Positions 1 through 43,863 of a stretch of DNA of 43,863 nt are shown piece by piece. Made by a program: the position numbers and the translations under genes. The number at the start of each line of letters is the position of its first letter. Position 1 is the stretch's first letter. The notes below the pieces were generated by a model. The model had not been told where the DNA came from and ran no database searches. It saw nothing but the letters and a program-made list of their open reading frames with translations. The stretch lies in sequence record SRR31156797_9699; one strand, given 5' to 3'.

Positions 1-73
1 GTCCGCGTAAAAAACATAGAAAAGACATTGGATAACAGTCAACAGCAGACCCCCAGGAACGATTAATGCTTTG

Positions 74-874
74 CTAATACATGCCGTTGGGATGTTGAAA
101 CTCATGGGGAGCTGGAACCGGGGTATGGATATCCCAGTGCTCAACGACCTTGCCATCCCACACTCTTAGGATATGGCACACAACGATTTCCTTATTCCCA
201 GGGTACATATAGGAATTAAAGGCCATGACGAGATCGCCATCCGCAATCATATGGACGACCTTTCCTTTCGGTGGCTCCGGAGAATCATAATGTTTTTGAT
301 AGGCTTCAAACAAATTCTTCGTTCCTTCAGGGACATGGGGGCTGTGTTCTATGTAGGTCGCGTCCGACATAATGCGGTCGAATCCTCTTATGTCCCCATT
401 AAAGGCGTTTGTGAATGACGCTTTGACCAATTCCCTGTTCATGGTTTCCTGTTCCGGGGCCAAGTCGGTCCGGGGCATTAGGACATCTCCAAACATATCA
501 TATCCACTGGCAGTTGGGGCCACCGGTTCAACAGCATACCAGTGTTCAAAGAACTTATCCTCTTTCATTGAAAAAAAATCGATGACGGCCAATTCCAGAC
601 CGTTCCACGGATGATCGGGTATAGCCGGACCGGGACCCTTAAAATGAACCGCAATTAGCTCACCATCATCCATAACATGTTTAATTTCCGTGGGGAATGT
701 TCCACCCTGGATATCAAGGAAAAGATTTATTCCTTCCGGTCCATCCGGTAAAAAAGAGATGTGTTGAATGTAATCCTTATGAACATAATCGAACAACACC
801 TCTTTTCTTCCTTCTTTGAAGTATTCATCCCACCATCTCAAAAGCATCTTCTTTCTTTTCTCTGTAGTCAACAT
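74..874 (-). CDS. Tandem SnoaL/NTF2-like domain protein (ester cyclase family)
   Basis: Two repeats of the YIQH/YIEH...EHW(D) pattern. Start moved from 928 to the ATG at 874, which follows a purine-rich SD (GAAGGAGAGGAA). Confidence 0.8.
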   Translation of the reverse strand: MLTTEKRKKMLLRWWDEYFKEGRKEVLFDYVHKDYIQHISFLPDGPEGINLFLDIQGGTFPTEIKHVMDDGELIAVHFKGPGPAIPDHPWNGLELAVIDFFSMKEDKFFEHWYAVEPVAPTASGYDMFGDVLMPRTDLAPEQETMNRELVKASFTNAFNGDIRGFDRIMSDATYIEHSPHVPEGTKNLFEAYQKHYDSPEPPKGKVVHMIADGDLVMAFNSYMYPGNKEIVVCHILRVWDGKVVEHWDIHTPVPAPHEFQHPNGMY

Positions 875-924
875 TTCCTCTCCTTCCTTTTCCTCAATGG
901 CGGACGGCCCCAGAAGCACCCCTT

Positions 925-1029
925 TCACTTTGGTAATAATGAACGGATATCCTCTGGCTTGATGCCCGCATCATAAAGGGACCGATGAAACCGTGAATTT
1001 TCGTAGGCCCATTTGAATATGCGCCGGAA
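925..1029 (-). pseudogene. Remnant of the N-terminal region of a phenylacetate-CoA ligase (PaaK-like) gene
   Basis: Hand translation FRRIFKWAYENSRFHRSLYDAGIKPEDIRSLLPK*. This resembles the PaaK-family pattern AY.NS.F.R.LY..AGI.PEDI. No start codon, although a perfect SD (AGGAGGT, 1032-1038) lies just upstream. Confidence 0.65.
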
Positions 1030-1064
1030 TTACCTCCTGAAAGCATCATTGGTTCCGGCATTGC

Positions 1065-1104
1065 AAAAAAAAAGCCTCTTCACCCGAATATAGGCGAAAG
1101 AGGC
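1065..1104 (-). terminator. Intrinsic terminator within the 5' leader (attenuator)
   Basis: Minus strand GCCTCTTTCGCC-TATATTC-GGGTGAAGAGGC followed by T9. Confidence 0.85.
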
Positions 1105-1136
1105 ATCGTTACCTCTGAAAATGCATCGTTACATTT
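1100..1136 (-). promoter_or_regulatory. ANTAR-protein-binding twin stem-loop RNA motif
   Basis: AAATGT-AACGAT-GCATTT and GAGGT-AACGAT-GCCTC: two hairpins with identical hexaloops (A1, G4). The second overlaps the 5' arm of the terminator. Confidence 0.85.
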
Positions 1137-1149
1137 CCAAATCTGCAGC

Positions 1150-1178
1150 AAAGTAACCTTCGAATTTTTCCAAGTCAA
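1150..1178 (-). promoter_or_regulatory. Sigma70-type promoter driving the ANTAR leader
   Basis: TTGACT-N17-TACTTT, which places the transcription start just upstream of hairpin 1. Confidence 0.65.
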
Positions 1179-1314
1179 GAAAAAAATCTCAGGTTTGACC
1201 CATGACTTGATACCATATAAAGGGCTTAAAAGTCACTTCCCCCCTTATTCATTTCCTCGCACACCTCATCTTGAGGGCATGAGTCGTCTTTCGGTTTGGG
1301 TTTAATACCGTTTG

Positions 1315-3195
1315 TTATCGCAATAGCTGAGGCAGAAATAGCGACACCGCGGGAAAGGCTATCAGGGTAATGAGCCGTGCAACGTCCGCCAGCAAAAAAG
1401 GAAAGATCCCTCGAAAAATGGTTGAGAGGGGCACATCTCCCGCAATCCCTTTCATGATATAGACGTTGATACCCACCGGCGGCGTGATCATTCCGATTTC
1501 GGAAATTACCACCACAATAATGCCAAACCAGATAAGGTCAAACCCAAGGCTTTCCACCACCGGTGCAAAAATGGGGACGGTGATAAAAACCAGAGGAAGT
1601 GTGCCCATCACACAACCCAGGCCGAAACAGATGGCCACAATGGCGGCGATGATCGCCACGGGCGGTACGGCAAGATTGGTGGCATAGTTGGCCAGTTCCA
1701 TTGGGAGCTGTGTGGAGGTGAGGAAGTACCCGTAGATGGCGGTGCCGATGACCACCAGAAACACCATGGATGTGGTGCGGCCGGTGGAGAGAAGGGCGTT
1801 GTACAGGTTCTTACTTTTAATCCGTCGACGAATGAGGCCAAAAACCAGTGCTCCGGTGGCACCGACGGCACCCGCCTCCGTAGGGGTAAAGAAACCCCCG
1901 TAGATACCCCCCATGATGAGGGCAAAGAGACACAATACCTCCCAGGTATCCCCCAGGGATTTTATCCGTTCTCCCATGGCAAAGCGGGGGCCCACAGGTC
2001 CCACTTCGGGGTTCACCCGTGTCCAGAGCATAATGGCAATCAAATAAAAGAGAAGGGACAAAAACCCCGGAATGATGCCGGCAAAGAAGAGTTCCGCAAT
2101 GGAAACTTCCGTGAGTATGCCGTAAATGATCAACACCACGCTGGGTGGAATGAGGATACCGATGGTGCCGCCTGCAGCGATGGACCCGGTGGCAAGGGTA
2201 TCGGCATATTTGTACCGTTTCATTTCAGGAAGGGAGACCGCGCCCATGGTGGCGGCGGTGGCAAGGGATGAACCGCTCACGGCGGAAAAAGCGCCACAGG
2301 CGAGCACCGTTGCCATGGAAAGCCCTCCCTTGAATTGGCCCACCCACTTGTAGGCCGCCTTATAGAGTTTCTCACTAAGTCCCGCCTGAAAGCATAGTTC
2401 CCCCATGAGAATGAAAAAGGGTATCACGCAAAGGGAATAGGATGCGGTCATGGAATAGGGAACGGTCCGCAAAAGCCCCAGGCCCGAGTCGGCGCCGAAC
2501 AAAAGCGCCATCCCGAAAAATCCCAAAAAACCGAGGGCAGCCCCGATCAGCATCCCCGAGAAAAGAAAGATGAGAAGTGCAATGACGCCGAAAACCTGGC
2601 CCATTTCCAGCTCCATCTCAATGCCTGTAAGCGGCAGGAGCACCAGCAGCACAACCAGGACGACAGCTGTGAAGGTTGCCATTCCATGGCCATTTTTAAA
2701 CGCTTGATGCGCATTTTTTAAAAACTCGGTCAGGGTGGTAATGGCAAACAGAAAGAAACCGATGGAAATAATCCACATCACCCAAAACAACGGAATCCGC
2801 AAATCAAAGGTGGCGGCGCCGTCATTTAAGCGGGTAATGGATTGGGCAAGACTTTGCCAGGTTAGGATCACGAAAAACAATCCCTGCACCAGGGAAGTAG
2901 CCGCAGAAAGGACCTCTTGTGCCCCTTTTGGCAGGCGAGCGGTAATAAAATCTACAGAAATATGATTCCCGGTGATCTGGGTATAGGCGATACCGCAGTA
3001 TACCAGTATCACGATCATCAGTTCTTCCAGTTCCACCGTCCCCACCAGCGGCTGGTGGAACAAGGCCCGGCTGATGACATGGGCCGTCACCAGGACCACC
3101 ATGAGCAGGGAAGTACAGGCGCCCGCCGCATTGAGAAACCGGGCCACCGGTTCGACGCGTTTTTCGAAACCTTCGACACGCTGTATAAAAGACAT
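1315..3195 (-). CDS. dctM: TRAP transporter fused small/large permease (DctQM)
   Basis: N-terminal DctQ-like region (HISVD) fused to DctM motifs (IPFFILMGE, SGSSLAT, GILIPPS, ITPPVG). Start at MSFIQ after GGGGAGG. Confidence 0.92.
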   Translation of the reverse strand: MSFIQRVEGFEKRVEPVARFLNAAGACTSLLMVVLVTAHVISRALFHQPLVGTVELEELMIVILVYCGIAYTQITGNHISVDFITARLPKGAQEVLSAATSLVQGLFFVILTWQSLAQSITRLNDGAATFDLRIPLFWVMWIISIGFFLFAITTLTEFLKNAHQAFKNGHGMATFTAVVLVVLLVLLPLTGIEMELEMGQVFGVIALLIFLFSGMLIGAALGFLGFFGMALLFGADSGLGLLRTVPYSMTASYSLCVIPFFILMGELCFQAGLSEKLYKAAYKWVGQFKGGLSMATVLACGAFSAVSGSSLATAATMGAVSLPEMKRYKYADTLATGSIAAGGTIGILIPPSVVLIIYGILTEVSIAELFFAGIIPGFLSLLFYLIAIMLWTRVNPEVGPVGPRFAMGERIKSLGDTWEVLCLFALIMGGIYGGFFTPTEAGAVGATGALVFGLIRRRIKSKNLYNALLSTGRTTSMVFLVVIGTAIYGYFLTSTQLPMELANYATNLAVPPVAIIAAIVAICFGLGCVMGTLPLVFITVPIFAPVVESLGFDLIWFGIIVVVISEIGMITPPVGINVYIMKGIAGDVPLSTIFRGIFPFLLADVARLITLIAFPAVSLFLPQLLR

Positions 3196-3229
3196 GGCTT
3201 CCTCCCCGCCCATTTTCATTTACGCACGG

Positions 3230-4258
3230 TTATTGGCTCTTTTCAGCCATGACTGCCATCGCTTTATCCAGCACTTTCTGAGGATCGGCATATCCTTTGG
3301 CCTTCGCGTCCTGAATCCATTTTTCGCGAACCGGCGCTACCTTTTCGGCCCACAGTTTTTGCTGTTCGGCGGACAAGATAAAGAATTTATCTCCTTTCTT
3401 GGCCATCCAGGCCACATCTCTTGCCTGTGCTGCATCAAATACCTCTCCCGATTTCTTGGCTGCCACAAGACCGCTGATGGCTTCAATGGCCTTTTTGTCC
3501 GGGGCTGAAATCTTGTCCCAGACGCTCTTGTTAACCGTCACAAAGAAAGAAACGGCCATCAGATTGGCATTGGTATGAAAATGGGTCAGATCCGCGATTT
3601 TTTGTGTGCGGAGCGGTGCATAGGGAAGAAAGCACCCTTCCACGACGCCTTTTTGCATGGCCAAAAAGACCTGCACCATGGGCATGGCTTCCGGAGAGGC
3701 GCCCAGAAGTCTCAGAAGCTGGGTCTGGGTTGCGCCACCGGCGCTGATCACCACGTTTTGAAGCTCTTTTAAATTCTGAACCTTCTTTTTGGTGAAATGC
3801 AGCTGAAACGCCGGATTCATATAGCTCCACAAGACCTTCACATCTTTCAACTCTTTCTGCATGTCAGGGGTTGATTGATACATTTCCCAGAGTGCCTCGC
3901 TGTTTTGAAGCGCTTTCTCACCCGCCACCATGGGCTGGTCCATGACCGAATTCAGGATCAGCTTGCTTCTGGTATATACGGGAAGCACAATGCCGATGTC
4001 CCCTACCCTTGAGGATATGGCATCCAGCGCATCTTTCGGTTTGAAAAGGGCGTTGGAGTAAAACATGGTGACCTTGACGCGGCCATCCGTCACCTTTTTG
4101 ACTTCTTTCGCCCAGGGTGCGAACACTTGTTTGCACAAGGGATGTTTGGGGCTGTACATGACGTTGAACCGCAGGTTCAGGGCACTGGCTGAACCGCTTA
4201 ACAGAACAATACTCAAGAATAATCCAATGGCGACCATCAATTGTTTTCTTTTCATCAT
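3230..4258 (-). CDS. dctP: TRAP transporter substrate-binding protein
   Basis: Signal peptide, DctP-like motifs (TDGRVKV, LGASP, QKGVVEG), adjacent to dctQM. Confidence 0.9.
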   Translation of the reverse strand: MMKRKQLMVAIGLFLSIVLLSGSASALNLRFNVMYSPKHPLCKQVFAPWAKEVKKVTDGRVKVTMFYSNALFKPKDALDAISSRVGDIGIVLPVYTRSKLILNSVMDQPMVAGEKALQNSEALWEMYQSTPDMQKELKDVKVLWSYMNPAFQLHFTKKKVQNLKELQNVVISAGGATQTQLLRLLGASPEAMPMVQVFLAMQKGVVEGCFLPYAPLRTQKIADLTHFHTNANLMAVSFFVTVNKSVWDKISAPDKKAIEAISGLVAAKKSGEVFDAAQARDVAWMAKKGDKFFILSAEQQKLWAEKVAPVREKWIQDAKAKGYADPQKVLDKAMAVMAEKSQ

Positions 4259-4319
4259 TTAATTCTCCCGTTGTTGAAGGTTTTTGTTTTAAAGCTCACA
4301 AACACAGCATTTATGCGGC

Positions 4320-5762
4320 TCATTCATCCTCGGGTTCATCCACTTCGGACACACACAACTGCGGACCCGGGTAAGGGAGAGTCCCCTCCACTTCAACCAA
4401 GCCCTCTTCAGGTTTCCATTCGGTTCCCGGAACCCGGAAACGGCTTCTGTCAAGTTTTGGAATCTCCTTTTCTTCAGGCCGATCCAGTTGAGGAACCCAG
4501 TCATAGGGAACCCGGTAGGCCCGGTAAACGAAATTGGCATTGTTGTTGATGCCGTAGTAAGGGCTAATGTATTCCCAGACGATTTCATAACCTTTCGTGA
4601 CCTCAAAGATACGCCCCAGGGAGCCTTCGGTGATCAATGTGTTGCCGTTGGGAAGCCGCTGGGCCGAACTGATGAGAGGCGAATAGAAATCGCTGTTGTT
4701 CATTTTGGGGAGAAAGCCTGCTTCCACATAGCTGTACTGCCAGACCACTTTAAGGGTAACCGGATCAAACTCGATGATGCGTGAATAATCTCTGATGGCG
4801 TCATTATGACCCGTGGGCGCTCCGGGGTTGGGTGAACCGTATCCGGCAAAACCGCCGTTGTCGAACACCAGGATGTTCCCCTCTCCCGGCAGTCCTCGGG
4901 GAATCATGTGGGCATGATGCTGACCGATAACCCACCCCATTTTCCGAAGTGCCGGATCCCGATCATAATCAGGGCCCACCTGCCATACAATTTTGCCGCT
5001 CTCCTTGTCGGTAATGGCGATGATGTTGGTTTGACGTCCGTCCCAGATGATGTTGTCCGGATGAAAACGCTTATCGCCTTCGTCAAACCATCGATTGGGC
5101 CCCAGGGTTGACACGCTGTTCATGTGCATCCAGTCACCGATTTGCCCTTCTCCCACCACCATGGTGGGATTGCGGGCCATGGCGTTCTTGGCCGCCTCAC
5201 TGAAATCCATTTCGTCAAAGTGTTCACTGCACACCCATTCCCAGATGATGTCTCCGTCCCAGTTCACCTCGTAGATCACATCATCCAGCAGCGGTTTGTC
5301 GCTGATCCGGGAATCGCTTACATCTTTATGTCCCAGAATAAGGGTATTGCCGCCTTCCACCATAGGTTCGAGCCCCGGCGCGTAATACCCCACGGGATTT
5401 CCTTCCCTCTGGTAATCATGATGCTGCCGGGCCATCCACATGCCTTCCTGTCCCGGATCTTCAATATATTCATACTGGTCAAACTTCCAGACCACGTTAC
5501 CGTCCCAATCCACCTGAACCACATCGGTGTAGTCCATAAAACCGTACTTGGGACTCCGCACACCGAGACTTGCCATCACCTGGCCGCCCGGCAGCAGCTT
5601 GGCGGGAAAACCGTGAAGCCCTTTCCAGAGATGAACCACATTTCCGTTCATATCCACCAGGGCTGGTCCCGTCTCACGGGCAATAAAGAGTGTGTAGCCA
5701 TTCCAGCATTTGCCCGGATTAAAAAGGGTTGCGCCGGTGGGGTAGATTGTCGGGGTACCCAT
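4320..5762 (-). CDS. Arylsulfate sulfotransferase (ASST family), no signal peptide
   Basis: Motifs RQHHD, WMHMNS, GQHHAH, LVFDNG, SSAQRLPNGNTLITEG, VYRAYR. Confidence 0.85.
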   Translation of the reverse strand: MGTPTIYPTGATLFNPGKCWNGYTLFIARETGPALVDMNGNVVHLWKGLHGFPAKLLPGGQVMASLGVRSPKYGFMDYTDVVQVDWDGNVVWKFDQYEYIEDPGQEGMWMARQHHDYQREGNPVGYYAPGLEPMVEGGNTLILGHKDVSDSRISDKPLLDDVIYEVNWDGDIIWEWVCSEHFDEMDFSEAAKNAMARNPTMVVGEGQIGDWMHMNSVSTLGPNRWFDEGDKRFHPDNIIWDGRQTNIIAITDKESGKIVWQVGPDYDRDPALRKMGWVIGQHHAHMIPRGLPGEGNILVFDNGGFAGYGSPNPGAPTGHNDAIRDYSRIIEFDPVTLKVVWQYSYVEAGFLPKMNNSDFYSPLISSAQRLPNGNTLITEGSLGRIFEVTKGYEIVWEYISPYYGINNNANFVYRAYRVPYDWVPQLDRPEEKEIPKLDRSRFRVPGTEWKPEEGLVEVEGTLPYPGPQLCVSEVDEPEDE

Positions 5763-5821
5763 TTCATATCTCCTCTTGCTTTAAGTTTTTATAAGGGTGC
5801 AGGTGTCAGAAAAGCCTGCAC

Positions 5822-6655
5822 TCATTTCGCAATCTCCGTCATGACCATATACCGCCTGCCTGCAGTTCGGTATTTGAATAGAGCACTGGAAGGCAGCGGT
5901 TCAATGGTTTTGAGCTTTTCATCCAGCGTGTTAGCGGGGTCAAAGGGCCTCAGTTCATAGGGATGTTTTTTCGAACCGGTGGCCTCCCCAATGGTTTTGG
6001 CGGTTTGGCCGATTTCTTCCGGCGTAATGAAGCGGATGGTGCCATCTTTTTCAACCAGCGGCGCCAGGGTAGTGTAGAACCGGTAATCCGGAAATTGTGC
6101 CACAAGGCTGATGGAAGCCTTTAATTCATCGGACGTTATCATTTTCCCCGTCAACGCTTCGTACAACCCGGCCGGCCCCTTTATATCCATAATGATCTGA
6201 TCACCCAATTTTTTTTCTTGGACGGCTTTCAGCACCAGGGAATTGTGGCCATCAGTGGTCAACAGGGTCTTCAGGCCGTTCTGCTTTAAATAAGCCATGA
6301 CCTGCAACAGTTCTTCCGTCCGGGATGGGTCACCGCCCGAGATGTTCAAACCGTCTATCCATTCCCCATGAAGCGCACTTCGGCCGATAAACCCGTCAAG
6401 CCCGTTGCCGGCAATCAGATGACCGATCACCACGCTCACTCCCTGGCGGATTACCCGGCCATCGGTAAAAACCGGAAATTCCACTCCGCCCTTGTCCCGG
6501 TAGATGTCCGCGCGATGGGCCCGGTAGAATTTTGCAAAGGCGTCTTTGCCATCGGCTTTGACGTCATATTCCTCGTAGTCCATGCCATTTTCCTTCATGA
6601 ACTTCTTGGTGATATTGCAGCGGGCGCAGCCCGTCGCGCTGTAGATCTGGGTCAT
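5822..6655 (-). CDS. Glutaredoxin/NrdH-like domain fused to a degenerate radical-SAM (NrdG-activase-like) barrel
   Basis: N-terminal YSATGCARC and VEFPV. C-terminal DGLNISGGDP...TTDG...IMDIKGP resembles activase motifs (GGEP, DTNG, MDxKxP), but there is no CxxxCxxC. Confidence 0.75.
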   Translation of the reverse strand: MTQIYSATGCARCNITKKFMKENGMDYEEYDVKADGKDAFAKFYRAHRADIYRDKGGVEFPVFTDGRVIRQGVSVVIGHLIAGNGLDGFIGRSALHGEWIDGLNISGGDPSRTEELLQVMAYLKQNGLKTLLTTDGHNSLVLKAVQEKKLGDQIIMDIKGPAGLYEALTGKMITSDELKASISLVAQFPDYRFYTTLAPLVEKDGTIRFITPEEIGQTAKTIGEATGSKKHPYELRPFDPANTLDEKLKTIEPLPSSALFKYRTAGRRYMVMTEIAK

Positions 6656-6700
6656 ATGCCTAACTCCTCATGTTTACTGGATTTTGCCAACAGCCAATGG

Positions 6701-8083
6701 CTAAATATGGATCGCATGCCCGCAAAGCGCATGGGCCGCCTCCATAAGCGCTTCGCAGAGCGTGGGGTGCGGATGCACCGTATCTGAAAGCTGCTCTGCA
6801 GTTGCCCCCAACGAAATCATTCCCGTGGCGCCCGCCACCAGCTCGGTGACGTGCCCCCCCACCAAATGCACACCCAGGATTTTCTTGCTTTCGGCTTCGG
6901 CCACAATTTTGGAAAACCCGCTGTTTTCGCCCATGGCCACGGCCTTGCCGTTCCCGGCAAAGGGGCTGACGGCGGTAATCACCTCATGACCCAGTTCACG
7001 GGCCCGGGCCTCGGTCAATCCGACGGAGGCAACTTCGGGCTGAGCGTAGGTGCATCGGGGGATATTGACATAATCCAACGGGGTCGTAGGTCTGCCGGCA
7101 ATGGTTTCAGCGGCAATCATGCCCTGGGCAGAGGCCACGTGCGCCAGGCCCATCTTGCCGTTCACATCCCCGATGGCGTAAATGTGGGGCACATTGGTGC
7201 GCATGGATTCATCCACATCAATGGTGCCTTTTGAAAGGGTGACATCCGCTTTTTCAAAATCCAGTCCCTGACAATTGGGCACAAAACCGATGGCCACCAG
7301 CACTTTTTCTACGGTAATGACATCCTTCGTCTCACCCTTTTTCACCGTCACCACAACGCCCTGGTTTTCGATTTGGATGCCTTCCACAAGTGTTTCGGTC
7401 TTGATATCAATGCCGTTTCGTTTAAACTGCTTTTCCGCCTCGATGCTGATCTCCTCATCCTCAAAAGGGAGCGCATGGGACATCAGTTCCACCACTGTCA
7501 CGCGGCATCCATAACGGTTCCAAATGGTTGCGAACTCCATTCCGATGGGTCCGGCCCCCACCACAAGCACTGATTCGGGCACCTCGGTCCATTGGAGTGC
7601 ATCGCGGAAATTGATGATCTTTTCACCGTCAAAGGGAGAATGGGGGAGCTCGCGACTGGTGGTGCCTGTGGCAATGATGATGTGCTTTCCTTGAATATGG
7701 GTGCCGGAGGGCGCCACCGTGACGGTATTCGGACCGCTGAAGCGTGCCGTTCCCTCATAAACCGTGACACCGCTGTTTTTCATGAGCAGCTTGATACGGC
7801 GGTTCTGGCGCGTTACCACCTGACGGCTTCGCTTGTGGGCCTGGGCAAAATCCACCGACAGATTGTCAAAGGAAAACCCAAAGGCACGGCCCTGGCTCAA
7901 TGAATGGATCACGTCTGCGTTTCGAAGCAGCGATTTGGTCGGGATACAGCCCCAGTTAAGGCACGTCCCCCCAAGCGCTTCCTTTTCCACCAAAGCCGTT
8001 TTCATCCCCAGTTGGGCGGTACGGGCAGCCGCCACATAACCCCCTGGACCACCACCGATGACAATCACATCGTAAATATCCAT
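6701..8083 (-). CDS. lpdA: Dihydrolipoamide dehydrogenase-family flavoprotein
   Basis: GGGPGGY FAD motif, GGTCLNWGCIPTK redox disulfide, C-terminal HPTLCE dyad. Start at MDIYD after GGGAGG. Confidence 0.9.
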   Translation of the reverse strand: MDIYDVIVIGGGPGGYVAAARTAQLGMKTALVEKEALGGTCLNWGCIPTKSLLRNADVIHSLSQGRAFGFSFDNLSVDFAQAHKRSRQVVTRQNRRIKLLMKNSGVTVYEGTARFSGPNTVTVAPSGTHIQGKHIIIATGTTSRELPHSPFDGEKIINFRDALQWTEVPESVLVVGAGPIGMEFATIWNRYGCRVTVVELMSHALPFEDEEISIEAEKQFKRNGIDIKTETLVEGIQIENQGVVVTVKKGETKDVITVEKVLVAIGFVPNCQGLDFEKADVTLSKGTIDVDESMRTNVPHIYAIGDVNGKMGLAHVASAQGMIAAETIAGRPTTPLDYVNIPRCTYAQPEVASVGLTEARARELGHEVITAVSPFAGNGKAVAMGENSGFSKIVAEAESKKILGVHLVGGHVTELVAGATGMISLGATAEQLSDTVHPHPTLCEALMEAAHALCGHAIHI

Positions 8084-8134
8084 GAGTTGAAACCCCTCCC
8101 CTTTACACATGAAACCATGCTCAAGCGTTTGAAT

Positions 8135-8334
8135 TATATATAATACATAATATGATTTTTAAAGGTCAAGAAGTTTTTTACCTAATTTTCATATCGGTTT
8201 TAAACTTGCTCAAACCGGTAAAATATTCGTTTTTCTCCATATAAATAGATACCTATCAATATTAAAATTCTCATAAATGGCATAGGTTGCCCTTGACACC
8301 CCAGTTCAAGGAGGCTATATATAATATATACTAT
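8135..8334. promoter_or_regulatory. Divergent promoter region with two near-identical AT-rich boxes (candidate FadR operators)
   Basis: TATATATAATACATAATAT (8135-8153) and TATATATAATATATACTAT (8316-8334). Each overlaps a -10-like element downstream of TTGACC (minus, 8164-8169) or TTGACA (plus, 8293-8298). Confidence 0.55.
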
Positions 8335-8409
8335 ATTTTTACAGCCTCGTAATTTAATGATAGATGAAATGAATATATACATTCCAGCCCTCTTAAGGAC
8401 AACAACACC

Positions 8410-9147
8410 ATGGCCAACGGATTCAGCCAGATCAACCGCTCAGCAAGTCTCACCGACGAGGTGGCAGCCAGAATAAAGGATTCCATTTTGAACGGAGATT
8501 ACGCCCCCGGTGATGCGATGCCCATCGAAAAAGAGATGGTGCATCAATTCGGCGTCAGTCGTGTGGTCATCCGAGAAGCGTTAAAGGAACTTAAATCAAA
8601 AGGTTTGATTGAAATCCGCCGTGGACCCAAAGGCGGCCCTTACGTAACACATTTTGACAAAATGTCCTTTGGCGAACAATTTATCGATATGGTCCGCCTT
8701 CGGCGCATAACCGTTGATCAACTCTATGACGCCAGGTTACTCTTTGAACCGGAGGTGGTACGCATTGTTCTCAAGAACATTACGGAAGAACAGATCGCAA
8801 CACTTAGGAAGCAGGTTTCAAAGGAAAAGGCCGAGTCCAATCCAGTCAGGCGGAAAGACCTGTTCCGAAACTTCCATCGAAAGCTGGGAGAATTCAGTGG
8901 AAACCCATTCTATGCACTAATGATGGACAGTTTCATGGACTTCGTGGACCGGTTTCTTATGGCCATCAATCCAGGGACTTATGACCTGCATGACCAGCAT
9001 ACCCACGGCGAAATCACCGAGGCCATCGCCGCCGGAGATGAGATGAAAGCCATCACACTGCTGCGGGCACATCTGCTGGATATTCGCGACAAAATGGTAG
9101 CCCAGGAAGAGGAATTTATCTCCCGGTCACGTGGAATGTTTGCTTGA
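8410..9147 (+). CDS. GntR/FadR family transcriptional regulator
   Basis: wHTH FGVSRVVIREAL..L...GLIEIRRG plus FCD domain (FHRKLGEFSGN, HGEITEAI). Confidence 0.93.
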   Translation: MANGFSQINRSASLTDEVAARIKDSILNGDYAPGDAMPIEKEMVHQFGVSRVVIREALKELKSKGLIEIRRGPKGGPYVTHFDKMSFGEQFIDMVRLRRITVDQLYDARLLFEPEVVRIVLKNITEEQIATLRKQVSKEKAESNPVRRKDLFRNFHRKLGEFSGNPFYALMMDSFMDFVDRFLMAINPGTYDLHDQHTHGEITEAIAAGDEMKAITLLRAHLLDIRDKMVAQEEEFISRSRGMFA

Positions 9148-9156
9148 AATGGACTC

Positions 9157-9258
9157 ATGGAAAGAGATAGGGAATGGAATATGAATTTTCATCGCCTGGT
9201 GGCCAAAGCAAGCCATAATTCCATGTATGAACTGCTGGTGAATATCCTCTTGTGTTAA
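9157..9258 (+). pseudogene. Fragment of the FCD domain of a second FadR-type regulator
   Basis: Hand translation MERDREWNMNFHRLVAKASHNSMYELLVNILLC*, which aligns with NFHRKLGEFSGNPFYALMMDSFM of the upstream gene. Confidence 0.6.
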
Positions 9259-9310
9259 TTTGACATTAAACTTTTTGAAAAATCACTTGAGGCAGTATCA
9301 GACAGAAAAA

Positions 9311-9595
9311 ATGGAATATAAAGTGCTTTTAACGGTTTTCATTGCTGTTTTCATTGCCGAACTGGGTGACAAGACCCAATTGGCCACAATGCTTTTTGCC
9401 GCCGACAAGGAGGTAAGTAAGCTTACCGTATTTATCGGTGCCTCTTTTGCCCTGATTGCCGCATCTGGCATCGGCGTCCTTGCAGGGGGTCTTATCTCCC
9501 GGTATATCAGCGAAAAACATCTACAGTTGATTGCGGGTATCGGGTTTATGGCCATCGGGATATGGATGCTTTATAAAGCGATGACGTCAGCTTGA
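9311..9595 (+). CDS. TMEM165/GDT1 (UPF0016) family membrane protein, single-repeat form
   Basis: AELGDKTQLAT signature and three hydrophobic segments. Confidence 0.9.
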   Translation: MEYKVLLTVFIAVFIAELGDKTQLATMLFAADKEVSKLTVFIGASFALIAASGIGVLAGGLISRYISEKHLQLIAGIGFMAIGIWMLYKAMTSA

Positions 9596-9625
9596 CACCA
9601 TGCATGACGGCAGCCGCCATACACC

Positions 9626-9654
9626 TTGACACCCCAGGCTCTCATCAGTATAGT
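9626..9654 (+). promoter_or_regulatory. Sigma70 promoter for yhaO-yhaN
   Basis: TTGACA-N17-TATAGT. Confidence 0.7.
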
Positions 9655-9726
9655 TCTTTCCCGAAATAACAAGTTCCCATCCCCATTTTCACCTAATCAA
9701 GGGGTGAACGGAGTGGAAAAAGAGCC

Positions 9727-11010
9727 ATGTTTCGATTTATTCATGCGGCGGATATCCATCTGGACAGCCCCTTAAAGGGTCTGGAGGGCTATGAAGACGC
9801 CCCCGTGGACGAAATCCGAAACGCCAGCCGGCGGGCCTTTGACAACCTGGTGACGCTTGCCATGGAAGAAGAGGTCCGCTTTGTGCTCCTGGCCGGAGAT
9901 CTCTACGACGGAGACTGGAAGGATTACAACACGGGACTTTTTTTCACGAATCGCATGGGACGTCTGAAACGGCAAGGGATAAAAGTATTCATGGTGTCGG
10001 GCAACCACGACGCCCAAAGCCGCATATCCCAGCATCTCCAACCCCCGGATAACGTAACGACCTTTTCCGCCCGCAAGCCGGAAACCGTCCTGCTGGACGA
10101 CATGGGCGCAGCCATTCATGGGCAGGGATATGCTTCCAGGGCAATCACCCGAAACCTGGCGCAACACTACCCCCAATACCGTCCCGGCTACTTCAACATC
10201 GGGCTGCTTCACACCGGCTTAAACGGTAGGGAAGGGCATGAGCCTTATGCCCCCTGCTCCCCGGACGACCTTAAATCGAAGGGGTACGACTACTGGGCCC
10301 TGGGACACGTTCATCGGCGGGAAGTGGTCTGTAAGGATCCCTGGATCATTTTTCCCGGAAACCTTCAGGGACGGCATATTCGGGAAACGGGGCCCAAAGG
10401 CGCATCCATTGTCACCGTGGAAAACGGCCGGATCACGGATGTTACCCACCATGACCTGGATGTTCTCAGGTTCTGCATGGCCCGGGTGAACCTGTCCCAT
10501 TGCCGCCATATGGATGGGGTACACGACCCGGTCCTTCAGGCGCTGGAAGCCCAACAGGCGCAGGCGGATGGGCGGGTCCTGGCCGTTCGCCTGGAAATCA
10601 CGGGGGAAAGTCCCTTTCATATGAATCTCCTTTCCGATGCCGCCCGCCTTACGGAATCCTTTCGCGGCATCACAGCGGGACTGGGGGATATGTGGCTTGA
10701 AAAGGTCCTTTTCACAACCGTTAAAAAGGATCTCCCCAAGGAAATAACGGGGGAAATGATCGGGGAAGAAACGCCCCTGCACAACATAATGGCGGCGGTG
10801 GATCAATTGAAATGGGATCCGGAGCAGCTGCAAGACCCCCTCTCCCTTCAAATCCCGGACATCGCAGCCCTCAAAAGCAAACTGCCCCCCGATCTTCTGG
10901 GAAACGACGATCCACTGATCCCGAACCGACCGCAAAAAATCATGGATCTCTTGAATGATGTCAAAGCGCTCTTGGCCGCCCGATTGAGCCGGCAGGAGAA
11001 CTTGCCATGA
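9727..11010 (+). CDS. Mre11/SbcD-like metallophosphoesterase (YhaO type DNA repair exonuclease)
   Basis: HAADIHLD, AGDLYD, GNHD, LLHT, YWALGHVH, PGNLQGRH. Confidence 0.9.
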   Translation: MFRFIHAADIHLDSPLKGLEGYEDAPVDEIRNASRRAFDNLVTLAMEEEVRFVLLAGDLYDGDWKDYNTGLFFTNRMGRLKRQGIKVFMVSGNHDAQSRISQHLQPPDNVTTFSARKPETVLLDDMGAAIHGQGYASRAITRNLAQHYPQYRPGYFNIGLLHTGLNGREGHEPYAPCSPDDLKSKGYDYWALGHVHRREVVCKDPWIIFPGNLQGRHIRETGPKGASIVTVENGRITDVTHHDLDVLRFCMARVNLSHCRHMDGVHDPVLQALEAQQAQADGRVLAVRLEITGESPFHMNLLSDAARLTESFRGITAGLGDMWLEKVLFTTVKKDLPKEITGEMIGEETPLHNIMAAVDQLKWDPEQLQDPLSLQIPDIAALKSKLPPDLLGNDDPLIPNRPQKIMDLLNDVKALLAARLSRQENLP

Positions 11011-14000
11011 GGATCAAACGGCTCGATCTGATTGCCTTTGGCCCATTCACGGACCGGACCCTGGTTTTTGATTCAAGGGGCCGGGGTCTAACCGTCATAT
11101 TCGGCCTCAACGAAGCGGGCAAGAGCAGTTCCCTCCGAGCCCTCAAATGCCTCCTGTATGGCATCCCGGAACGAACCCCCGATAACTTCCTGCACTCCAA
11201 TGACCAACTCCTCCTGGGCGGCTGTCTGAAAGGCCATGGCGGAAGGGAACTCACTTTTCTGCGTCGAAAACGACGAAAAACCTCCCTGTTCGACGTCCAT
11301 GACAACCCTCTGGGCGTAGATGCCCTTGCACCTTTTCTTCGCGGCATCGGGCAGGATGAGTTTGAAACCCTTTACGGCATCGATCACGAAGCCCTGGTGC
11401 AGGGGGGCCGGAACATCCTGGCCCAGAAAGGTGAAGTGGGTCAGGCCCTTTTTTCCGCCGGCGCCGGCATCGCCTCCCTCAGGGAAATTTTGAATGCACT
11501 GGACATCGAAGCGGATCAACTATTCAGGCCCCGGGCCTCCACCCGGGACATCAATCGGGCCATCAGCGGGTATAAAAAGTTTCAGAAGGAGATGCGCGCG
11601 GCCACCCTCTCCGGACGGGACTGGATGAATGTGGCAGAGGACCTTCGAAAGACCGAAGCGGAGTTGGTGAAGGTTGAACAACAAAGAAGGGAAAAGGATA
11701 TTGAACGACGGCAGCTGGAACGCCTCAAACAGGCCCTGCCGCAACTGGCATTGCGCCAACAGGTTCTGGATCGCCTTCAAGCACTGGGGGAGTTCCCTCA
11801 CCTTCCCCATGACTTTACCAAACGACGAAAAAAAGCGACCCAAGACCTGCAAGCCGCCCAACAGAGCCGAAACGCCGCCGTCGGCCTATTGTCATCACTC
11901 AGGGAAAAGAAGGAAAACATTTCATTTAATCCGGTCCTCCTGGATGAAAGCCAATGGATTGAAGCCCTCTGCCAGAAACTGGGGAGCCACCGGAAAGCCA
12001 TGAAGGACCGTCCTCGACTGGAGGGGATGCGCATCAGCTGCAAAAGCGAAGCGGCTGCCCTTCTCAAACAGGTCCCAACGGACCTGTCCCTGGAGCAGGT
12101 GGAGCACCTGCGCCCTTTCCTGGGGAAACGAAAGGCCATTCAAGCCCTGGCCTCAAAATACGAAGCCTTGAAACAAAACAAACGGCAGCACCGGCAACAA
12201 TGTCGTCGCTTGGCGGCAACACTTTCCAATATAGAGGGTTCTCTTACGCAAATGCCCTCGCTCCCCGATACGGACGACCTGGTCCAAGCCGTGAAACTGG
12301 CCCGAAAATCAGGGGATCTGGACGGCCGGCTCCTTGAAAAAACCGGGCTTTACGAAGCTCGAAAAGCACAACTTGTGGGAGGACTTTCTCACTTAGGCCT
12401 CTGGGATGGCGACATTACAAAAATCTCTCAGCTGCCGCTTCCCCTTCGGGAAACCATCCTTCGATTTGACGAAAATTTTCGCGCCTGCAATGAAAAACTG
12501 GGCGCTGCGGAAAAAGAGTGCAAAACCCTGTCGGATGTCCGGGGGCGTATCACGCGCCACACCAGGGAGATTCAATATTCGGGCGAGGTGCCCACCGAAA
12601 GGGAGCTGGAACAGGTTCGAAAATCACGGGATGCGCAATGGCACCGGATCAGAGAACATTGGCTGGAAAGGAAAGAGAACCCCCTTGAAAGCGTTTCATT
12701 GGCTGAAAATATGGATCTCTCGGATACCTACGAAAACCAAATCAAAATGGCGGATCACCTGGCTGACCGGTTACGCCGGGAAGCAGACCGGGTCCATAAA
12801 TTTGCGACGCTCAAAGCGGATCAACTGGCCAACCGGGAGGCAACGGAAGCCACCCGTAAAAACCTGGAAGATCTCAATGCTGAATGGGAGGAGATTTCCA
12901 AAGAATGGAAATCGATCTGGAAGCCCTGCGGCATTGTACCCCTCCCCCCGAGTGAAATGCTGGGCTGGTCCGACAAATTTGAAAAAATCCGGTTCGGTGC
13001 AGTGGAATTGAATAAACTTGAAGAGGAAATCAACAGCAAAAAAAAAGAAAGAGAAAAGTTGCGGCAGGGTCTTCTGGCGGCCTCAATGAATCTTGAAAAC
13101 ACTAAAACATTCCGGGATGAAACCCTGGAACCGGTTCTCGTATTCTCTGAGACCCTTCTTGAAAATCTGGACCGGAAAAAAAATGAGCGACGGAAGCTGC
13201 TGGAAAAACAAAATGACCTGCTCAATGATCTTAAATCGGCACGGCATCATGAAGAAACGGCTCGCGAGGAATCGGCAGACTGGGAAAAGCGCTGGCGCGA
13301 ATCCGCATCCCTTTTAAACAATAACGGCCCGGACAAATCCCGTTTCATCATTTTGCCGGAAGAGGCAAACGATATTCTTGAAAGTATTCAGGGCTGTTTC
13401 CTGAAACTCAAAGAGGCCGACGAAAAACATAAAAGAATCGTGGGCATTGATCGTGATGCCAAAAACTTTGTGATGGAAGTTCAAGAGCTGGTGAAAAAAG
13501 TGGCCCCGGATCTGGAAAGCCTTCAGCCGGAGCAAGCGGTTCAGGAACTCCAGTCTCTCTTAAAGCAAAACCTGGAGCAAAAGACCCTTCTTCAGAAATA
13601 CACCCGGGAAATAGAAGAGGCGGAGGAGGACAACAACAGAGCTGAGGCGGCCATTCATGGGGCAACGTTGGAAATGGCGGAGTTGAGACGGATCGCCGGT
13701 TGCAAAGAGACGGATGATCTTGAAGAGGCGGAACGTATGGCCAGGGAACACGGGGACCTCCACCGAAAATGCAACGAAACGGAAATCGCATTGCTCACCG
13801 GCGCTGAAGGGTTCAGCATTTCCCAACTGGAAAAACAGGCGAAAATGCTGGACCCCGATGAATTGCCGGGGGAAATTGAGTCCCTGAACAGGGAAATTGA
13901 GCAACATCTTGACCCGGAAATCAGACGCCTATCTGAAACCCTGGGAGAAAAGAAGAGAGAACTCCAACAGATGGATGGCAGCGCAAAGGCAGCTGAAGCG

Positions 14001-14528
14001 GCCCTTTCGGCCCAGCAAACCTTAGCTGGCATTCGACGGATGAGCGAACATTTCATTCGGCTCAAGGTGGCTTCAACCCTATTGAAGCAGGAAATTGAAC
14101 GGTTCAGGAATGAAAACCAGGACCCCATACTGAAAATTGCCTCCCGGTATTTCCGGCAATTGACCCTGGGTTCCTTTGAAGCGCTGAAAACGGACGAAGA
14201 TGACAGGGGGCAACCGGTGCTGGTAGGTTTGAAGCATCAGAATCGCATGATCCGGGTGGAAGGGATGAGTTCCGGAACCCGCGATCAGCTCTACCTGTCC
14301 CTGCGGCTTGCATCCCTTCAAAAGCGCCGGGAAACCGGGGAGACCATGCCTTTCATCGTGGACGATATCCTTATAAACTTTGACGATGAGCGTGCCGAAG
14401 CCACCCTGGAAGCCCTGGCGGAACTGGCATCAAAAACCCAGGTCATTCTCTTTACCCATCACGGGCGGATTGCGGAGGAAGCGGAAAAAATGGCCCACAC
14501 AACAAACTTGGAAGTGCATCACCTTTGA
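11007..14528 (+). CDS. YhaN-type SMC/Rad50-like AAA ATPase with long coiled coil
   Basis: Walker A GLNEAGKSS, signature MSSGTRDQLYLSLRLA, Walker B FIVDDILINFDD, FTHH. ATGA overlap with the upstream gene. Confidence 0.9.
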   Translation: MRIKRLDLIAFGPFTDRTLVFDSRGRGLTVIFGLNEAGKSSSLRALKCLLYGIPERTPDNFLHSNDQLLLGGCLKGHGGRELTFLRRKRRKTSLFDVHDNPLGVDALAPFLRGIGQDEFETLYGIDHEALVQGGRNILAQKGEVGQALFSAGAGIASLREILNALDIEADQLFRPRASTRDINRAISGYKKFQKEMRAATLSGRDWMNVAEDLRKTEAELVKVEQQRREKDIERRQLERLKQALPQLALRQQVLDRLQALGEFPHLPHDFTKRRKKATQDLQAAQQSRNAAVGLLSSLREKKENISFNPVLLDESQWIEALCQKLGSHRKAMKDRPRLEGMRISCKSEAAALLKQVPTDLSLEQVEHLRPFLGKRKAIQALASKYEALKQNKRQHRQQCRRLAATLSNIEGSLTQMPSLPDTDDLVQAVKLARKSGDLDGRLLEKTGLYEARKAQLVGGLSHLGLWDGDITKISQLPLPLRETILRFDENFRACNEKLGAAEKECKTLSDVRGRITRHTREIQYSGEVPTERELEQVRKSRDAQWHRIREHWLERKENPLESVSLAENMDLSDTYENQIKMADHLADRLRREADRVHKFATLKADQLANREATEATRKNLEDLNAEWEEISKEWKSIWKPCGIVPLPPSEMLGWSDKFEKIRFGAVELNKLEEEINSKKKEREKLRQGLLAASMNLENTKTFRDETLEPVLVFSETLLENLDRKKNERRKLLEKQNDLLNDLKSARHHEETAREESADWEKRWRESASLLNNNGPDKSRFIILPEEANDILESIQGCFLKLKEADEKHKRIVGIDRDAKNFVMEVQELVKKVAPDLESLQPEQAVQELQSLLKQNLEQKTLLQKYTREIEEAEEDNNRAEAAIHGATLEMAELRRIAGCKETDDLEEAERMAREHGDLHRKCNETEIALLTGAEGFSISQLEKQAKMLDPDELPGEIESLNREIEQHLDPEIRRLSETLGEKKRELQQMDGSAKAAEAALSAQQTLAGIRRMSEHFIRLKVASTLLKQEIERFRNENQDPILKIASRYFRQLTLGSFEALKTDEDDRGQPVLVGLKHQNRMIRVEGMSSGTRDQLYLSLRLASLQKRRETGETMPFIVDDILINFDDERAEATLEALAELASKTQVILFTHHGRIAEEAEKMAHTTNLEVHHL

Positions 14529-14568
14529 GGAGGGAAAGCTTATCTATTACGCCAATAAACGGTCGGGA

Positions 14569-15096
14569 GTGCTTAAGGACACCGGTCTTGGACTCATTCA
14601 TATCTACTGAGGACAGGGGGTCGGCAAAACCACCCGTGCGGTGGGGTTGGCCATCAGGGCCGCGGGAGCGGGGCTCAAGGTTGATTTTGTCCAATTCATG
14701 AAATCGGGGACATCAGGGGAAACCGTCATCTTCGCCGAGATCCCCAATATACGATACCGGTGCCCGGGGGAACACCCGTTCATCCGATCCGGAGAACCTG
14801 AAGCCGTTCACTACAAACATGCGGCCCTTGCCTACGGGTATGCCGTTGAGGCGGTTGAAAACGGGGTTGAATTGCTCATCTGCGACGAAATCATGAATAC
14901 CCTTATTTTCGGACTGTTGAAAAAAGACCGGATCTTTGAGTTAATGGATATGTGCCGGGGAAAAACCGAACTGGTCATGACCGGCGCCAGCACGCCGGGG
15001 GATCTCATCGAACAGGCGGATTATGCCACCGAATACAAACAGATCAAGCACCCCTACTATTCGGGTACCCAGGCACGACGGGGCATCGAATTTTAG
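14569..15096 (+). CDS. cobO: Cob(I)alamin/cob(I)yrinic acid a,c-diamide adenosyltransferase (CobO/BtuR family) with an in-frame UGA at codon 14
   Basis: Joined frame MLKDTGLGLIHIY*GQGVGKTTRAVGLAIRAAG...VQFMK...ICDE...ELVMTG...ADYATE..IKHPY..G..ARRGIEF. TGA at 14608-14610; the GTG start is tentative. Confidence 0.8.
14619..14652 (+). promoter_or_regulatory. Candidate bacterial SECIS hairpin
   Basis: Lower stem GGTCGGC/GTTGGCC (with G-U pairs), upper stem CCACC/GGTGG, loop CGTGC beginning 24 nt after the UGA. Confidence 0.45.
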
Positions 15097-15115
15097 GGCC
15101 AACAGTCCTCTTTTT

Positions 15116-15289
15116 TCATCCACTAAGCGGTTTTGCCTCATCAATGAGCATGATGGGGATATCATCCTTGATCTCATATAACAGCTTGCATTGATCACAG
15201 ATGAGCCCGTCTTTCGAATCCGTCAAATAGATATCCCCCTTGCACTTGGGGCAGGCCAGGATATCCAGCAACTCTTTACTTATGGCCAT
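15116..15289 (-). CDS. Trm112/YcaR family protein (57 aa, absent from the ORF track)
   Basis: MAISKELLDILACPKCKGDI...GLICDQCKLLYEIKDDIPIMLIDEA; GGAG SD upstream. Confidence 0.92.
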   Translation of the reverse strand: MAISKELLDILACPKCKGDIYLTDSKDGLICDQCKLLYEIKDDIPIMLIDEAKPLSG

Positions 15290-15329
15290 TTCATTTCTCC
15301 ATTATGGTTTTCATAGATTTTGCACTTTC

Positions 15330-16409
15330 TTACGGTAATAAAATATCCTTCACCGCATCATAAACGCTATCCACAGTGATATCCCGCATACAGGACCATT
15401 CATCGCACGTCTTTTTAAAGCAGGGGCCGCAAGCTGCACCCGATGTCATAACCCTGTGCTTGGAACCGTAGGGACCGGTTCTCAGGGGGGATGTGGGACC
15501 GAAAAGGGCCACCACGGAGCATCCCATGGCCGCCGCCATGTGCATGGGCCCCGTATCCGTCGTGACCAGAACACGGCAACGACCATACAGACACGCCAGT
15601 TCCTTCAAGCTGGTCCTGCCCGCGAAATTGAAAGGCCTATTCTTCATCATTGATGAAATATTTTCGATAATCGGACGATCCTCCCGGCTTCCCGTAAAAA
15701 CGATCCGGCAGGAAAAATCCTGCAGAATCCGGTCCCCCAGGGCTGCGAAAAGTTCCGGTTCCCACAGTTTGGTCTTCCATTTGGCCATGGGGTTGATGGC
15801 CAGCAGATTTCCGCCCTCGAACCCATCACCCCCGAGCATTCGATCCATGGCGCGCCGGTCGGTTACCGACACCGGAATCCGGTTGTCCCATCGATCCCAC
15901 CTACAACCCAGATAGCCTGCCACCTCCAGATAACGGTCAATGGCATGTTGATGGTAATTCACCCTGACCGGCGGCTCTTTTAAAAATAACCAGGCCCCTT
16001 CCCTGGCGCCGGCCATGCCCACCTTCCGGTTGCCTCTGGAAAGCCCCACCAGGACGCCGCTCTTGAGCAATCCCTGTAAATCAATCACCCAGTCATAACG
16101 ATGAAGCCTCAGATCATTTTTAAAGGATAAAATCTCCCGAAAAACCTGCCTGATGCGCCGGTCTTGAACCAGGTTCCGCAGCCAGGATTTCCGTTTGCTT
16201 ATGATGACCCGTCGAATGGCCGGGTGCCCTTTTATCATATCCGAAGCCCCTTCTTCCACCAGCCAGTCGATTTTCGCCCGGGGGAAATTCTGATGAAGCA
16301 CGTCCAGAAAGGCAAGGGCATGGACCACATCGCCGATGGCGCTCAGTTTGACGATCAGAATTTCCAAGGGCACATCCCTGTTCAGCTCGGTCTTCAAGCC
16401 AGAATCCAT
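15330..16409 (-). CDS. GT9 ADP-heptose:LPS heptosyltransferase (WaaC/WaaF-like)
   Basis: KLSAIGDVVH, DLQGLLKS, DTGPMHMAAA, LFGPT. Confidence 0.9.
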   Translation of the reverse strand: MDSGLKTELNRDVPLEILIVKLSAIGDVVHALAFLDVLHQNFPRAKIDWLVEEGASDMIKGHPAIRRVIISKRKSWLRNLVQDRRIRQVFREILSFKNDLRLHRYDWVIDLQGLLKSGVLVGLSRGNRKVGMAGAREGAWLFLKEPPVRVNYHQHAIDRYLEVAGYLGCRWDRWDNRIPVSVTDRRAMDRMLGGDGFEGGNLLAINPMAKWKTKLWEPELFAALGDRILQDFSCRIVFTGSREDRPIIENISSMMKNRPFNFAGRTSLKELACLYGRCRVLVTTDTGPMHMAAAMGCSVVALFGPTSPLRTGPYGSKHRVMTSGAACGPCFKKTCDEWSCMRDITVDSVYDAVKDILLP

Positions 16410-16960
16410 TTCACCGCATCCAAAAGATCTTCCGCCACATGAAAAGGCTGAAAGGGGAGCTTGGGAAAGACATATTCCAGATCCCCCATGCCATAACCGG
16501 TTTTGACCATGATCCCCTTCAAACCGGCCCGGTGGGCCATTTCAATATCCGTAGACCGATCCCCGATCACGTATGAATTCTCCATGTCAATATCAAAGGA
16601 CTTACCGGCTTTTCGAATCAGGCCGGTACCGGGCTTTCGGCAGTCACAGGTCATGCCGTAAGGGGGAACCTTTCCATTGGGGTAATGGGGACAGAAATAG
16701 ATTTCATCCAGGATTGCCCCCTCTTCCCTTATGAGGGTGTTCATTTTGTCATGCACCCGGTGCACCAGATCAATGGGGAAATACCCCCGCGCCACCCCCG
16801 ACTGGTTGCTTACAATGATGGCCAGATAGCCGGCCTCATTGAGTAAGCGGATCGCTTTCCCCGCGCCCGGCAGCAGCACAAAGCGGCTCAAATGATTGAT
16901 ATATCCCATCTGCTCATTGACGGTACCGTCCCGATCCATAAAAACAGCCGGTTTTTTCAA
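16394..16960 (-). CDS. gmhB: D-glycero-D-manno-heptose 1,7-bisphosphate phosphatase
   Basis: FMDRDGTVN, SNQSGVARG, CPH...CDCRKP, IGDR..D. Confidence 0.92.
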   Translation of the reverse strand: MKKPAVFMDRDGTVNEQMGYINHLSRFVLLPGAGKAIRLLNEAGYLAIIVSNQSGVARGYFPIDLVHRVHDKMNTLIREEGAILDEIYFCPHYPNGKVPPYGMTCDCRKPGTGLIRKAGKSFDIDMENSYVIGDRSTDIEMAHRAGLKGIMVKTGYGMGDLEYVFPKLPFQPFHVAEDLLDAVKWILA

Positions 16961-18018
16961 GAAACATCCCTCCTCAATTCTTCCATGGTTTCCCAGACCG
17001 CTTCAGGCGTAATACCCAGCATACACCGGTGATCGGTGGGGCATTCCTGCTTCAAACAGGGCGCACACGATACAGCACGCCTGACAATTCTTGTTTTGGG
17101 ACCCCTGGGGCCGGTGGTCATATGATCCGTGGAACCGAACACGGCCACGGTGGGAAGCCCAAGGGCCGAAGCCATATGCATCAATCCCGAATCATTGGTC
17201 ACAAAAAAGCGGCACAGATCCATGACCCCCATAACCGCCTTTAAGGTTGTCTTTCCACAAAGATTCAAGGCGTCGTGTTGCATGGCCCCGCAGACACGAT
17301 TACAAATGGCCCGTTCCCCACCGCTGCCGAACACAACGATTTTGGCGCCCCATTTTTGAGCCACCCGGTCCCCAATGGCCGCGAATCGATCCGGCGGCCA
17401 TCGTTTTGCGTCTCCAAAGACCGCCCCGGGGCTCAACCCCACGATGAAATCATCCGGATCAATACCGTTAGACTTCAGAATCCCGGCCGCCCGTTCCCCA
17501 ACGCCATGCCCCATATGAAGCATCGGGTCCCTATCTTCAGCGGGCCACCCCATGGCACGCAGGATGGCACAATAATACCCCACCTGGTGGATCCTCAACA
17601 CCTTTTCGGTTCGAAAAACCCCATGGGTGAGCAAAAAGCTTCTTCCGTCGGTTTTGTAGCCCACACGCACTTTGACCCGGCCCAAGAAAGCCAAAAGCGC
17701 CGCTTCAAAGGCGTTTTGAAACAGGATGGCCAGATCAAACCGCTCTTTTCGAATCATACGGCTCATCCTTAATATCTCCACAAAACCGGCACCTTCACCC
17801 TTATCAAAAACCAGAACCCCGTCCACGGCGGGATGGTTTTCGAAAATCGGCGCGACCCAGGGTTTTGCCAGGACCGTGATATGGCGGCCGGGAAAATTCT
17901 CCCTCACCGCCTCCAGGGCCGGCAGGGTCATGACCGCATCCCCCACCCAGTTGGTGGCGCGGATCAATATGCGCTCTATGGGATCTTTTTCAATCCTTCT
18001 ACCGCAAGAAACTTTCAA
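16957..18018 (-). CDS. waaF: LPS heptosyltransferase II
   Basis: RATNWVGDAVM, PGAVFGDAKRW, NDSGLMHMA. Confidence 0.9.
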   Translation of the reverse strand: MKVSCGRRIEKDPIERILIRATNWVGDAVMTLPALEAVRENFPGRHITVLAKPWVAPIFENHPAVDGVLVFDKGEGAGFVEILRMSRMIRKERFDLAILFQNAFEAALLAFLGRVKVRVGYKTDGRSFLLTHGVFRTEKVLRIHQVGYYCAILRAMGWPAEDRDPMLHMGHGVGERAAGILKSNGIDPDDFIVGLSPGAVFGDAKRWPPDRFAAIGDRVAQKWGAKIVVFGSGGERAICNRVCGAMQHDALNLCGKTTLKAVMGVMDLCRFFVTNDSGLMHMASALGLPTVAVFGSTDHMTTGPRGPKTRIVRRAVSCAPCLKQECPTDHRCMLGITPEAVWETMEELRRDVS

Positions 18019-18049
18019 TGCCCACCCTCGAAATTTGAACGATTGTCGG

Positions 18050-18973
18050 TCATTGCCGGGGATATGGACAACTGGACCGGGTTTTCCAACGTTTGTGAAA
18101 CCAGAACCACTGTTCCGGATACCAATAAATGTATTTATTAATGATACGGTTGAAGCACGCCGTATTCTCTTCCGTATCGGAAAGTTTGCTTCCGGAACGG
18201 ATCAAATCCACCTCTTTTTCAAACACCACGCGGTACCTGCCGTCGGGCTGCCGGGCACTGAACACGGGAATCACCGGGGTCCCCGTTTTCATGGCAATCA
18301 ACGCCAGGCCCTTATTGGTACAGGCCGTTTGACCTAAGAAAGGAACGAATACCCCCTCGTACCAATCCACATTTTGATCCAGCAGAATACCCATGACCTT
18401 GTTTTTCCGGGTGCCCATCAACAGTTTTTTCATGGCCTTTTTCTTGGGAATGATTTCAGTGCCGAACCGGGTCCGCAATCGCATCAACAAATCTTCCACC
18501 GGTGCAAAATCCGCAGGGCGTGCCACCGCGATGCCGCTGGTTTGAAACCGCAGGGTAATTGCCGCCGACATGAGTTCCCAGTTTCCGAAATGACCCGTGA
18601 GGATAAAGCACCCTTTTCCCTTGGCCAAAGCCTCGGCCAAGACCTCTCCGTTTTCGAAATAGATATATCGATGCAGATTATTTAAATTCAACTTAAAAAT
18701 ATGCGGCACTTCAAACAACATTTGAGCGAAATGCAGCACAACACGGCGATTCAGTCTTCTCAGCTCTTTTTCCGACATTCGATCGCCAAAAACCTTTTCC
18801 AGGCCATTCAAAGACGATTTCATGGGCCCCACAGCCGCGATCCCCAGAAAACGCCCCAGCATACGGCCAAAGGATTGTCCCACGCGGATGGGGATAAGCC
18901 CCAGAATGGCTACCAGTGAGTTGAGGATATGGGATATGAGGGCCAATAATATTTCATTTTTTTCTAAACGCAT
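18050..18973 (-). CDS. lpxL: Lipid A late acyltransferase (LpxL/HtrB family)
   Basis: GHFGNWE, LLDQN, PEQWFWFHKRWK. Confidence 0.85.
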   Translation of the reverse strand: MRLEKNEILLALISHILNSLVAILGLIPIRVGQSFGRMLGRFLGIAAVGPMKSSLNGLEKVFGDRMSEKELRRLNRRVVLHFAQMLFEVPHIFKLNLNNLHRYIYFENGEVLAEALAKGKGCFILTGHFGNWELMSAAITLRFQTSGIAVARPADFAPVEDLLMRLRTRFGTEIIPKKKAMKKLLMGTRKNKVMGILLDQNVDWYEGVFVPFLGQTACTNKGLALIAMKTGTPVIPVFSARQPDGRYRVVFEKEVDLIRSGSKLSDTEENTACFNRIINKYIYWYPEQWFWFHKRWKTRSSCPYPRQ

Positions 18974-20051
18974 TCTCTATCATCCTGAAAACCCCTTCCT
19001 GCCCCGGCAAAAAGGAAAATTGAATACACAAATATGCGACCCCTGAACATTCGGGCCAGATATGCCCCATTCTCATCCAGTCCTTTTCCGTGGTCAGGAT
19101 GTATTGGGCCTCTGTCCGGGATTTCAACCGGACAAGGCGGTCAAGATCATCCTTCTTGTAACCATAATGGTCTTTAAATCCACAAAAGGCGACCACCCGG
19201 GCGCCCAGTGCTTCCAAAGTCTCGCGAAACACCCCGGGGTTCCCGATTCCGGCGAAAGCCACCACCCGCTTTTCATTTAACCCTTTGGGAGAATCAACCC
19301 GGCCCAGGCGGGGAAAGATAACCCTGTCCGGCATGTGATCCGCGCAAAATACGGGGATATCCGGATGGTTTTCTTTCAAAAACGCCAACGTGCCATCTCC
19401 GCCGTCATGCTTAAACCGCGTCAGGATAAAAGCATCCGCCCGTGCCAACTGGTCCAAGGGCTCCCTCAACGGTCCCCGGGGAAGAAGGTGGCCATTCCCA
19501 AAGGGGTCTGAGCCATCCATCAGCACCAGATTCAAATCCCGTGCCAACTGCATATGTTGAAACCCGTCATCAATGAAAAAAAGATCGGATGCAAATTTTT
19601 CATGGGCATACATCCCCGCCCGATAACGCTGTCTGGACAATACCACGGGACTTCCCGGAACCTTCCCGGCCAGCAGCAAGGGTTCATCCCCGGCCAGCCG
19701 GGAATCTGCGTAAATCCGCTCCCCATCGGATACCTCCAGCACGCGACTTTTGTACTCCCCCCCATATCCCCTTGAAATGATGGCTACCCGGAACTTCTCG
19801 GACAATGCCCATTTTGCCAGTGCGGCAACCGCCGGGGTTTTACCCGTACCGCCGGCGGTAAGATTCCCCACGCTCACCACCAACCCCGGTAACTTTTTTT
19901 GCTTCAAGATCCCCAGACCGTATGCCGCATAACGAAGCCTTTGTGCAAGGCCATACAACAATGAAAACAGCGCCAATACAGGCGTATAAAACTTGATGGA
20001 TCTCTCCCGGTGAATGGATGACCAGTCTGTCTTACGCAAAAATCCCCCCAT
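18954..20051 (-). CDS. lpxK: Tetraacyldisaccharide 4'-kinase
   Basis: SVGNLTAGGTGKTP, SRGYGG, GDEP, DDGFQH, LPRGPLREP, TTEKD. Confidence 0.95.
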   Translation of the reverse strand: MGGFLRKTDWSSIHRERSIKFYTPVLALFSLLYGLAQRLRYAAYGLGILKQKKLPGLVVSVGNLTAGGTGKTPAVAALAKWALSEKFRVAIISRGYGGEYKSRVLEVSDGERIYADSRLAGDEPLLLAGKVPGSPVVLSRQRYRAGMYAHEKFASDLFFIDDGFQHMQLARDLNLVLMDGSDPFGNGHLLPRGPLREPLDQLARADAFILTRFKHDGGDGTLAFLKENHPDIPVFCADHMPDRVIFPRLGRVDSPKGLNEKRVVAFAGIGNPGVFRETLEALGARVVAFCGFKDHYGYKKDDLDRLVRLKSRTEAQYILTTEKDWMRMGHIWPECSGVAYLCIQFSFLPGQEGVFRMIENAFRKK

Positions 20052-20064
20052 GGTCCGACGTCAT

Positions 20065-21330
20065 TTATCCCCTTGCCATGTTTTGGGCAACATACCCCAC
20101 AACCCGGCTCAAAGCGCCCCGGTTTTCAAACACAAAGGCTTTGGCCCGGTCCCCCATGCGCCTGCGCAATCCCGAATTGGACAGAAGGCGTTTCATGGCA
20201 TCGTGAAGTTCCGTGCCACCCTGAACCCGCAGGGCACCGCCGGCCCTCAGAATCGATTCCGACATAAATTCAAAATTATGGGTATGGGGGCCGAACAGGA
20301 CCGGGACACCGAAAGCGGCTGGTTCCAGCAGGTTATGGCCGCCGATGGGAACAAAGCTTCCCCCCACAAAGGCCACGCTGCCCAGGGCATAGACCTGCCC
20401 CAACTCACCCACCGTATCGAGAACCAGAACATCATAGGGATGGCTTTTCGTTGAAACCGTCGTTCTCAGCGCCGGAGCCATGCCTTGAGAGCTAATCATT
20501 TTCGAAATCTCGCGGGCTCTCTCCACATCCCTGGGGGCGATCACCAACCGCAACAGGGGAAACTTCCGTTTCAGGTCCTGAAACGCCCGCAAAATCACCG
20601 CTTCTTCGCCTTCGTGAGTGCTGCCGGCCACCCAGATCAGCATTTCCGGTTTCAATCCAAGGGTTTCCAGCCAACGCCTTTTTTCGCCCATATCCATGGT
20701 GACCATTTCACGGTCAAATTTGATATTGCCCGCGGTGATGACCTTTTTTCGGTCCATTCCCAGCTGCAGCAGCCGGTCCCGATCCAGATCCGTCTGCATG
20801 AGGCAGTATGCCAAAGGCGCAAACATACGCCTGATTACAGCCGGCGCCTTTTGGTAGGATTTCAGGGTACGGGGGGAGATGCGCCCATTCACCAGAAGGC
20901 TCCCGACACCTTTCCGCTTCAAAAAATCCAAGAGACCGGGCCACAAATCCGTTTCAACCAGAATAAATACAGAGGGGTTCACATGATTTATGACGCGCCC
21001 CATGCACCACCAGGCATCCACCGGCAAGGTCAGGATGCACGCGACCCGACCTGAGAGTTTTTCCTTTGCCAGGGCCATTCCACTTCGGGTGGTCACGGAA
21101 AAAACGATCTCTTTTTCAGGGAACGCCACCTTCAGCCGCTCCAGCAGGGGAATGGCCGATAGTACCTCCCCCACCGAAAGGGCGTGAACCCAGAGATTGC
21201 CATTTTTTATCAGACCTTTCGGCAAGTTCAACGCAAGCCGCTCCCTTAAGCGCCGGCTTCCTGAAAAATAAGCGGGCACAAGGAAAAAAACCAGCGGAAA
21301 ACTCCACAGAAAATGATATAAAAACATCAT
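20065..21330 (-). CDS. waaA: 3-deoxy-D-manno-octulosonic acid transferase
   Basis: WVHALSVGE, ETDLWP, GNIKFD, AGSTH.GEE, GGHNLLEPA. Confidence 0.95.
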   Translation of the reverse strand: MMFLYHFLWSFPLVFFLVPAYFSGSRRLRERLALNLPKGLIKNGNLWVHALSVGEVLSAIPLLERLKVAFPEKEIVFSVTTRSGMALAKEKLSGRVACILTLPVDAWWCMGRVINHVNPSVFILVETDLWPGLLDFLKRKGVGSLLVNGRISPRTLKSYQKAPAVIRRMFAPLAYCLMQTDLDRDRLLQLGMDRKKVITAGNIKFDREMVTMDMGEKRRWLETLGLKPEMLIWVAGSTHEGEEAVILRAFQDLKRKFPLLRLVIAPRDVERAREISKMISSQGMAPALRTTVSTKSHPYDVLVLDTVGELGQVYALGSVAFVGGSFVPIGGHNLLEPAAFGVPVLFGPHTHNFEFMSESILRAGGALRVQGGTELHDAMKRLLSNSGLRRRMGDRAKAFVFENRGALSRVVGYVAQNMARG

Positions 21331-21352
21331 GTGATATCAGTCCATACGCGAA

Positions 21353-23584
21353 TCATGTCCGGGTTGGAAGTTCGATCACAAATTTCGTTCCCGTGGGGTG
21401 ATTGTCCTTCACCCGGATAAACCCGTCATGATCCGTAATAATCGTGTTGACGATGGCAAGTCCCAGACCTGTACCATGTTTTTTGGTGGAAAAATAGGGC
21501 TCAAACAAGCGGGCCTTGTTCCGGGAATCAATCCCCCGGCCGTTATCCGCCACCTCGATCCGAACCATTCTCAAAACACTGTCATAGGCCAGATCAATCA
21601 CCACCTCCCCCTGCCCTTCAATGGCCTCGATGGCGTTATCCAGCAAGTTGATCATCACACGTTTTATCTGCTCCCGGTCCAGGTTGAAGGTGGGTGCCCT
21701 CCCTGAACGGTTGAACATAAAGGAAATGTTTTTTCGCGCTTCCTTGTAAAGCGTCAAGGACTCTTCGATAATTTCGCCGATATCCGAGGGTGCCGGATTG
21801 GCTGCGGGCATACGGGCAAAATTGGAAAACTCATTAACGAGATGTTTCAACTCATCCACCTGGGTAATAATCATACCGGTACACTCGTGAAATACTTTTG
21901 CATCCTCATCACTCAACATCTCACCGTACCGTTTTTTCAGCCGTTGGGCTGAAAGCTGAATGGGCGTCAACGGATTTTTCACCTCGTGGGCGATACGCCT
22001 CGCCACCTCCCGCCATGCGGCCATCCGTTGCGCTTTTTCAATCTCGGTCAGATCCTCTAAAACAGCCACCAGCCCCAGATACTGTCCCCCTTCATCCTGA
22101 AGCACATTCAGAGAGACCAACAATGTCAATTGCCGATTTCCAGCCGATATGCGGATCTGTTTATTCATAAAACCTTTTCGAAGAAGCCCATCATCCCGGA
22201 TGAAGGCATCAACAATTTTTTTGTTTTCATGGGACAGGATCCCTTTATAATTCTTTCCAATGATCCTTTCCGCCTTTATGTTCAGCATCCTTTCCGCTGA
22301 CTTGTTAATGGTGAGGATCCGACCCCTTGCATCAGCGGACACCACTCCGGCGGCCACATTGGCCAGGACAATCTCCATATACAGCCGACGTTGTTCAAGC
22401 TCCAGATTGCTTGCCACCAACTCCTGATTGGCTGACTCCAACCGGTTCTTTCCGGTCTTTAAATCCATGGTCATTCGATTGAAGGAATTCACCAGCAGAC
22501 CCATCTCATCTTTCGTTTCCAGATCGATAAAAAAGTCGTAATCACCTGATGCAATGCGATTGGTCGCCTCGGCCAGTTCGTTGATGGGAACAGTGACCTC
22601 CTTGGAGATATAAAAACCAAACCACACGGACGTAAAGATGATCAACAGGGTTACGATGGACAGGGTAATCATGTGACTGGCCTTAATGGGGGTCTTGAGC
22701 ATCTTGAGCTGCCGGTATTCCTGGAGACCCTTTGAAATGGCATGCAGCCGATTCACAAAGGATCCGGGAACAAAACGTGTCAGCACCAGCACCCCCACCA
22801 CGGCCTTGGAAGCGGTTCGGGAAAATATGGGCACAACCCCCCCCACGAGATCACCGTGCGGCGATGATTGTATAAATTGACCATCCGTCCCTTTCAAAAT
22901 CGCAATATCCAGAACGCTCCTGGCGGGATCCTTGAAAGTGGTCAGATCAATGCGGTGATCCTTTGAAACCGACAACATTTCCAGCTCTTTGGAAAAAATC
23001 TTTAAAGATGCGAGCCCGAATTCCTTTCTTTTTTCATCGGTGAATCTTTCAAGGTCCTCTTTTTTGTTGGGAATTAAAAAACCCTCATAGGTAATCACCC
23101 GGCTTATCACGTTGCCGAAAGAGAGCATTTCATCCGTGATTCCGTTGTAGTGGTCCTGCCCCACCTCCAGTGAGGACTTGAGGGACCTTTCAATCTGCAG
23201 GTTAAACCAATAGTCTATGGATGAAGAGATAAACTGTGCCGAAACAAAGAAGAGAATAATGGTGGGCAAAAGGGAAAGGGTCACAAAAGCCAGCACCAGT
23301 TTCGTCCTGAGCCTGGCCCCCATGATCCCTTTTTTCCGCTCAAACAACAGTTTGACCAGGTTCCTCACCGTGAGGAAAAGCAACAATAGAAGCAAAATCA
23401 CATTGATGTTGATGAGGGCGAACGCGATAATACTGCTGGAAAAAGGGAGGGCATGTCCAAGATGAAATACACGCATGCTCACATAGATCAAAAAAGAGAT
23501 CGTCAAACACAAAAAAGCAATCACATAACGTTCTCTGCGACGTCTTTTCAGATCATTTAATTCAGCTAAGAGGTAATCTTTCAT
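21353..23584 (-). CDS. NtrY-like membrane sensor histidine kinase (HAMP-PAS-HisKA-HATPase)
   Basis: AAWREVARRIAHEVKNPLTPIQLSAQRL H-box, N/G boxes, LRTKLV..F after the TM helices. Alternative start 23605. Confidence 0.9.
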   Translation of the reverse strand: MKDYLLAELNDLKRRRRERYVIAFLCLTISFLIYVSMRVFHLGHALPFSSSIIAFALININVILLLLLLFLTVRNLVKLLFERKKGIMGARLRTKLVLAFVTLSLLPTIILFFVSAQFISSSIDYWFNLQIERSLKSSLEVGQDHYNGITDEMLSFGNVISRVITYEGFLIPNKKEDLERFTDEKRKEFGLASLKIFSKELEMLSVSKDHRIDLTTFKDPARSVLDIAILKGTDGQFIQSSPHGDLVGGVVPIFSRTASKAVVGVLVLTRFVPGSFVNRLHAISKGLQEYRQLKMLKTPIKASHMITLSIVTLLIIFTSVWFGFYISKEVTVPINELAEATNRIASGDYDFFIDLETKDEMGLLVNSFNRMTMDLKTGKNRLESANQELVASNLELEQRRLYMEIVLANVAAGVVSADARGRILTINKSAERMLNIKAERIIGKNYKGILSHENKKIVDAFIRDDGLLRKGFMNKQIRISAGNRQLTLLVSLNVLQDEGGQYLGLVAVLEDLTEIEKAQRMAAWREVARRIAHEVKNPLTPIQLSAQRLKKRYGEMLSDEDAKVFHECTGMIITQVDELKHLVNEFSNFARMPAANPAPSDIGEIIEESLTLYKEARKNISFMFNRSGRAPTFNLDREQIKRVMINLLDNAIEAIEGQGEVVIDLAYDSVLRMVRIEVADNGRGIDSRNKARLFEPYFSTKKHGTGLGLAIVNTIITDHDGFIRVKDNHPTGTKFVIELPTRT

Positions 23585-23704
23585 GGCACACAACAGGGGA
23601 TACAAATTTCCGGCGAAAAACGGCCTCTAATAAGAGATGCGCGGTTTCCCGGACAAAATCCATGGTGCTTCATATATACGGGCAGGACTGATATGCGCGG
23701 CACC

Positions 23705-24334
23705 TCAGTATCTGAAATCCACCGAATACCAGTCTGTCTCAAAATCCCACAAAGAAAGGAAAAAAAAGACATAATGAAAATAGAAGGGCAGCTTGATGGT
23801 GTCGAGTTCTGCCATCATATTGATCTGATATCGATTTCCTCGATGAAGATTCCGAAGTTCAGTGACTTTCAGCCCCACGATTTCAGCCATCAGCCTTTTG
23901 GCCTGTTCAAAATCTTTGGCGAGAACGACCTTGTCCTTTTCGGTGGACAGCCTCACTTCGTAGACTTTTTTCAGGCTGTCATATTTTATTTCATGGCTGA
24001 CCTTTAAATCGGCAATTTTCCTGTCCCACCACCAGTTCCGAACTTCATGTAAATTCACAAAAAAGGTGAAAGTGGTATTCACCCCATTATCAATGGCCTT
24101 TTTCATATTCTCGGTGAAACAATCCGTGACGGTAACATAGAGCAGTAGATGATCACGGGTGTTGGTGACCACAATATCCGTGAGCCTGGCATCCTCCGCC
24201 ATTGCAGGCTCCGTCAATAACGGTCCCATGCAGGCAAAAAAAAGCAATGCCCGCAAAAACACTCCGAGGCCTTTGTTAACAGTTGAAATAATCTTCATCT
24301 CCGGGGTTCCACACGGAAAAAGTATGGCAAACAT
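23705..24334 (-). CDS. DUF4390 domain exported protein
   Basis: Signal/TM segment, C-terminal LPFYFHYVFFFLSLWDFETDW, usual position upstream of ntrY. Start uncertain (24298 possible). Confidence 0.75.
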   Translation of the reverse strand: MFAILFPCGTPEMKIISTVNKGLGVFLRALLFFACMGPLLTEPAMAEDARLTDIVVTNTRDHLLLYVTVTDCFTENMKKAIDNGVNTTFTFFVNLHEVRNWWWDRKIADLKVSHEIKYDSLKKVYEVRLSTEKDKVVLAKDFEQAKRLMAEIVGLKVTELRNLHRGNRYQINMMAELDTIKLPFYFHYVFFFLSLWDFETDWYSVDFRY

Positions 24335-24493
24335 TCATGGCTAAAGCGTTATAATAAGCTTGCAACAATTACAAAATTTGAATGGAAGATAATAAGGTAG
24401 CATCCGGGAAAATGCAAGGCATATCCCCGGCAATTCTTTTTTGGTGCAGGGTAGCGGGATACGGGACAACCATGGGCATCATTAAAAAAACAC

Positions 24494-24533
24494 AAAAAAG
24501 CCGCCCTTTAACTTACGGTGTCAAAAGAGCGGC
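24494..24533 (-). terminator. Intrinsic terminator after lpxC
   Basis: Minus strand GCCGCTCTTT...AAAGGGCGGC followed by T6. Confidence 0.75.
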
Positions 24534-24569
24534 CGAATTATACCAAAATGGACTGCTTTGTTTATGGGG

Positions 24570-25499
24570 TCACACGGGGGAAAGTTCCGGCAAACCGAAA
24601 GCCGGAATGGTGAGACTGTTTTTCGTGCATTCCTCGGGGGTAACAAACGTCAACACCTTCCAGTGCTTTTTGGATGCCATCAGTTTCGTCAACATCTTCT
24701 GGTTCAGGAAATGGCCGGATTTTTTCACAACAAAATGACCGATGACGGGAGACCGGGATAAAGAGAGATCCCCGATAAAGTCAAGGATTTTATGTCTGAC
24801 AAACTCATCTTTGTACCTGAGGCCATCCTCGTTCAAAATCCTGAAATCATCGATGACAACGGCATTGTCAAGGGATCCTCCCCTGGCAAACCCGTTCGCT
24901 TTCAGGGTTTGAACATCCTTTAGAAACCCAAAGGTTCTGGCCCGACTGATTTCACGAATAAAATCACCCCCTGAAAAGCATAATTCGTATTCCTGATTCC
25001 TCAGTAACGGATGTTGAAAATCGATCATATAACTGATTTTCAGTTCCTTGGAAGGGTACACATGAATCGACCGTTTGCCATCATCCAGTTTAAAGGGTTT
25101 TTTGACCACGATAAACCGTTTCGGTTCTTGCTGCTCTTCTATGCCGGCACTCTTGAGAAGGTAGACAAAGGGCGCTGAGCTACCGTCCATAATGGGCACT
25201 TCAGGTCCATCCAGTTCCACCTGGGCGTTATCAATACCCAAACCGTAAAATGCGGCCATGAGATGTTCAATGGTTGATACGCGACATCCATTGGAGCCGA
25301 TACTTGTGGCCAGGGTCGTATCAAATACGTTGTCAAAACGGGCATCAATCACCGAATGCCCGGCCAGATCCGTTCTTACAAACCGTATCCCCGAACCGCA
25401 CGGGGCGGGCTTGATATTAATTTCTATTTTTTCACCTGAATGAAGGCCCAATCCGGTACAACCAACATCTTCCTTCAACGTGCGTTGTTTGAAATCCAC
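24570..25499 (-). CDS. lpxC: UDP-3-O-acyl-N-acetylglucosamine deacetylase
   Basis: GLGLHSG, TIEHLMAA, EVPIMDGS, ARTFGF, HKILDFIGD. Confidence 0.97.
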   Translation of the reverse strand: MDFKQRTLKEDVGCTGLGLHSGEKIEINIKPAPCGSGIRFVRTDLAGHSVIDARFDNVFDTTLATSIGSNGCRVSTIEHLMAAFYGLGIDNAQVELDGPEVPIMDGSSAPFVYLLKSAGIEEQQEPKRFIVVKKPFKLDDGKRSIHVYPSKELKISYMIDFQHPLLRNQEYELCFSGGDFIREISRARTFGFLKDVQTLKANGFARGGSLDNAVVIDDFRILNEDGLRYKDEFVRHKILDFIGDLSLSRSPVIGHFVVKKSGHFLNQKMLTKLMASKKHWKVLTFVTPEECTKNSLTIPAFGLPELSPV

Positions 25500-25561
25500 A
25501 GGTTTCTCCTCAATGACAGCAGAGCTGTTCGCCCAACTCTTTTACATACGCAAGGCTAACA

Positions 25562-25577
25562 AGCAAATTGTATACCA
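25562..25577 (-). promoter_or_regulatory. Sigma54 (-24/-12) promoter upstream of lpxC
   Basis: TGGTATACAATTTGCT = GG-N10-GC. Confidence 0.7.
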
Positions 25578-25697
25578 TAAATAAAGCGCCCCCCCCAAAT
25601 AATACGCTTCGTCACTTATATGGCTGATTTTACGCAGCTTGTTAATTGCTCAGGTTTCGGATGGCCATTTACGTGTCGATGGCCGCGAGAAATTGAC

Positions 25698-25715
25698 TGT
25701 GGCAAAAAAACCACA
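25698..25715. promoter_or_regulatory. Candidate enhancer (bEBP) binding site
   Basis: Palindrome TGTGG-N8-CCACA about 120-140 bp upstream of the -24 element. Confidence 0.45.
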
Positions 25716-25845
25716 TTCCCGGTTCGTTTCTTTCTAAAAGAAATTTTCATTTTTTCCCGGTCAAAATGAAATGTAATGGGCACTTTCTTGAAAAAAACGG
25801 CCATTTGTAATATGAAAAAGGAAACGCTACCCTTCCGAGGTAAGT

Positions 25846-27054
25846 ATGCGCAACCAAAATCCATTTTTCCTCAAAGTTTTTCTTCTAATAATTTTTCTGA
25901 CCTTTTTTGTCTGCCGTCCGGCAATCAAGAAAGACATCCAAATATTTGAAGAGACACTGGAACCGGTGAATTATTTTTATCCCACATTCATCGATGACAT
26001 GAATTGGGAATCGCTGGTATCCGCCCTATCCAACAACCAAGGCTATTTAAATAAGCTTGACCCTGAACAAATCTTCCATTACGGCCCTCATACATTTACC
26101 TGCCGCCAGGTAAAGGAAAGCCAAGAGGCGTTTCTGAATCTCATCAGAGAAAATCCAAACCCCGCCCGTCTGGAAAAAGCCATCAAGGAAAACTACCGGG
26201 TGTACCGTGCCACCGGACACAAGGGAGACGACCGGGTCCTTTTCACCGGATATTTTGAACCCCTCTATGATGCCAGCCTGACACCCGATGAAGCCTTCAG
26301 ATACCCTCTCTACAAAAAGCCTGAAAACCTGATAACAGCGGACCTTTCTCTTTTCAAGAAGGACCTTAAGGGCCGAAAAATCACCGGCAGAATTGAAGGG
26401 GGGCGGTTTTTGCCCTACTATTCCCGAAAAGAGATAGCGGCGGGAGCGCTTAGGGGAAAAAATCTTGAACTGGCCTGGTTGAAAAGCCCCGTGGACGTGG
26501 CCTTCCTCCACATTCAGGGATCCGGCCGACTCCGCCTGAAGGACGGCGGAACCCTCAATGTGGGTTACAGCACCTCCAATGGGCACAGCTACCGCAGCAT
26601 CGGCCGCTACCTGCTGGATAAGGGGCTCCTCACAAGAGAAGAAATGTCCATGCAGGCCATCAGACGGTATCTCTCGGAACACCCCGAAAATGTCCGGGAA
26701 ATCCTGAATTACAACCCTTCCTATATCTTTTTCAGGCCATTAAAAACCGGTCCCGTGGGCAACATCGGTGTTCCGCTGACCCCCGGCAGATCCCTGGCGC
26801 TGGATTCAAAACGTTTTCCCAAAGGCGCCCTGGCCTTTATCTCTTGCCGAAAACCGACCCTCGGTCCCAACGGGGAAATCATGGCATGGAACCGGTTTTC
26901 CCGTTTCGTCGTAAACCAGGATACCGGGGGCGCCATAAAGGGACCCGGCAGGGCCGACATCTTCTGGGGAAACGGCCCCTACGCCGAAACGGTTGCGGGA
27001 CACTTGAAGCATGAAGGGGAACTTTACATTTTGATCAAAAAATCGATGGACTGA
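25846..27054 (+). CDS. mltA: Membrane-bound lytic murein transglycosylase A
   Basis: FTGYFEP, LHIQGSG, NPSYIFF, QDTGGAIKGPGRADIFWG. Confidence 0.93.
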   Translation: MRNQNPFFLKVFLLIIFLTFFVCRPAIKKDIQIFEETLEPVNYFYPTFIDDMNWESLVSALSNNQGYLNKLDPEQIFHYGPHTFTCRQVKESQEAFLNLIRENPNPARLEKAIKENYRVYRATGHKGDDRVLFTGYFEPLYDASLTPDEAFRYPLYKKPENLITADLSLFKKDLKGRKITGRIEGGRFLPYYSRKEIAAGALRGKNLELAWLKSPVDVAFLHIQGSGRLRLKDGGTLNVGYSTSNGHSYRSIGRYLLDKGLLTREEMSMQAIRRYLSEHPENVREILNYNPSYIFFRPLKTGPVGNIGVPLTPGRSLALDSKRFPKGALAFISCRKPTLGPNGEIMAWNRFSRFVVNQDTGGAIKGPGRADIFWGNGPYAETVAGHLKHEGELYILIKKSMD

Positions 27055-27084
27055 AAATCGCTTCGGTATCCATTGGAATGATCG

Positions 27085-28476
27085 TTAGCCCTGAGCCACC
27101 ATCTCTTTAAGTAGTTCCGAAAGTATTTTCAGGCCCATTTCAGTTTGTTGCAAATTATCGGGACCGGATAGTGAAATTCTGACAGCTTGTTCACGTGGAA
27201 TAGTAATGGCAAAATTTTCAGAACAAAACACCTTTACACCACGGTTTAATGCTTCTCGTTCAAAACGCCGACCAGTAAGTGGTGGCGGCAGTCTTAACCA
27301 GACAAACAAACATCCGCAATATCCTAGATATTCATAATCAGTCAGATATTTTTCTACCAATTCGAATCTTAGTTTTGCCTCTTCAAATTTTTTTTCAATC
27401 AAGACATTCGCTGTTTTGCTATTAATCAGATGCATTGCAATTTGTGCACTCAAAGGCGATGCCATCCAGATAGTGCAAGCGATCGCCTTCAAAGCGTGTT
27501 GTCTTAATTCATCATTGGGAGTTAATAGATAAGCAATTTTTAAACCCGCCCAGAAAGATTTAGATAAACCGGAAATGTAAAACCCCTGATCAGGTACCCT
27601 TGAAAGCAAAGAACTATATCTTGTAGAATCATATACGCCACGGGAGTGACTCTCAATAACGGTAAGATGATAATGCTGAATAATTTTGGCTATCTCATCT
27701 TTTCTGTTTTCAGGCATTGTTATTGTTGTCGGATTCTGCATTACGCTCATAATATGAATTCCCAGAACTTTGTCTCTCCGACAGATGGTGTCAAGATGTT
27801 CCGGCACCATGCCGTTTTCATCCATATTAATCGGGACAAGCATAATACCCAGAAGACCTGCCAGGTTTTTCAAGAACGGATAAACAAAACAATTGACGGC
27901 AACCTTGGTACCTGCCCTGAAATAAGACAAACAACAGGTCATTGCATGATGCAAACCGGCACAAATCACAATGTCATCGGCTGAAGCCGCTATGCCCTGG
28001 TGTTCTAACCATTTAGCCCCGGCCAGCCTATGCTCGGGCCAGCCGGCATTATCGGTATAGGTCATTAATTTATTAAGTTTTTCCGAACCCAAACATTCCA
28101 TCAATGGTTCTGAAATATCCAGATCATTTTCAACGATTGGCAAAACCAGTCCCATTTCGATAACATCAGGCTGAAAAACAATCTTGTTATCGGAGACAGC
28201 CATGGTAGTAGATACAAAGGTTCCCCGCCCCGTAACGCCGGCGATTAACCGACGTCTTGCCGCTTCCCGATACCCTCGGCTAACAGTTGACAGATTTATC
28301 TGCAAATCATCTGCAAGATCCCGTTGGGTGGGCAATTTGTCACCCGGGGCAATCTCGCCGCTAAGAATCTTTTGTTCAATGGCATCGGCAATGCCCATAT
28401 AGGCAAGACAATTACCTTCGATATCATCTTTTGTAATCTTTACAATCATTTGGCCAATATAAATCTTGTTCCCCAT
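27085..28476 (-). CDS. MocR/GabR family regulator (GntR HTH plus aminotransferase-like domain)
   Basis: LPTQRDLA...STVSRGY...GRGTFV, QNPTT, GLSKS. Confidence 0.9.
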   Translation of the reverse strand: MGNKIYIGQMIVKITKDDIEGNCLAYMGIADAIEQKILSGEIAPGDKLPTQRDLADDLQINLSTVSRGYREAARRRLIAGVTGRGTFVSTTMAVSDNKIVFQPDVIEMGLVLPIVENDLDISEPLMECLGSEKLNKLMTYTDNAGWPEHRLAGAKWLEHQGIAASADDIVICAGLHHAMTCCLSYFRAGTKVAVNCFVYPFLKNLAGLLGIMLVPINMDENGMVPEHLDTICRRDKVLGIHIMSVMQNPTTITMPENRKDEIAKIIQHYHLTVIESHSRGVYDSTRYSSLLSRVPDQGFYISGLSKSFWAGLKIAYLLTPNDELRQHALKAIACTIWMASPLSAQIAMHLINSKTANVLIEKKFEEAKLRFELVEKYLTDYEYLGYCGCLFVWLRLPPPLTGRRFEREALNRGVKVFCSENFAITIPREQAVRISLSGPDNLQQTEMGLKILSELLKEMVAQG

Positions 28477-28748
28477 TAAAACAGAAGGAAGAATCCGGGC
28501 ACAAATTCAGTTACATAAGCAAAAAGCATAGCCTCCCAAATCGTACCGGTTAAGACAAATACTCATGTCAATCCCTTTGATATTTCAAATACAGAAGAAA
28601 TTAGACCAAAATCATCCTTACACTGTCAATGCTTATATTGCCAATATTTTTATCATCATAGCACAAATAAGCACCATCGCTTATGGTATGGTTCGGTTTT
28701 AGATCGTGAATTTATTTTTGAGTTATCTCTAAGAGGGCGAAGTTAGGA

Positions 28749-29720
28749 TCAAACCCTGGTTTTATTCTTTATGGCATCACAGAGGGCAGGAAAAAATTTA
28801 AACATATCTTCAACAATACCAAAATCCGCTTTTGTAAAAATTTGGGCTTGTTCATCCAGATTAATGGCAACAATCACCCTGGCTCCCCTAAAACCGGCAC
28901 AATGAAAAATTGACCCGGATATCCCCCAGGCAAAATACAAATCGGGACTTATATTATGTCCTGTCTGGCCAATCTGTGCGGAAAAAGGTGCATATCCGGC
29001 GTCAACAGCACTTCTTGTTGCGCCGACGGATATATTTAACTGTGCTGTAGCTTCCTGAAATTCTTTAAACTTTGCTGCTGACCCAAAACCCAACCCCCCA
29101 CCAAAAACAGTTTTTGCGGTTAAAATATCATTTTTATGTTTTATGGGGGTCCTTGAAATAATTTCCATACTATCTTTAGTTTCAGATTTAGCCACATCCA
29201 TAGCAAGGGGAAAAAAATTAAATTTTTTTTGCCGTGTTAAAATATCCGGATTCACGGTATAGAAATTGACCGGACCCGGCATGGCATATTCCGCATGCGC
29301 CATGCCCGCGTATATCCTTTTGCTTGCCACGCAATTATTTAGATCGACATCTACACAATTGTGCAACAAAGGTGCGTTGGATAAAACAGCACACCGGGAA
29401 ACAATATCATGTCCTGTCTGACCGGCAACAGCTATGAAATCATCAAGATCGATTTTTTCAATACTAGACGCAAGAGTCCGTGCGTAAACATCGGGAGATT
29501 CATGGACACAAATTGCCGACCCTAAATCCAGGAAATATTGCGCCCCATTCTCACCCATCGTGTTAAGAAAACCGGGCTTAATTGTCTGGGAACCAAAGGC
29601 AAAAACTTCGCATTTTTGTTGTGCCACAAAATTGAGCAAATCAAAAGATGACGTTTTAATTTTTCCATCACGTTGGGTATCAAGAAAAACACCCACTTTC
29701 CTTTTACTGTTTTCAAACAA
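28749..29720 (-). CDS. etfA: Electron transfer flavoprotein alpha subunit
   Basis: GGGLG, VGATRSAVDAG, QIGQTG, YFAWGISGS, AINLD. Confidence 0.9.
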   Translation of the reverse strand: MFENSKRKVGVFLDTQRDGKIKTSSFDLLNFVAQQKCEVFAFGSQTIKPGFLNTMGENGAQYFLDLGSAICVHESPDVYARTLASSIEKIDLDDFIAVAGQTGHDIVSRCAVLSNAPLLHNCVDVDLNNCVASKRIYAGMAHAEYAMPGPVNFYTVNPDILTRQKKFNFFPLAMDVAKSETKDSMEIISRTPIKHKNDILTAKTVFGGGLGFGSAAKFKEFQEATAQLNISVGATRSAVDAGYAPFSAQIGQTGHNISPDLYFAWGISGSIFHCAGFRGARVIVAINLDEQAQIFTKADFGIVEDMFKFFPALCDAIKNKTRV

Positions 29721-30489
29721 GATTAATCCCTTTTTTTTTCAGTGCATCCAACAAATTTATTGCCTTTTCTTCAACACTGCTGCCTAAAATCATCTGACAG
29801 GTACGTGATGGATCACACTTATGAATACTTTTCAGACAAGGGGAAGTTATGTCAACATCTTTTCTTTCTGCCGATAAAGTCGGGATCTCTTTTTCCTGAG
29901 CATCCATGAGATTTTTTAAAGTGGGATACGGAAGTGTAATCTCGTTTTTTTCACACATCAGCAAACAAGGCATTTTTGTCTCGATGATTTCATCCATATC
30001 ATCATATTGTCGTTTCGCTTGTATCATATTCTTTCGAGTTTTCAGACCGGATATCCCTGGAACAATATCCAGATTCAACATGGATGCTAACCGATACGGA
30101 ACCTCCGCATTGGCCATGCCGATGGATTGTGCGCCACACAGAATAATATCCGGCATTTTATTATACTTTCCAGCTAAGTGGAGCACGCCCCGGGACAGAG
30201 CAAAAGCAGTATTTTGAGGGGAATCTATCGGATCAAGACCGCTGACATAAACCGCATCCAAAACGCCCATAGCCAAACTTTTATACAAATATGTCACACA
30301 ATCTTCTTCATCTTTTTTACACCCTGCACTGACGATACAGACATCACCGCCAAGACTTAAGGCCAGAGACAGGGCATGGACATCATAAAAACTCATTACC
30401 TCGGGTTTTGGAACCATAAAATTGCCGGTATCAATGCGGGATATGGCATCGGCATCAGGCACATACTTTACGCATACGCTGATAAGCAT
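29713..30489 (-). CDS. etfB: Electron transfer flavoprotein beta subunit
   Basis: VCVKYVPD, LAMGV, IILCGAQS, YPTL; directly upstream of etfA. Confidence 0.85.
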   Translation of the reverse strand: MLISVCVKYVPDADAISRIDTGNFMVPKPEVMSFYDVHALSLALSLGGDVCIVSAGCKKDEEDCVTYLYKSLAMGVLDAVYVSGLDPIDSPQNTAFALSRGVLHLAGKYNKMPDIILCGAQSIGMANAEVPYRLASMLNLDIVPGISGLKTRKNMIQAKRQYDDMDEIIETKMPCLLMCEKNEITLPYPTLKNLMDAQEKEIPTLSAERKDVDITSPCLKSIHKCDPSRTCQMILGSSVEEKAINLLDALKKKGINLV

Positions 30490-30491
30490 AA

Positions 30492-31583
30492 TTAAATACC
30501 GGGTTTTGAGCCTATTGCATCAGCCCTACGAATAGCAACCTCAAGAATATCTGTTGTAATTTCACACGGCATATTAAAAATAATGTTGGGTGGCATGCAT
30601 ATTTTTTTAATCATTTTTTTAATCATCGGATCTTCTGCATCCGTAACCCCCATGCTGGCCAGATTTGTCGTCAAACCAAACTGCTGTAGAAATACCACCA
30701 TCTGTTCTATATATTCTTGCGGTCTTTTTTCAAGAACCAGTTGAACAATAAGACCAAAACTTACAGACTCTCCATGCAGCACCTGTTGGGTTGCACTAAT
30801 CATACTCAGCCCGGAACTTATGGCGTGCCCCGCTGCCAATCCGCCGTTTTCAAATCCAAGACCACTCAATAAAATCGAAGCCTCCACAACATTTTCAAAC
30901 GCTTGGCTATGGACTTTCGCTTTGACGGATTTATAGGCTTCGGGACCCTCATTCCGGATAATATCCCAACACAGATCGGACAATGCAACCGCCGTCCGGG
31001 AAATACCGCTGTTATAGAAATTTGAGGCACCGGATTTGTAGCAGGCGTCTGCCTCAAACTTCGTTGCGGCGGCATCGCCTATCCCGGCGGCAAAAAATCT
31101 TACCGGAGATTTCAAAATGATATCCGTGTCAACAAGAACACACCAGGGGGAAAATTTCATCTCCACCACTCTGTCTTTACTATGATCTTCTTTATAGATA
31201 AGAGCGATATGACTGGCCGGGGCATCGGTGGAAGCAATGGTGGGAACGATTGCAACCGGAGCATTAAGCTTTATGGACATGGCTTTTACAGTATCGGCCA
31301 CCTTCCCTCCGCCAATGGCCACGATGGCATCACAGGACAATCTTTCGTATTCCTCACATAGTCGTTGAATTTCACGGTCGCAGCACTCGCCCCCAAAAAT
31401 TACATTATATACTTTTTTACCCTGTTTTTTTAATGAATTGGCGGGTCTGTTCCCTACGATATCCGTCACAATCTCATCGGCGGCAAGTAAAAACGATTCT
31501 CCCATGGGACCCAACTTTTCGCCCAAAAGATCGATGGCTCCCTGTCCCTGATAATAACGAAATGGGGCTCCAAAAGTAATCAT
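30492..31583 (-). CDS. gldA: Glycerol dehydrogenase family enzyme
   Basis: YYQGQG, FGGEC, GGGKVADTVK, PTIASTDAP, GIGDA, LSGLGFENGG, LHGE. Confidence 0.88.
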   Translation of the reverse strand: MITFGAPFRYYQGQGAIDLLGEKLGPMGESFLLAADEIVTDIVGNRPANSLKKQGKKVYNVIFGGECCDREIQRLCEEYERLSCDAIVAIGGGKVADTVKAMSIKLNAPVAIVPTIASTDAPASHIALIYKEDHSKDRVVEMKFSPWCVLVDTDIILKSPVRFFAAGIGDAAATKFEADACYKSGASNFYNSGISRTAVALSDLCWDIIRNEGPEAYKSVKAKVHSQAFENVVEASILLSGLGFENGGLAAGHAISSGLSMISATQQVLHGESVSFGLIVQLVLEKRPQEYIEQMVVFLQQFGLTTNLASMGVTDAEDPMIKKMIKKICMPPNIIFNMPCEITTDILEVAIRRADAIGSKPGI

Positions 31584-33142
31584 GTCCCAATAGCCTCGCT
31601 TTTAAAACAATAGTCTACTTCTTTTCCGGTTTCAAATTCATACAGCTTATGATTTATTATGTGCAATGCCTTCTGACTTTTCTTATAAAGTTCAAAAAGT
31701 CTGGTGTATTTTTCATGATTAACCGGATCAGGAATGTTCTTTGAACCGATACGAACACATTTTTCAACGGCATTTTCATGGCTGGAAAAAAGGCCCAATC
31801 CGACACCGGCAGCGACAGCAGCACCAAATGCGGCTTCACAATTTTCCGGATTAAGAATCTCCTGCCCAATAATGTCACACAGGATCTGTCTCCAGAGCGG
31901 GCTTTTTGCCCCTCCCCCGATCAGTCGTATTTCATCAAGCTTAATATTCAAAGGATCAAATACATTCATGCAATCCAGAAGGGAAAAAGATATTCCTTCA
32001 TACAGGGCTTTTACAAGATGTCCGGCTGTATGACGGATGGTAATGCCCAAATAATCACCGCGGAGAAAAGGGTCCATGTACGGTGATTTTTCGCCGAGAA
32101 AATAGGGGTGGAATAACAACCCGTCCGATCCTGCCGGTATCGATTGTGCTTTTTCTTCAATAATGCTGAACGCATCTTTACCGTCCGTACCCAATCCCGG
32201 AAAAAATTGATCCCGGAACCATTTGTGAACCTGGGCGCCTGACAGGGTTGCTGCCACCACATACCACATGTCTGGAACGGGATGAAGATAATTGAACAAC
32301 AGGGGATGAGGGCATGGCTCCGCGCACATGACCGCGGTATTACCGGCAGTCGCTATCTTAAATATGCTCTGGCCGTAATTGATGGCACCGGAGCCATAAT
32401 ATTCCAAAGCCGTATCTGATGATCCGATAATGACCGGAACACCCTCAGGTAAACCGGTACTTTCAGCGGCTTCTCCGCTTACCACACCAGCAACATCCAT
32501 TGCTTCACCGATGGGCGGCAAAGTATGCATGGGCCAATTTATAAATGAGCATAATTCTTCTGACCAGCACTTATTTTTCTGATCAAACATCAATGTTCCC
32601 TGTGCATCTGCATAATCAGTGACCCAGTCTCCGGTAATCCGGTAACGAAGATAATCCTTAGCCGTAAAATGACGTGCAGTTTTTTCCACAACTTCAGGCT
32701 CATGTTTGGCCAGCCATTTGAGTTGCGGTAATGTCCACGTCGGGCTGGCTTTGTGATAGGAGATTTCAAAAATTCTGTCTCCATGATCCCTGTTCAGTTC
32801 CATTACTTCCTGGGTGCTTCTCGTATCTGTCCAAAGAATAGCCGGCCTGAGAACCCTGTCATTTTCATCAATGAGCACAGGCGTATGGGTGGCAGCCGTA
32901 ACACAGATGCCTATTAGGTCGTTTTTATTAATATCCGGCAATGAAAACAGTTCAGCACTGCAATGACAAAGTGCATCCCACCACTCATCAGGCGATTGTT
33001 CCGCCCATCCCTGTTTCAGATAGGTGGTATTTAACTCCTTACTGGCCGAACCCAAAGCACAACCATTCCCACCAAGCAAAGTCAATTTCATATTACTTGA
33101 ACCAATATCAATGCCAAGCACAAATTTTTGTTCATTTTTCAT
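31580..33142 (-). CDS. FGGY family carbohydrate kinase (xylulokinase-like)
   Basis: LGIDIGSS, AEQSP, PAILWTDTR, KDYLRY, PYFLGEKSP, GGGAKS. Confidence 0.9.
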   Translation of the reverse strand: MKNEQKFVLGIDIGSSNMKLTLLGGNGCALGSASKELNTTYLKQGWAEQSPDEWWDALCHCSAELFSLPDINKNDLIGICVTAATHTPVLIDENDRVLRPAILWTDTRSTQEVMELNRDHGDRIFEISYHKASPTWTLPQLKWLAKHEPEVVEKTARHFTAKDYLRYRITGDWVTDYADAQGTLMFDQKNKCWSEELCSFINWPMHTLPPIGEAMDVAGVVSGEAAESTGLPEGVPVIIGSSDTALEYYGSGAINYGQSIFKIATAGNTAVMCAEPCPHPLLFNYLHPVPDMWYVVAATLSGAQVHKWFRDQFFPGLGTDGKDAFSIIEEKAQSIPAGSDGLLFHPYFLGEKSPYMDPFLRGDYLGITIRHTAGHLVKALYEGISFSLLDCMNVFDPLNIKLDEIRLIGGGAKSPLWRQILCDIIGQEILNPENCEAAFGAAVAAGVGLGLFSSHENAVEKCVRIGSKNIPDPVNHEKYTRLFELYKKSQKALHIINHKLYEFETGKEVDYCFKSEAIGT

Positions 33143-33145
33143 TTT

Positions 33146-33436
33146 TTATTTCCTTATATCAGGTACTATCTCTTTGAGAACCTTTCCAATTAAATCAGGA
33201 GTGTTGATCGTATGGGGACAGGACTTATTACACCCTAATACGGCCTCACCCTGCTGTAGGTGATCGATAATCTCCTTGTTTACTTCAACATATCCGTTTA
33301 ACGATGCATAAGCGAGGTACGCCATGGCAGATGCGGCTAACGATTCTTTAATGCTCACAGATTCAGGAAATGTAATTCTACAGGGATTTGGACAAAAGGC
33401 ACAAAAACAAAGTTGTTCTTTTTCAAAATCATTCAT
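33146..33436 (-). CDS. Small Fe-S protein (GlpC/ferredoxin-like cysteine motifs)
   Basis: CAFCPNPC and CNKSCP; translationally coupled (TAATG) to the upstream flavoprotein. Confidence 0.6.
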   Translation of the reverse strand: MNDFEKEQLCFCAFCPNPCRITFPESVSIKESLAASAMAYLAYASLNGYVEVNKEIIDHLQQGEAVLGCNKSCPHTINTPDLIGKVLKEIVPDIRK

Positions 33437-34905
33437 TATATTTCTCCCCGGCGCAATCCCAGCTTTCCAGGATTCATAATGTTATTCGGATCGATTGTAT
33501 CTTTTATTTGCTGCAAAAGTTCATGCCCGTATCCAAGTTCCGCAGCCAACCACTGACCACGCATCAACCCGATACCATGATGATGAGCGATGCTTCCGCC
33601 ATTCTCCATGCTGGCGGTTTCAACCTTTTCCCAGATTTCCTGCTGATATTTTTCAGCTTTTTCTCGATCATCGCCCGGCACCACAAAGGTCATATAACAA
33701 CAGGCACCATCAGGGTATATATGGGACCAATGTGCACTAAAATGAACATTCGGAATGGACCCGGTCACAGAATTACAGCAAGACTCATATATGGCTGGAA
33801 GCGAAGACCAGCGTGCTGATATTTCAATGGTATCCATAAAGCGACCCTGTGAATAATGTTTTGCGGAAAACGATTCATAACGATGGGCAAACCACTCCTC
33901 AGCCGGTTTATTTCCAGCAATGACACCGCCATGTTTTACACAAATATCACGGGCAACTTTTTTCTGGGCTAAAGCGAACTCTTTAACACCGGTAAAAGTT
34001 AACACACAAAGACAGGACCCTTCCGGGTAATCATCATGACCGGCAATTCTTGATGCAGACTCATGAACATCGTAAAGCCTGGCAAGGTTCAACCTTAATC
34101 CTGACTGCATAATCTTGCGCAACGCATCTAATGCATCTGCGTAATGAGCAAAAGCAAAACTCATGAGACATTCATTTTCCGGATAGGGCCAGATGCGCAT
34201 AGTGGCCTCGGCAATGATTCCCATTGTACCCTCTGCACCGATAAAGATATCAGCCAGAGAAGGACCTGTTGATCTTCGCGGTACAGGCTTGATTTCCAGC
34301 AGTTTGCCATTGGGCAGAACAACCTTCATTCCGGCAACCATATCTTCAGCCTTACCGTAACGACTTGAAACCTGACCGGCACCCCGGCAGGCCAACCAAC
34401 CGCCAACAGTGGACATATTAAGGGATTGGGGCAAATGACCGCAAGTCAGGCGCCTGCTATTCAGATAACTTTCAAACGTACCGCCATTTATTCCGGCTTC
34501 AACAGCAACAAGACCACTGATTTCATCAAGTTCGACAACCTTGTCAAGTCTTTTCAAATCAATACTCACAACTTCCGGAGACAACGGAACTGCCGCTCCC
34601 AGCACACCTGAACCTGCACCATAGGGAATCATTACCTGTTTTTCCCTATTTAAAAGTTCAACAACAGCACACAGCTCATCAATATTTTCAGGGATTACCA
34701 CGGCTCTTGGCAAATGGGTGGGCAGCTTGCCAAAACGATATTGAAGATTGCCGTATGGCCATCTATCACGACCATAAGCCAGTTTATCAGTAAAAGAAGT
34801 TAAGATATTATTTTCACTCACAATCCCAGCCAGAGGTTTAAACCAGCTTTTTTGACGGGTTGTGTCATTTTGCGCCTGTATATCTTTTATAATCGCATTT
34901 TTCAT
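33436..34905 (-). CDS. FAD-binding oxidoreductase, alkyl-dihydroxyacetonephosphate synthase / YgcU-like
   Basis: PYGAGSGV, GHLPQS..STVGGW, GAEGTMGII, AHWSHIY, HHHGIG, DPNNIMNPGKL. Confidence 0.85.
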   Translation of the reverse strand: MKNAIIKDIQAQNDTTRQKSWFKPLAGIVSENNILTSFTDKLAYGRDRWPYGNLQYRFGKLPTHLPRAVVIPENIDELCAVVELLNREKQVMIPYGAGSGVLGAAVPLSPEVVSIDLKRLDKVVELDEISGLVAVEAGINGGTFESYLNSRRLTCGHLPQSLNMSTVGGWLACRGAGQVSSRYGKAEDMVAGMKVVLPNGKLLEIKPVPRRSTGPSLADIFIGAEGTMGIIAEATMRIWPYPENECLMSFAFAHYADALDALRKIMQSGLRLNLARLYDVHESASRIAGHDDYPEGSCLCVLTFTGVKEFALAQKKVARDICVKHGGVIAGNKPAEEWFAHRYESFSAKHYSQGRFMDTIEISARWSSLPAIYESCCNSVTGSIPNVHFSAHWSHIYPDGACCYMTFVVPGDDREKAEKYQQEIWEKVETASMENGGSIAHHHGIGLMRGQWLAAELGYGHELLQQIKDTIDPNNIMNPGKLGLRRGEI

Positions 34906-34935
34906 GTTTTTTGGCCACTCTATTTAATATTAAAA

Positions 34936-35643
34936 TTATATACCCAAGTATTTTTCTTTTACACCCGGATTATTTAAAAGTTCATCCCCTGAACCTTCCA
35001 TCACAACCATACCGTTTTCAATCACATAAGCTTTATGAGACATTAAAAGCGCTGCATAAAGATTTTGCTCAACCAAAAGTATGTTGAACTCTTCTTTTCT
35101 AAGATCATCTAATATTTCAAAAACCTGTTCAACAACAATAGGTGCAAGCCCCAGAGAAGGTTCATCAACCAGCATCAATTTAGGCGCTGTCATCAACCCC
35201 CTTCCCATGCTCACCATTTGCCGCTCACCTCCGCTGAGAGTACCGGCATCTCTGGAAAGTTTATCTTTAATATTCGGAAATTTATCAAGGACCCAGGCCA
35301 ATCTAACTTTGTTTTCCGCTTGTTTTTTGCGATGCAGGTATGAGCCAATCTGTAGATTATCAAGCACACTCATCTTATTGAAAAGTTGCCACCCCTCAGG
35401 AATAAGGGTAATACCAAGCTTTGCCCGTTCATGGGTGGGCAAATTACTGATATCGGCATTTTCAAAGATTATGCGCCCGCTTTTCAGGGGAACCAAACCG
35501 GCAATGGCTTTAAGAGTGGTTGATTTGCCCGAGTTGTTACTCCCCACAACGGCAACTGTTTTGCCGGGGTTCAATTCAAGGTTTACTTTCCTTAAAACCG
35601 AAAGATCACCGTAGTCAACACAAATGTCTTCAAGTTTAAGCAT
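34936..35643 (-). CDS. livF: LIV-type ABC transporter ATPase
   Basis: GSNNSGKST, LSGGERQM, DEPSLGLAP, VEQN. Confidence 0.92.
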   Translation of the reverse strand: MLKLEDICVDYGDLSVLRKVNLELNPGKTVAVVGSNNSGKSTTLKAIAGLVPLKSGRIIFENADISNLPTHERAKLGITLIPEGWQLFNKMSVLDNLQIGSYLHRKKQAENKVRLAWVLDKFPNIKDKLSRDAGTLSGGERQMVSMGRGLMTAPKLMLVDEPSLGLAPIVVEQVFEILDDLRKEEFNILLVEQNLYAALLMSHKAYVIENGMVVMEGSGDELLNNPGVKEKYLGI

Positions 35644-36361
35644 TATAATTTTTCCCTAAATATGCAGTAATAACCCGTTCGTCCTGACTGACTTCTTTGG
35701 GTTTTCCTACGGTAATGAGTTCACCATGATCAAGAACAATAACACGGAAAGAAATGGCCATAACTGCTTGCATTAAATGTTCTACAAAAAAAATAGTCGT
35801 TTCTTTTTCTTTATGGATGGCTCTGATCAAATCAAGCATCTGAGACACCTCATTGGGATTCAGCCCTGCCATCAATTCATCAAGCAATAAAAGTTTAGGC
35901 TTTGTTGCCAGAGCCCTTGCCAGTTCAGATCGCTTTCTATCCGAAAAATTTAATTTGCCGATCTTTTTATCCCATTGATCCTCAAGGCCCACGTATTCTA
36001 ATACCTCAAAGGCAGAACGCCTGGCATCTTTCAACGAAGAATCATGCACCAGGCTGCCTAAAATGGTGGATTGCAAAACAGTCATCCCCATTAACGGCCT
36101 CGTTGTCTGGGTGGTTATGGCGATACCGTTCCGGCAGATCTGATAAGGTTTATGTTGAGTTATATCTATGCCGTTAAATTTAATTTGGCCTTCATTGGGG
36201 GGCAAGAATCCGGTAATCATGCGAAAAAGCGTGGATTTACCGGCACCGTTCGGGCCAACAAGCCCAATGATTTCGCCTTTTTTCATATCGAAATTCACAT
36301 CTCCAATGGCGACAACTCCGGAAAAAATTTTACTTAAATGATTCACTTCTAGTAATTTCAT
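35636..36361 (-). CDS. livG: LIV-type ABC transporter ATPase
   Basis: GPNGAGKST, ELARALAT, LLLDELMAGLN, VEH, AYLG. Confidence 0.92.
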   Translation of the reverse strand: MKLLEVNHLSKIFSGVVAIGDVNFDMKKGEIIGLVGPNGAGKSTLFRMITGFLPPNEGQIKFNGIDITQHKPYQICRNGIAITTQTTRPLMGMTVLQSTILGSLVHDSSLKDARRSAFEVLEYVGLEDQWDKKIGKLNFSDRKRSELARALATKPKLLLLDELMAGLNPNEVSQMLDLIRAIHKEKETTIFFVEHLMQAVMAISFRVIVLDHGELITVGKPKEVSQDERVITAYLGKNYNA

Positions 36362-36478
36362 CTTAGGCCCTTATCACCAGGTTTCCTGTCACAAAGAACA
36401 AGGAAATTTTTTGGCAGGTATAACATTAATGAAGTCCTTCTGGTTTTCTCAATTTTTTAGGTTGTGGACGTCGCCCGC

Positions 36479-37450
36479 CTAGTCCTTTTTTTGTGGAATA
36501 ACAAACTCAAGGAAACCTCTCAACCCTTGAGGTCTGAGCATAATCACCACAATAAGAAGAACCCCGTAAAGTATTCCCGATAAGCCGGCATAGGTGCCAC
36601 CTAAAAGACCACGAATCAACTCGTCAGGGACAATAACAATAAACGCACCAAGCAATGGCCCTAAAATTGTTCCAATGCCTCCGATTACCGTAACGATTAT
36701 TATCTTTATAGACAGGTTAAAGCTAAAAACAACGTCCGGTTCCAAAACACCGATATATAAGGCATAAAAAGCACCGCCCAGTGCCGTCAAGAAGGCGCTG
36801 AGCATGGCTGCCTTAATCTTTACTTTACCGGTATTTATTCCTGAACTTGTTGCGGCCTCCTCATCTTCTTTGATCGCCTGGCAACTGATACCAAACCGGG
36901 TTCTTTCAAAGAATATAGTCACAATTAAAGTAAAAAACATTAACCCAAGGCTAATGTAATAATATTCAGATCTTGAAATATTCAAAGTCTGAACACTCAT
37001 TCCCAAAGGACCTCCGGTCAAAGACTCATGAAAAAGAGCAAGTTTTCGTAAAATTTCGGCCAAAGCGAAAGTAGTTAAGGCAAAGAAAATACCCGTAAGC
37101 CGCAAACTGCTCAATCCAATAATAAAAGCAAGAGCCACTGAAAAGAAAGCACCGGCCAATAATCCAACAATAATACTACCTTTATATTGAAGGATTATAA
37201 TACCCATTGAATACCCGGCAATACCAAAGAATGAGGCATGGCCAACGGAAAATTGTCCGCAATATCCTCCCAGAATATTCCAGGCAGAACTTAGCATGGC
37301 AAAAAGCATTACCATTATAAGAATATGCAGCAGCCATGAGCTGGTTACCAGCAAGGGCAGACATCCGAAGATCACGGCAATGATGGCAAGGTAAGTCTTC
37401 AGTGCTTTATCACGTTGTCTACCGTGTTCAAGAACTTTAAAAAATGACAT
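36479..37450 (-). CDS. livM: LIV-type ABC transporter permease
   Basis: WNILGGYCGQFSVGHA, TGGPLG, GGIGTILGP, RPQGL. Start at MSFFK after GGAG. Confidence 0.88.
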   Translation of the reverse strand: MSFFKVLEHGRQRDKALKTYLAIIAVIFGCLPLLVTSSWLLHILIMVMLFAMLSSAWNILGGYCGQFSVGHASFFGIAGYSMGIIILQYKGSIIVGLLAGAFFSVALAFIIGLSSLRLTGIFFALTTFALAEILRKLALFHESLTGGPLGMSVQTLNISRSEYYYISLGLMFFTLIVTIFFERTRFGISCQAIKEDEEAATSSGINTGKVKIKAAMLSAFLTALGGAFYALYIGVLEPDVVFSFNLSIKIIIVTVIGGIGTILGPLLGAFIVIVPDELIRGLLGGTYAGLSGILYGVLLIVVIMLRPQGLRGFLEFVIPQKKD

Positions 37451-37454
37451 CTGT

Positions 37455-38312
37455 TTAACCCTCTCCAAAAATGCCCGCAGGACGGATAAGAATAATCAAA
37501 ATAAATAAGAAGAAGAGTATTGGATCATGATACCCGGGCGTATAATATGAAATAAACGAGGAGAGTATCCCGACCAAGAAGCTTGAATATAGTGATCCAA
37601 CCAGATTTCCAATCCCCCCCATAACGCAGATCAAAAAAAACAAGGTTAGAAAAGAACCGCCGCTGTGTGGTTCAACGCTGTAGAAAACCATAAGCTGGAA
37701 TGCACCAAAAAGGATATAAACCGCGCTTATTCCAAATACAATAGGAGCGAGCCTTTTTGTATTAATTCCAATAACCGAGGCCATATCTTTATTCTGGACC
37801 AGAGCTTTAATACATTTTCCATACCAGCTTTTATTAAGGAATAAATACCCCACACCAAGCAGGGTCAACGAAATCAGGAAAATGTAAAACCGGGTCAGGC
37901 TGATATAAATATCTTCCCCGATAAGCGCGCCCTGCTCCATTGCACCGAGTGATCGTGGAAAACTCCCCCAAATTGAATGGGCAAGATTTTCAAGAACAAT
38001 GACCAGCCCCATGGTCAATAATATCTGGATTTCCTCATTTTCGGAAAAAACAATGAATCGTCTGACAACCCATCCGAAAGCATAAGCAATCGGCATCAAT
38101 ATTAAAACTGTCAGGGCTATGGGAACCTTGAGTGAAATGAAAACAAACACCCCATACATGGCAAACATAAGCATGGCGCCATAGCCGAAATTGGTAACTT
38201 TAAGCGCCCCGATCTGAAAATTGAAATTGACAGCCAATAATGCATAGATGCCACCGGAAAATATCCCGGCCACTAAAATAGTAACAAATGTACCGAAATC
38301 CACTATTTTCAT
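37455..38312 (-). CDS. livH: LIV-type ABC transporter permease
   Basis: GGIYALLA, NFGYG, MGGIGN, RPAGIFG. Confidence 0.88.
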   Translation of the reverse strand: MKIVDFGTFVTILVAGIFSGGIYALLAVNFNFQIGALKVTNFGYGAMLMFAMYGVFVFISLKVPIALTVLILMPIAYAFGWVVRRFIVFSENEEIQILLTMGLVIVLENLAHSIWGSFPRSLGAMEQGALIGEDIYISLTRFYIFLISLTLLGVGYLFLNKSWYGKCIKALVQNKDMASVIGINTKRLAPIVFGISAVYILFGAFQLMVFYSVEPHSGGSFLTLFFLICVMGGIGNLVGSLYSSFLVGILSSFISYYTPGYHDPILFFLFILIILIRPAGIFGEG

Positions 38313-38408
38313 CTCCTGTTATCTGCCGCTTTCTATCGTTATTTCAGCAGGTTGATTAACAGTTTAGAACCGTCAGCATAACTTTCCGGCTTGAATTCCA
38401 AGGTGTAA

Positions 38409-38461
38409 ATCCGGGTAGAAAGTGGTATCAAACGCCCCCACCCCTCCCGACGGAACGGCTC
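38409..38461 (-). mobile_element. Possible 3' remnant of a group II intron (truncated domain V, domain VI)
   Basis: Minus strand GAGCCG...TTCCGT CGGGAGGGGTGG...CCACTTTCT-A-CCCG GAT: stem with a bulged A 8 nt from an AT end. Confidence 0.4.
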
Positions 38462-38524
38462 GTTCAGCAAGGAGAATCTCTCTCCAATTAGCAAATGGAA
38501 CAAGGGTAGTTCAAGCGGTCGCTT

Positions 38525-38790
38525 AAGGAAACTCAGCTAAGAGACTATGACGGGATAATCGGTCATAACCCCATAGCCCACGGTGCGATATATTTTTTTG
38601 CGATTGAGCAACGTTGTCATGATGACCCAAAAACCAGTGGCGATCTATTTATCGCCAGTTGCGAAAAAATCAAAGTTCTCTCTTTGAAAGAAGCGCTACA
38701 AAGATTGTTGGCGCCTGCGCTTGACAAAACCTGTTCATCAAATGAATCCACCGAAAGTATTGCTGCCGGTCTTTTCATTTACGGTACAGC
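38525..38790 (+). pseudogene. C-terminal fragment of an IS4-family-like DDE transposase
   Basis: KETQLRDYDGIIGH...FFAIEQRCHDDPKTSGDLF..SCEKIKVLSLKEALQRLL, antisense to the operon. Confidence 0.6.
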
Positions 38791-38821
38791 AAGCCGCAAG
38801 CGCCGCAGATCAAAAACAGAT

Positions 38822-40033
38822 CTAACGTTTGCTAAACGGTTTCAGAGGCAACTCAAGCTTGCCAACTGCAAATTCTTCAGGCCATACAACAACATATTTT
38901 CCCTTTTTCCATTGAGCAAGAACCAAAGGCTTTCCGGCTCTTTCATTCTGGTGGGTTTGAGGATCAAACTTACACCCCCAATAAGACGGTGTCTTTCCAG
39001 GTGCAACATCTGTTTTTGCAAGAGCCTCACGGATTTTTTCAACATCAATGGAACCAGCCCGTTCAATTGCATCAAGATAAATCAAAGTCGCAGTATATGC
39101 CTGTAAGGCATGGGTTAACGGTGCATGACCAAATCGTTTGGTATATGTTTCTTTGAAATCAAGCAAACCAGGTGCAATATTCGGGTTCATCTCAGGATTG
39201 GTAAAACTTATTGCCAAAGCGCCATCGGCAGCTTTTTCCCCAAGAGTAGCAAATTCGGGCTGATCATAAATCAAACCGGCCCCCAACATAATTGGGGGTT
39301 CGTAATTCATTGCATACATCTGCTTTCTGAAAGCCAGACCATCGGCGGTATATTGTGCCGCAATGACAATATCAGGTTTATGCTTTTTAACTTTGAGGAT
39401 CAGTGATGCAAAATCTTTCAGATCACTTGGATAGCTTTCATGATAGATTTTTTTTATACTACTGGCTTTCAATTGCTTGAGAATAGGCTCAGTGACATAC
39501 CCTGTTAAATCAGAATTCACCACAACGATTTTAAGATCACTTTCCTTCTTGCCCAAATATTTTGTCCCAAGCAAAGGAGCCAGCTTGCCAATCTCTTTCC
39601 CAAAAATTCCGGTGTGAGGAGAAAAACGATAGTAATATTGAAGACCGTTCTGGGTTAAGGACTCGGCCCAGTTAACCGTGCCAAGACATAAAACTTTATA
39701 TCGTTCTGCAACTTTTTGATATGCTTTCTCAATAGAAGAGCCATACCCGCTGATAATAACCTTAAGTTTTTCCCGGGTAATTAGACGTTCCATTTCAGCA
39801 ACACCTGCAGTTGCATCAGGGGTATTACCAACAATCAGTTCAATTGGTTTTCCAAAAATTGTTTTTTTAGCTTCTACAGCCAGTGTCACCCCGTTTTTAA
39901 CTTCATTCCCCCCAAAACTCAAACCTCCTGTCAAAGGGGTTATCAAGCCTATCCTTACCGTATCTGCCGCCTGAACTGTAAAAGCGAACAAACACAAACC
40001 AAATAATAAAATAATCCTTGCAAATTTAACCAT
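38822..40033 (-). CDS. LIV-type ABC transporter periplasmic binding protein
   Basis: Signal peptide (VQA-AD), TVRIGLITPLTG, C-terminal QWKKGKYVVVWP. Confidence 0.9.
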   Translation of the reverse strand: MVKFARIILLFGLCLFAFTVQAADTVRIGLITPLTGGLSFGGNEVKNGVTLAVEAKKTIFGKPIELIVGNTPDATAGVAEMERLITREKLKVIISGYGSSIEKAYQKVAERYKVLCLGTVNWAESLTQNGLQYYYRFSPHTGIFGKEIGKLAPLLGTKYLGKKESDLKIVVVNSDLTGYVTEPILKQLKASSIKKIYHESYPSDLKDFASLILKVKKHKPDIVIAAQYTADGLAFRKQMYAMNYEPPIMLGAGLIYDQPEFATLGEKAADGALAISFTNPEMNPNIAPGLLDFKETYTKRFGHAPLTHALQAYTATLIYLDAIERAGSIDVEKIREALAKTDVAPGKTPSYWGCKFDPQTHQNERAGKPLVLAQWKKGKYVVVWPEEFAVGKLELPLKPFSKR

Positions 40034-40141
40034 GTCATGATCTCCTTTTATTTGTTTTTATTAAGTGCAATTATAAATAAATAACATTTTTCTTATTGAT
40101 CCTGTTTGACTATTGCATGTATTTTTTCATAAAAGCAACAA

Positions 40142-40166
40142 TTATATTGTTTGCATGACAATATAA
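40142..40166. promoter_or_regulatory. Perfect 9-bp inverted repeat upstream of the island operon (candidate MocR operator)
   Basis: TTATATTGT-TTGCATG-ACAATATAA. Confidence 0.6.
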
Positions 40167-40203
40167 ACAGTCAAAGGGTTGTAAATCACAGCCTTTGAAA
40201 AAA

Positions 40204-40459
40204 GGTGCTGTCCGGCCTTCTCATTTGGCATACTATCTCGATGAATTCACTTTTCGTTTCAATCGGCGTGTAAGCACATTTCGTGGAAAGCTTTTTACCG
40301 ATTGGTACAGCAAGCAATGATGATAGATCCAGCGCCAGCGTATTCATTGAAAGGGCCGGTCTTGCCTTTCCTCACTGGGCTGGACAATTCAAAGTTGGAT
40401 CCTTTGGACGAAGACCTCGACCCCTATATGTGGTGGGTGCTTGAGCGAAGTGCATACCC
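40204..40459 (+). mobile_element. IS1595-family remnant: transposase C-terminus and right end
   Basis: GAVRPSHLAYYLDEFTFRFNRR..RGKLF, a frameshift in the T run 40292-40296, then YRLVQQA; ends in AAGTGCATACCC. Confidence 0.8.
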
Positions 40460-40576
40460 ACGAAAACAAATAACCTAATGACAAAAATTTATAACGTATT
40501 AAAGAGGGGATGGGACGTCAGCGCCAGAACACACATTCAAGCTGGCTGTAAACAATAAGATTTGCATGAAGGGGGG

Positions 40577-40606
40577 CCTTCGTTCTACTTGAAAGCAGAA
40601 CGAAGG
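40577..40606. repeat. Perfect 10-bp inverted repeat downstream of glyS
   Basis: CCTTCGTTCT-N10-AGAACGAAGG, with no U-tract on either strand. Confidence 0.6.
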
Positions 40607-40764
40607 TCATTGTTCAATGCGGCTGTGAGATTAAAAAGCACGGTACTTTGTTTGAAATTCGTCGCCCTGATCACTGAAACGCAAAAACAGGGTATCTTGG
40701 GCAGGGCCTCAAAAAGCAGGCTCTGATCGTAGGAAACGTTGATTGTTACCACAAGACGCGGAGT

Positions 40765-42849
40765 TTATATTGAAAACTGGGAAAAATCGGCAATGGTCAG
40801 CACAAATTTGGAAATCAGCTGCAACAACCCCACCCGGTTTTCACGTAGCGCATCATCCCCCGTCAGGATCTCCACCTCATCAAACAACTGGTCCACGGGT
40901 GTTCTGAGCCTGGTCATAAACCCCAGGGCATCCAGAAAGGCGCTTTTTTCAATACACCCGTCCACATCATCTTTCAGGGCCCGGTATGCTTCCCACAGCT
41001 GTTTTTCAGCGTCCTCTTGAAACAGGTCGGGGTTTACCGCAAAGATCCGTGTCTGCTTCTTGATGATATTGTTGACCCGTTTGAAGGTCAGTGCCAGCGG
41101 CGCAAATTCATTTGATGACAAGGTGAATTCCTTGAGCTGCTCCATTTTGGGGCGAAGGGTTAAAATACGATCGAATTCCCCGCAGATGGATGCTTCCACC
41201 AGGTCGGAAGGATAATCGGACCTTAACATCATATTCTTGTAACGTTCCCGGATAAAATCCAATACCCGTGCAAAGGTTGCGTCAAAATCGAATTCAATTT
41301 CATCGGACAGAAGGGAGAGGGCCTTTTCCACAAGCTCCCTGAAAGACAAATCCCAACCGGCATCCTCCATAATCCGGATAATGGCCAGGGCATGCCTTCG
41401 AAGGGCAAAAGGATCCGCTTTTCCGGTGGGCTCAAGGCCTACGGCAAAACACCCGGCAATGGTATCCAACCGGTCCGAAATGCCCACGACCGCACCGATT
41501 TTTGATTGGGGAAGCGCCCCACCCGCCTTCAGGGGGAGATAGTGCTCATGGATTCCCGAACAGATGTCGTCTTCATACCCTTCAAGGGCCGCATACGCTT
41601 TTCCCACCGCGCCCTGGAGGGATGGGAACTCGATAACCATATGGGTGACCAGGTCGCATTTGGCCAGACGCGCCGCAAGCTTTGCACCATCAACCTGTTT
41701 GGACAGCACCTGCTCCGCCATATGTTCCGCAAGGGTCTCAATCCGCATCACTTTGGCATGGCTTGACCCCAGTTGCGCCTGATAAATCACCTGTTTCAAG
41801 TCCTCCAGGCGATCCAGAAGGGGCCGTTTGCGGTCCTCCTTCAGGAAGAAATCCGCATCGGAAAGCCGGGCTCGAAGAACCCGTTCATGCCCCCGGCACA
41901 CCACCGATTCATCCCGGGTCCGGGTGTTGTTGACAGCCACGAAATGGGGCATCAGCAACCCGTTTTCATCATATACCGAGAAATATTTCTGGTGTTCCCG
42001 CATGGCGGTAATTAAAACGGCATCGGGCAATTCCAGGAATCCCTTTTCAAAACCGCCGCAAACAGCGGTTGGGTATTCGGTCAGATTGGCCACCGTTTGA
42101 ACCAGTTCCGGATCATCGGCCGGAACCCCTCCCACGCTTGCGGCGGCTTCCCGTACCACTTTCTCCACAAGCCCTTGTCTCTTAAGCGGATCAAGGACCA
42201 CGAATGTATTTTCCATAACCTTCTGGTAGTCATTGATATTTGAGACAACCGTTTCTTCCGGACCCATGAATCGATGCCCAAAGGTAGTGGTGCCGCTTTG
42301 AACTCCGGCCGCTTCAAAAGGGACAACACCATCATCAAAGAGGCAGAGTATCCAGTGTACGGGCCGTACAAACGAAAAACCCACACTCCCCCACCGCATG
42401 GATTTGGGCCAGGGGATCTCCCCGATGATACCGGGCAAACGCTCCGACAGGATCTCAAGGGTCGGTTTCCCTGGAATCTCCTGCTTCACGTAAAGATATT
42501 CGCCTTTGGGGGTTTCAATGGTTTGCAGTTCCCCAACGGACACCCCCTGTTTTTTGGCAAAACCTTCCGCCGCCCGGGTGGGCGCCCCGTTTTCATCATA
42601 AGCCACTTTTTTAGGTGGGCCGGTCACTTCCAGGGTCAGATCCTGCTGTTTCTTTGAAATACCCTTACCCATCAAAACCAGACGCCTCGGCGTTCCGTAA
42701 ACCTGCAAATCGCCCGCCAAATCGATTCGGTTTTCCTTGAGGCAAACGCCGGCCAGTCTTTTCAATTCTTTCAAACCTTTTTCCAGGTAACCCGCTGGAA
42801 TTTCCTCGGTCCCAATCTCCAAAAGCAATTCTGCCGTCATAATCGTCAT
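40765..42849 (-). CDS. glyS: Glycine--tRNA ligase beta subunit
   Basis: LLEIGTEEIPA, TPRRL, WPKSMRW, HQKYF, RARLSDA, DPFALRR, RENR. Confidence 0.97.
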   Translation of the reverse strand: MTIMTAELLLEIGTEEIPAGYLEKGLKELKRLAGVCLKENRIDLAGDLQVYGTPRRLVLMGKGISKKQQDLTLEVTGPPKKVAYDENGAPTRAAEGFAKKQGVSVGELQTIETPKGEYLYVKQEIPGKPTLEILSERLPGIIGEIPWPKSMRWGSVGFSFVRPVHWILCLFDDGVVPFEAAGVQSGTTTFGHRFMGPEETVVSNINDYQKVMENTFVVLDPLKRQGLVEKVVREAAASVGGVPADDPELVQTVANLTEYPTAVCGGFEKGFLELPDAVLITAMREHQKYFSVYDENGLLMPHFVAVNNTRTRDESVVCRGHERVLRARLSDADFFLKEDRKRPLLDRLEDLKQVIYQAQLGSSHAKVMRIETLAEHMAEQVLSKQVDGAKLAARLAKCDLVTHMVIEFPSLQGAVGKAYAALEGYEDDICSGIHEHYLPLKAGGALPQSKIGAVVGISDRLDTIAGCFAVGLEPTGKADPFALRRHALAIIRIMEDAGWDLSFRELVEKALSLLSDEIEFDFDATFARVLDFIRERYKNMMLRSDYPSDLVEASICGEFDRILTLRPKMEQLKEFTLSSNEFAPLALTFKRVNNIIKKQTRIFAVNPDLFQEDAEKQLWEAYRALKDDVDGCIEKSAFLDALGFMTRLRTPVDQLFDEVEILTGDDALRENRVGLLQLISKFVLTIADFSQFSI

Positions 42850-42855
42850 CCGTTC

Positions 42856-43725
42856 TTATTTATCATTAAGGGGATATCCCATTTCCTCGCGCTGGGCCAG
42901 ATAATTCTTTGAACTGAGGCGTGCTAAATGCCTGATGCGATCGATATACCGTGTCCGTTCCGTCACGCTGATGGCGCCCCTGGCATCCAGCAGGTTGAAG
43001 GTATGGGAACACTTCAGGCAGTAATCATAGGCGGGCAACACCAACCCTTCACCCCCCACCCGCAAACCCTCCTTCTCATACTTATGAAATATATCCAGCA
43101 GCATATCCACATCCGCCATCTCAAAATTGTACACGGAGAGTTCCCATTCGCCTTTCTTGTGGACATCCCCGTAGGTCAGGTGATCATTCCACATGAGGTC
43201 ATAGACACTTTCCTTCTCCTGCATGTACATGGCGATTCTTTCAAGGCCGTAGGTCACTTCCACACTAATGGGATCCAGTCGGATACTGCCGGCCTGTTGA
43301 AAATAGGTAAACTGTGTAATCTCCATACCGTCGAGCCAGACTTCCCATCCCAATCCCGAGGCACCCAGGGTCGGTGATTCCCAGTCATCCTCCACAAAAC
43401 GGATATCGTGCTCCAATGGGTCGATACCCAGTCTCTTGAGGCTTCCCAGATAGACATCCTGAATGTCGAGGGGGGACGGTTTTATGATCACCTGGTACTG
43501 GTAATAATGTCCCAGGCGATTGGGGTTTTCCCCATACCGCCCATCCGTCGGCCGCCGTGAGGGCTCAACATAGGCGACGGACCACGGTTCAGGCCCCAAA
43601 ACCCGCAGAAGGGTTGCGGGATTAAAGGTCCCGGCACCCACCTCCAGGTCATAGGGCTGTTGAATAATACACCCATATTCGGCCCAGTATTGTTGCAGAG
43701 CCATCATCAATTCTTGAAAGTTCAT
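42856..43725 (-). CDS. glyQ: Glycine--tRNA ligase alpha subunit
   Basis: [46 protein letters not shown]. Confidence 0.98.
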
Positions 43726-43783
43726 GAAATCCCCCAGCTTTCTCCTAATAATACACCGACATTATGATCCGTGGAAAGGGTGG

Positions 43784-43812
43784 AAAGTACCACCTTGACA
43801 AAGGGTTGTCAA
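43784..43812 (-). promoter_or_regulatory. Sigma70 promoter for glyQS
   Basis: TTGACA-N17-TACTTT on the minus strand. Confidence 0.6.
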
Positions 43813-43863
43813 TATGCACTTCCGGCTTCCGCATCACAGTACTGACGCACGAGTATGAAGATC

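What the first reader, a model, noticed from the sequence alone, without database searches (positions are those of the whole stretch)
1315..9147. Candidate aryl-sulfate respiration/desulfation system: TRAP + cytoplasmic ASST + redoxin + LpdA
Seen: one co-oriented operon lpdA - CxxC redoxin fusion - ASST - dctP - dctQM, divergent from a FadR regulator. The ASST has no signal peptide and carries a Cys in its acidic C-terminal tail (GPQLCVSEVDEPEDE). Established: characterised ASST (E. coli) is periplasmic, PAPS-independent, forms a sulfo-histidine and pairs with DsbL/DsbI. Inference: an imported aryl sulfate donates its sulfuryl group to ASST, the group passes to a thiol, and NADH -> LpdA -> redoxin releases sulfite. 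In a sulfate reducer this would bypass ATP-costly sulfate activation. I do not know of a described system with this gene set.
Basis: partly seen in the sequence, partly recalled or inferred. Interest (0 to 1): 0.8.

Follow-up and report, generated by a model that had tools for sequence, protein, structure and literature searches.

The report
Predicted aryl-sulfate reductase gene cluster
A conserved operon of sulfate-reducing bacteria joins a cytoplasmic relative of aryl-sulfate sulfotransferase to its own NADH-driven thiol-reducing chain and an importer of the aromatic-acid kind, which suggests an undescribed, ATP-free way of turning aromatic sulfate esters into sulfite.

Summary
Five co-oriented genes sit opposite a GntR/FCD regulator: lpdA, a CxxC glutaredoxin fused to a cluster-less NrdG-like domain, an ASST-like propeller without a leader, dctP and dctQM.

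- The tail Cys470 is kept in 117 of 120 close homologues and missing from 78 of 78 more distant relatives, many of which carry an N-terminal leader.
- The sulfo-histidine nucleophile and four sulfuryl-binding residues of E. coli ASST are kept in 120 of 120.
- The full-length redoxin fusion was found only in genomes with this ASST clade: 9 of 12 against 0 of 389.
- Other lineages pair the clade with thioredoxin plus a reductase, or fuse it to thioredoxin.
- GcvH often sits beside LpdA.
- The clade tracks dsrA: 18 of 22 against 35 of 279 genomes.
- DctP's nearest solved relatives bind aromatic acids, but it lacks their conserved Arg.

Best reading: the sulfuryl group passes from aryl sulfate to His282, then to Cys470, and leaves as sulfite by thiol reduction, as in APS/PAPS reductases. 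No biochemistry exists and the redox partner varies. Five literature searches found nothing comparable.

The parts
6701..8110 (-). lpdA-type flavoprotein disulfide reductase. It has the redox-active C50LNWGC55 motif and a C-terminal HPHPTLCE motif. The true start is probably the ATG at 8081-8083.
   Evidence: TIGR01350 scores 541.9 bits against a cut-off of 408.8. Pyr_redox_2 scores 252.8 bits and Pyr_redox_dim 120.8 bits. Motifs and the start codon were read. Homologues begin at the position of M10.
5822..6655 (-). Redoxin fusion. An N-terminal glutaredoxin/NrdH-like domain carries the C10-A-R-C13 motif (codons 6617-6628). The C-terminal domain derives from an NrdG-type radical-SAM activase but has no Fe-S cluster cysteines.
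   Evidence: PF00462 scores 27.2 bits against 22.9. TIGR02495 matches residues 98-200 at 46.4 bits, below its cut-off of 131. C10 and C13 are invariant and are the only conserved Cys in 11 of 11 homologues. Ordinary NrdG-type proteins match only residues ~96-260. The family has 420 members, named hypothetical, glutaredoxin or PFL activase.
4320..5762 (-). Cytoplasmic ASST-family beta-propeller, 480 aa. Predicted sulfuryl-carrying His282 (4917-4919); His115 (5418-5420), His213 (5124-5126), Asn215 (5118-5120) and Arg243 (5034-5036); clade-specific tail Cys470 (4353-4355) followed by an acidic end.
   Evidence: Pfam hits. AF2 model with pLDDT 94.5, with blocks 461-470 and 471-480 at 75 and 54. 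Foldseek hits to Cpz4 at E 7e-17 and to E. coli ASST at E 4e-11. hhalign to E. coli CFT073 ASST with probability 97.7. Conservation counts. Codons checked.
3230..4258 (-). TRAP solute-binding protein DctP with a signal peptide. It belongs to the aromatic-acid-binding group, but the Arg found in the five nearest solved relatives is Ser172 here (3743-3745).
   Evidence: PF03480 scores 108.6 bits. AF2 model with pLDDT 83. The top Foldseek PDB group consists of TarP and other aromatic-acid binding proteins plus four entries whose ligand the truncated titles do not show. Arg-to-Ser is seen in the alignments to 4n6d, 4nap, 4pgn, 7nr2 and 5im2. Ser is kept in 7 of 7 orthologues of at least 50% identity.
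1315..3219 (-). Fused TRAP membrane subunits DctQ-DctM.
   Evidence: DctQ scores 86.1 bits and DctM 320 bits. TIGR00786 scores 342.4 bits against 268.45.
1078..1099 (-). Terminator-like hairpin (8 pairs followed by a T run) after dctQM. It is the likely end of the operon.
   Evidence: It is a consensus match only: the region has 18 such sites against 11.1 expected.
8111..8409 (.). Divergent control region. Promoter-like hexamers lie upstream of lpdA (8133-8169, - strand, 10 of 12 matches). Two AT-rich palindromic blocks are conserved in the orthologous spacer of L006.
   Evidence: Promoter-like sites are not enriched in the region (9 found, 8.2 expected).
8410..9147 (+). GntR-family regulator with an FCD effector domain (FadR subfamily), divergent from the operon.
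   Evidence: GntR 70.6 bits and FCD 69.3 bits. The same arrangement occurs in L006, L009 and L011.

Best explanation
The operon encodes an NADH-dependent system that takes the sulfuryl group off an imported aromatic sulfate ester and releases it as sulfite. Only gene content, conservation, co-occurrence and fold are shown. Every chemical step is inferred.

Proposed steps:
1. The TRAP system, built around an aromatic-type binding protein, imports an anionic aryl sulfate. A sulfated phenolic acid is the most likely kind.
2. The cytoplasmic ASST-like propeller accepts the sulfuryl group on His282, as periplasmic ASST does on His436, and releases the phenol.
3. The group passes not to a second phenol but to Cys470 on the enzyme's flexible acidic C-terminal tail. 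This gives an enzyme thiosulfonate (Cys-S-SO3-), the intermediate of APS/PAPS reductases.
4. The CxxC of the glutaredoxin fusion attacks that intermediate and sulfite leaves.
5. The oxidised redoxin is re-reduced by NADH through LpdA, in many lineages via a lipoyl-GcvH encoded alongside.
6. In sulfate reducers the sulfite would enter DsrAB without ATP sulfurylase or APS reductase. In carriers without dsrAB it may serve sulfur assimilation.
For: Catalytic site. The protein has the ASST fold: Foldseek gives Cpz4 at E 7e-17 and E. coli ASST at E 4e-11, from a model with pLDDT 94.5. The residues that a review lists as the E. coli active site align as follows in hhalign at probability 97.7: His436, the nucleophile, with H282; His252 with H115; His356 with H213; Asn358 with N215; Arg374 with R243. 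All five are kept in 120 of 120 close homologues.

Tail cysteine. Cys470 is the only near-invariant Cys: 117 of 120, against 96 for C19 and 101 for C178. It is also present in 13 of 13 further clade genes from another phylum sample. Its column is a gap in 70 of 78 more distant relatives and holds no Cys in any of them, and many of those relatives carry an N-terminal leader. It lies 5-17 residues from the end, in a lower-confidence, mostly acidic tail.

Thiol reductants recur in three independent forms.
(a) The Grx fusion. It lies within 10 kb in 12 of 16 loci; three of the four exceptions are contigs cut beside the gene or only 1.7 kb long. In one phylum sample the full-length form occurs in 9 of 12 carrier genomes and 0 of 389 others, always on the same contig, 30 bp to 10.4 kb away. 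The uncorrected Fisher p is 3e-16. In a second sample it occurs in 6 of 22 carriers and full-length in 0 of 279 others.
(b) Thioredoxin plus a thioredoxin-reductase-like flavoprotein, directly downstream in L045.
(c) ASST-thioredoxin fusion proteins P0122 and P0128.
Plant APS reductases likewise carry a C-terminal thioredoxin-like domain.

Electron input. LpdA homologues of at least 50% identity occur in 9 of 16 loci. GcvH lies beside LpdA or the redoxin in L010, L013, L016, L026, L028, L029 and L031.

Mechanistic precedent. Sulfonucleotide reductases form E-Cys-S-SO3- on a C-terminal Cys and need thioredoxin to release sulfite (PMC1175818, passages read).

Substrate class. In the Foldseek PDB list for DctP, every entry shown down to rank 27 belongs to one group at E 1e-24 to 1e-28. 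It holds TarP with ferulate, coumarate, cinnamate, caffeate or 4-hydroxyphenylacetate, binding proteins titled 'specific for aromatic acid ligands', and four entries (4n6d, 4nap, 4p56, 5im2) whose ligand the truncated titles do not show. The next entries, binding proteins for sugar acids and sialic acid among them, follow at E 3e-20 or weaker. Partner importers elsewhere are all uptake systems: DASS, a family named for sodium:sulfate and citrate transport, MFS, TctC and ABC.

Link to sulfite reduction. dsrA above its cut-off occurs in 18 of 22 carriers against 35 of 279 non-carriers of one phylum sample, uncorrected p 7e-12. It is also present in 5 of 5 carriers titled SAR324, Veillonellaceae, Bacillota, Proteobacteria and Sporomusaceae.

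Complex prediction for ASST with the redoxin fusion gave weak support: score 0.45, best of 3 controls 0.01. The mark was reached by 51 of 78 solved complexes and 2 of 108 mismatched pairs, but at 0.60 or under by only 5 of those 78 and by all 4 mismatches that passed (of 180). The runs agree in at least 68% of contacts and the partner's pLDDT is at least 89.
Against: - There is no biochemical or expression evidence. No RNA run holder was listed.
- The sixth E. coli site residue, Thr501, aligns with Ile364, although Ser365 follows it.
- I could not measure how far Cys470 lies from His282, because model coordinates are not exposed. The last two ten-residue blocks of the model, 461-470 and 471-480, have pLDDT of only 75 and 54.
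- The redox partner is not universal. No full-length Grx fusion was found in 3 of 12 carriers or in 16 of 22, and several loci show no redoxin at all (L043, L044, L046-L050). The cycle would there have to rely on housekeeping thioredoxin, or the Cys has another role.
- Four of 22 carriers lack both dsrA and asrC.
- The two MAGs closest to the window, G002 and G708, gave no dsrA hit, although both have aprA above its cut-off. G710 also gave no dsrA hit.
- DctP's solved relatives with a stated ligand bind unsulfated aromatic acids, so the cargo could be a plain phenolic acid.
- The phyletic tests are not corrected for shared ancestry, and the genomes are MAG-rich samples of unknown completeness.
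- The complex prediction is only weak.
Confidence: 0.5

Rival explanations
1. The propeller is an ordinary ping-pong sulfotransferase that works in the cytoplasm. It moves a sulfuryl group between an imported aryl sulfate or phenolic acid and another phenol or alcohol, for detoxification or modification. The tail Cys is a regulatory or oxidation-sensitive residue, and the redoxin with LpdA merely keeps it reduced. This would mirror the way DsbL/DsbI serve E. coli ASST, but in the reducing direction.
For: The ASST active site is intact. Relatives with an N-terminal leader and no tail Cys keep the same residues, so the Cys is not needed for ASST chemistry as such. E. coli ASST is encoded beside dedicated thiol-disulfide oxidoreductases. 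A cytoplasmic-type ASST, Cpz4, acts as a plain transferase. Many carrier loci have no dedicated redoxin.
Against: Keeping one Cys reduced in a reducing cytoplasm would not be expected to need an operon-encoded NADH reductase, a lipoyl carrier and a special redoxin. It would also not be expected to be re-invented as Trx plus TrxR and as covalent Trx fusions. No acceptor-forming or donor-regenerating gene is conserved nearby. This reading does not explain the enrichment in dsrA genomes.
Confidence: 0.2
2. The propeller has kept the ASST scaffold but acts on a different anionic sulfur compound. Candidates are an S-sulfonate or thiosulfonate, a sulfamate, or an aromatic sulfoxide or disulfide. The thiol chain reduces that substrate, and the product is not sulfite derived from a sulfate ester.
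For: No NCBIfam model names the protein. Identity to characterised ASSTs is only 16-20%. Thr501 is not kept, and an extra invariant pair, Gln368-Arg369, is present that E. coli ASST lacks. DctP lacks the Arg found in its nearest solved relatives, so the ligand is unusual.
Against: Five of six sulfuryl-site residues, including the nucleophilic His, are invariant in 120 of 120. That is hard to reconcile with a change of transferred group. The nearest structures are both sulfate-ester transferases.
Confidence: 0.15
3. The system runs in reverse as a sulfite sink. Sulfite reacts with an enzyme or redoxin disulfide to give Cys-S-SO3-. The sulfuryl group then goes through His282 onto an imported phenolic acid, and the electrons pass through the redoxin and LpdA to NAD+. 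This would detoxify sulfite or make a sulfated product.
For: Every proposed step is formally reversible. The cargo suggested by DctP's relatives is an unsulfated aromatic acid. The module sits in organisms that generate sulfite internally.
Against: From general knowledge, not from a call: activated sulfate/sulfite couples lie far above NAD+/NADH (APS/sulfite about -60 mV against -320 mV). Sulfite oxidation to an aryl sulfate with NAD+ as acceptor would therefore be strongly uphill. No exporter for a sulfated product is conserved.
Confidence: 0.07

Closest known systems
Periplasmic aryl-sulfate sulfotransferase AssT of E. coli CFT073 with DsbL/DsbI (PDB 3ELQ, 3ETS, 4P04-4P07)
   Same: Same propeller fold (Foldseek E 4e-11). 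It is PAPS-independent and works by a ping-pong mechanism through sulfo-His436 (review passages). His252, His356, Asn358, Arg374 and His436 align with H115, H213, N215, R243 and H282. It is encoded beside dedicated thiol-disulfide oxidoreductases.
   Different: Identity is 16-17%. E. coli ASST has a signal peptide and an N-terminal beta-sandwich domain. The window protein aligns only from E. coli precursor residue 204 onward and has no leader. E. coli ASST has no C-terminal Cys tail. Its partners, DsbL/DsbI, belong to disulfide-forming families and have no NADH link. Thr501 is not kept.
Cpz4, the ASST-type sulfotransferase of caprazamycin biosynthesis in Streptomyces (PDB 9KF4, 9KF6)
   Same: It is the closest solved structure (Foldseek E 7e-17; profile search E 2e-9). 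It is of similar size (472 aa). The His aligned with H282 is present.
   Different: Identity is 19-20%. It is a biosynthetic transferase onto a sugar hydroxyl. No redoxin or LpdA partner is mentioned in what I read. I did not check whether it has a tail Cys.
Assimilatory APS/PAPS reductases (CysH family) with thioredoxin, and plant APS reductase with a fused thioredoxin-like domain
   Same: This is what the window's system would work like. A Cys on a flexible C-terminal tail takes the sulfuryl group as E-Cys-S-SO3-, a CxxC redoxin is required to release sulfite, and natural fusions to a thioredoxin domain exist (PMC1175818 passages; abstract of bioRxiv 10.64898/2026.09.04.749436 in the listing). 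Compare Cys470, the Grx fusion, and P0122 and P0128.
   Different: The fold is unrelated: no PAPS-reductase family hit appeared. The sulfuryl donor is a nucleotide anhydride, not an aryl ester, and there is no histidine relay. The resemblance is one of mechanism, not of family membership.
NADH - Lpd - lipoyl protein (SucB) - AhpD (CxxC) - AhpC chain of Mycobacterium tuberculosis (recalled from memory, not checked in a call)
   Same: A dihydrolipoyl dehydrogenase feeds a lipoyl carrier protein, which reduces a CxxC adaptor, which in turn reduces a Cys-based enzyme. This matches the LpdA/GcvH/Grx-fusion gene sets of L010, L016, L028 and L029.
   Different: The terminal enzyme there is a peroxiredoxin, and the adaptor has another fold. 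The window's own operon has no GcvH gene.
Organosulfonate respiration (taurine or isethionate imported, C-S bond cleaved by a glycyl-radical enzyme, sulfite passed to DsrAB)
   Same: An imported organosulfur anion, taken up by a TRAP system in O. alaskensis, yields cytoplasmic sulfite for dissimilatory sulfite reductase without sulfate activation (abstracts of PMC6453916 and PMC11668362 in the listing).
   Different: That pathway cleaves a C-S bond by a glycyl-radical enzyme with a true radical-SAM activase. Here an O-S ester would be cleaved by group transfer and thiol reduction, and the activase-like domain has lost its cluster cysteines.

Membership tests
Aryl-sulfate sulfotransferase (ASST; PF05935/PF14269) | Match to the family profile above its gathering score | tested here: met
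   PF05935 scores 85.2 bits against 24.2; PF14269 scores 62.1 bits against 27. No NCBIfam model matches.
Aryl-sulfate sulfotransferase (ASST; PF05935/PF14269) | Beta-propeller fold like the solved ASSTs | tested here: met
   Model pLDDT 94.5. The best PDB matches are Cpz4 at E 7e-17 and E. coli ASST at E 4e-11. I did not count the blades.
Aryl-sulfate sulfotransferase (ASST; PF05935/PF14269) | Nucleophilic histidine that carries the sulfuryl group (E. coli His436) | tested here: met
   It aligns with H282 (hhalign probability 97.7). H282 is kept in 120 of 120 close homologues and 74 of 78 distant ones.
Aryl-sulfate sulfotransferase (ASST; PF05935/PF14269) | Sulfuryl-binding residues His252, His356, Asn358, Arg374 and Thr501 (list taken from the review) | tested here: inconclusive
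   Four are met: H115, H213, N215 and R243, each in 120 of 120. Thr501 aligns with Ile364, with Ser365 next to it.
Aryl-sulfate sulfotransferase (ASST; PF05935/PF14269) | Export to the periplasm and an N-terminal beta-sandwich domain, as in the E. coli type | tested here: not met
   There is no N-terminal leader: the protein starts where leader-bearing relatives begin after their leaders. The alignment to E. coli ASST starts at its residue 204. No signal-peptide predictor was run.
Aryl-sulfate sulfotransferase (ASST; PF05935/PF14269) | Aryl sulfate:phenol sulfuryl transfer activity | not testable with these tools
   This needs an enzyme assay.
Sulfonucleotide (APS/PAPS) reductase | Homology to the PAPS-reductase fold | tested here: not met
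   No such Pfam or NCBIfam hit for any of the five proteins. Only the mechanism is proposed to be alike.
Sulfonucleotide (APS/PAPS) reductase | Catalytic Cys on a C-terminal tail together with a thioredoxin-type partner | tested here: met
   Cys470 is kept in 117 of 120. Partners are the CxxC redoxin or Trx. That the Cys is catalytic is inferred.
Dihydrolipoyl dehydrogenase (TIGR01350) | Equivalog score above the cut-off, the CxxxxC redox centre and the C-terminal His-Glu motif | tested here: met
   541.9 bits against 408.8. CLNWGC at residues 50-55 and HPHPTLCE near the C-terminus. Activity on lipoamide is not testable here.
Glutaredoxin/NrdH-type redoxin (PF00462) | Profile match and a CxxC active site | tested here: met
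   27.2 bits against 22.9. C10 and C13 are invariant in 11 of 11. The match covers only the first ~38 residues. Glutathione-binding residues were not examined.
Radical-SAM activating enzyme (NrdG/PflA type) | CxxxCxxC motif that binds the 4Fe-4S cluster | tested here: not met
   The only conserved Cys are those of the glutaredoxin CxxC. TIGR02495 scores 46.4 bits against a cut-off of 131 and covers only profile positions 61-166. This is a relic domain, not an activase.
TRAP transporter (DctP/DctQ/DctM) | All three components present | tested here: met
   PF03480, PF04290 and PF06808, with Q and M fused.
TRAP transporter (DctP/DctQ/DctM) | Conserved Arg of the binding protein that clamps the ligand's carboxylate | tested here: not met
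   Ser172 aligns with the Arg of 4n6d, 4nap, 4pgn, 7nr2 and 5im2. Ser is present in 7 of 7 orthologues of at least 50% identity. The role of that Arg is taken from PMC11668362. I did not map that paper's numbering onto these chains.

The most novel reading that the evidence does not exclude
Aromatic sulfate esters act as terminal electron acceptors. A widespread, ATP-independent 'aryl-sulfate reductase' (ASST propeller with sulfo-His, then tail Cys thiosulfonate, then thiol-dependent sulfite release, driven by NADH through LpdA, lipoyl-GcvH and redoxin) feeds DsrAB directly in sulfate reducers of sediments and guts.

In the loci that also encode an outer-membrane porin and an ASST paralogue with a signal peptide (L028, L029, L037), the two ASSTs would form a sulfuryl shuttle. 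The exported enzyme would load sulfuryl groups from assorted external aryl sulfates onto one transportable phenolic carrier. That carrier would be imported, stripped to sulfite by the cytoplasmic enzyme, and recycled.
Probability: 0.3. Interest if true: 0.9.

Novelty: categorically new. Interest (0 to 1): 0.8.

Why it matters
If the mechanism holds, it defines a new enzyme activity: reduction of a sulfate ester to sulfite by group transfer plus thiol chemistry. It would also open a new entry into the dissimilatory sulfur cycle that skips ATP sulfurylase and APS reductase.

Sulfated phenolics such as plant and seagrass metabolites and animal phase-II conjugates would become respiratory substrates for sulfide producers in marine sediments and intestines. 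That has consequences for sulfur budgets, for isotope interpretation and for the fate of host-sulfated drugs and metabolites.

It would also give a physiological role to part of the ASST family. Two recent papers describe the natural function and donors of that family as unknown.

The family is large. More than 6,900 homologues passed E 1e-5 among 7,999 scored candidates in a search that was capped, and some genomes carry up to five copies.

Even if the mechanism is wrong, the module is a conserved, unannotated redox system built on a catalytically intact ASST scaffold.

Tried and rejected
- No whole genome is held for the window. Paralogues and dsr genes of the organism itself could not be checked; the related MAGs G002 and G708 stood in.
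- No RNA holder was listed among public runs.
- Selenocysteine idea. In-frame TGAs were flagged in three relatives of 48-51% identity. They turned out to be the ordinary stop codons just after the YRAYR(I/V)PYD motif, or to lie upstream of the start. Rejected.
- asrC as an alternative sulfite reductase in the four dsrA-negative carriers: 0 of 4.
- Literature on DctP ligands. A search by PDB codes was swamped by the unrelated word 'TarP'. Two TRAP papers did not list the codes. The FEBS J paper on TarP is not held. I therefore took the ligands from the PDB titles returned by Foldseek.
- Five searches for a described system found nothing that fits. These were ASST + TRAP + Desulfo; aryl sulfate + sulfite + sulfate-reducing; sulfotransferase + Lpd + GcvH; arylsulfate + thiosulfonate and related terms; and six phrases such as 'aryl sulfate reductase' and 'reductive desulfation', with 0 papers. 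Subscription journals are mostly outside that library, and supplementary files were not opened.
- The first conservation script timed out. It was rerun with faster alignment settings.
- Chance adjacency was considered and rejected on the co-occurrence counts.

Full report
WHAT IS THERE

On the minus strand lie five co-oriented genes, separated by 45, 59, 61 and 10 bp.
- lpdA, 6701-8110.
- A 277-aa redoxin fusion, 5822-6655.
- A 480-aa ASST-like gene, 4320-5762.
- dctP, 3230-4258.
- Fused dctQM, 1315-3219.

A GntR/FCD regulator (8410-9147, plus strand) is divergent across a 299-bp AT-rich spacer. A terminator-like hairpin at 1078-1099 follows dctQM. Profile searches give the following.
- LpdA passes the dihydrolipoyl-dehydrogenase equivalog, at 541.9 bits against 408.8.
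- The redoxin has a glutaredoxin/NrdH-like N-terminus (PF00462, 27.2 bits against 22.9).
- Residues 98-200 of the redoxin resemble profile positions 61-166 of 193 in the NrdG2 activase model, far below its cut-off (46.4 bits against 131).
- The propeller matches both ASST Pfam families and no NCBIfam model.

The rest of the window is ordinary chromosome of a Gram-negative bacterium, with LPS genes, glyQS and a branched-chain-type ABC importer.

THE ASST-LIKE PROTEIN IS A CATALYTICALLY INTACT, LEADERLESS ASST WITH AN ADDED CYS TAIL

An AlphaFold model built from 111 sequences has pLDDT 94.5. Only blocks 461-470 and 471-480 drop, to 75 and 54. Its best PDB matches are Cpz4 (E 7e-17) and E. coli ASST (E 4e-11), at 16-20% identity.

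I fetched the annotated ASST of E. coli CFT073, which lies next to dsbL and dsbI, and aligned it to the family profile. hhalign gave probability 97.7 over 294 columns. A 2026 review (passages read) names His436 as the sulfuryl carrier and His252, His356, Asn358, Arg374 and Thr501 as the site. These align as follows.
- His436 aligns with H282.
- His252 aligns with H115.
- His356 aligns with H213.
- Asn358 aligns with N215.
- Arg374 aligns with R243.
- Thr501 aligns with I364, followed by S365.

The numbering was cross-checked against the PDB chain alignment. In the 120 best cluster representatives (65-96% identity) the first five are each present in 120 of 120. In 78 more distant representatives of at least 400 aa they are present in 64 to 74 of 78.

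The window protein starts MGTPTIYPTG. Relatives at about 50% identity carry a hydrophobic or twin-arginine-like leader of 20-30 residues before the same motif, and most end near residue 445. E. coli ASST aligns only from its residue 204, so the N-terminal sandwich domain is absent.

Cys470 sits in a QLCV/ALCV context, 5-17 residues from an acidic end.
- It is present in 117 of 120 close homologues.
- Its column is a gap in 70 of the 78 distant ones and holds no Cys in any of them.
- It is the only near-invariant Cys in the clade.
- It is also present in 13 of 13 further clade genes fetched from another phylum sample.

THE ENZYME IS TIED TO THIOL REDUCTANTS IN SEVERAL INDEPENDENT WAYS

Sixteen loci from species-representative genomes encode a 63-93% identical protein.
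- Twelve have a homologue of the redoxin fusion within 10 kb.
- Of the four without, L004 and L014 are cut directly beside the gene and L015 is 1.7 kb long. L007 has 3.9 kb of upstream sequence without one.
- LpdA homologues of at least 50% identity occur in nine.
- The record titles name Desulfobacterales, Desulfocapsaceae, Desulfopila, Desulfobacula, SAR324, Desulfosporosinus nitroreducens P130 (an isolate), Sporomusaceae, Veillonellaceae and unclassified Bacillota.

In a 401-genome sample of the phylum of the closest MAG, the tail-bearing clade occurs in 12 genomes, seven of them with two copies. I defined the clade as at least 61% identity with a match reaching residue 471 or beyond. The full-length redoxin fusion occurs in nine genomes. 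All nine are among those 12, with both genes on the same contig, 30 bp to 10.4 kb apart. None of the other 389 genomes has it. Seventy-five other genomes match only over residues ~96-260, which is the ordinary NrdG-type activase. The uncorrected Fisher p is 3e-16.

A 301-genome sample of the phylum of the Sporomusaceae MAG has 22 carriers, with up to five copies in one genome. Only six have the fusion, and none of the 279 non-carriers has it full-length; there are two partial hits.

I looked at nine loci from seven carrier genomes of that sample.
- L045 has, directly after the ASST gene, a 111-aa thioredoxin and a 407-aa thioredoxin-reductase-like flavoprotein with its own C-terminal thioredoxin domain.
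- The other loci show no redoxin nearby.

Two representatives from the all-against-library search, P0122 (589 aa) and P0128 (596 aa), are ASST-like proteins fused to a C-terminal thioredoxin domain with CxxC. P0122 keeps the tail Cys between the two domains.

GcvH genes lie beside LpdA or the redoxin in L010, L013 and L016 (Pfam) and in L026, L028, L029 and L031 (blastp).

In the redoxin family only C10 and C13 are conserved Cys, in 11 of 11. Its 420 members are annotated as hypothetical, glutaredoxin or PFL-activating enzyme.

A complex prediction for the two window proteins gave weak support.
- The score was 0.45, with the best of 3 controls at 0.01.
- The mark was reached by 51 of 78 solved complexes and 2 of 108 mismatched pairs.
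- At 0.60 or under, however, it was reached by only 5 of those 78 and by all 4 mismatches that passed (of 180).
- The runs agree in at least 68% of contacts, and the partner's pLDDT is at least 89.

WHAT COMES IN

The partner importers differ from locus to locus, but all are uptake systems.
- TRAP: the window, L001-L004, L006, L007, L009, L011, L014 and L032.
- DASS (Na_sulph_symp/CitMHS): Pfam-checked in L008, L013, L016, L043 and L044, and assigned by similarity in other loci.
- MFS: L029.
- TctC: L033.
- An ABC system with an NMT1/THI5-like binding protein: L046, L048 and L050.

A model of the window's DctP has pLDDT 83. In its Foldseek PDB list, every entry shown down to rank 27 belongs to one group at E 1e-24 to 1e-28. 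That group holds the following.
- TarP proteins with ferulate, coumarate, cinnamate, caffeate or 4-hydroxyphenylacetate.
- Marine-metagenome binding proteins titled 'specific for aromatic acid ligands'.
- 4n6d, 4nap, 4p56 and 5im2, whose ligand the truncated titles do not show.

The next entries, binding proteins for sugar acids and sialic acid among them, start at E 3e-20.

The Arg that all five nearest solved relatives share aligns with Ser172 in the window protein. In TRAP binding proteins a conserved Arg clamps the ligand's carboxylate (PMC11668362, passage); I did not map that paper's numbering onto these chains. The Ser is kept in all seven orthologues of at least 50% identity that sit beside a tail-Cys ASST.

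So the cargo looks aromatic, with an unusual anionic group. That fits an aryl sulfate but does not prove one.

In some high-GC loci of the first sample (L028, L029, L037) the cluster holds two further genes.
- One is a secreted ~528-aa protein that the ESM Atlas names an outer-membrane homotrimeric porin. Only the L028 copy was checked.
- The other is a second ASST paralogue (about 30% identity, PF05935) with a signal peptide and no tail Cys.

LINK TO SULFITE REDUCTION

dsrA above its curated cut-off was found in 5 of 5 carriers titled SAR324, Veillonellaceae, Bacillota, Proteobacteria and Sporomusaceae. In the 301-genome sample it occurs in 53 genomes: 18 of the 22 carriers against 35 of 279 non-carriers, uncorrected p 7e-12.

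The four exceptions (G429, G517, G557, G707; 5.6-7.3 Mb) also lack asrC. In the three I fetched, the ASST gene sits with a MarR regulator and the ABC importer described above. The NMT1/THI5 fold is also that of sulfonate- and taurine-binding proteins (from memory). That arrangement fits sulfur scavenging better than respiration.

Of ten further carriers tested, seven have dsrA. G002 and G708, the closest relatives of the window organism, do not, but both have aprA above its cut-off. They are therefore probably incomplete MAGs of sulfate reducers. G710 gave no dsrA hit.

MECHANISM PROPOSED, AND WHAT IS SHOWN AGAINST WHAT IS INFERRED

Shown:
- the fold and the active-site residues;
- the absence of a leader;
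- the clade-specific tail Cys;
- the recurrent redoxin, reductase and GcvH partners, and the fusions to thioredoxin;
- the importer types;
- the enrichment in dsrA genomes.

Inferred:
- the sulfuryl group moves from an imported aryl sulfate to His282, then to Cys470 as a thiosulfonate;
- the redoxin's CxxC releases sulfite;
- NADH re-reduces the redoxin through LpdA, with lipoyl-GcvH in between where it is encoded.

The middle steps copy the established mechanism of APS/PAPS reductases. There a C-terminal Cys forms E-Cys-S-SO3-, thioredoxin is required for sulfite release, and plant enzymes carry a fused thioredoxin-like domain (PMC1175818, passages read).

From general knowledge, not from a call: aryl sulfates have a sulfuryl-transfer potential near that of PAPS, and the APS/sulfite couple (about -60 mV) lies well above NADH. 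The reduction should therefore be downhill and the reverse reaction uphill.

I put this reading at 0.5. Its rivals:
- a plain cytoplasmic transferase whose Cys is merely kept reduced (0.2);
- a different sulfur substrate on the same scaffold (0.15);
- a reverse, sulfite-consuming direction (0.07).

WEAK POINTS
- There is no biochemistry, and no RNA run holder was listed.
- The tail's reach to the active site could not be measured.
- Thr501 is not kept.
- The dedicated redoxin is missing from many carriers.
- The statistics are not corrected for phylogeny, and the genome samples are of unknown completeness.
- The complex prediction is only weak.

NOVELTY

Recent papers say that the physiological donors and roles of bacterial ASSTs are unknown (review passages; PNAS Nexus 2025 passages). 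None of the passages I read mentions a cytoplasmic, Cys-tailed, redoxin-linked clade.

Five full-text searches found no description of such a system. The last, on six phrases such as 'aryl sulfate reductase', returned 0 papers. The library lacks most subscription journals, and I opened no supplements.

The proteins belong to known families. The system as a whole, and the activity it implies, match no described kind. Functionally it would sit between ASST and CysH.

Noticed in passing
window 74-928 (-): A 284-aa protein with two SnoaL-like domains lies just downstream of the operon, beyond the terminator-like hairpin. It has no NCBIfam match. Whether it acts on the released phenolic product is unknown.
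   Followed up: partly
window 8081-8110: The longest lpdA ORF starts at 8110, but homologues begin at the position of the internal ATG at 8081-8083 (M10, MDIYDVIVIGGG). The annotated start is probably 27 nt too far upstream.
   Followed up: partly
window 8111-8409; L006 7335-7685: Two AT-rich blocks are conserved between the window and the orthologous divergent spacer of L006: TATAGTATATAT.AT.TATAGCCT near the regulator gene, and CTTGAC...ATATTATGTATTATATAT near lpdA. They contain palindromes and are candidate operators of the GntR/FCD regulator.
   Followed up: partly
L028 9282-12290; L029 6850-9858; L037 240-3279: The clusters of some high-GC genomes add two genes. One is a secreted ~528-545-aa protein with no Pfam family, named an outer-membrane homotrimeric porin by the ESM Atlas (only the L028 copy was checked). 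The other is an ASST paralogue of ~30% identity that lacks the tail Cys; it carries a signal peptide in the L028 copy, the only one translated. Together with the cytoplasmic ASST they could form a sulfuryl shuttle.
   Followed up: partly
proteins P0122 (589 aa), P0128 (596 aa): These are natural fusions of a leaderless ASST-like propeller to a C-terminal thioredoxin domain with CxxC. P0122 keeps a tail Cys between the domains; P0128 does not.
   Followed up: partly
L045 7292-10481: An ASST-clade gene is followed by a 111-aa thioredoxin and a 407-aa thioredoxin-reductase-like flavoprotein with a fused C-terminal thioredoxin domain. This replaces the Grx fusion and LpdA of the window.
   Followed up: partly
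L043, L044, L045, L047 (C-termini of ASST-clade genes): Several clade members extend the tail beyond the Cys with a long acidic run that ends in an aromatic residue (...TGALF...TGAMF...PTSMF...SFTQF...FEDTF). Some leader-bearing relatives end in an acidic run plus Tyr. This may be a docking peptide.
   Followed up: no
window 3743-3745 (DctP Ser172): This TRAP binding-protein subfamily has Ser where the five nearest solved relatives have the conserved Arg. The Ser is kept in 7 of 7 orthologues. The way the ligand's anionic group is bound must differ.
   Followed up: partly
window 9260-9595 (+): A small GDT1/UPF0016-family membrane protein (111 aa) lies next to the regulator. It gives weak sub-threshold hits to TauE/SafE, which are probably meaningless.
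   Followed up: no
window 9727-14528 (+): A pair of genes encodes a calcineurin-like phosphoesterase (427 aa) and a 1173-aa coiled-coil AAA_27 ATPase. This looks like an SbcCD-like nuclease pair.
   Followed up: no
window 27085-34905 (-): A cluster encodes a 463-aa protein with a GntR domain, EtfA and EtfB, an Fe-type alcohol dehydrogenase, an FGGY kinase and an FAD-linked oxidase. An ABC importer of the branched-chain-amino-acid type lies beside it. It looks like an uncharacterised catabolic unit.
   Followed up: no
L001 and L006: In the two MAGs whose isolate names begin with MFD, the orthologous lpdA, ASST, dctP and dctQM genes are split into two to four ORF pieces. These are probably frameshift errors of the assemblies rather than pseudogenes.
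   Followed up: no

Follow-up and report, generated by a model that had tools for sequence, protein, structure and literature searches.

Organization of the operon

The window, a stretch of 43,863 nucleotides (sequence record SRR31156797_9699), carries an operon of eleven open reading frames at positions 28,749–40,033 of the minus strand, to which all feature coordinates below refer. We confirmed all eleven frames and the limits of the operon given in the initial annotation, and assigned gene families with Pfam and NCBIfam models. In order of transcription, the genes encode a solute-binding protein, two permeases, a LivG-like and a LivF-like ATPase, a flavoprotein resembling alkyl-DHAP synthase (AGPS), a 96-aa ORF, an FGGY kinase, a GldA-like enzyme, and EtfB- and EtfA-like subunits—the set of importer, flavoprotein, kinase, GldA-family and ETF genes described before. 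From the flavoprotein gene to etfA, neighboring genes either overlap or are separated by no more than 3 bases. Metagenome contig L088 carries all eleven genes, EtfBA among them, in an identical order (26–59% identity), so the arrangement is not due to chance; the gene order of the related locus L087 is similar.

The operon had been described as an island, which is plausible given its low G+C content (0.40–0.48 over 27–41 kb, whereas the glyS/glyQ flank has 0.52–0.55 and mltA 0.54). However, G+C is also low at 23–26 kb (0.44–0.45), and neither tRNA genes nor flanking repeats nor an integrase were found around the operon.

Judged from sequence, the five-part ABC importer is of the amino-acid/amide type. 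Its periplasmic binding protein (38,822–40,033; N-terminus MVKFARIILLFGLCLFAFTVQA, with a signal peptide) belongs to the HAAT (Liv/urea/amide) type (Peripla_BP_6, E 4.9e-46), the best solved relative being 8wch (E 1.1e-33), which is SAR11_0655 with L-pyroglutamate (PMC11485210). Following this gene is a 509-base gap (38,313–38,821) with a terminator-like hairpin at 38,657–38,638, a mere consensus match from a pattern scan in which the number of such sites was not above that in shuffles. The two permease genes, LivH/UrtB-like (37,455–38,312; BPD_transp_2, E 2.4e-23; UrtB and LivH models below cut-offs) and LivM/UrtC-like (36,479–37,468; BPD_transp_2, E 4.7e-37), overlap by 14 bases. The ATPases are LivG-like (35,636–36,361; ABC_tran and BCA_ABC_TP_C; LivG model 191.9 bits, below cut-off) and LivF-like (34,936–35,643; ABC_tran; LivF model 219.4 bits, below cut-off).

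The 731 bases that separate glyS from the binding-protein gene (40,034–40,764) probably hold the promoter and operator; promoter-like matches at 40,185–40,158 and 40,174–40,146 were not above chance, and an Rfam search of the region returned no family match. At the other end, 272 bases downstream of the operon, lies a gene for a MocR-type regulator (27,085–28,476) composed of a GntR HTH and an aminotransferase-fold domain, which would belong to the operon. Its residues 96–459 match aminotransferases (E 3.6e-12 and below), the HTH matches GabR, and a GLSKSF stretch presumably holds the PLP lysine. None of the 160 related loci described below has a counterpart of this regulator.

Kinase, dehydrogenase and ETF subunits

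The FGGY kinase (520 aa; 31,580–33,142; FGGY_N and FGGY_C) is xylulokinase-like, scoring 387.8 bits with TIGR01312 XylB (cut-off 380.25) and having E. coli XylB 2itm as best solved relative (E 2.4e-67); it shares 59% identity with its counterparts in L087 and L088 and 39–47% with those in proteobacterial loci. The GldA-like NAD-dependent enzyme (363 aa; 30,492–31,583; Fe-ADH) reaches 398.1 bits with PRK09423 (cut-off 336), its best solved relative being glycerol dehydrogenase 1kq3 (E 8.9e-81).

Both ETF-type subunits are divergent. The beta-type subunit (258 aa; 29,713–30,489; ETF, E 3.9e-18) falls far below the cut-offs of all NCBIfam ETF models; its best solved relative is CarD (6fah_B, E 1.3e-14), and it weakly matches the model for the electron-transfer subunit of acryloyl-CoA reductase. 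The alpha-type subunit (323 aa with a TTG start; 28,749–29,720; ETF_alpha, E 1.9e-23, and ETF) has no ferredoxin domain and is closest to non-bifurcating ETFs (best solved relative 1efp_A, E 2.6e-31). LctBCD (7qh2), which shares the operon's layout of FAD-linked oxidase, EtfB and EtfA, was among the PDB matches of the flavoprotein and the ETF subunits. The E. coli ygc cluster, to which the operon had been likened, is comparable by gene annotation, but sequence identity is low (YgcU 29%, YgcE 24%, YgcR 23%, YgcQ 28%).

An AGPS-like flavoprotein with a predicted Fe-S partner

The FAD flavoprotein (489 aa; 33,436–34,905; VAO fold, FAD_binding_4 and FAD-oxidase_C) is closer to AGPS than to lactate or glycolate dehydrogenases. 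Among its PDB sequence matches, AGPS structures (2uuu, E 1.6e-56; 4bby, 2.6e-51) preceded D-LDH (8jdb, 1.2e-37); its family profile scored 295 bits against AGPS versus 200 against D-LDH, and a fold search gave TMq 0.84 for AGPS 5ae3_C and 0.78 for mLDHD. The GlcD NCBIfam model yielded 157 bits (cut-off 567.9). Both AGPS motifs named in the initial annotation are present in the translation (HLPQSLNMSTVGGW at residues 157–170, HHHGIG at 441–446), but the first, H.PQS..STVGGW, deviates at one position, with Q for D, from the AGPS consensus in PDB alignments (H.PDS..ST[LV]GGW, HHHGVG). R276, Y404, and H441–443 align with R419, Y578, and H615–617 of guinea-pig AGPS; 79–80 of 80 relatives keep these Arg, Tyr, and His residues, as does YgcU, whereas other residues stand there in E. 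coli GlcD, whose glutamate at the position of H442 is a metal ligand in hydroxyacid enzymes. By profile scores and active-site residues alike, the protein is thus not a GlcD/D-LDH-type 2-hydroxyacid dehydrogenase, and the earlier assignment as AGPS-like holds.

According to a review (PMC3509576), the AGPS tyrosine probably acts as the base that takes the proton from C1 of the DHAP moiety, and R352, Y508, and R447 are listed as important in ADPS; the equivalent of R447 is K349 in the window, at a position that varies across the family. The alignments cover AGPS only from residue 92 (Dictyostelium) or 178 (guinea pig) onward, which leaves its AGPS-only N-terminal region without a counterpart; the review assigns control of the C16 channel to an ADPS-only domain with a gate helix. 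Literature searches found no characterized member of this flavoprotein branch with a published function, and the nearest characterized relatives besides AGPS are CH-OH dehydrogenases (D-LDH, glycolate oxidase, and LctD).

The cysteine-rich 96-aa protein (33,146–33,436), whose start codon shares 1 base with the stop codon of the flavoprotein gene, had no match in Pfam, NCBIfam, or PDB. Four cysteines (C12, C15, C19, and C73; CxxCPxxCR...C) are invariant in 15 of 15 sequences, hhalign reveals homology to the Fer4_8 domain at the N-terminus of 360-aa Fer4_8+CCG proteins (probability 97.3%, E 2.3e-11), and the nearest Atlas clusters—leads only—comprise ~100-aa proteins, some with Fer4_8. These comparisons identify it as a putative one-cluster remnant of a GlcF-type ferredoxin domain, and we propose that it is a single [4Fe-4S] subunit. 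Complex prediction places it on the flavoprotein, each of three runs giving an ipSAE of 0.95, against 0.00 for the best of 3 controls; the partner pLDDT is at least 84, and the runs have at least 98% of their contacts in common. Of 78 solved complexes, 51 attained this ipSAE mark, as did 2 of 108 mismatched pairs, counts that calibrate the prediction only roughly because FAD and a cluster were included in it. The modeled Cys loop (residues 10–21) contacts flavoprotein residues 95–99 and 161–164, and the predicted complex is consistent with the earlier suggestion that electrons pass to the Fe-S protein and ETF.

The AGPS reaction involves no net redox change and needs no acceptor, as described in PMC3509576; the Fe-S partner and ETF therefore argue for chemistry unlike that of AGPS and point to a net redox step.

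Conservation and exchange among related loci

We compared 160 related loci, 117 of which (at least 9 kb) were used for kinase and dehydrogenase counts and 150 of which had room downstream. Most of the 160 combine the flavoprotein with a kinase and an NAD-dependent dehydrogenase, while importers and regulators change. The kinase is XylB-like in 67 of the 117 and another FGGY type in 19, and 59 of the 117 carry a GldA-like gene; GlpK-like kinases can replace the XylB-like one (as in sister locus L090, by the score of its corresponding kinase), and SDR or epimerase-like enzymes GldA. L001 and L083—the closest loci and the smallest clusters—share the window's importer (binding proteins 68–70% identical) and still possess an NAD-dependent dehydrogenase, with a distant FGGY kinase in place of the kinase and an epimerase-like dehydrogenase in place of GldA. 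That the importer is kept while the enzymes are swapped suggests a need for generic phosphorylation of a primary hydroxyl and oxidation of a secondary one. L098 and L101 contain up to three NAD-dependent dehydrogenases. Proteobacterial loci encode a CUT1 sugar/polyol-type importer, whose binding protein has a sorbitol binder as best solved relative (weak, E 6.3e-11), and a LacI regulator; in Bacillota and Syntrophomonadaceae loci, the flavoprotein adjoins a diacylglycerol-kinase-like lipid kinase. No conserved aldolase, isomerase, or epimerase was present in the related clusters, implying that the product should lie near central metabolism.

Among the 150 loci with room, 85 encode an Fe-S partner directly 3′ of the flavoprotein gene (49 small, 36 of the Fer4_8+CCG type) and the other 65 show none there (one of which, L088, is a pattern miss), and an ETF pair occurs in only two other loci of the set; the electron route is thus not a constant feature. 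Fused flavoprotein–Fe-S forms also exist (P0188, P0200, and others). In P0163 (1050 aa), DAO and DAO_C domains of the GlpD/GlpO type precede a flavoprotein 39% identical to that of the window, and P0172, P0173, and P0175 are similar fusions, all four having HHHG. A step of the glycerol-3-phosphate dehydrogenase type is thereby joined to the flavoprotein, although the fusions could reflect shared electron transfer rather than consecutive steps.

Proposed route and alternatives

We tentatively favor a reading in which the operon imports and breaks down a small, water-soluble compound X-CH2-CHOH-CH2OH, the AGPS-like flavoprotein cleaving its C1–X bond oxidatively. The glycerol-like end would offer one secondary and one free primary hydroxyl; X is probably polar and possibly bears an amino or carboxyl group. 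After uptake by the HAAT-type ABC system, the GldA-like enzyme would oxidize the secondary hydroxyl with NAD+, and the xylulokinase-like kinase would phosphorylate the free primary hydroxyl, giving a 1-substituted DHAP. The flavoprotein, in tight complex with the [4Fe-4S] protein, would attack C1 of this keto-phosphate by means of the Tyr as base, the Arg, the His-His-His set, and flavin N5. Unlike in AGPS, two electrons would then pass to the Fe-S cluster and on to EtfBA, so that the C1–X bond would be broken oxidatively, yielding X-H and a three-carbon phosphate bound for central metabolism. The initial annotation had likewise placed C2 oxidation and phosphorylation ahead of a DHAP-like keto-phosphate that is handed to the flavoprotein. 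Such a substrate is supported and fits the co-occurring kinase and NAD-dependent dehydrogenase as well as the GlpD/GlpO fusions. The comparisons show the gene set, the AGPS-like active site, the Fe-S character of the small protein, and the recurring gene associations and fusions, and the flavoprotein/Fe-S complex is predicted, whereas we infer what the substrate is, in which order the steps occur, that a bond is cleaved, and which way electrons flow.

Several observations sit less easily with this route. The Fe-S partner and ETF fit an ordinary dehydrogenase equally well, the GlpK-like kinases of sister loci would phosphorylate an alcohol before any oxidation, and up to three NAD-dependent dehydrogenases hint at more than one secondary hydroxyl in the substrate. 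Moreover, oxidative cleavage would leave a 2-oxo-aldehyde phosphate as its three-carbon product, and the operon encodes no enzyme to process it further.

A rather unlikely but serious alternative is that the kinase acts first, on a polyol of at least four carbons, and that the flavoprotein/Fe-S pair then oxidizes a secondary hydroxyl by hydride transfer, breaking no substituent bond; electrons would go to ETF, and the GldA-like enzyme would handle another hydroxyl or a parallel branch. GlpD and EryB oxidize glycerol-3-phosphate and erythritol-4-phosphate, respectively, at the secondary hydroxyl. The net electron export implied by the Fe-S partner and ETF would suit such a dehydrogenase, as would the CH-OH dehydrogenases among the flavoprotein's relatives, the action of GlpK-like kinases on alcohols, the two or three NAD-dependent dehydrogenases of several loci, and the CUT1 importer, LacI regulator, and sorbitol-binder relative of proteobacterial loci. 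Yet with a three-carbon substrate the NAD-dependent dehydrogenase, which even L001 and L083 retain, would have no role, longer polyols would need the isomerases or aldolases that are not conserved, a GlpD-type fusion would place two like enzymes in one chain, and the full AGPS Arg/Tyr/HHH set is retained, with H442 where GlcD has its glutamate.

It is improbable that plain glycerol is the substrate, GldA and the kinase making DHAP and the flavoprotein/Fe-S/ETF unit forming a new oxygen-independent glycerol-3-phosphate dehydrogenase—one that, by analogy with the lactate dehydrogenase/Etf complex, may use electrons from a high-potential donor to reduce NAD+. The above-cut-off GldA match, the GlpK-like kinases of sister loci, the DHAP-binding type of active site, and the LctBCD-like layout would agree with this, but one would not expect an amino-acid-type importer and a MocR regulator with glycerol, the kinase of the window resembles XylB, not GlpK, and the GlpD-type fusions would be redundant.

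Quite improbable, too, is a reverse flow modeled on Etf-linked reductases of anaerobes, from NADH via ETF and the Fe-S protein to the flavoprotein, with reductive cleavage of the substituent on the carbon that adjoins the keto group. In its favor, the EtfB-like subunit is most closely related to bifurcating-type beta subunits, CarD from the caffeyl-CoA reductase-Etf complex among them, and weakly matches the acryloyl-CoA reductase model; the E-values are weak (1e-14 and worse), however, the alpha subunit sides with non-bifurcating ETFs, no encoded enzyme handles the acetol phosphate product, and most related loci lack ETF.

The lipid substrates initially envisaged—alkylglycerols or monoacylglycerols, which would become alkyl- or acyl-DHAP and then be cleaved as in AGPS chemistry—are very unlikely. 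No known enzyme is closer than AGPS, whose catalytic residues the flavoprotein retains, and the diacylglycerol-kinase-like neighbors place other members of the family in a lipid context. Against this, the importer belongs to the amino-acid/amide type and has a relative that binds L-pyroglutamate, the AGPS N-terminal part has no counterpart, the kinase is of a soluble-sugar type, and Pfam/NCBIfam models revealed no gene for a lipase, an acyltransferase, a fatty acyl reductase, or beta-oxidation in the operon, whereas such genes accompany the genuine AGPS gene of M. xanthus (PMC13012113).

Finally, a lactate/glycolate-type 2-hydroxyacid dehydrogenase working with ETF, the sugar-type genes being unrelated passengers, is hardly credible: the Pfam domains are shared with GlcD and D-LDH and the GlcD model does score, but far under its cut-off, AGPS exceeds D-LDH by ~95 bits in the profile search, key positions differ from the GlcD residues, and the flavoprotein gene is translationally coupled to the kinase and GldA genes and co-occurs widely with both.

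Gene content and setting of the operon

Pfam and NCBIfam searches bore out the operon that the initial annotation had read from the sequence, with eleven ORFs on the minus strand between 28749 and 40033. Five of them supply the complete feature set of a HAAT importer (the Liv/urea/amide type of ABC importer): a Peripla_BP_6 binding protein with a signal peptide (38822–40033), two BPD_transp_2 permeases (37455–38312 and 36479–37468), and a LivG-type and a LivF-type ATPase (35636–36361 and 34936–35643). These are followed by a 489-aa flavoprotein with FAD_binding_4 and FAD-oxidase_C domains (33436–34905; Pfam), a 96-aa ORF with no family match in Pfam or NCBIfam (33146–33436), an FGGY kinase that barely passed the xylulokinase model (31580–33142; 387.8 bits, cut-off 380.25), a GldA-like enzyme of the glycerol-dehydrogenase family (30492–31583; 398 bits, cut-off 336), and EtfB-like (29713–30489) and EtfA-like (28749–29720) proteins. 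From the flavoprotein gene to etfA, neighboring genes either overlap or are separated by no more than 3 bases, and the ETF pair is translationally coupled.

The substrate-specific NCBIfam models for urea and Liv transport all scored far under their cut-offs on the importer proteins. The nearest solved relative of the binding protein is 8wch, an L-pyroglutamate binder too distant for ligand assignment. Within the importer, an unusually long gap of 509 bases (38313–38821) separates the binding-protein gene from the first permease gene and holds one terminator-like hairpin (38657–38638), an arrangement that may provide more binding protein than membrane parts. Over the window, promoter- and terminator-like sites were not above those in shuffled sequences, and Rfam gave no match across its whole length.

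The operon is flanked by mltA and, at its opposite end, by glyS/glyQ. It had been called an island, for which the drop in G+C content (0.40–0.48, against 0.52–0.55 alongside) speaks; however, the window contains no tRNA gene, no integrase was found, flanking and internal repeats amounted to short chance-level matches, and another part of the window is just as AT-rich, leaving an island origin plausible only.

At 27085–28476 on the same strand, 272 bases downstream of etfA, lies the gene for a 463-aa regulator that joins a GntR helix-turn-helix to an aminotransferase-fold domain (residues 96–459; E 3.6e-12, the Pfam aminotransferase model not reaching E 0.001). Its GLSKSF stretch carries a candidate PLP lysine, which we take to be that of a MocR-type regulator. 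A counterpart of this putative MocR-type regulator is absent from all 160 related loci that we compared (0 among the 117 of at least 9 kb), where the regulators are of LacI or GntR/UTRA type.

The flavoprotein has an AGPS-like active site

Alkyl-DHAP synthase (AGPS, also ADPS; EC 2.5.1.26) proved to be the nearest characterized relative of the flavoprotein, a protein of the VAO-type FAD_binding_4 plus FAD-oxidase_C fold, by sequence, profile, and fold. A single-sequence search (phmmer) of solved structures ranked AGPS (2uuu from Dictyostelium, 1.6e-56; 4bby from guinea pig, 2.6e-51) ahead of D-lactate dehydrogenase (D-LDH; 8jdb, 1.2e-37), a 16-sequence family profile scored AGPS at 295 bits and D-LDH at 200 bits, and Foldseek with an AlphaFold2 model (pLDDT 82.8) placed AGPS (5ae3_C; TMq 0.84, E 6.8e-34) before mLDHD (TMq 0.78). 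The two motifs from which this kinship had been proposed lie at residues 157–170 and 441–446.

The likeness extends to the catalytic residues. R276, Y404, and H441–443 of the flavoprotein align with guinea-pig AGPS R419, Y578, and H615–617, and the arginine, the tyrosine, and the three histidines are retained in 79–80 of 80 relatives as well as in E. coli YgcU. At the same positions, E. coli GlcD has E (for R276), M (for Y404), and G-E-H (for the histidines). In GlcD these residues have a metal-binding role; in AGPS, the HHH loop belongs to the active site. As GlcD NCBIfam models reached only 157 and 77 bits on the flavoprotein (cut-offs 567.9 and 897) and the GEHG pattern is replaced by HHH, the protein is AGPS-like and not of the GlcD/D-LDH type, as the initial annotation had it.

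According to PMC3509576, ADPS requires oxidized flavin and performs no net redox change (section 5), its tyrosine is the likely base taking the C1 proton of the DHAP moiety, R352, Y508, and R447 (Dictyostelium numbering) are important (Fig. 5 legend), and a gate helix in an ADPS-only domain controls the C16 channel (section 5). The PDB lists AGPS variants at the two guinea-pig positions, 4bc7 (Arg419His) and 4bca (Tyr578Phe).

Beyond the shared two-domain VAO fold and the Arg, Tyr, and His-His-His set, the window protein departs from AGPS in several respects. Identity is 27–30% only. Dictyostelium R447, the third residue tested by mutagenesis, aligns with K349 and is not kept (among 80 relatives: K 28, Q 16, P 9, R 6). 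Profile alignments span only residues 92–583 of the Dictyostelium and 178–652 of the guinea-pig enzyme, so that the N-terminal 90–177 residues of AGPS have no counterpart, in line with absence of the ADPS-only domain. AGPS acts on acyl-DHAP and a fatty alcohol, and genes for an acyltransferase and a fatty acyl reductase, which lie near the genuine M. xanthus AGPS gene (MXAN_1676–1674; PMC13012113), are absent from the window operon. Finally, whereas AGPS catalyzes no net redox change and has no acceptor protein, the flavoprotein is encoded with a predicted Fe–S subunit and an ETF in a catabolic operon that includes an ABC importer. The flavoprotein is thus AGPS-like in its active site but lacks the N-terminal region, the R447 equivalent, the gene context, and the redox isolation of AGPS, and annotation as alkyl-DHAP synthase—the label that several source databases give its relatives—is unwarranted.

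A small iron–sulfur protein is predicted to dock on the flavoprotein

The 96-aa ORF directly after the flavoprotein gene encodes a small cysteine protein (Cys96), whose 15 homologs share four invariant cysteines in the pattern CxxCPxxCR...C. A PDB search with this protein returned noise only. A profile comparison (probability 97.3%, E 2.3e-11) matched its family to residues 2–85 of the 360-aa Fer4_8+CCG proteins whose genes come after that of the flavoprotein in Bacillota-type loci. This homology argues that Cys96 is a one-cluster remnant of a ferredoxin domain of the GlcF/HdrD type; its Atlas neighbors, which we treat as leads only, are proteins of about 100 aa, several with Fer4_8.

Complex predictions with FAD and the cluster included gave flavoprotein and Cys96 an ipSAE of 0.95 in each of three runs, whereas the best of three controls scored 0.00; partner pLDDT was at least 84, and at least 98% of contacts recurred between runs. 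As a yardstick, 51 of 78 solved complexes attain this ipSAE, as do 2 of 108 mismatched pairs, counts that are approximate here owing to the small molecules. In the predicted complex, the cysteine loop contacts flavoprotein residues 95–99 and 161–164. The modeling thus supports binding of Cys96 to the flavoprotein.

The flavoprotein-family gene, etfB, and etfA lie in the same operon. The EtfB-like subunit is nearest to bifurcating types, with weak E, and the EtfA-like subunit to non-bifurcating ETFs; the latter is without an N-terminal ferredoxin domain. Two known systems come to mind. In LctBCD (7qh2), a dehydrogenase of the FAD-linked oxidase family passes electrons to an ETF, and the gene order oxidase, EtfB, EtfA recalls that of the window; in GlcDEF, the dehydrogenase passes them to the Fer4_8+CCG subunit GlcF, to whose Fer4_8 part the small protein is homologous. 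Unlike either, the window combines an AGPS-type active site, a single cluster motif without CCG, and an EtfA that has no N-terminal ferredoxin domain.

Related loci vary the partners around a recurrent core

The flavoprotein branch is large, with 4173 proteins at E ≤0.001 among 8000 database candidates scored; the nearest of these 8000 is only 55% identical to the window protein. A genome scan with the flavoprotein as single-sequence query found no relative, but alignment queries did, giving at least 576 relatives among the 600 pattern matches listed for genome contigs. We examined the best 80 of these and the best 80 of 187 from metagenome contigs, the two sets not being de-duplicated, and derived locus architectures by running BLAST with the window proteins, grouping all ORFs into clusters, and scanning representatives of these against Pfam.

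In the nearest clade (flavoprotein 50–55% identical), L088 has the exact eleven-gene order of the window, and L087 has HAAT importer, flavoprotein, Cys protein, SDR, kinase (59%), EtfB, and EtfA. L001 and L083 combine a GntR/UTRA regulator, a distant FGGY kinase, and an epimerase-like dehydrogenase with the same HAAT importer (binding protein 68–70%), the flavoprotein, and the Cys protein; compared with the window, kinase and dehydrogenase have been swapped for unrelated types while importer and flavoprotein are retained. L090, L098, and L101 are variants with a HAAT or CUT1 importer, a GlpK-like kinase, an epimerase-like enzyme, and an SDR, joined by GldA in the latter two. About 45 genome loci from alpha-, beta-, and gamma-proteobacteria form a second type, with LacI, the flavoprotein, in some cases the small Cys protein, an XylB-like kinase (39–47% identical), a CUT1 ABC importer, an SDR, and a GldA-like enzyme (35–42%). 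The nearest solved relative of the binding protein of this type is a sorbitol binder, by a weak match too distant for ligand assignment. In loci from Bacillota, Syntrophomonadaceae, and one Desulfovibrio MAG (L048, L051–L068), the flavoprotein is accompanied by a Fer4_8+CCG protein and a diacylglycerol-kinase-like kinase, and in Acidimicrobiia (L070–L080) by a distant FGGY kinase.

Taken over all loci, a kinase and at least one NAD-dependent dehydrogenase accompany the flavoprotein in most. Among the 117 loci of at least 9 kb, we counted an XylB-like kinase in 67, another FGGY kinase in 19, and a GldA-like enzyme in 59; EtfA (2) and EtfB (1) are rare. Downstream of the flavoprotein gene, 150 loci had room for an Fe–S partner, which was the small Cys protein in 49, the large Fer4_8+CCG protein in 36, and neither in 65 (including L088, by a miss of the pattern). 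A quick maximum-likelihood tree of 82 rows, built without genuine AGPS, joined the window to L001 (support 99) and placed it in a 51-row clade that includes the proteobacterial type (support 100), with YgcU outside on a long branch.

Some relatives are fused to other enzymes, HHHG being present in all fusions that we list. Re-scanning the 1050-aa P0163 yielded DAO (4–358) and DAO_C (380–500), the architecture of GlpD/GlpO glycerol-3-phosphate dehydrogenase, followed by a flavoprotein (626–1041) 39% identical to that of the window. P0172, P0173, and P0175 join DAO to the flavoprotein, and P0131 has DAO, DAO_C, and two flavoprotein copies. In precomputed domains, P0188, P0212, and P0214 carry Fer4_8 and CCG and P0200, P0203, and P0208 carry Fer4_8; in P0188, the sole one of these six that was re-scanned, both domains were weak whole-protein matches. 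A precomputed FGGY_C in P0218 was not reproduced by a Pfam scan, and we do not count this protein as a kinase fusion.

Two further features of these loci deserve mention. In L048 and L051–L068 (for example, L051:9917–13531), the 360-aa Fer4_8+CCG protein stands with a DAGK_cat plus YegS_C protein, and YtxC and ThrRS genes adjoin; this may be a form of the module with a link to lipids. Further neighbors turn up in some proteobacterial loci: two sulfatases and a TctC-type binding protein (L009:6008–9864, L010, L017, L023, L027), a TonB-dependent receptor and a GH31 glycosidase (L011:14636–18973), or an MttB-family methyltransferase, a GMC oxidoreductase, and an SBP_bac_5 protein (L037, L043, L046). 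Such genes may hint at a group attached to a glycerol-like core; as pointers to its identity we set them aside, these loci being too few, and some of them related, to carry weight.

Comparison with the ygc cluster and with glycerol and erythritol catabolism

The resemblance to the ygc cluster of E. coli K-12 (ygcNOPQRSUW, yqcE, ygcE; function unknown) noted by the initial annotation stood up in kind. YgcU is an AGPS-like FAD protein with HHH, YgcE an FGGY kinase, YgcW an NAD-dependent dehydrogenase of the SDR type, and YgcQR an ETF pair; all four kinds of protein occur in the window. BLAST identities are only 23–29%. No window protein matched YgcN, O, P, S, W, or YqcE at E <1e-3. Moreover, the ygc cluster relies on MFS transporters, a GlpP-like antiterminator (YgcP), and YgcN/YgcO. 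By contrast, the window encodes an ABC importer, a GldA-like enzyme, the 96-aa Fe–S protein with its predicted docking, and a putative MocR regulator. Judged by sequence, the two are alike in the kinds of gene but not orthologous. We found no functional data on ygcU, ygcE, ygcW, ygcQ, or ygcN in abstracts, no published report joining AGPS with FGGY, and, in the literature searched, no published function for any member of the flavoprotein branch, YgcU included.

Catabolism of glycerol (GlpK/GlpD) and erythritol (EryA/EryB) also pairs an FGGY kinase with an FAD-dependent, respiratory-type dehydrogenase acting on a phosphorylated C3 or C4 compound. The window shares the combination of kinase and flavin dehydrogenase, and some flavoprotein relatives are even fused to a GlpD-type enzyme. 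Unlike GlpD and EryB, however, the flavoprotein has the VAO and not the DAO fold, an extra NAD-dependent dehydrogenase is present, and no isomerases follow.

Proposed reaction and alternatives

The AGPS-type active-site residues, the company of kinase and NAD-dependent dehydrogenase, and the GlpD-type fusions point to a DHAP-like keto-phosphate as the substrate of the flavoprotein, which would therefore likely share with AGPS a DHAP-like substrate end. No aldolases or isomerases are conserved, suggesting a product close to central metabolism. The simplest substrate to use exactly these activities would be a glycerol substituted at one end, which oxidation at C2 and phosphorylation at C3 would convert into a 1-substituted DHAP. 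The Fe–S subunit, the Fer4_8+CCG forms of it, and the ETF pair speak for a net transfer of electrons, a step foreign to AGPS, and this favors oxidative removal of the C1 substituent. We hold the whole scheme, with such removal by the flavoprotein, tentatively: it may well be correct, though our confidence stays short of even. The initial annotation had envisaged a 1-O-substituted glycerol that is oxidized, phosphorylated, and then cleaved by the flavoprotein. That proposal is supported in part: its keto-phosphate fits the active site, the gene company, and the fusions, while a lipid substrate does not fit the importer type, the missing AGPS N-terminal region, or the missing lipid genes.

The main rival sees in the flavoprotein an ordinary polyol-phosphate dehydrogenase, and the GlpK-like kinases and multiple dehydrogenases of sister loci would suit it; set against the oxidative scheme, we deem it unlikely though worth keeping in play. 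Plain glycerol as the substrate is a weaker alternative, which we regard as improbable, and a flow of electrons in the reverse direction strikes us as quite improbable. A lipid substrate, for which the AGPS likeness might speak, is very unlikely: the importer is of the amino-acid type, the closest solved relative of its binding protein being an L-pyroglutamate binder, and the AGPS N-terminal region and lipid genes are missing. Action as a hydroxyacid dehydrogenase, to which the D-LDH matches would lend themselves but the GlcD scores and the HHH loop do not, is hardly credible. DHPS (sulfonate), plain 1,2-propanediol, and pentitols were also considered as substrates and found unsupported, no sulfite exporter or isomerase being conserved.

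The MocR-type regulator and the kind of importer hint at a substituent with an amino or carboxyl group; an amino-acid-bearing one would fit both. Candidates, named here as speculation, are S-glyceryl-cysteine from bacterial lipoproteins and, from betaine lipids, the glyceryl-homoserine betaine head group. On the boldest version, which we consider doubtful, the flavoprotein and its docked [4Fe-4S] subunit would found a class of oxygen-independent enzymes, in which flavin-N5 chemistry on a 1-substituted DHAP breaks the C1 bond to the substituent (an ether, thioether, or amine bond) in hydrophilic glyceryl conjugates.

To our knowledge, AGPS is the sole enzyme that exchanges the C1 substituent of DHAP via a flavin adduct, and ether-lipid synthesis is the only setting in which it is known. 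The flavoprotein appears to be a soluble, catabolic relative of it, which has retained the HHH loop along with two of three residues probed by mutagenesis and has gained an Fe–S subunit and, here, an ETF. Were glyceryl conjugates cleaved, this would add a new oxygen-independent route for breaking ether-type bonds and fill a gap in how glycerol-linked biomolecules are turned over; NAD-dependent dehydrogenase, kinase, and flavoprotein would then form a general means of removing the glycerol handle from numerous natural conjugates, and E. coli YgcU would acquire a function. Even a mere dehydrogenase for a phosphorylated polyol would be a new activity on the AGPS scaffold. The window operon is a well-defined and testable, uncharacterized variant of a known enzyme scaffold, and as a test set it is compact: it supplies a binding protein with which to fish for ligands, two helper enzymes that could make the substrate in situ, and a two-subunit enzyme with optical read-outs.

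Other genes in the window

Away from the operon, a fused DctQM TRAP permease, a DctP binding protein, and an arylsulfotransferase-like protein are encoded in series at 1315–5762 (minus strand). At 9727–14528 (plus strand), a 427-aa metallophosphoesterase precedes a 1173-aa AAA_27/AAA_23 protein, making up an SbcCD-like nuclease/ATPase pair. Lipopolysaccharide core genes (heptosyltransferase family 9, LpxK, Kdo transferase) occupy 15330–21330 (minus strand), which identifies the host as a Gram-negative bacterium.
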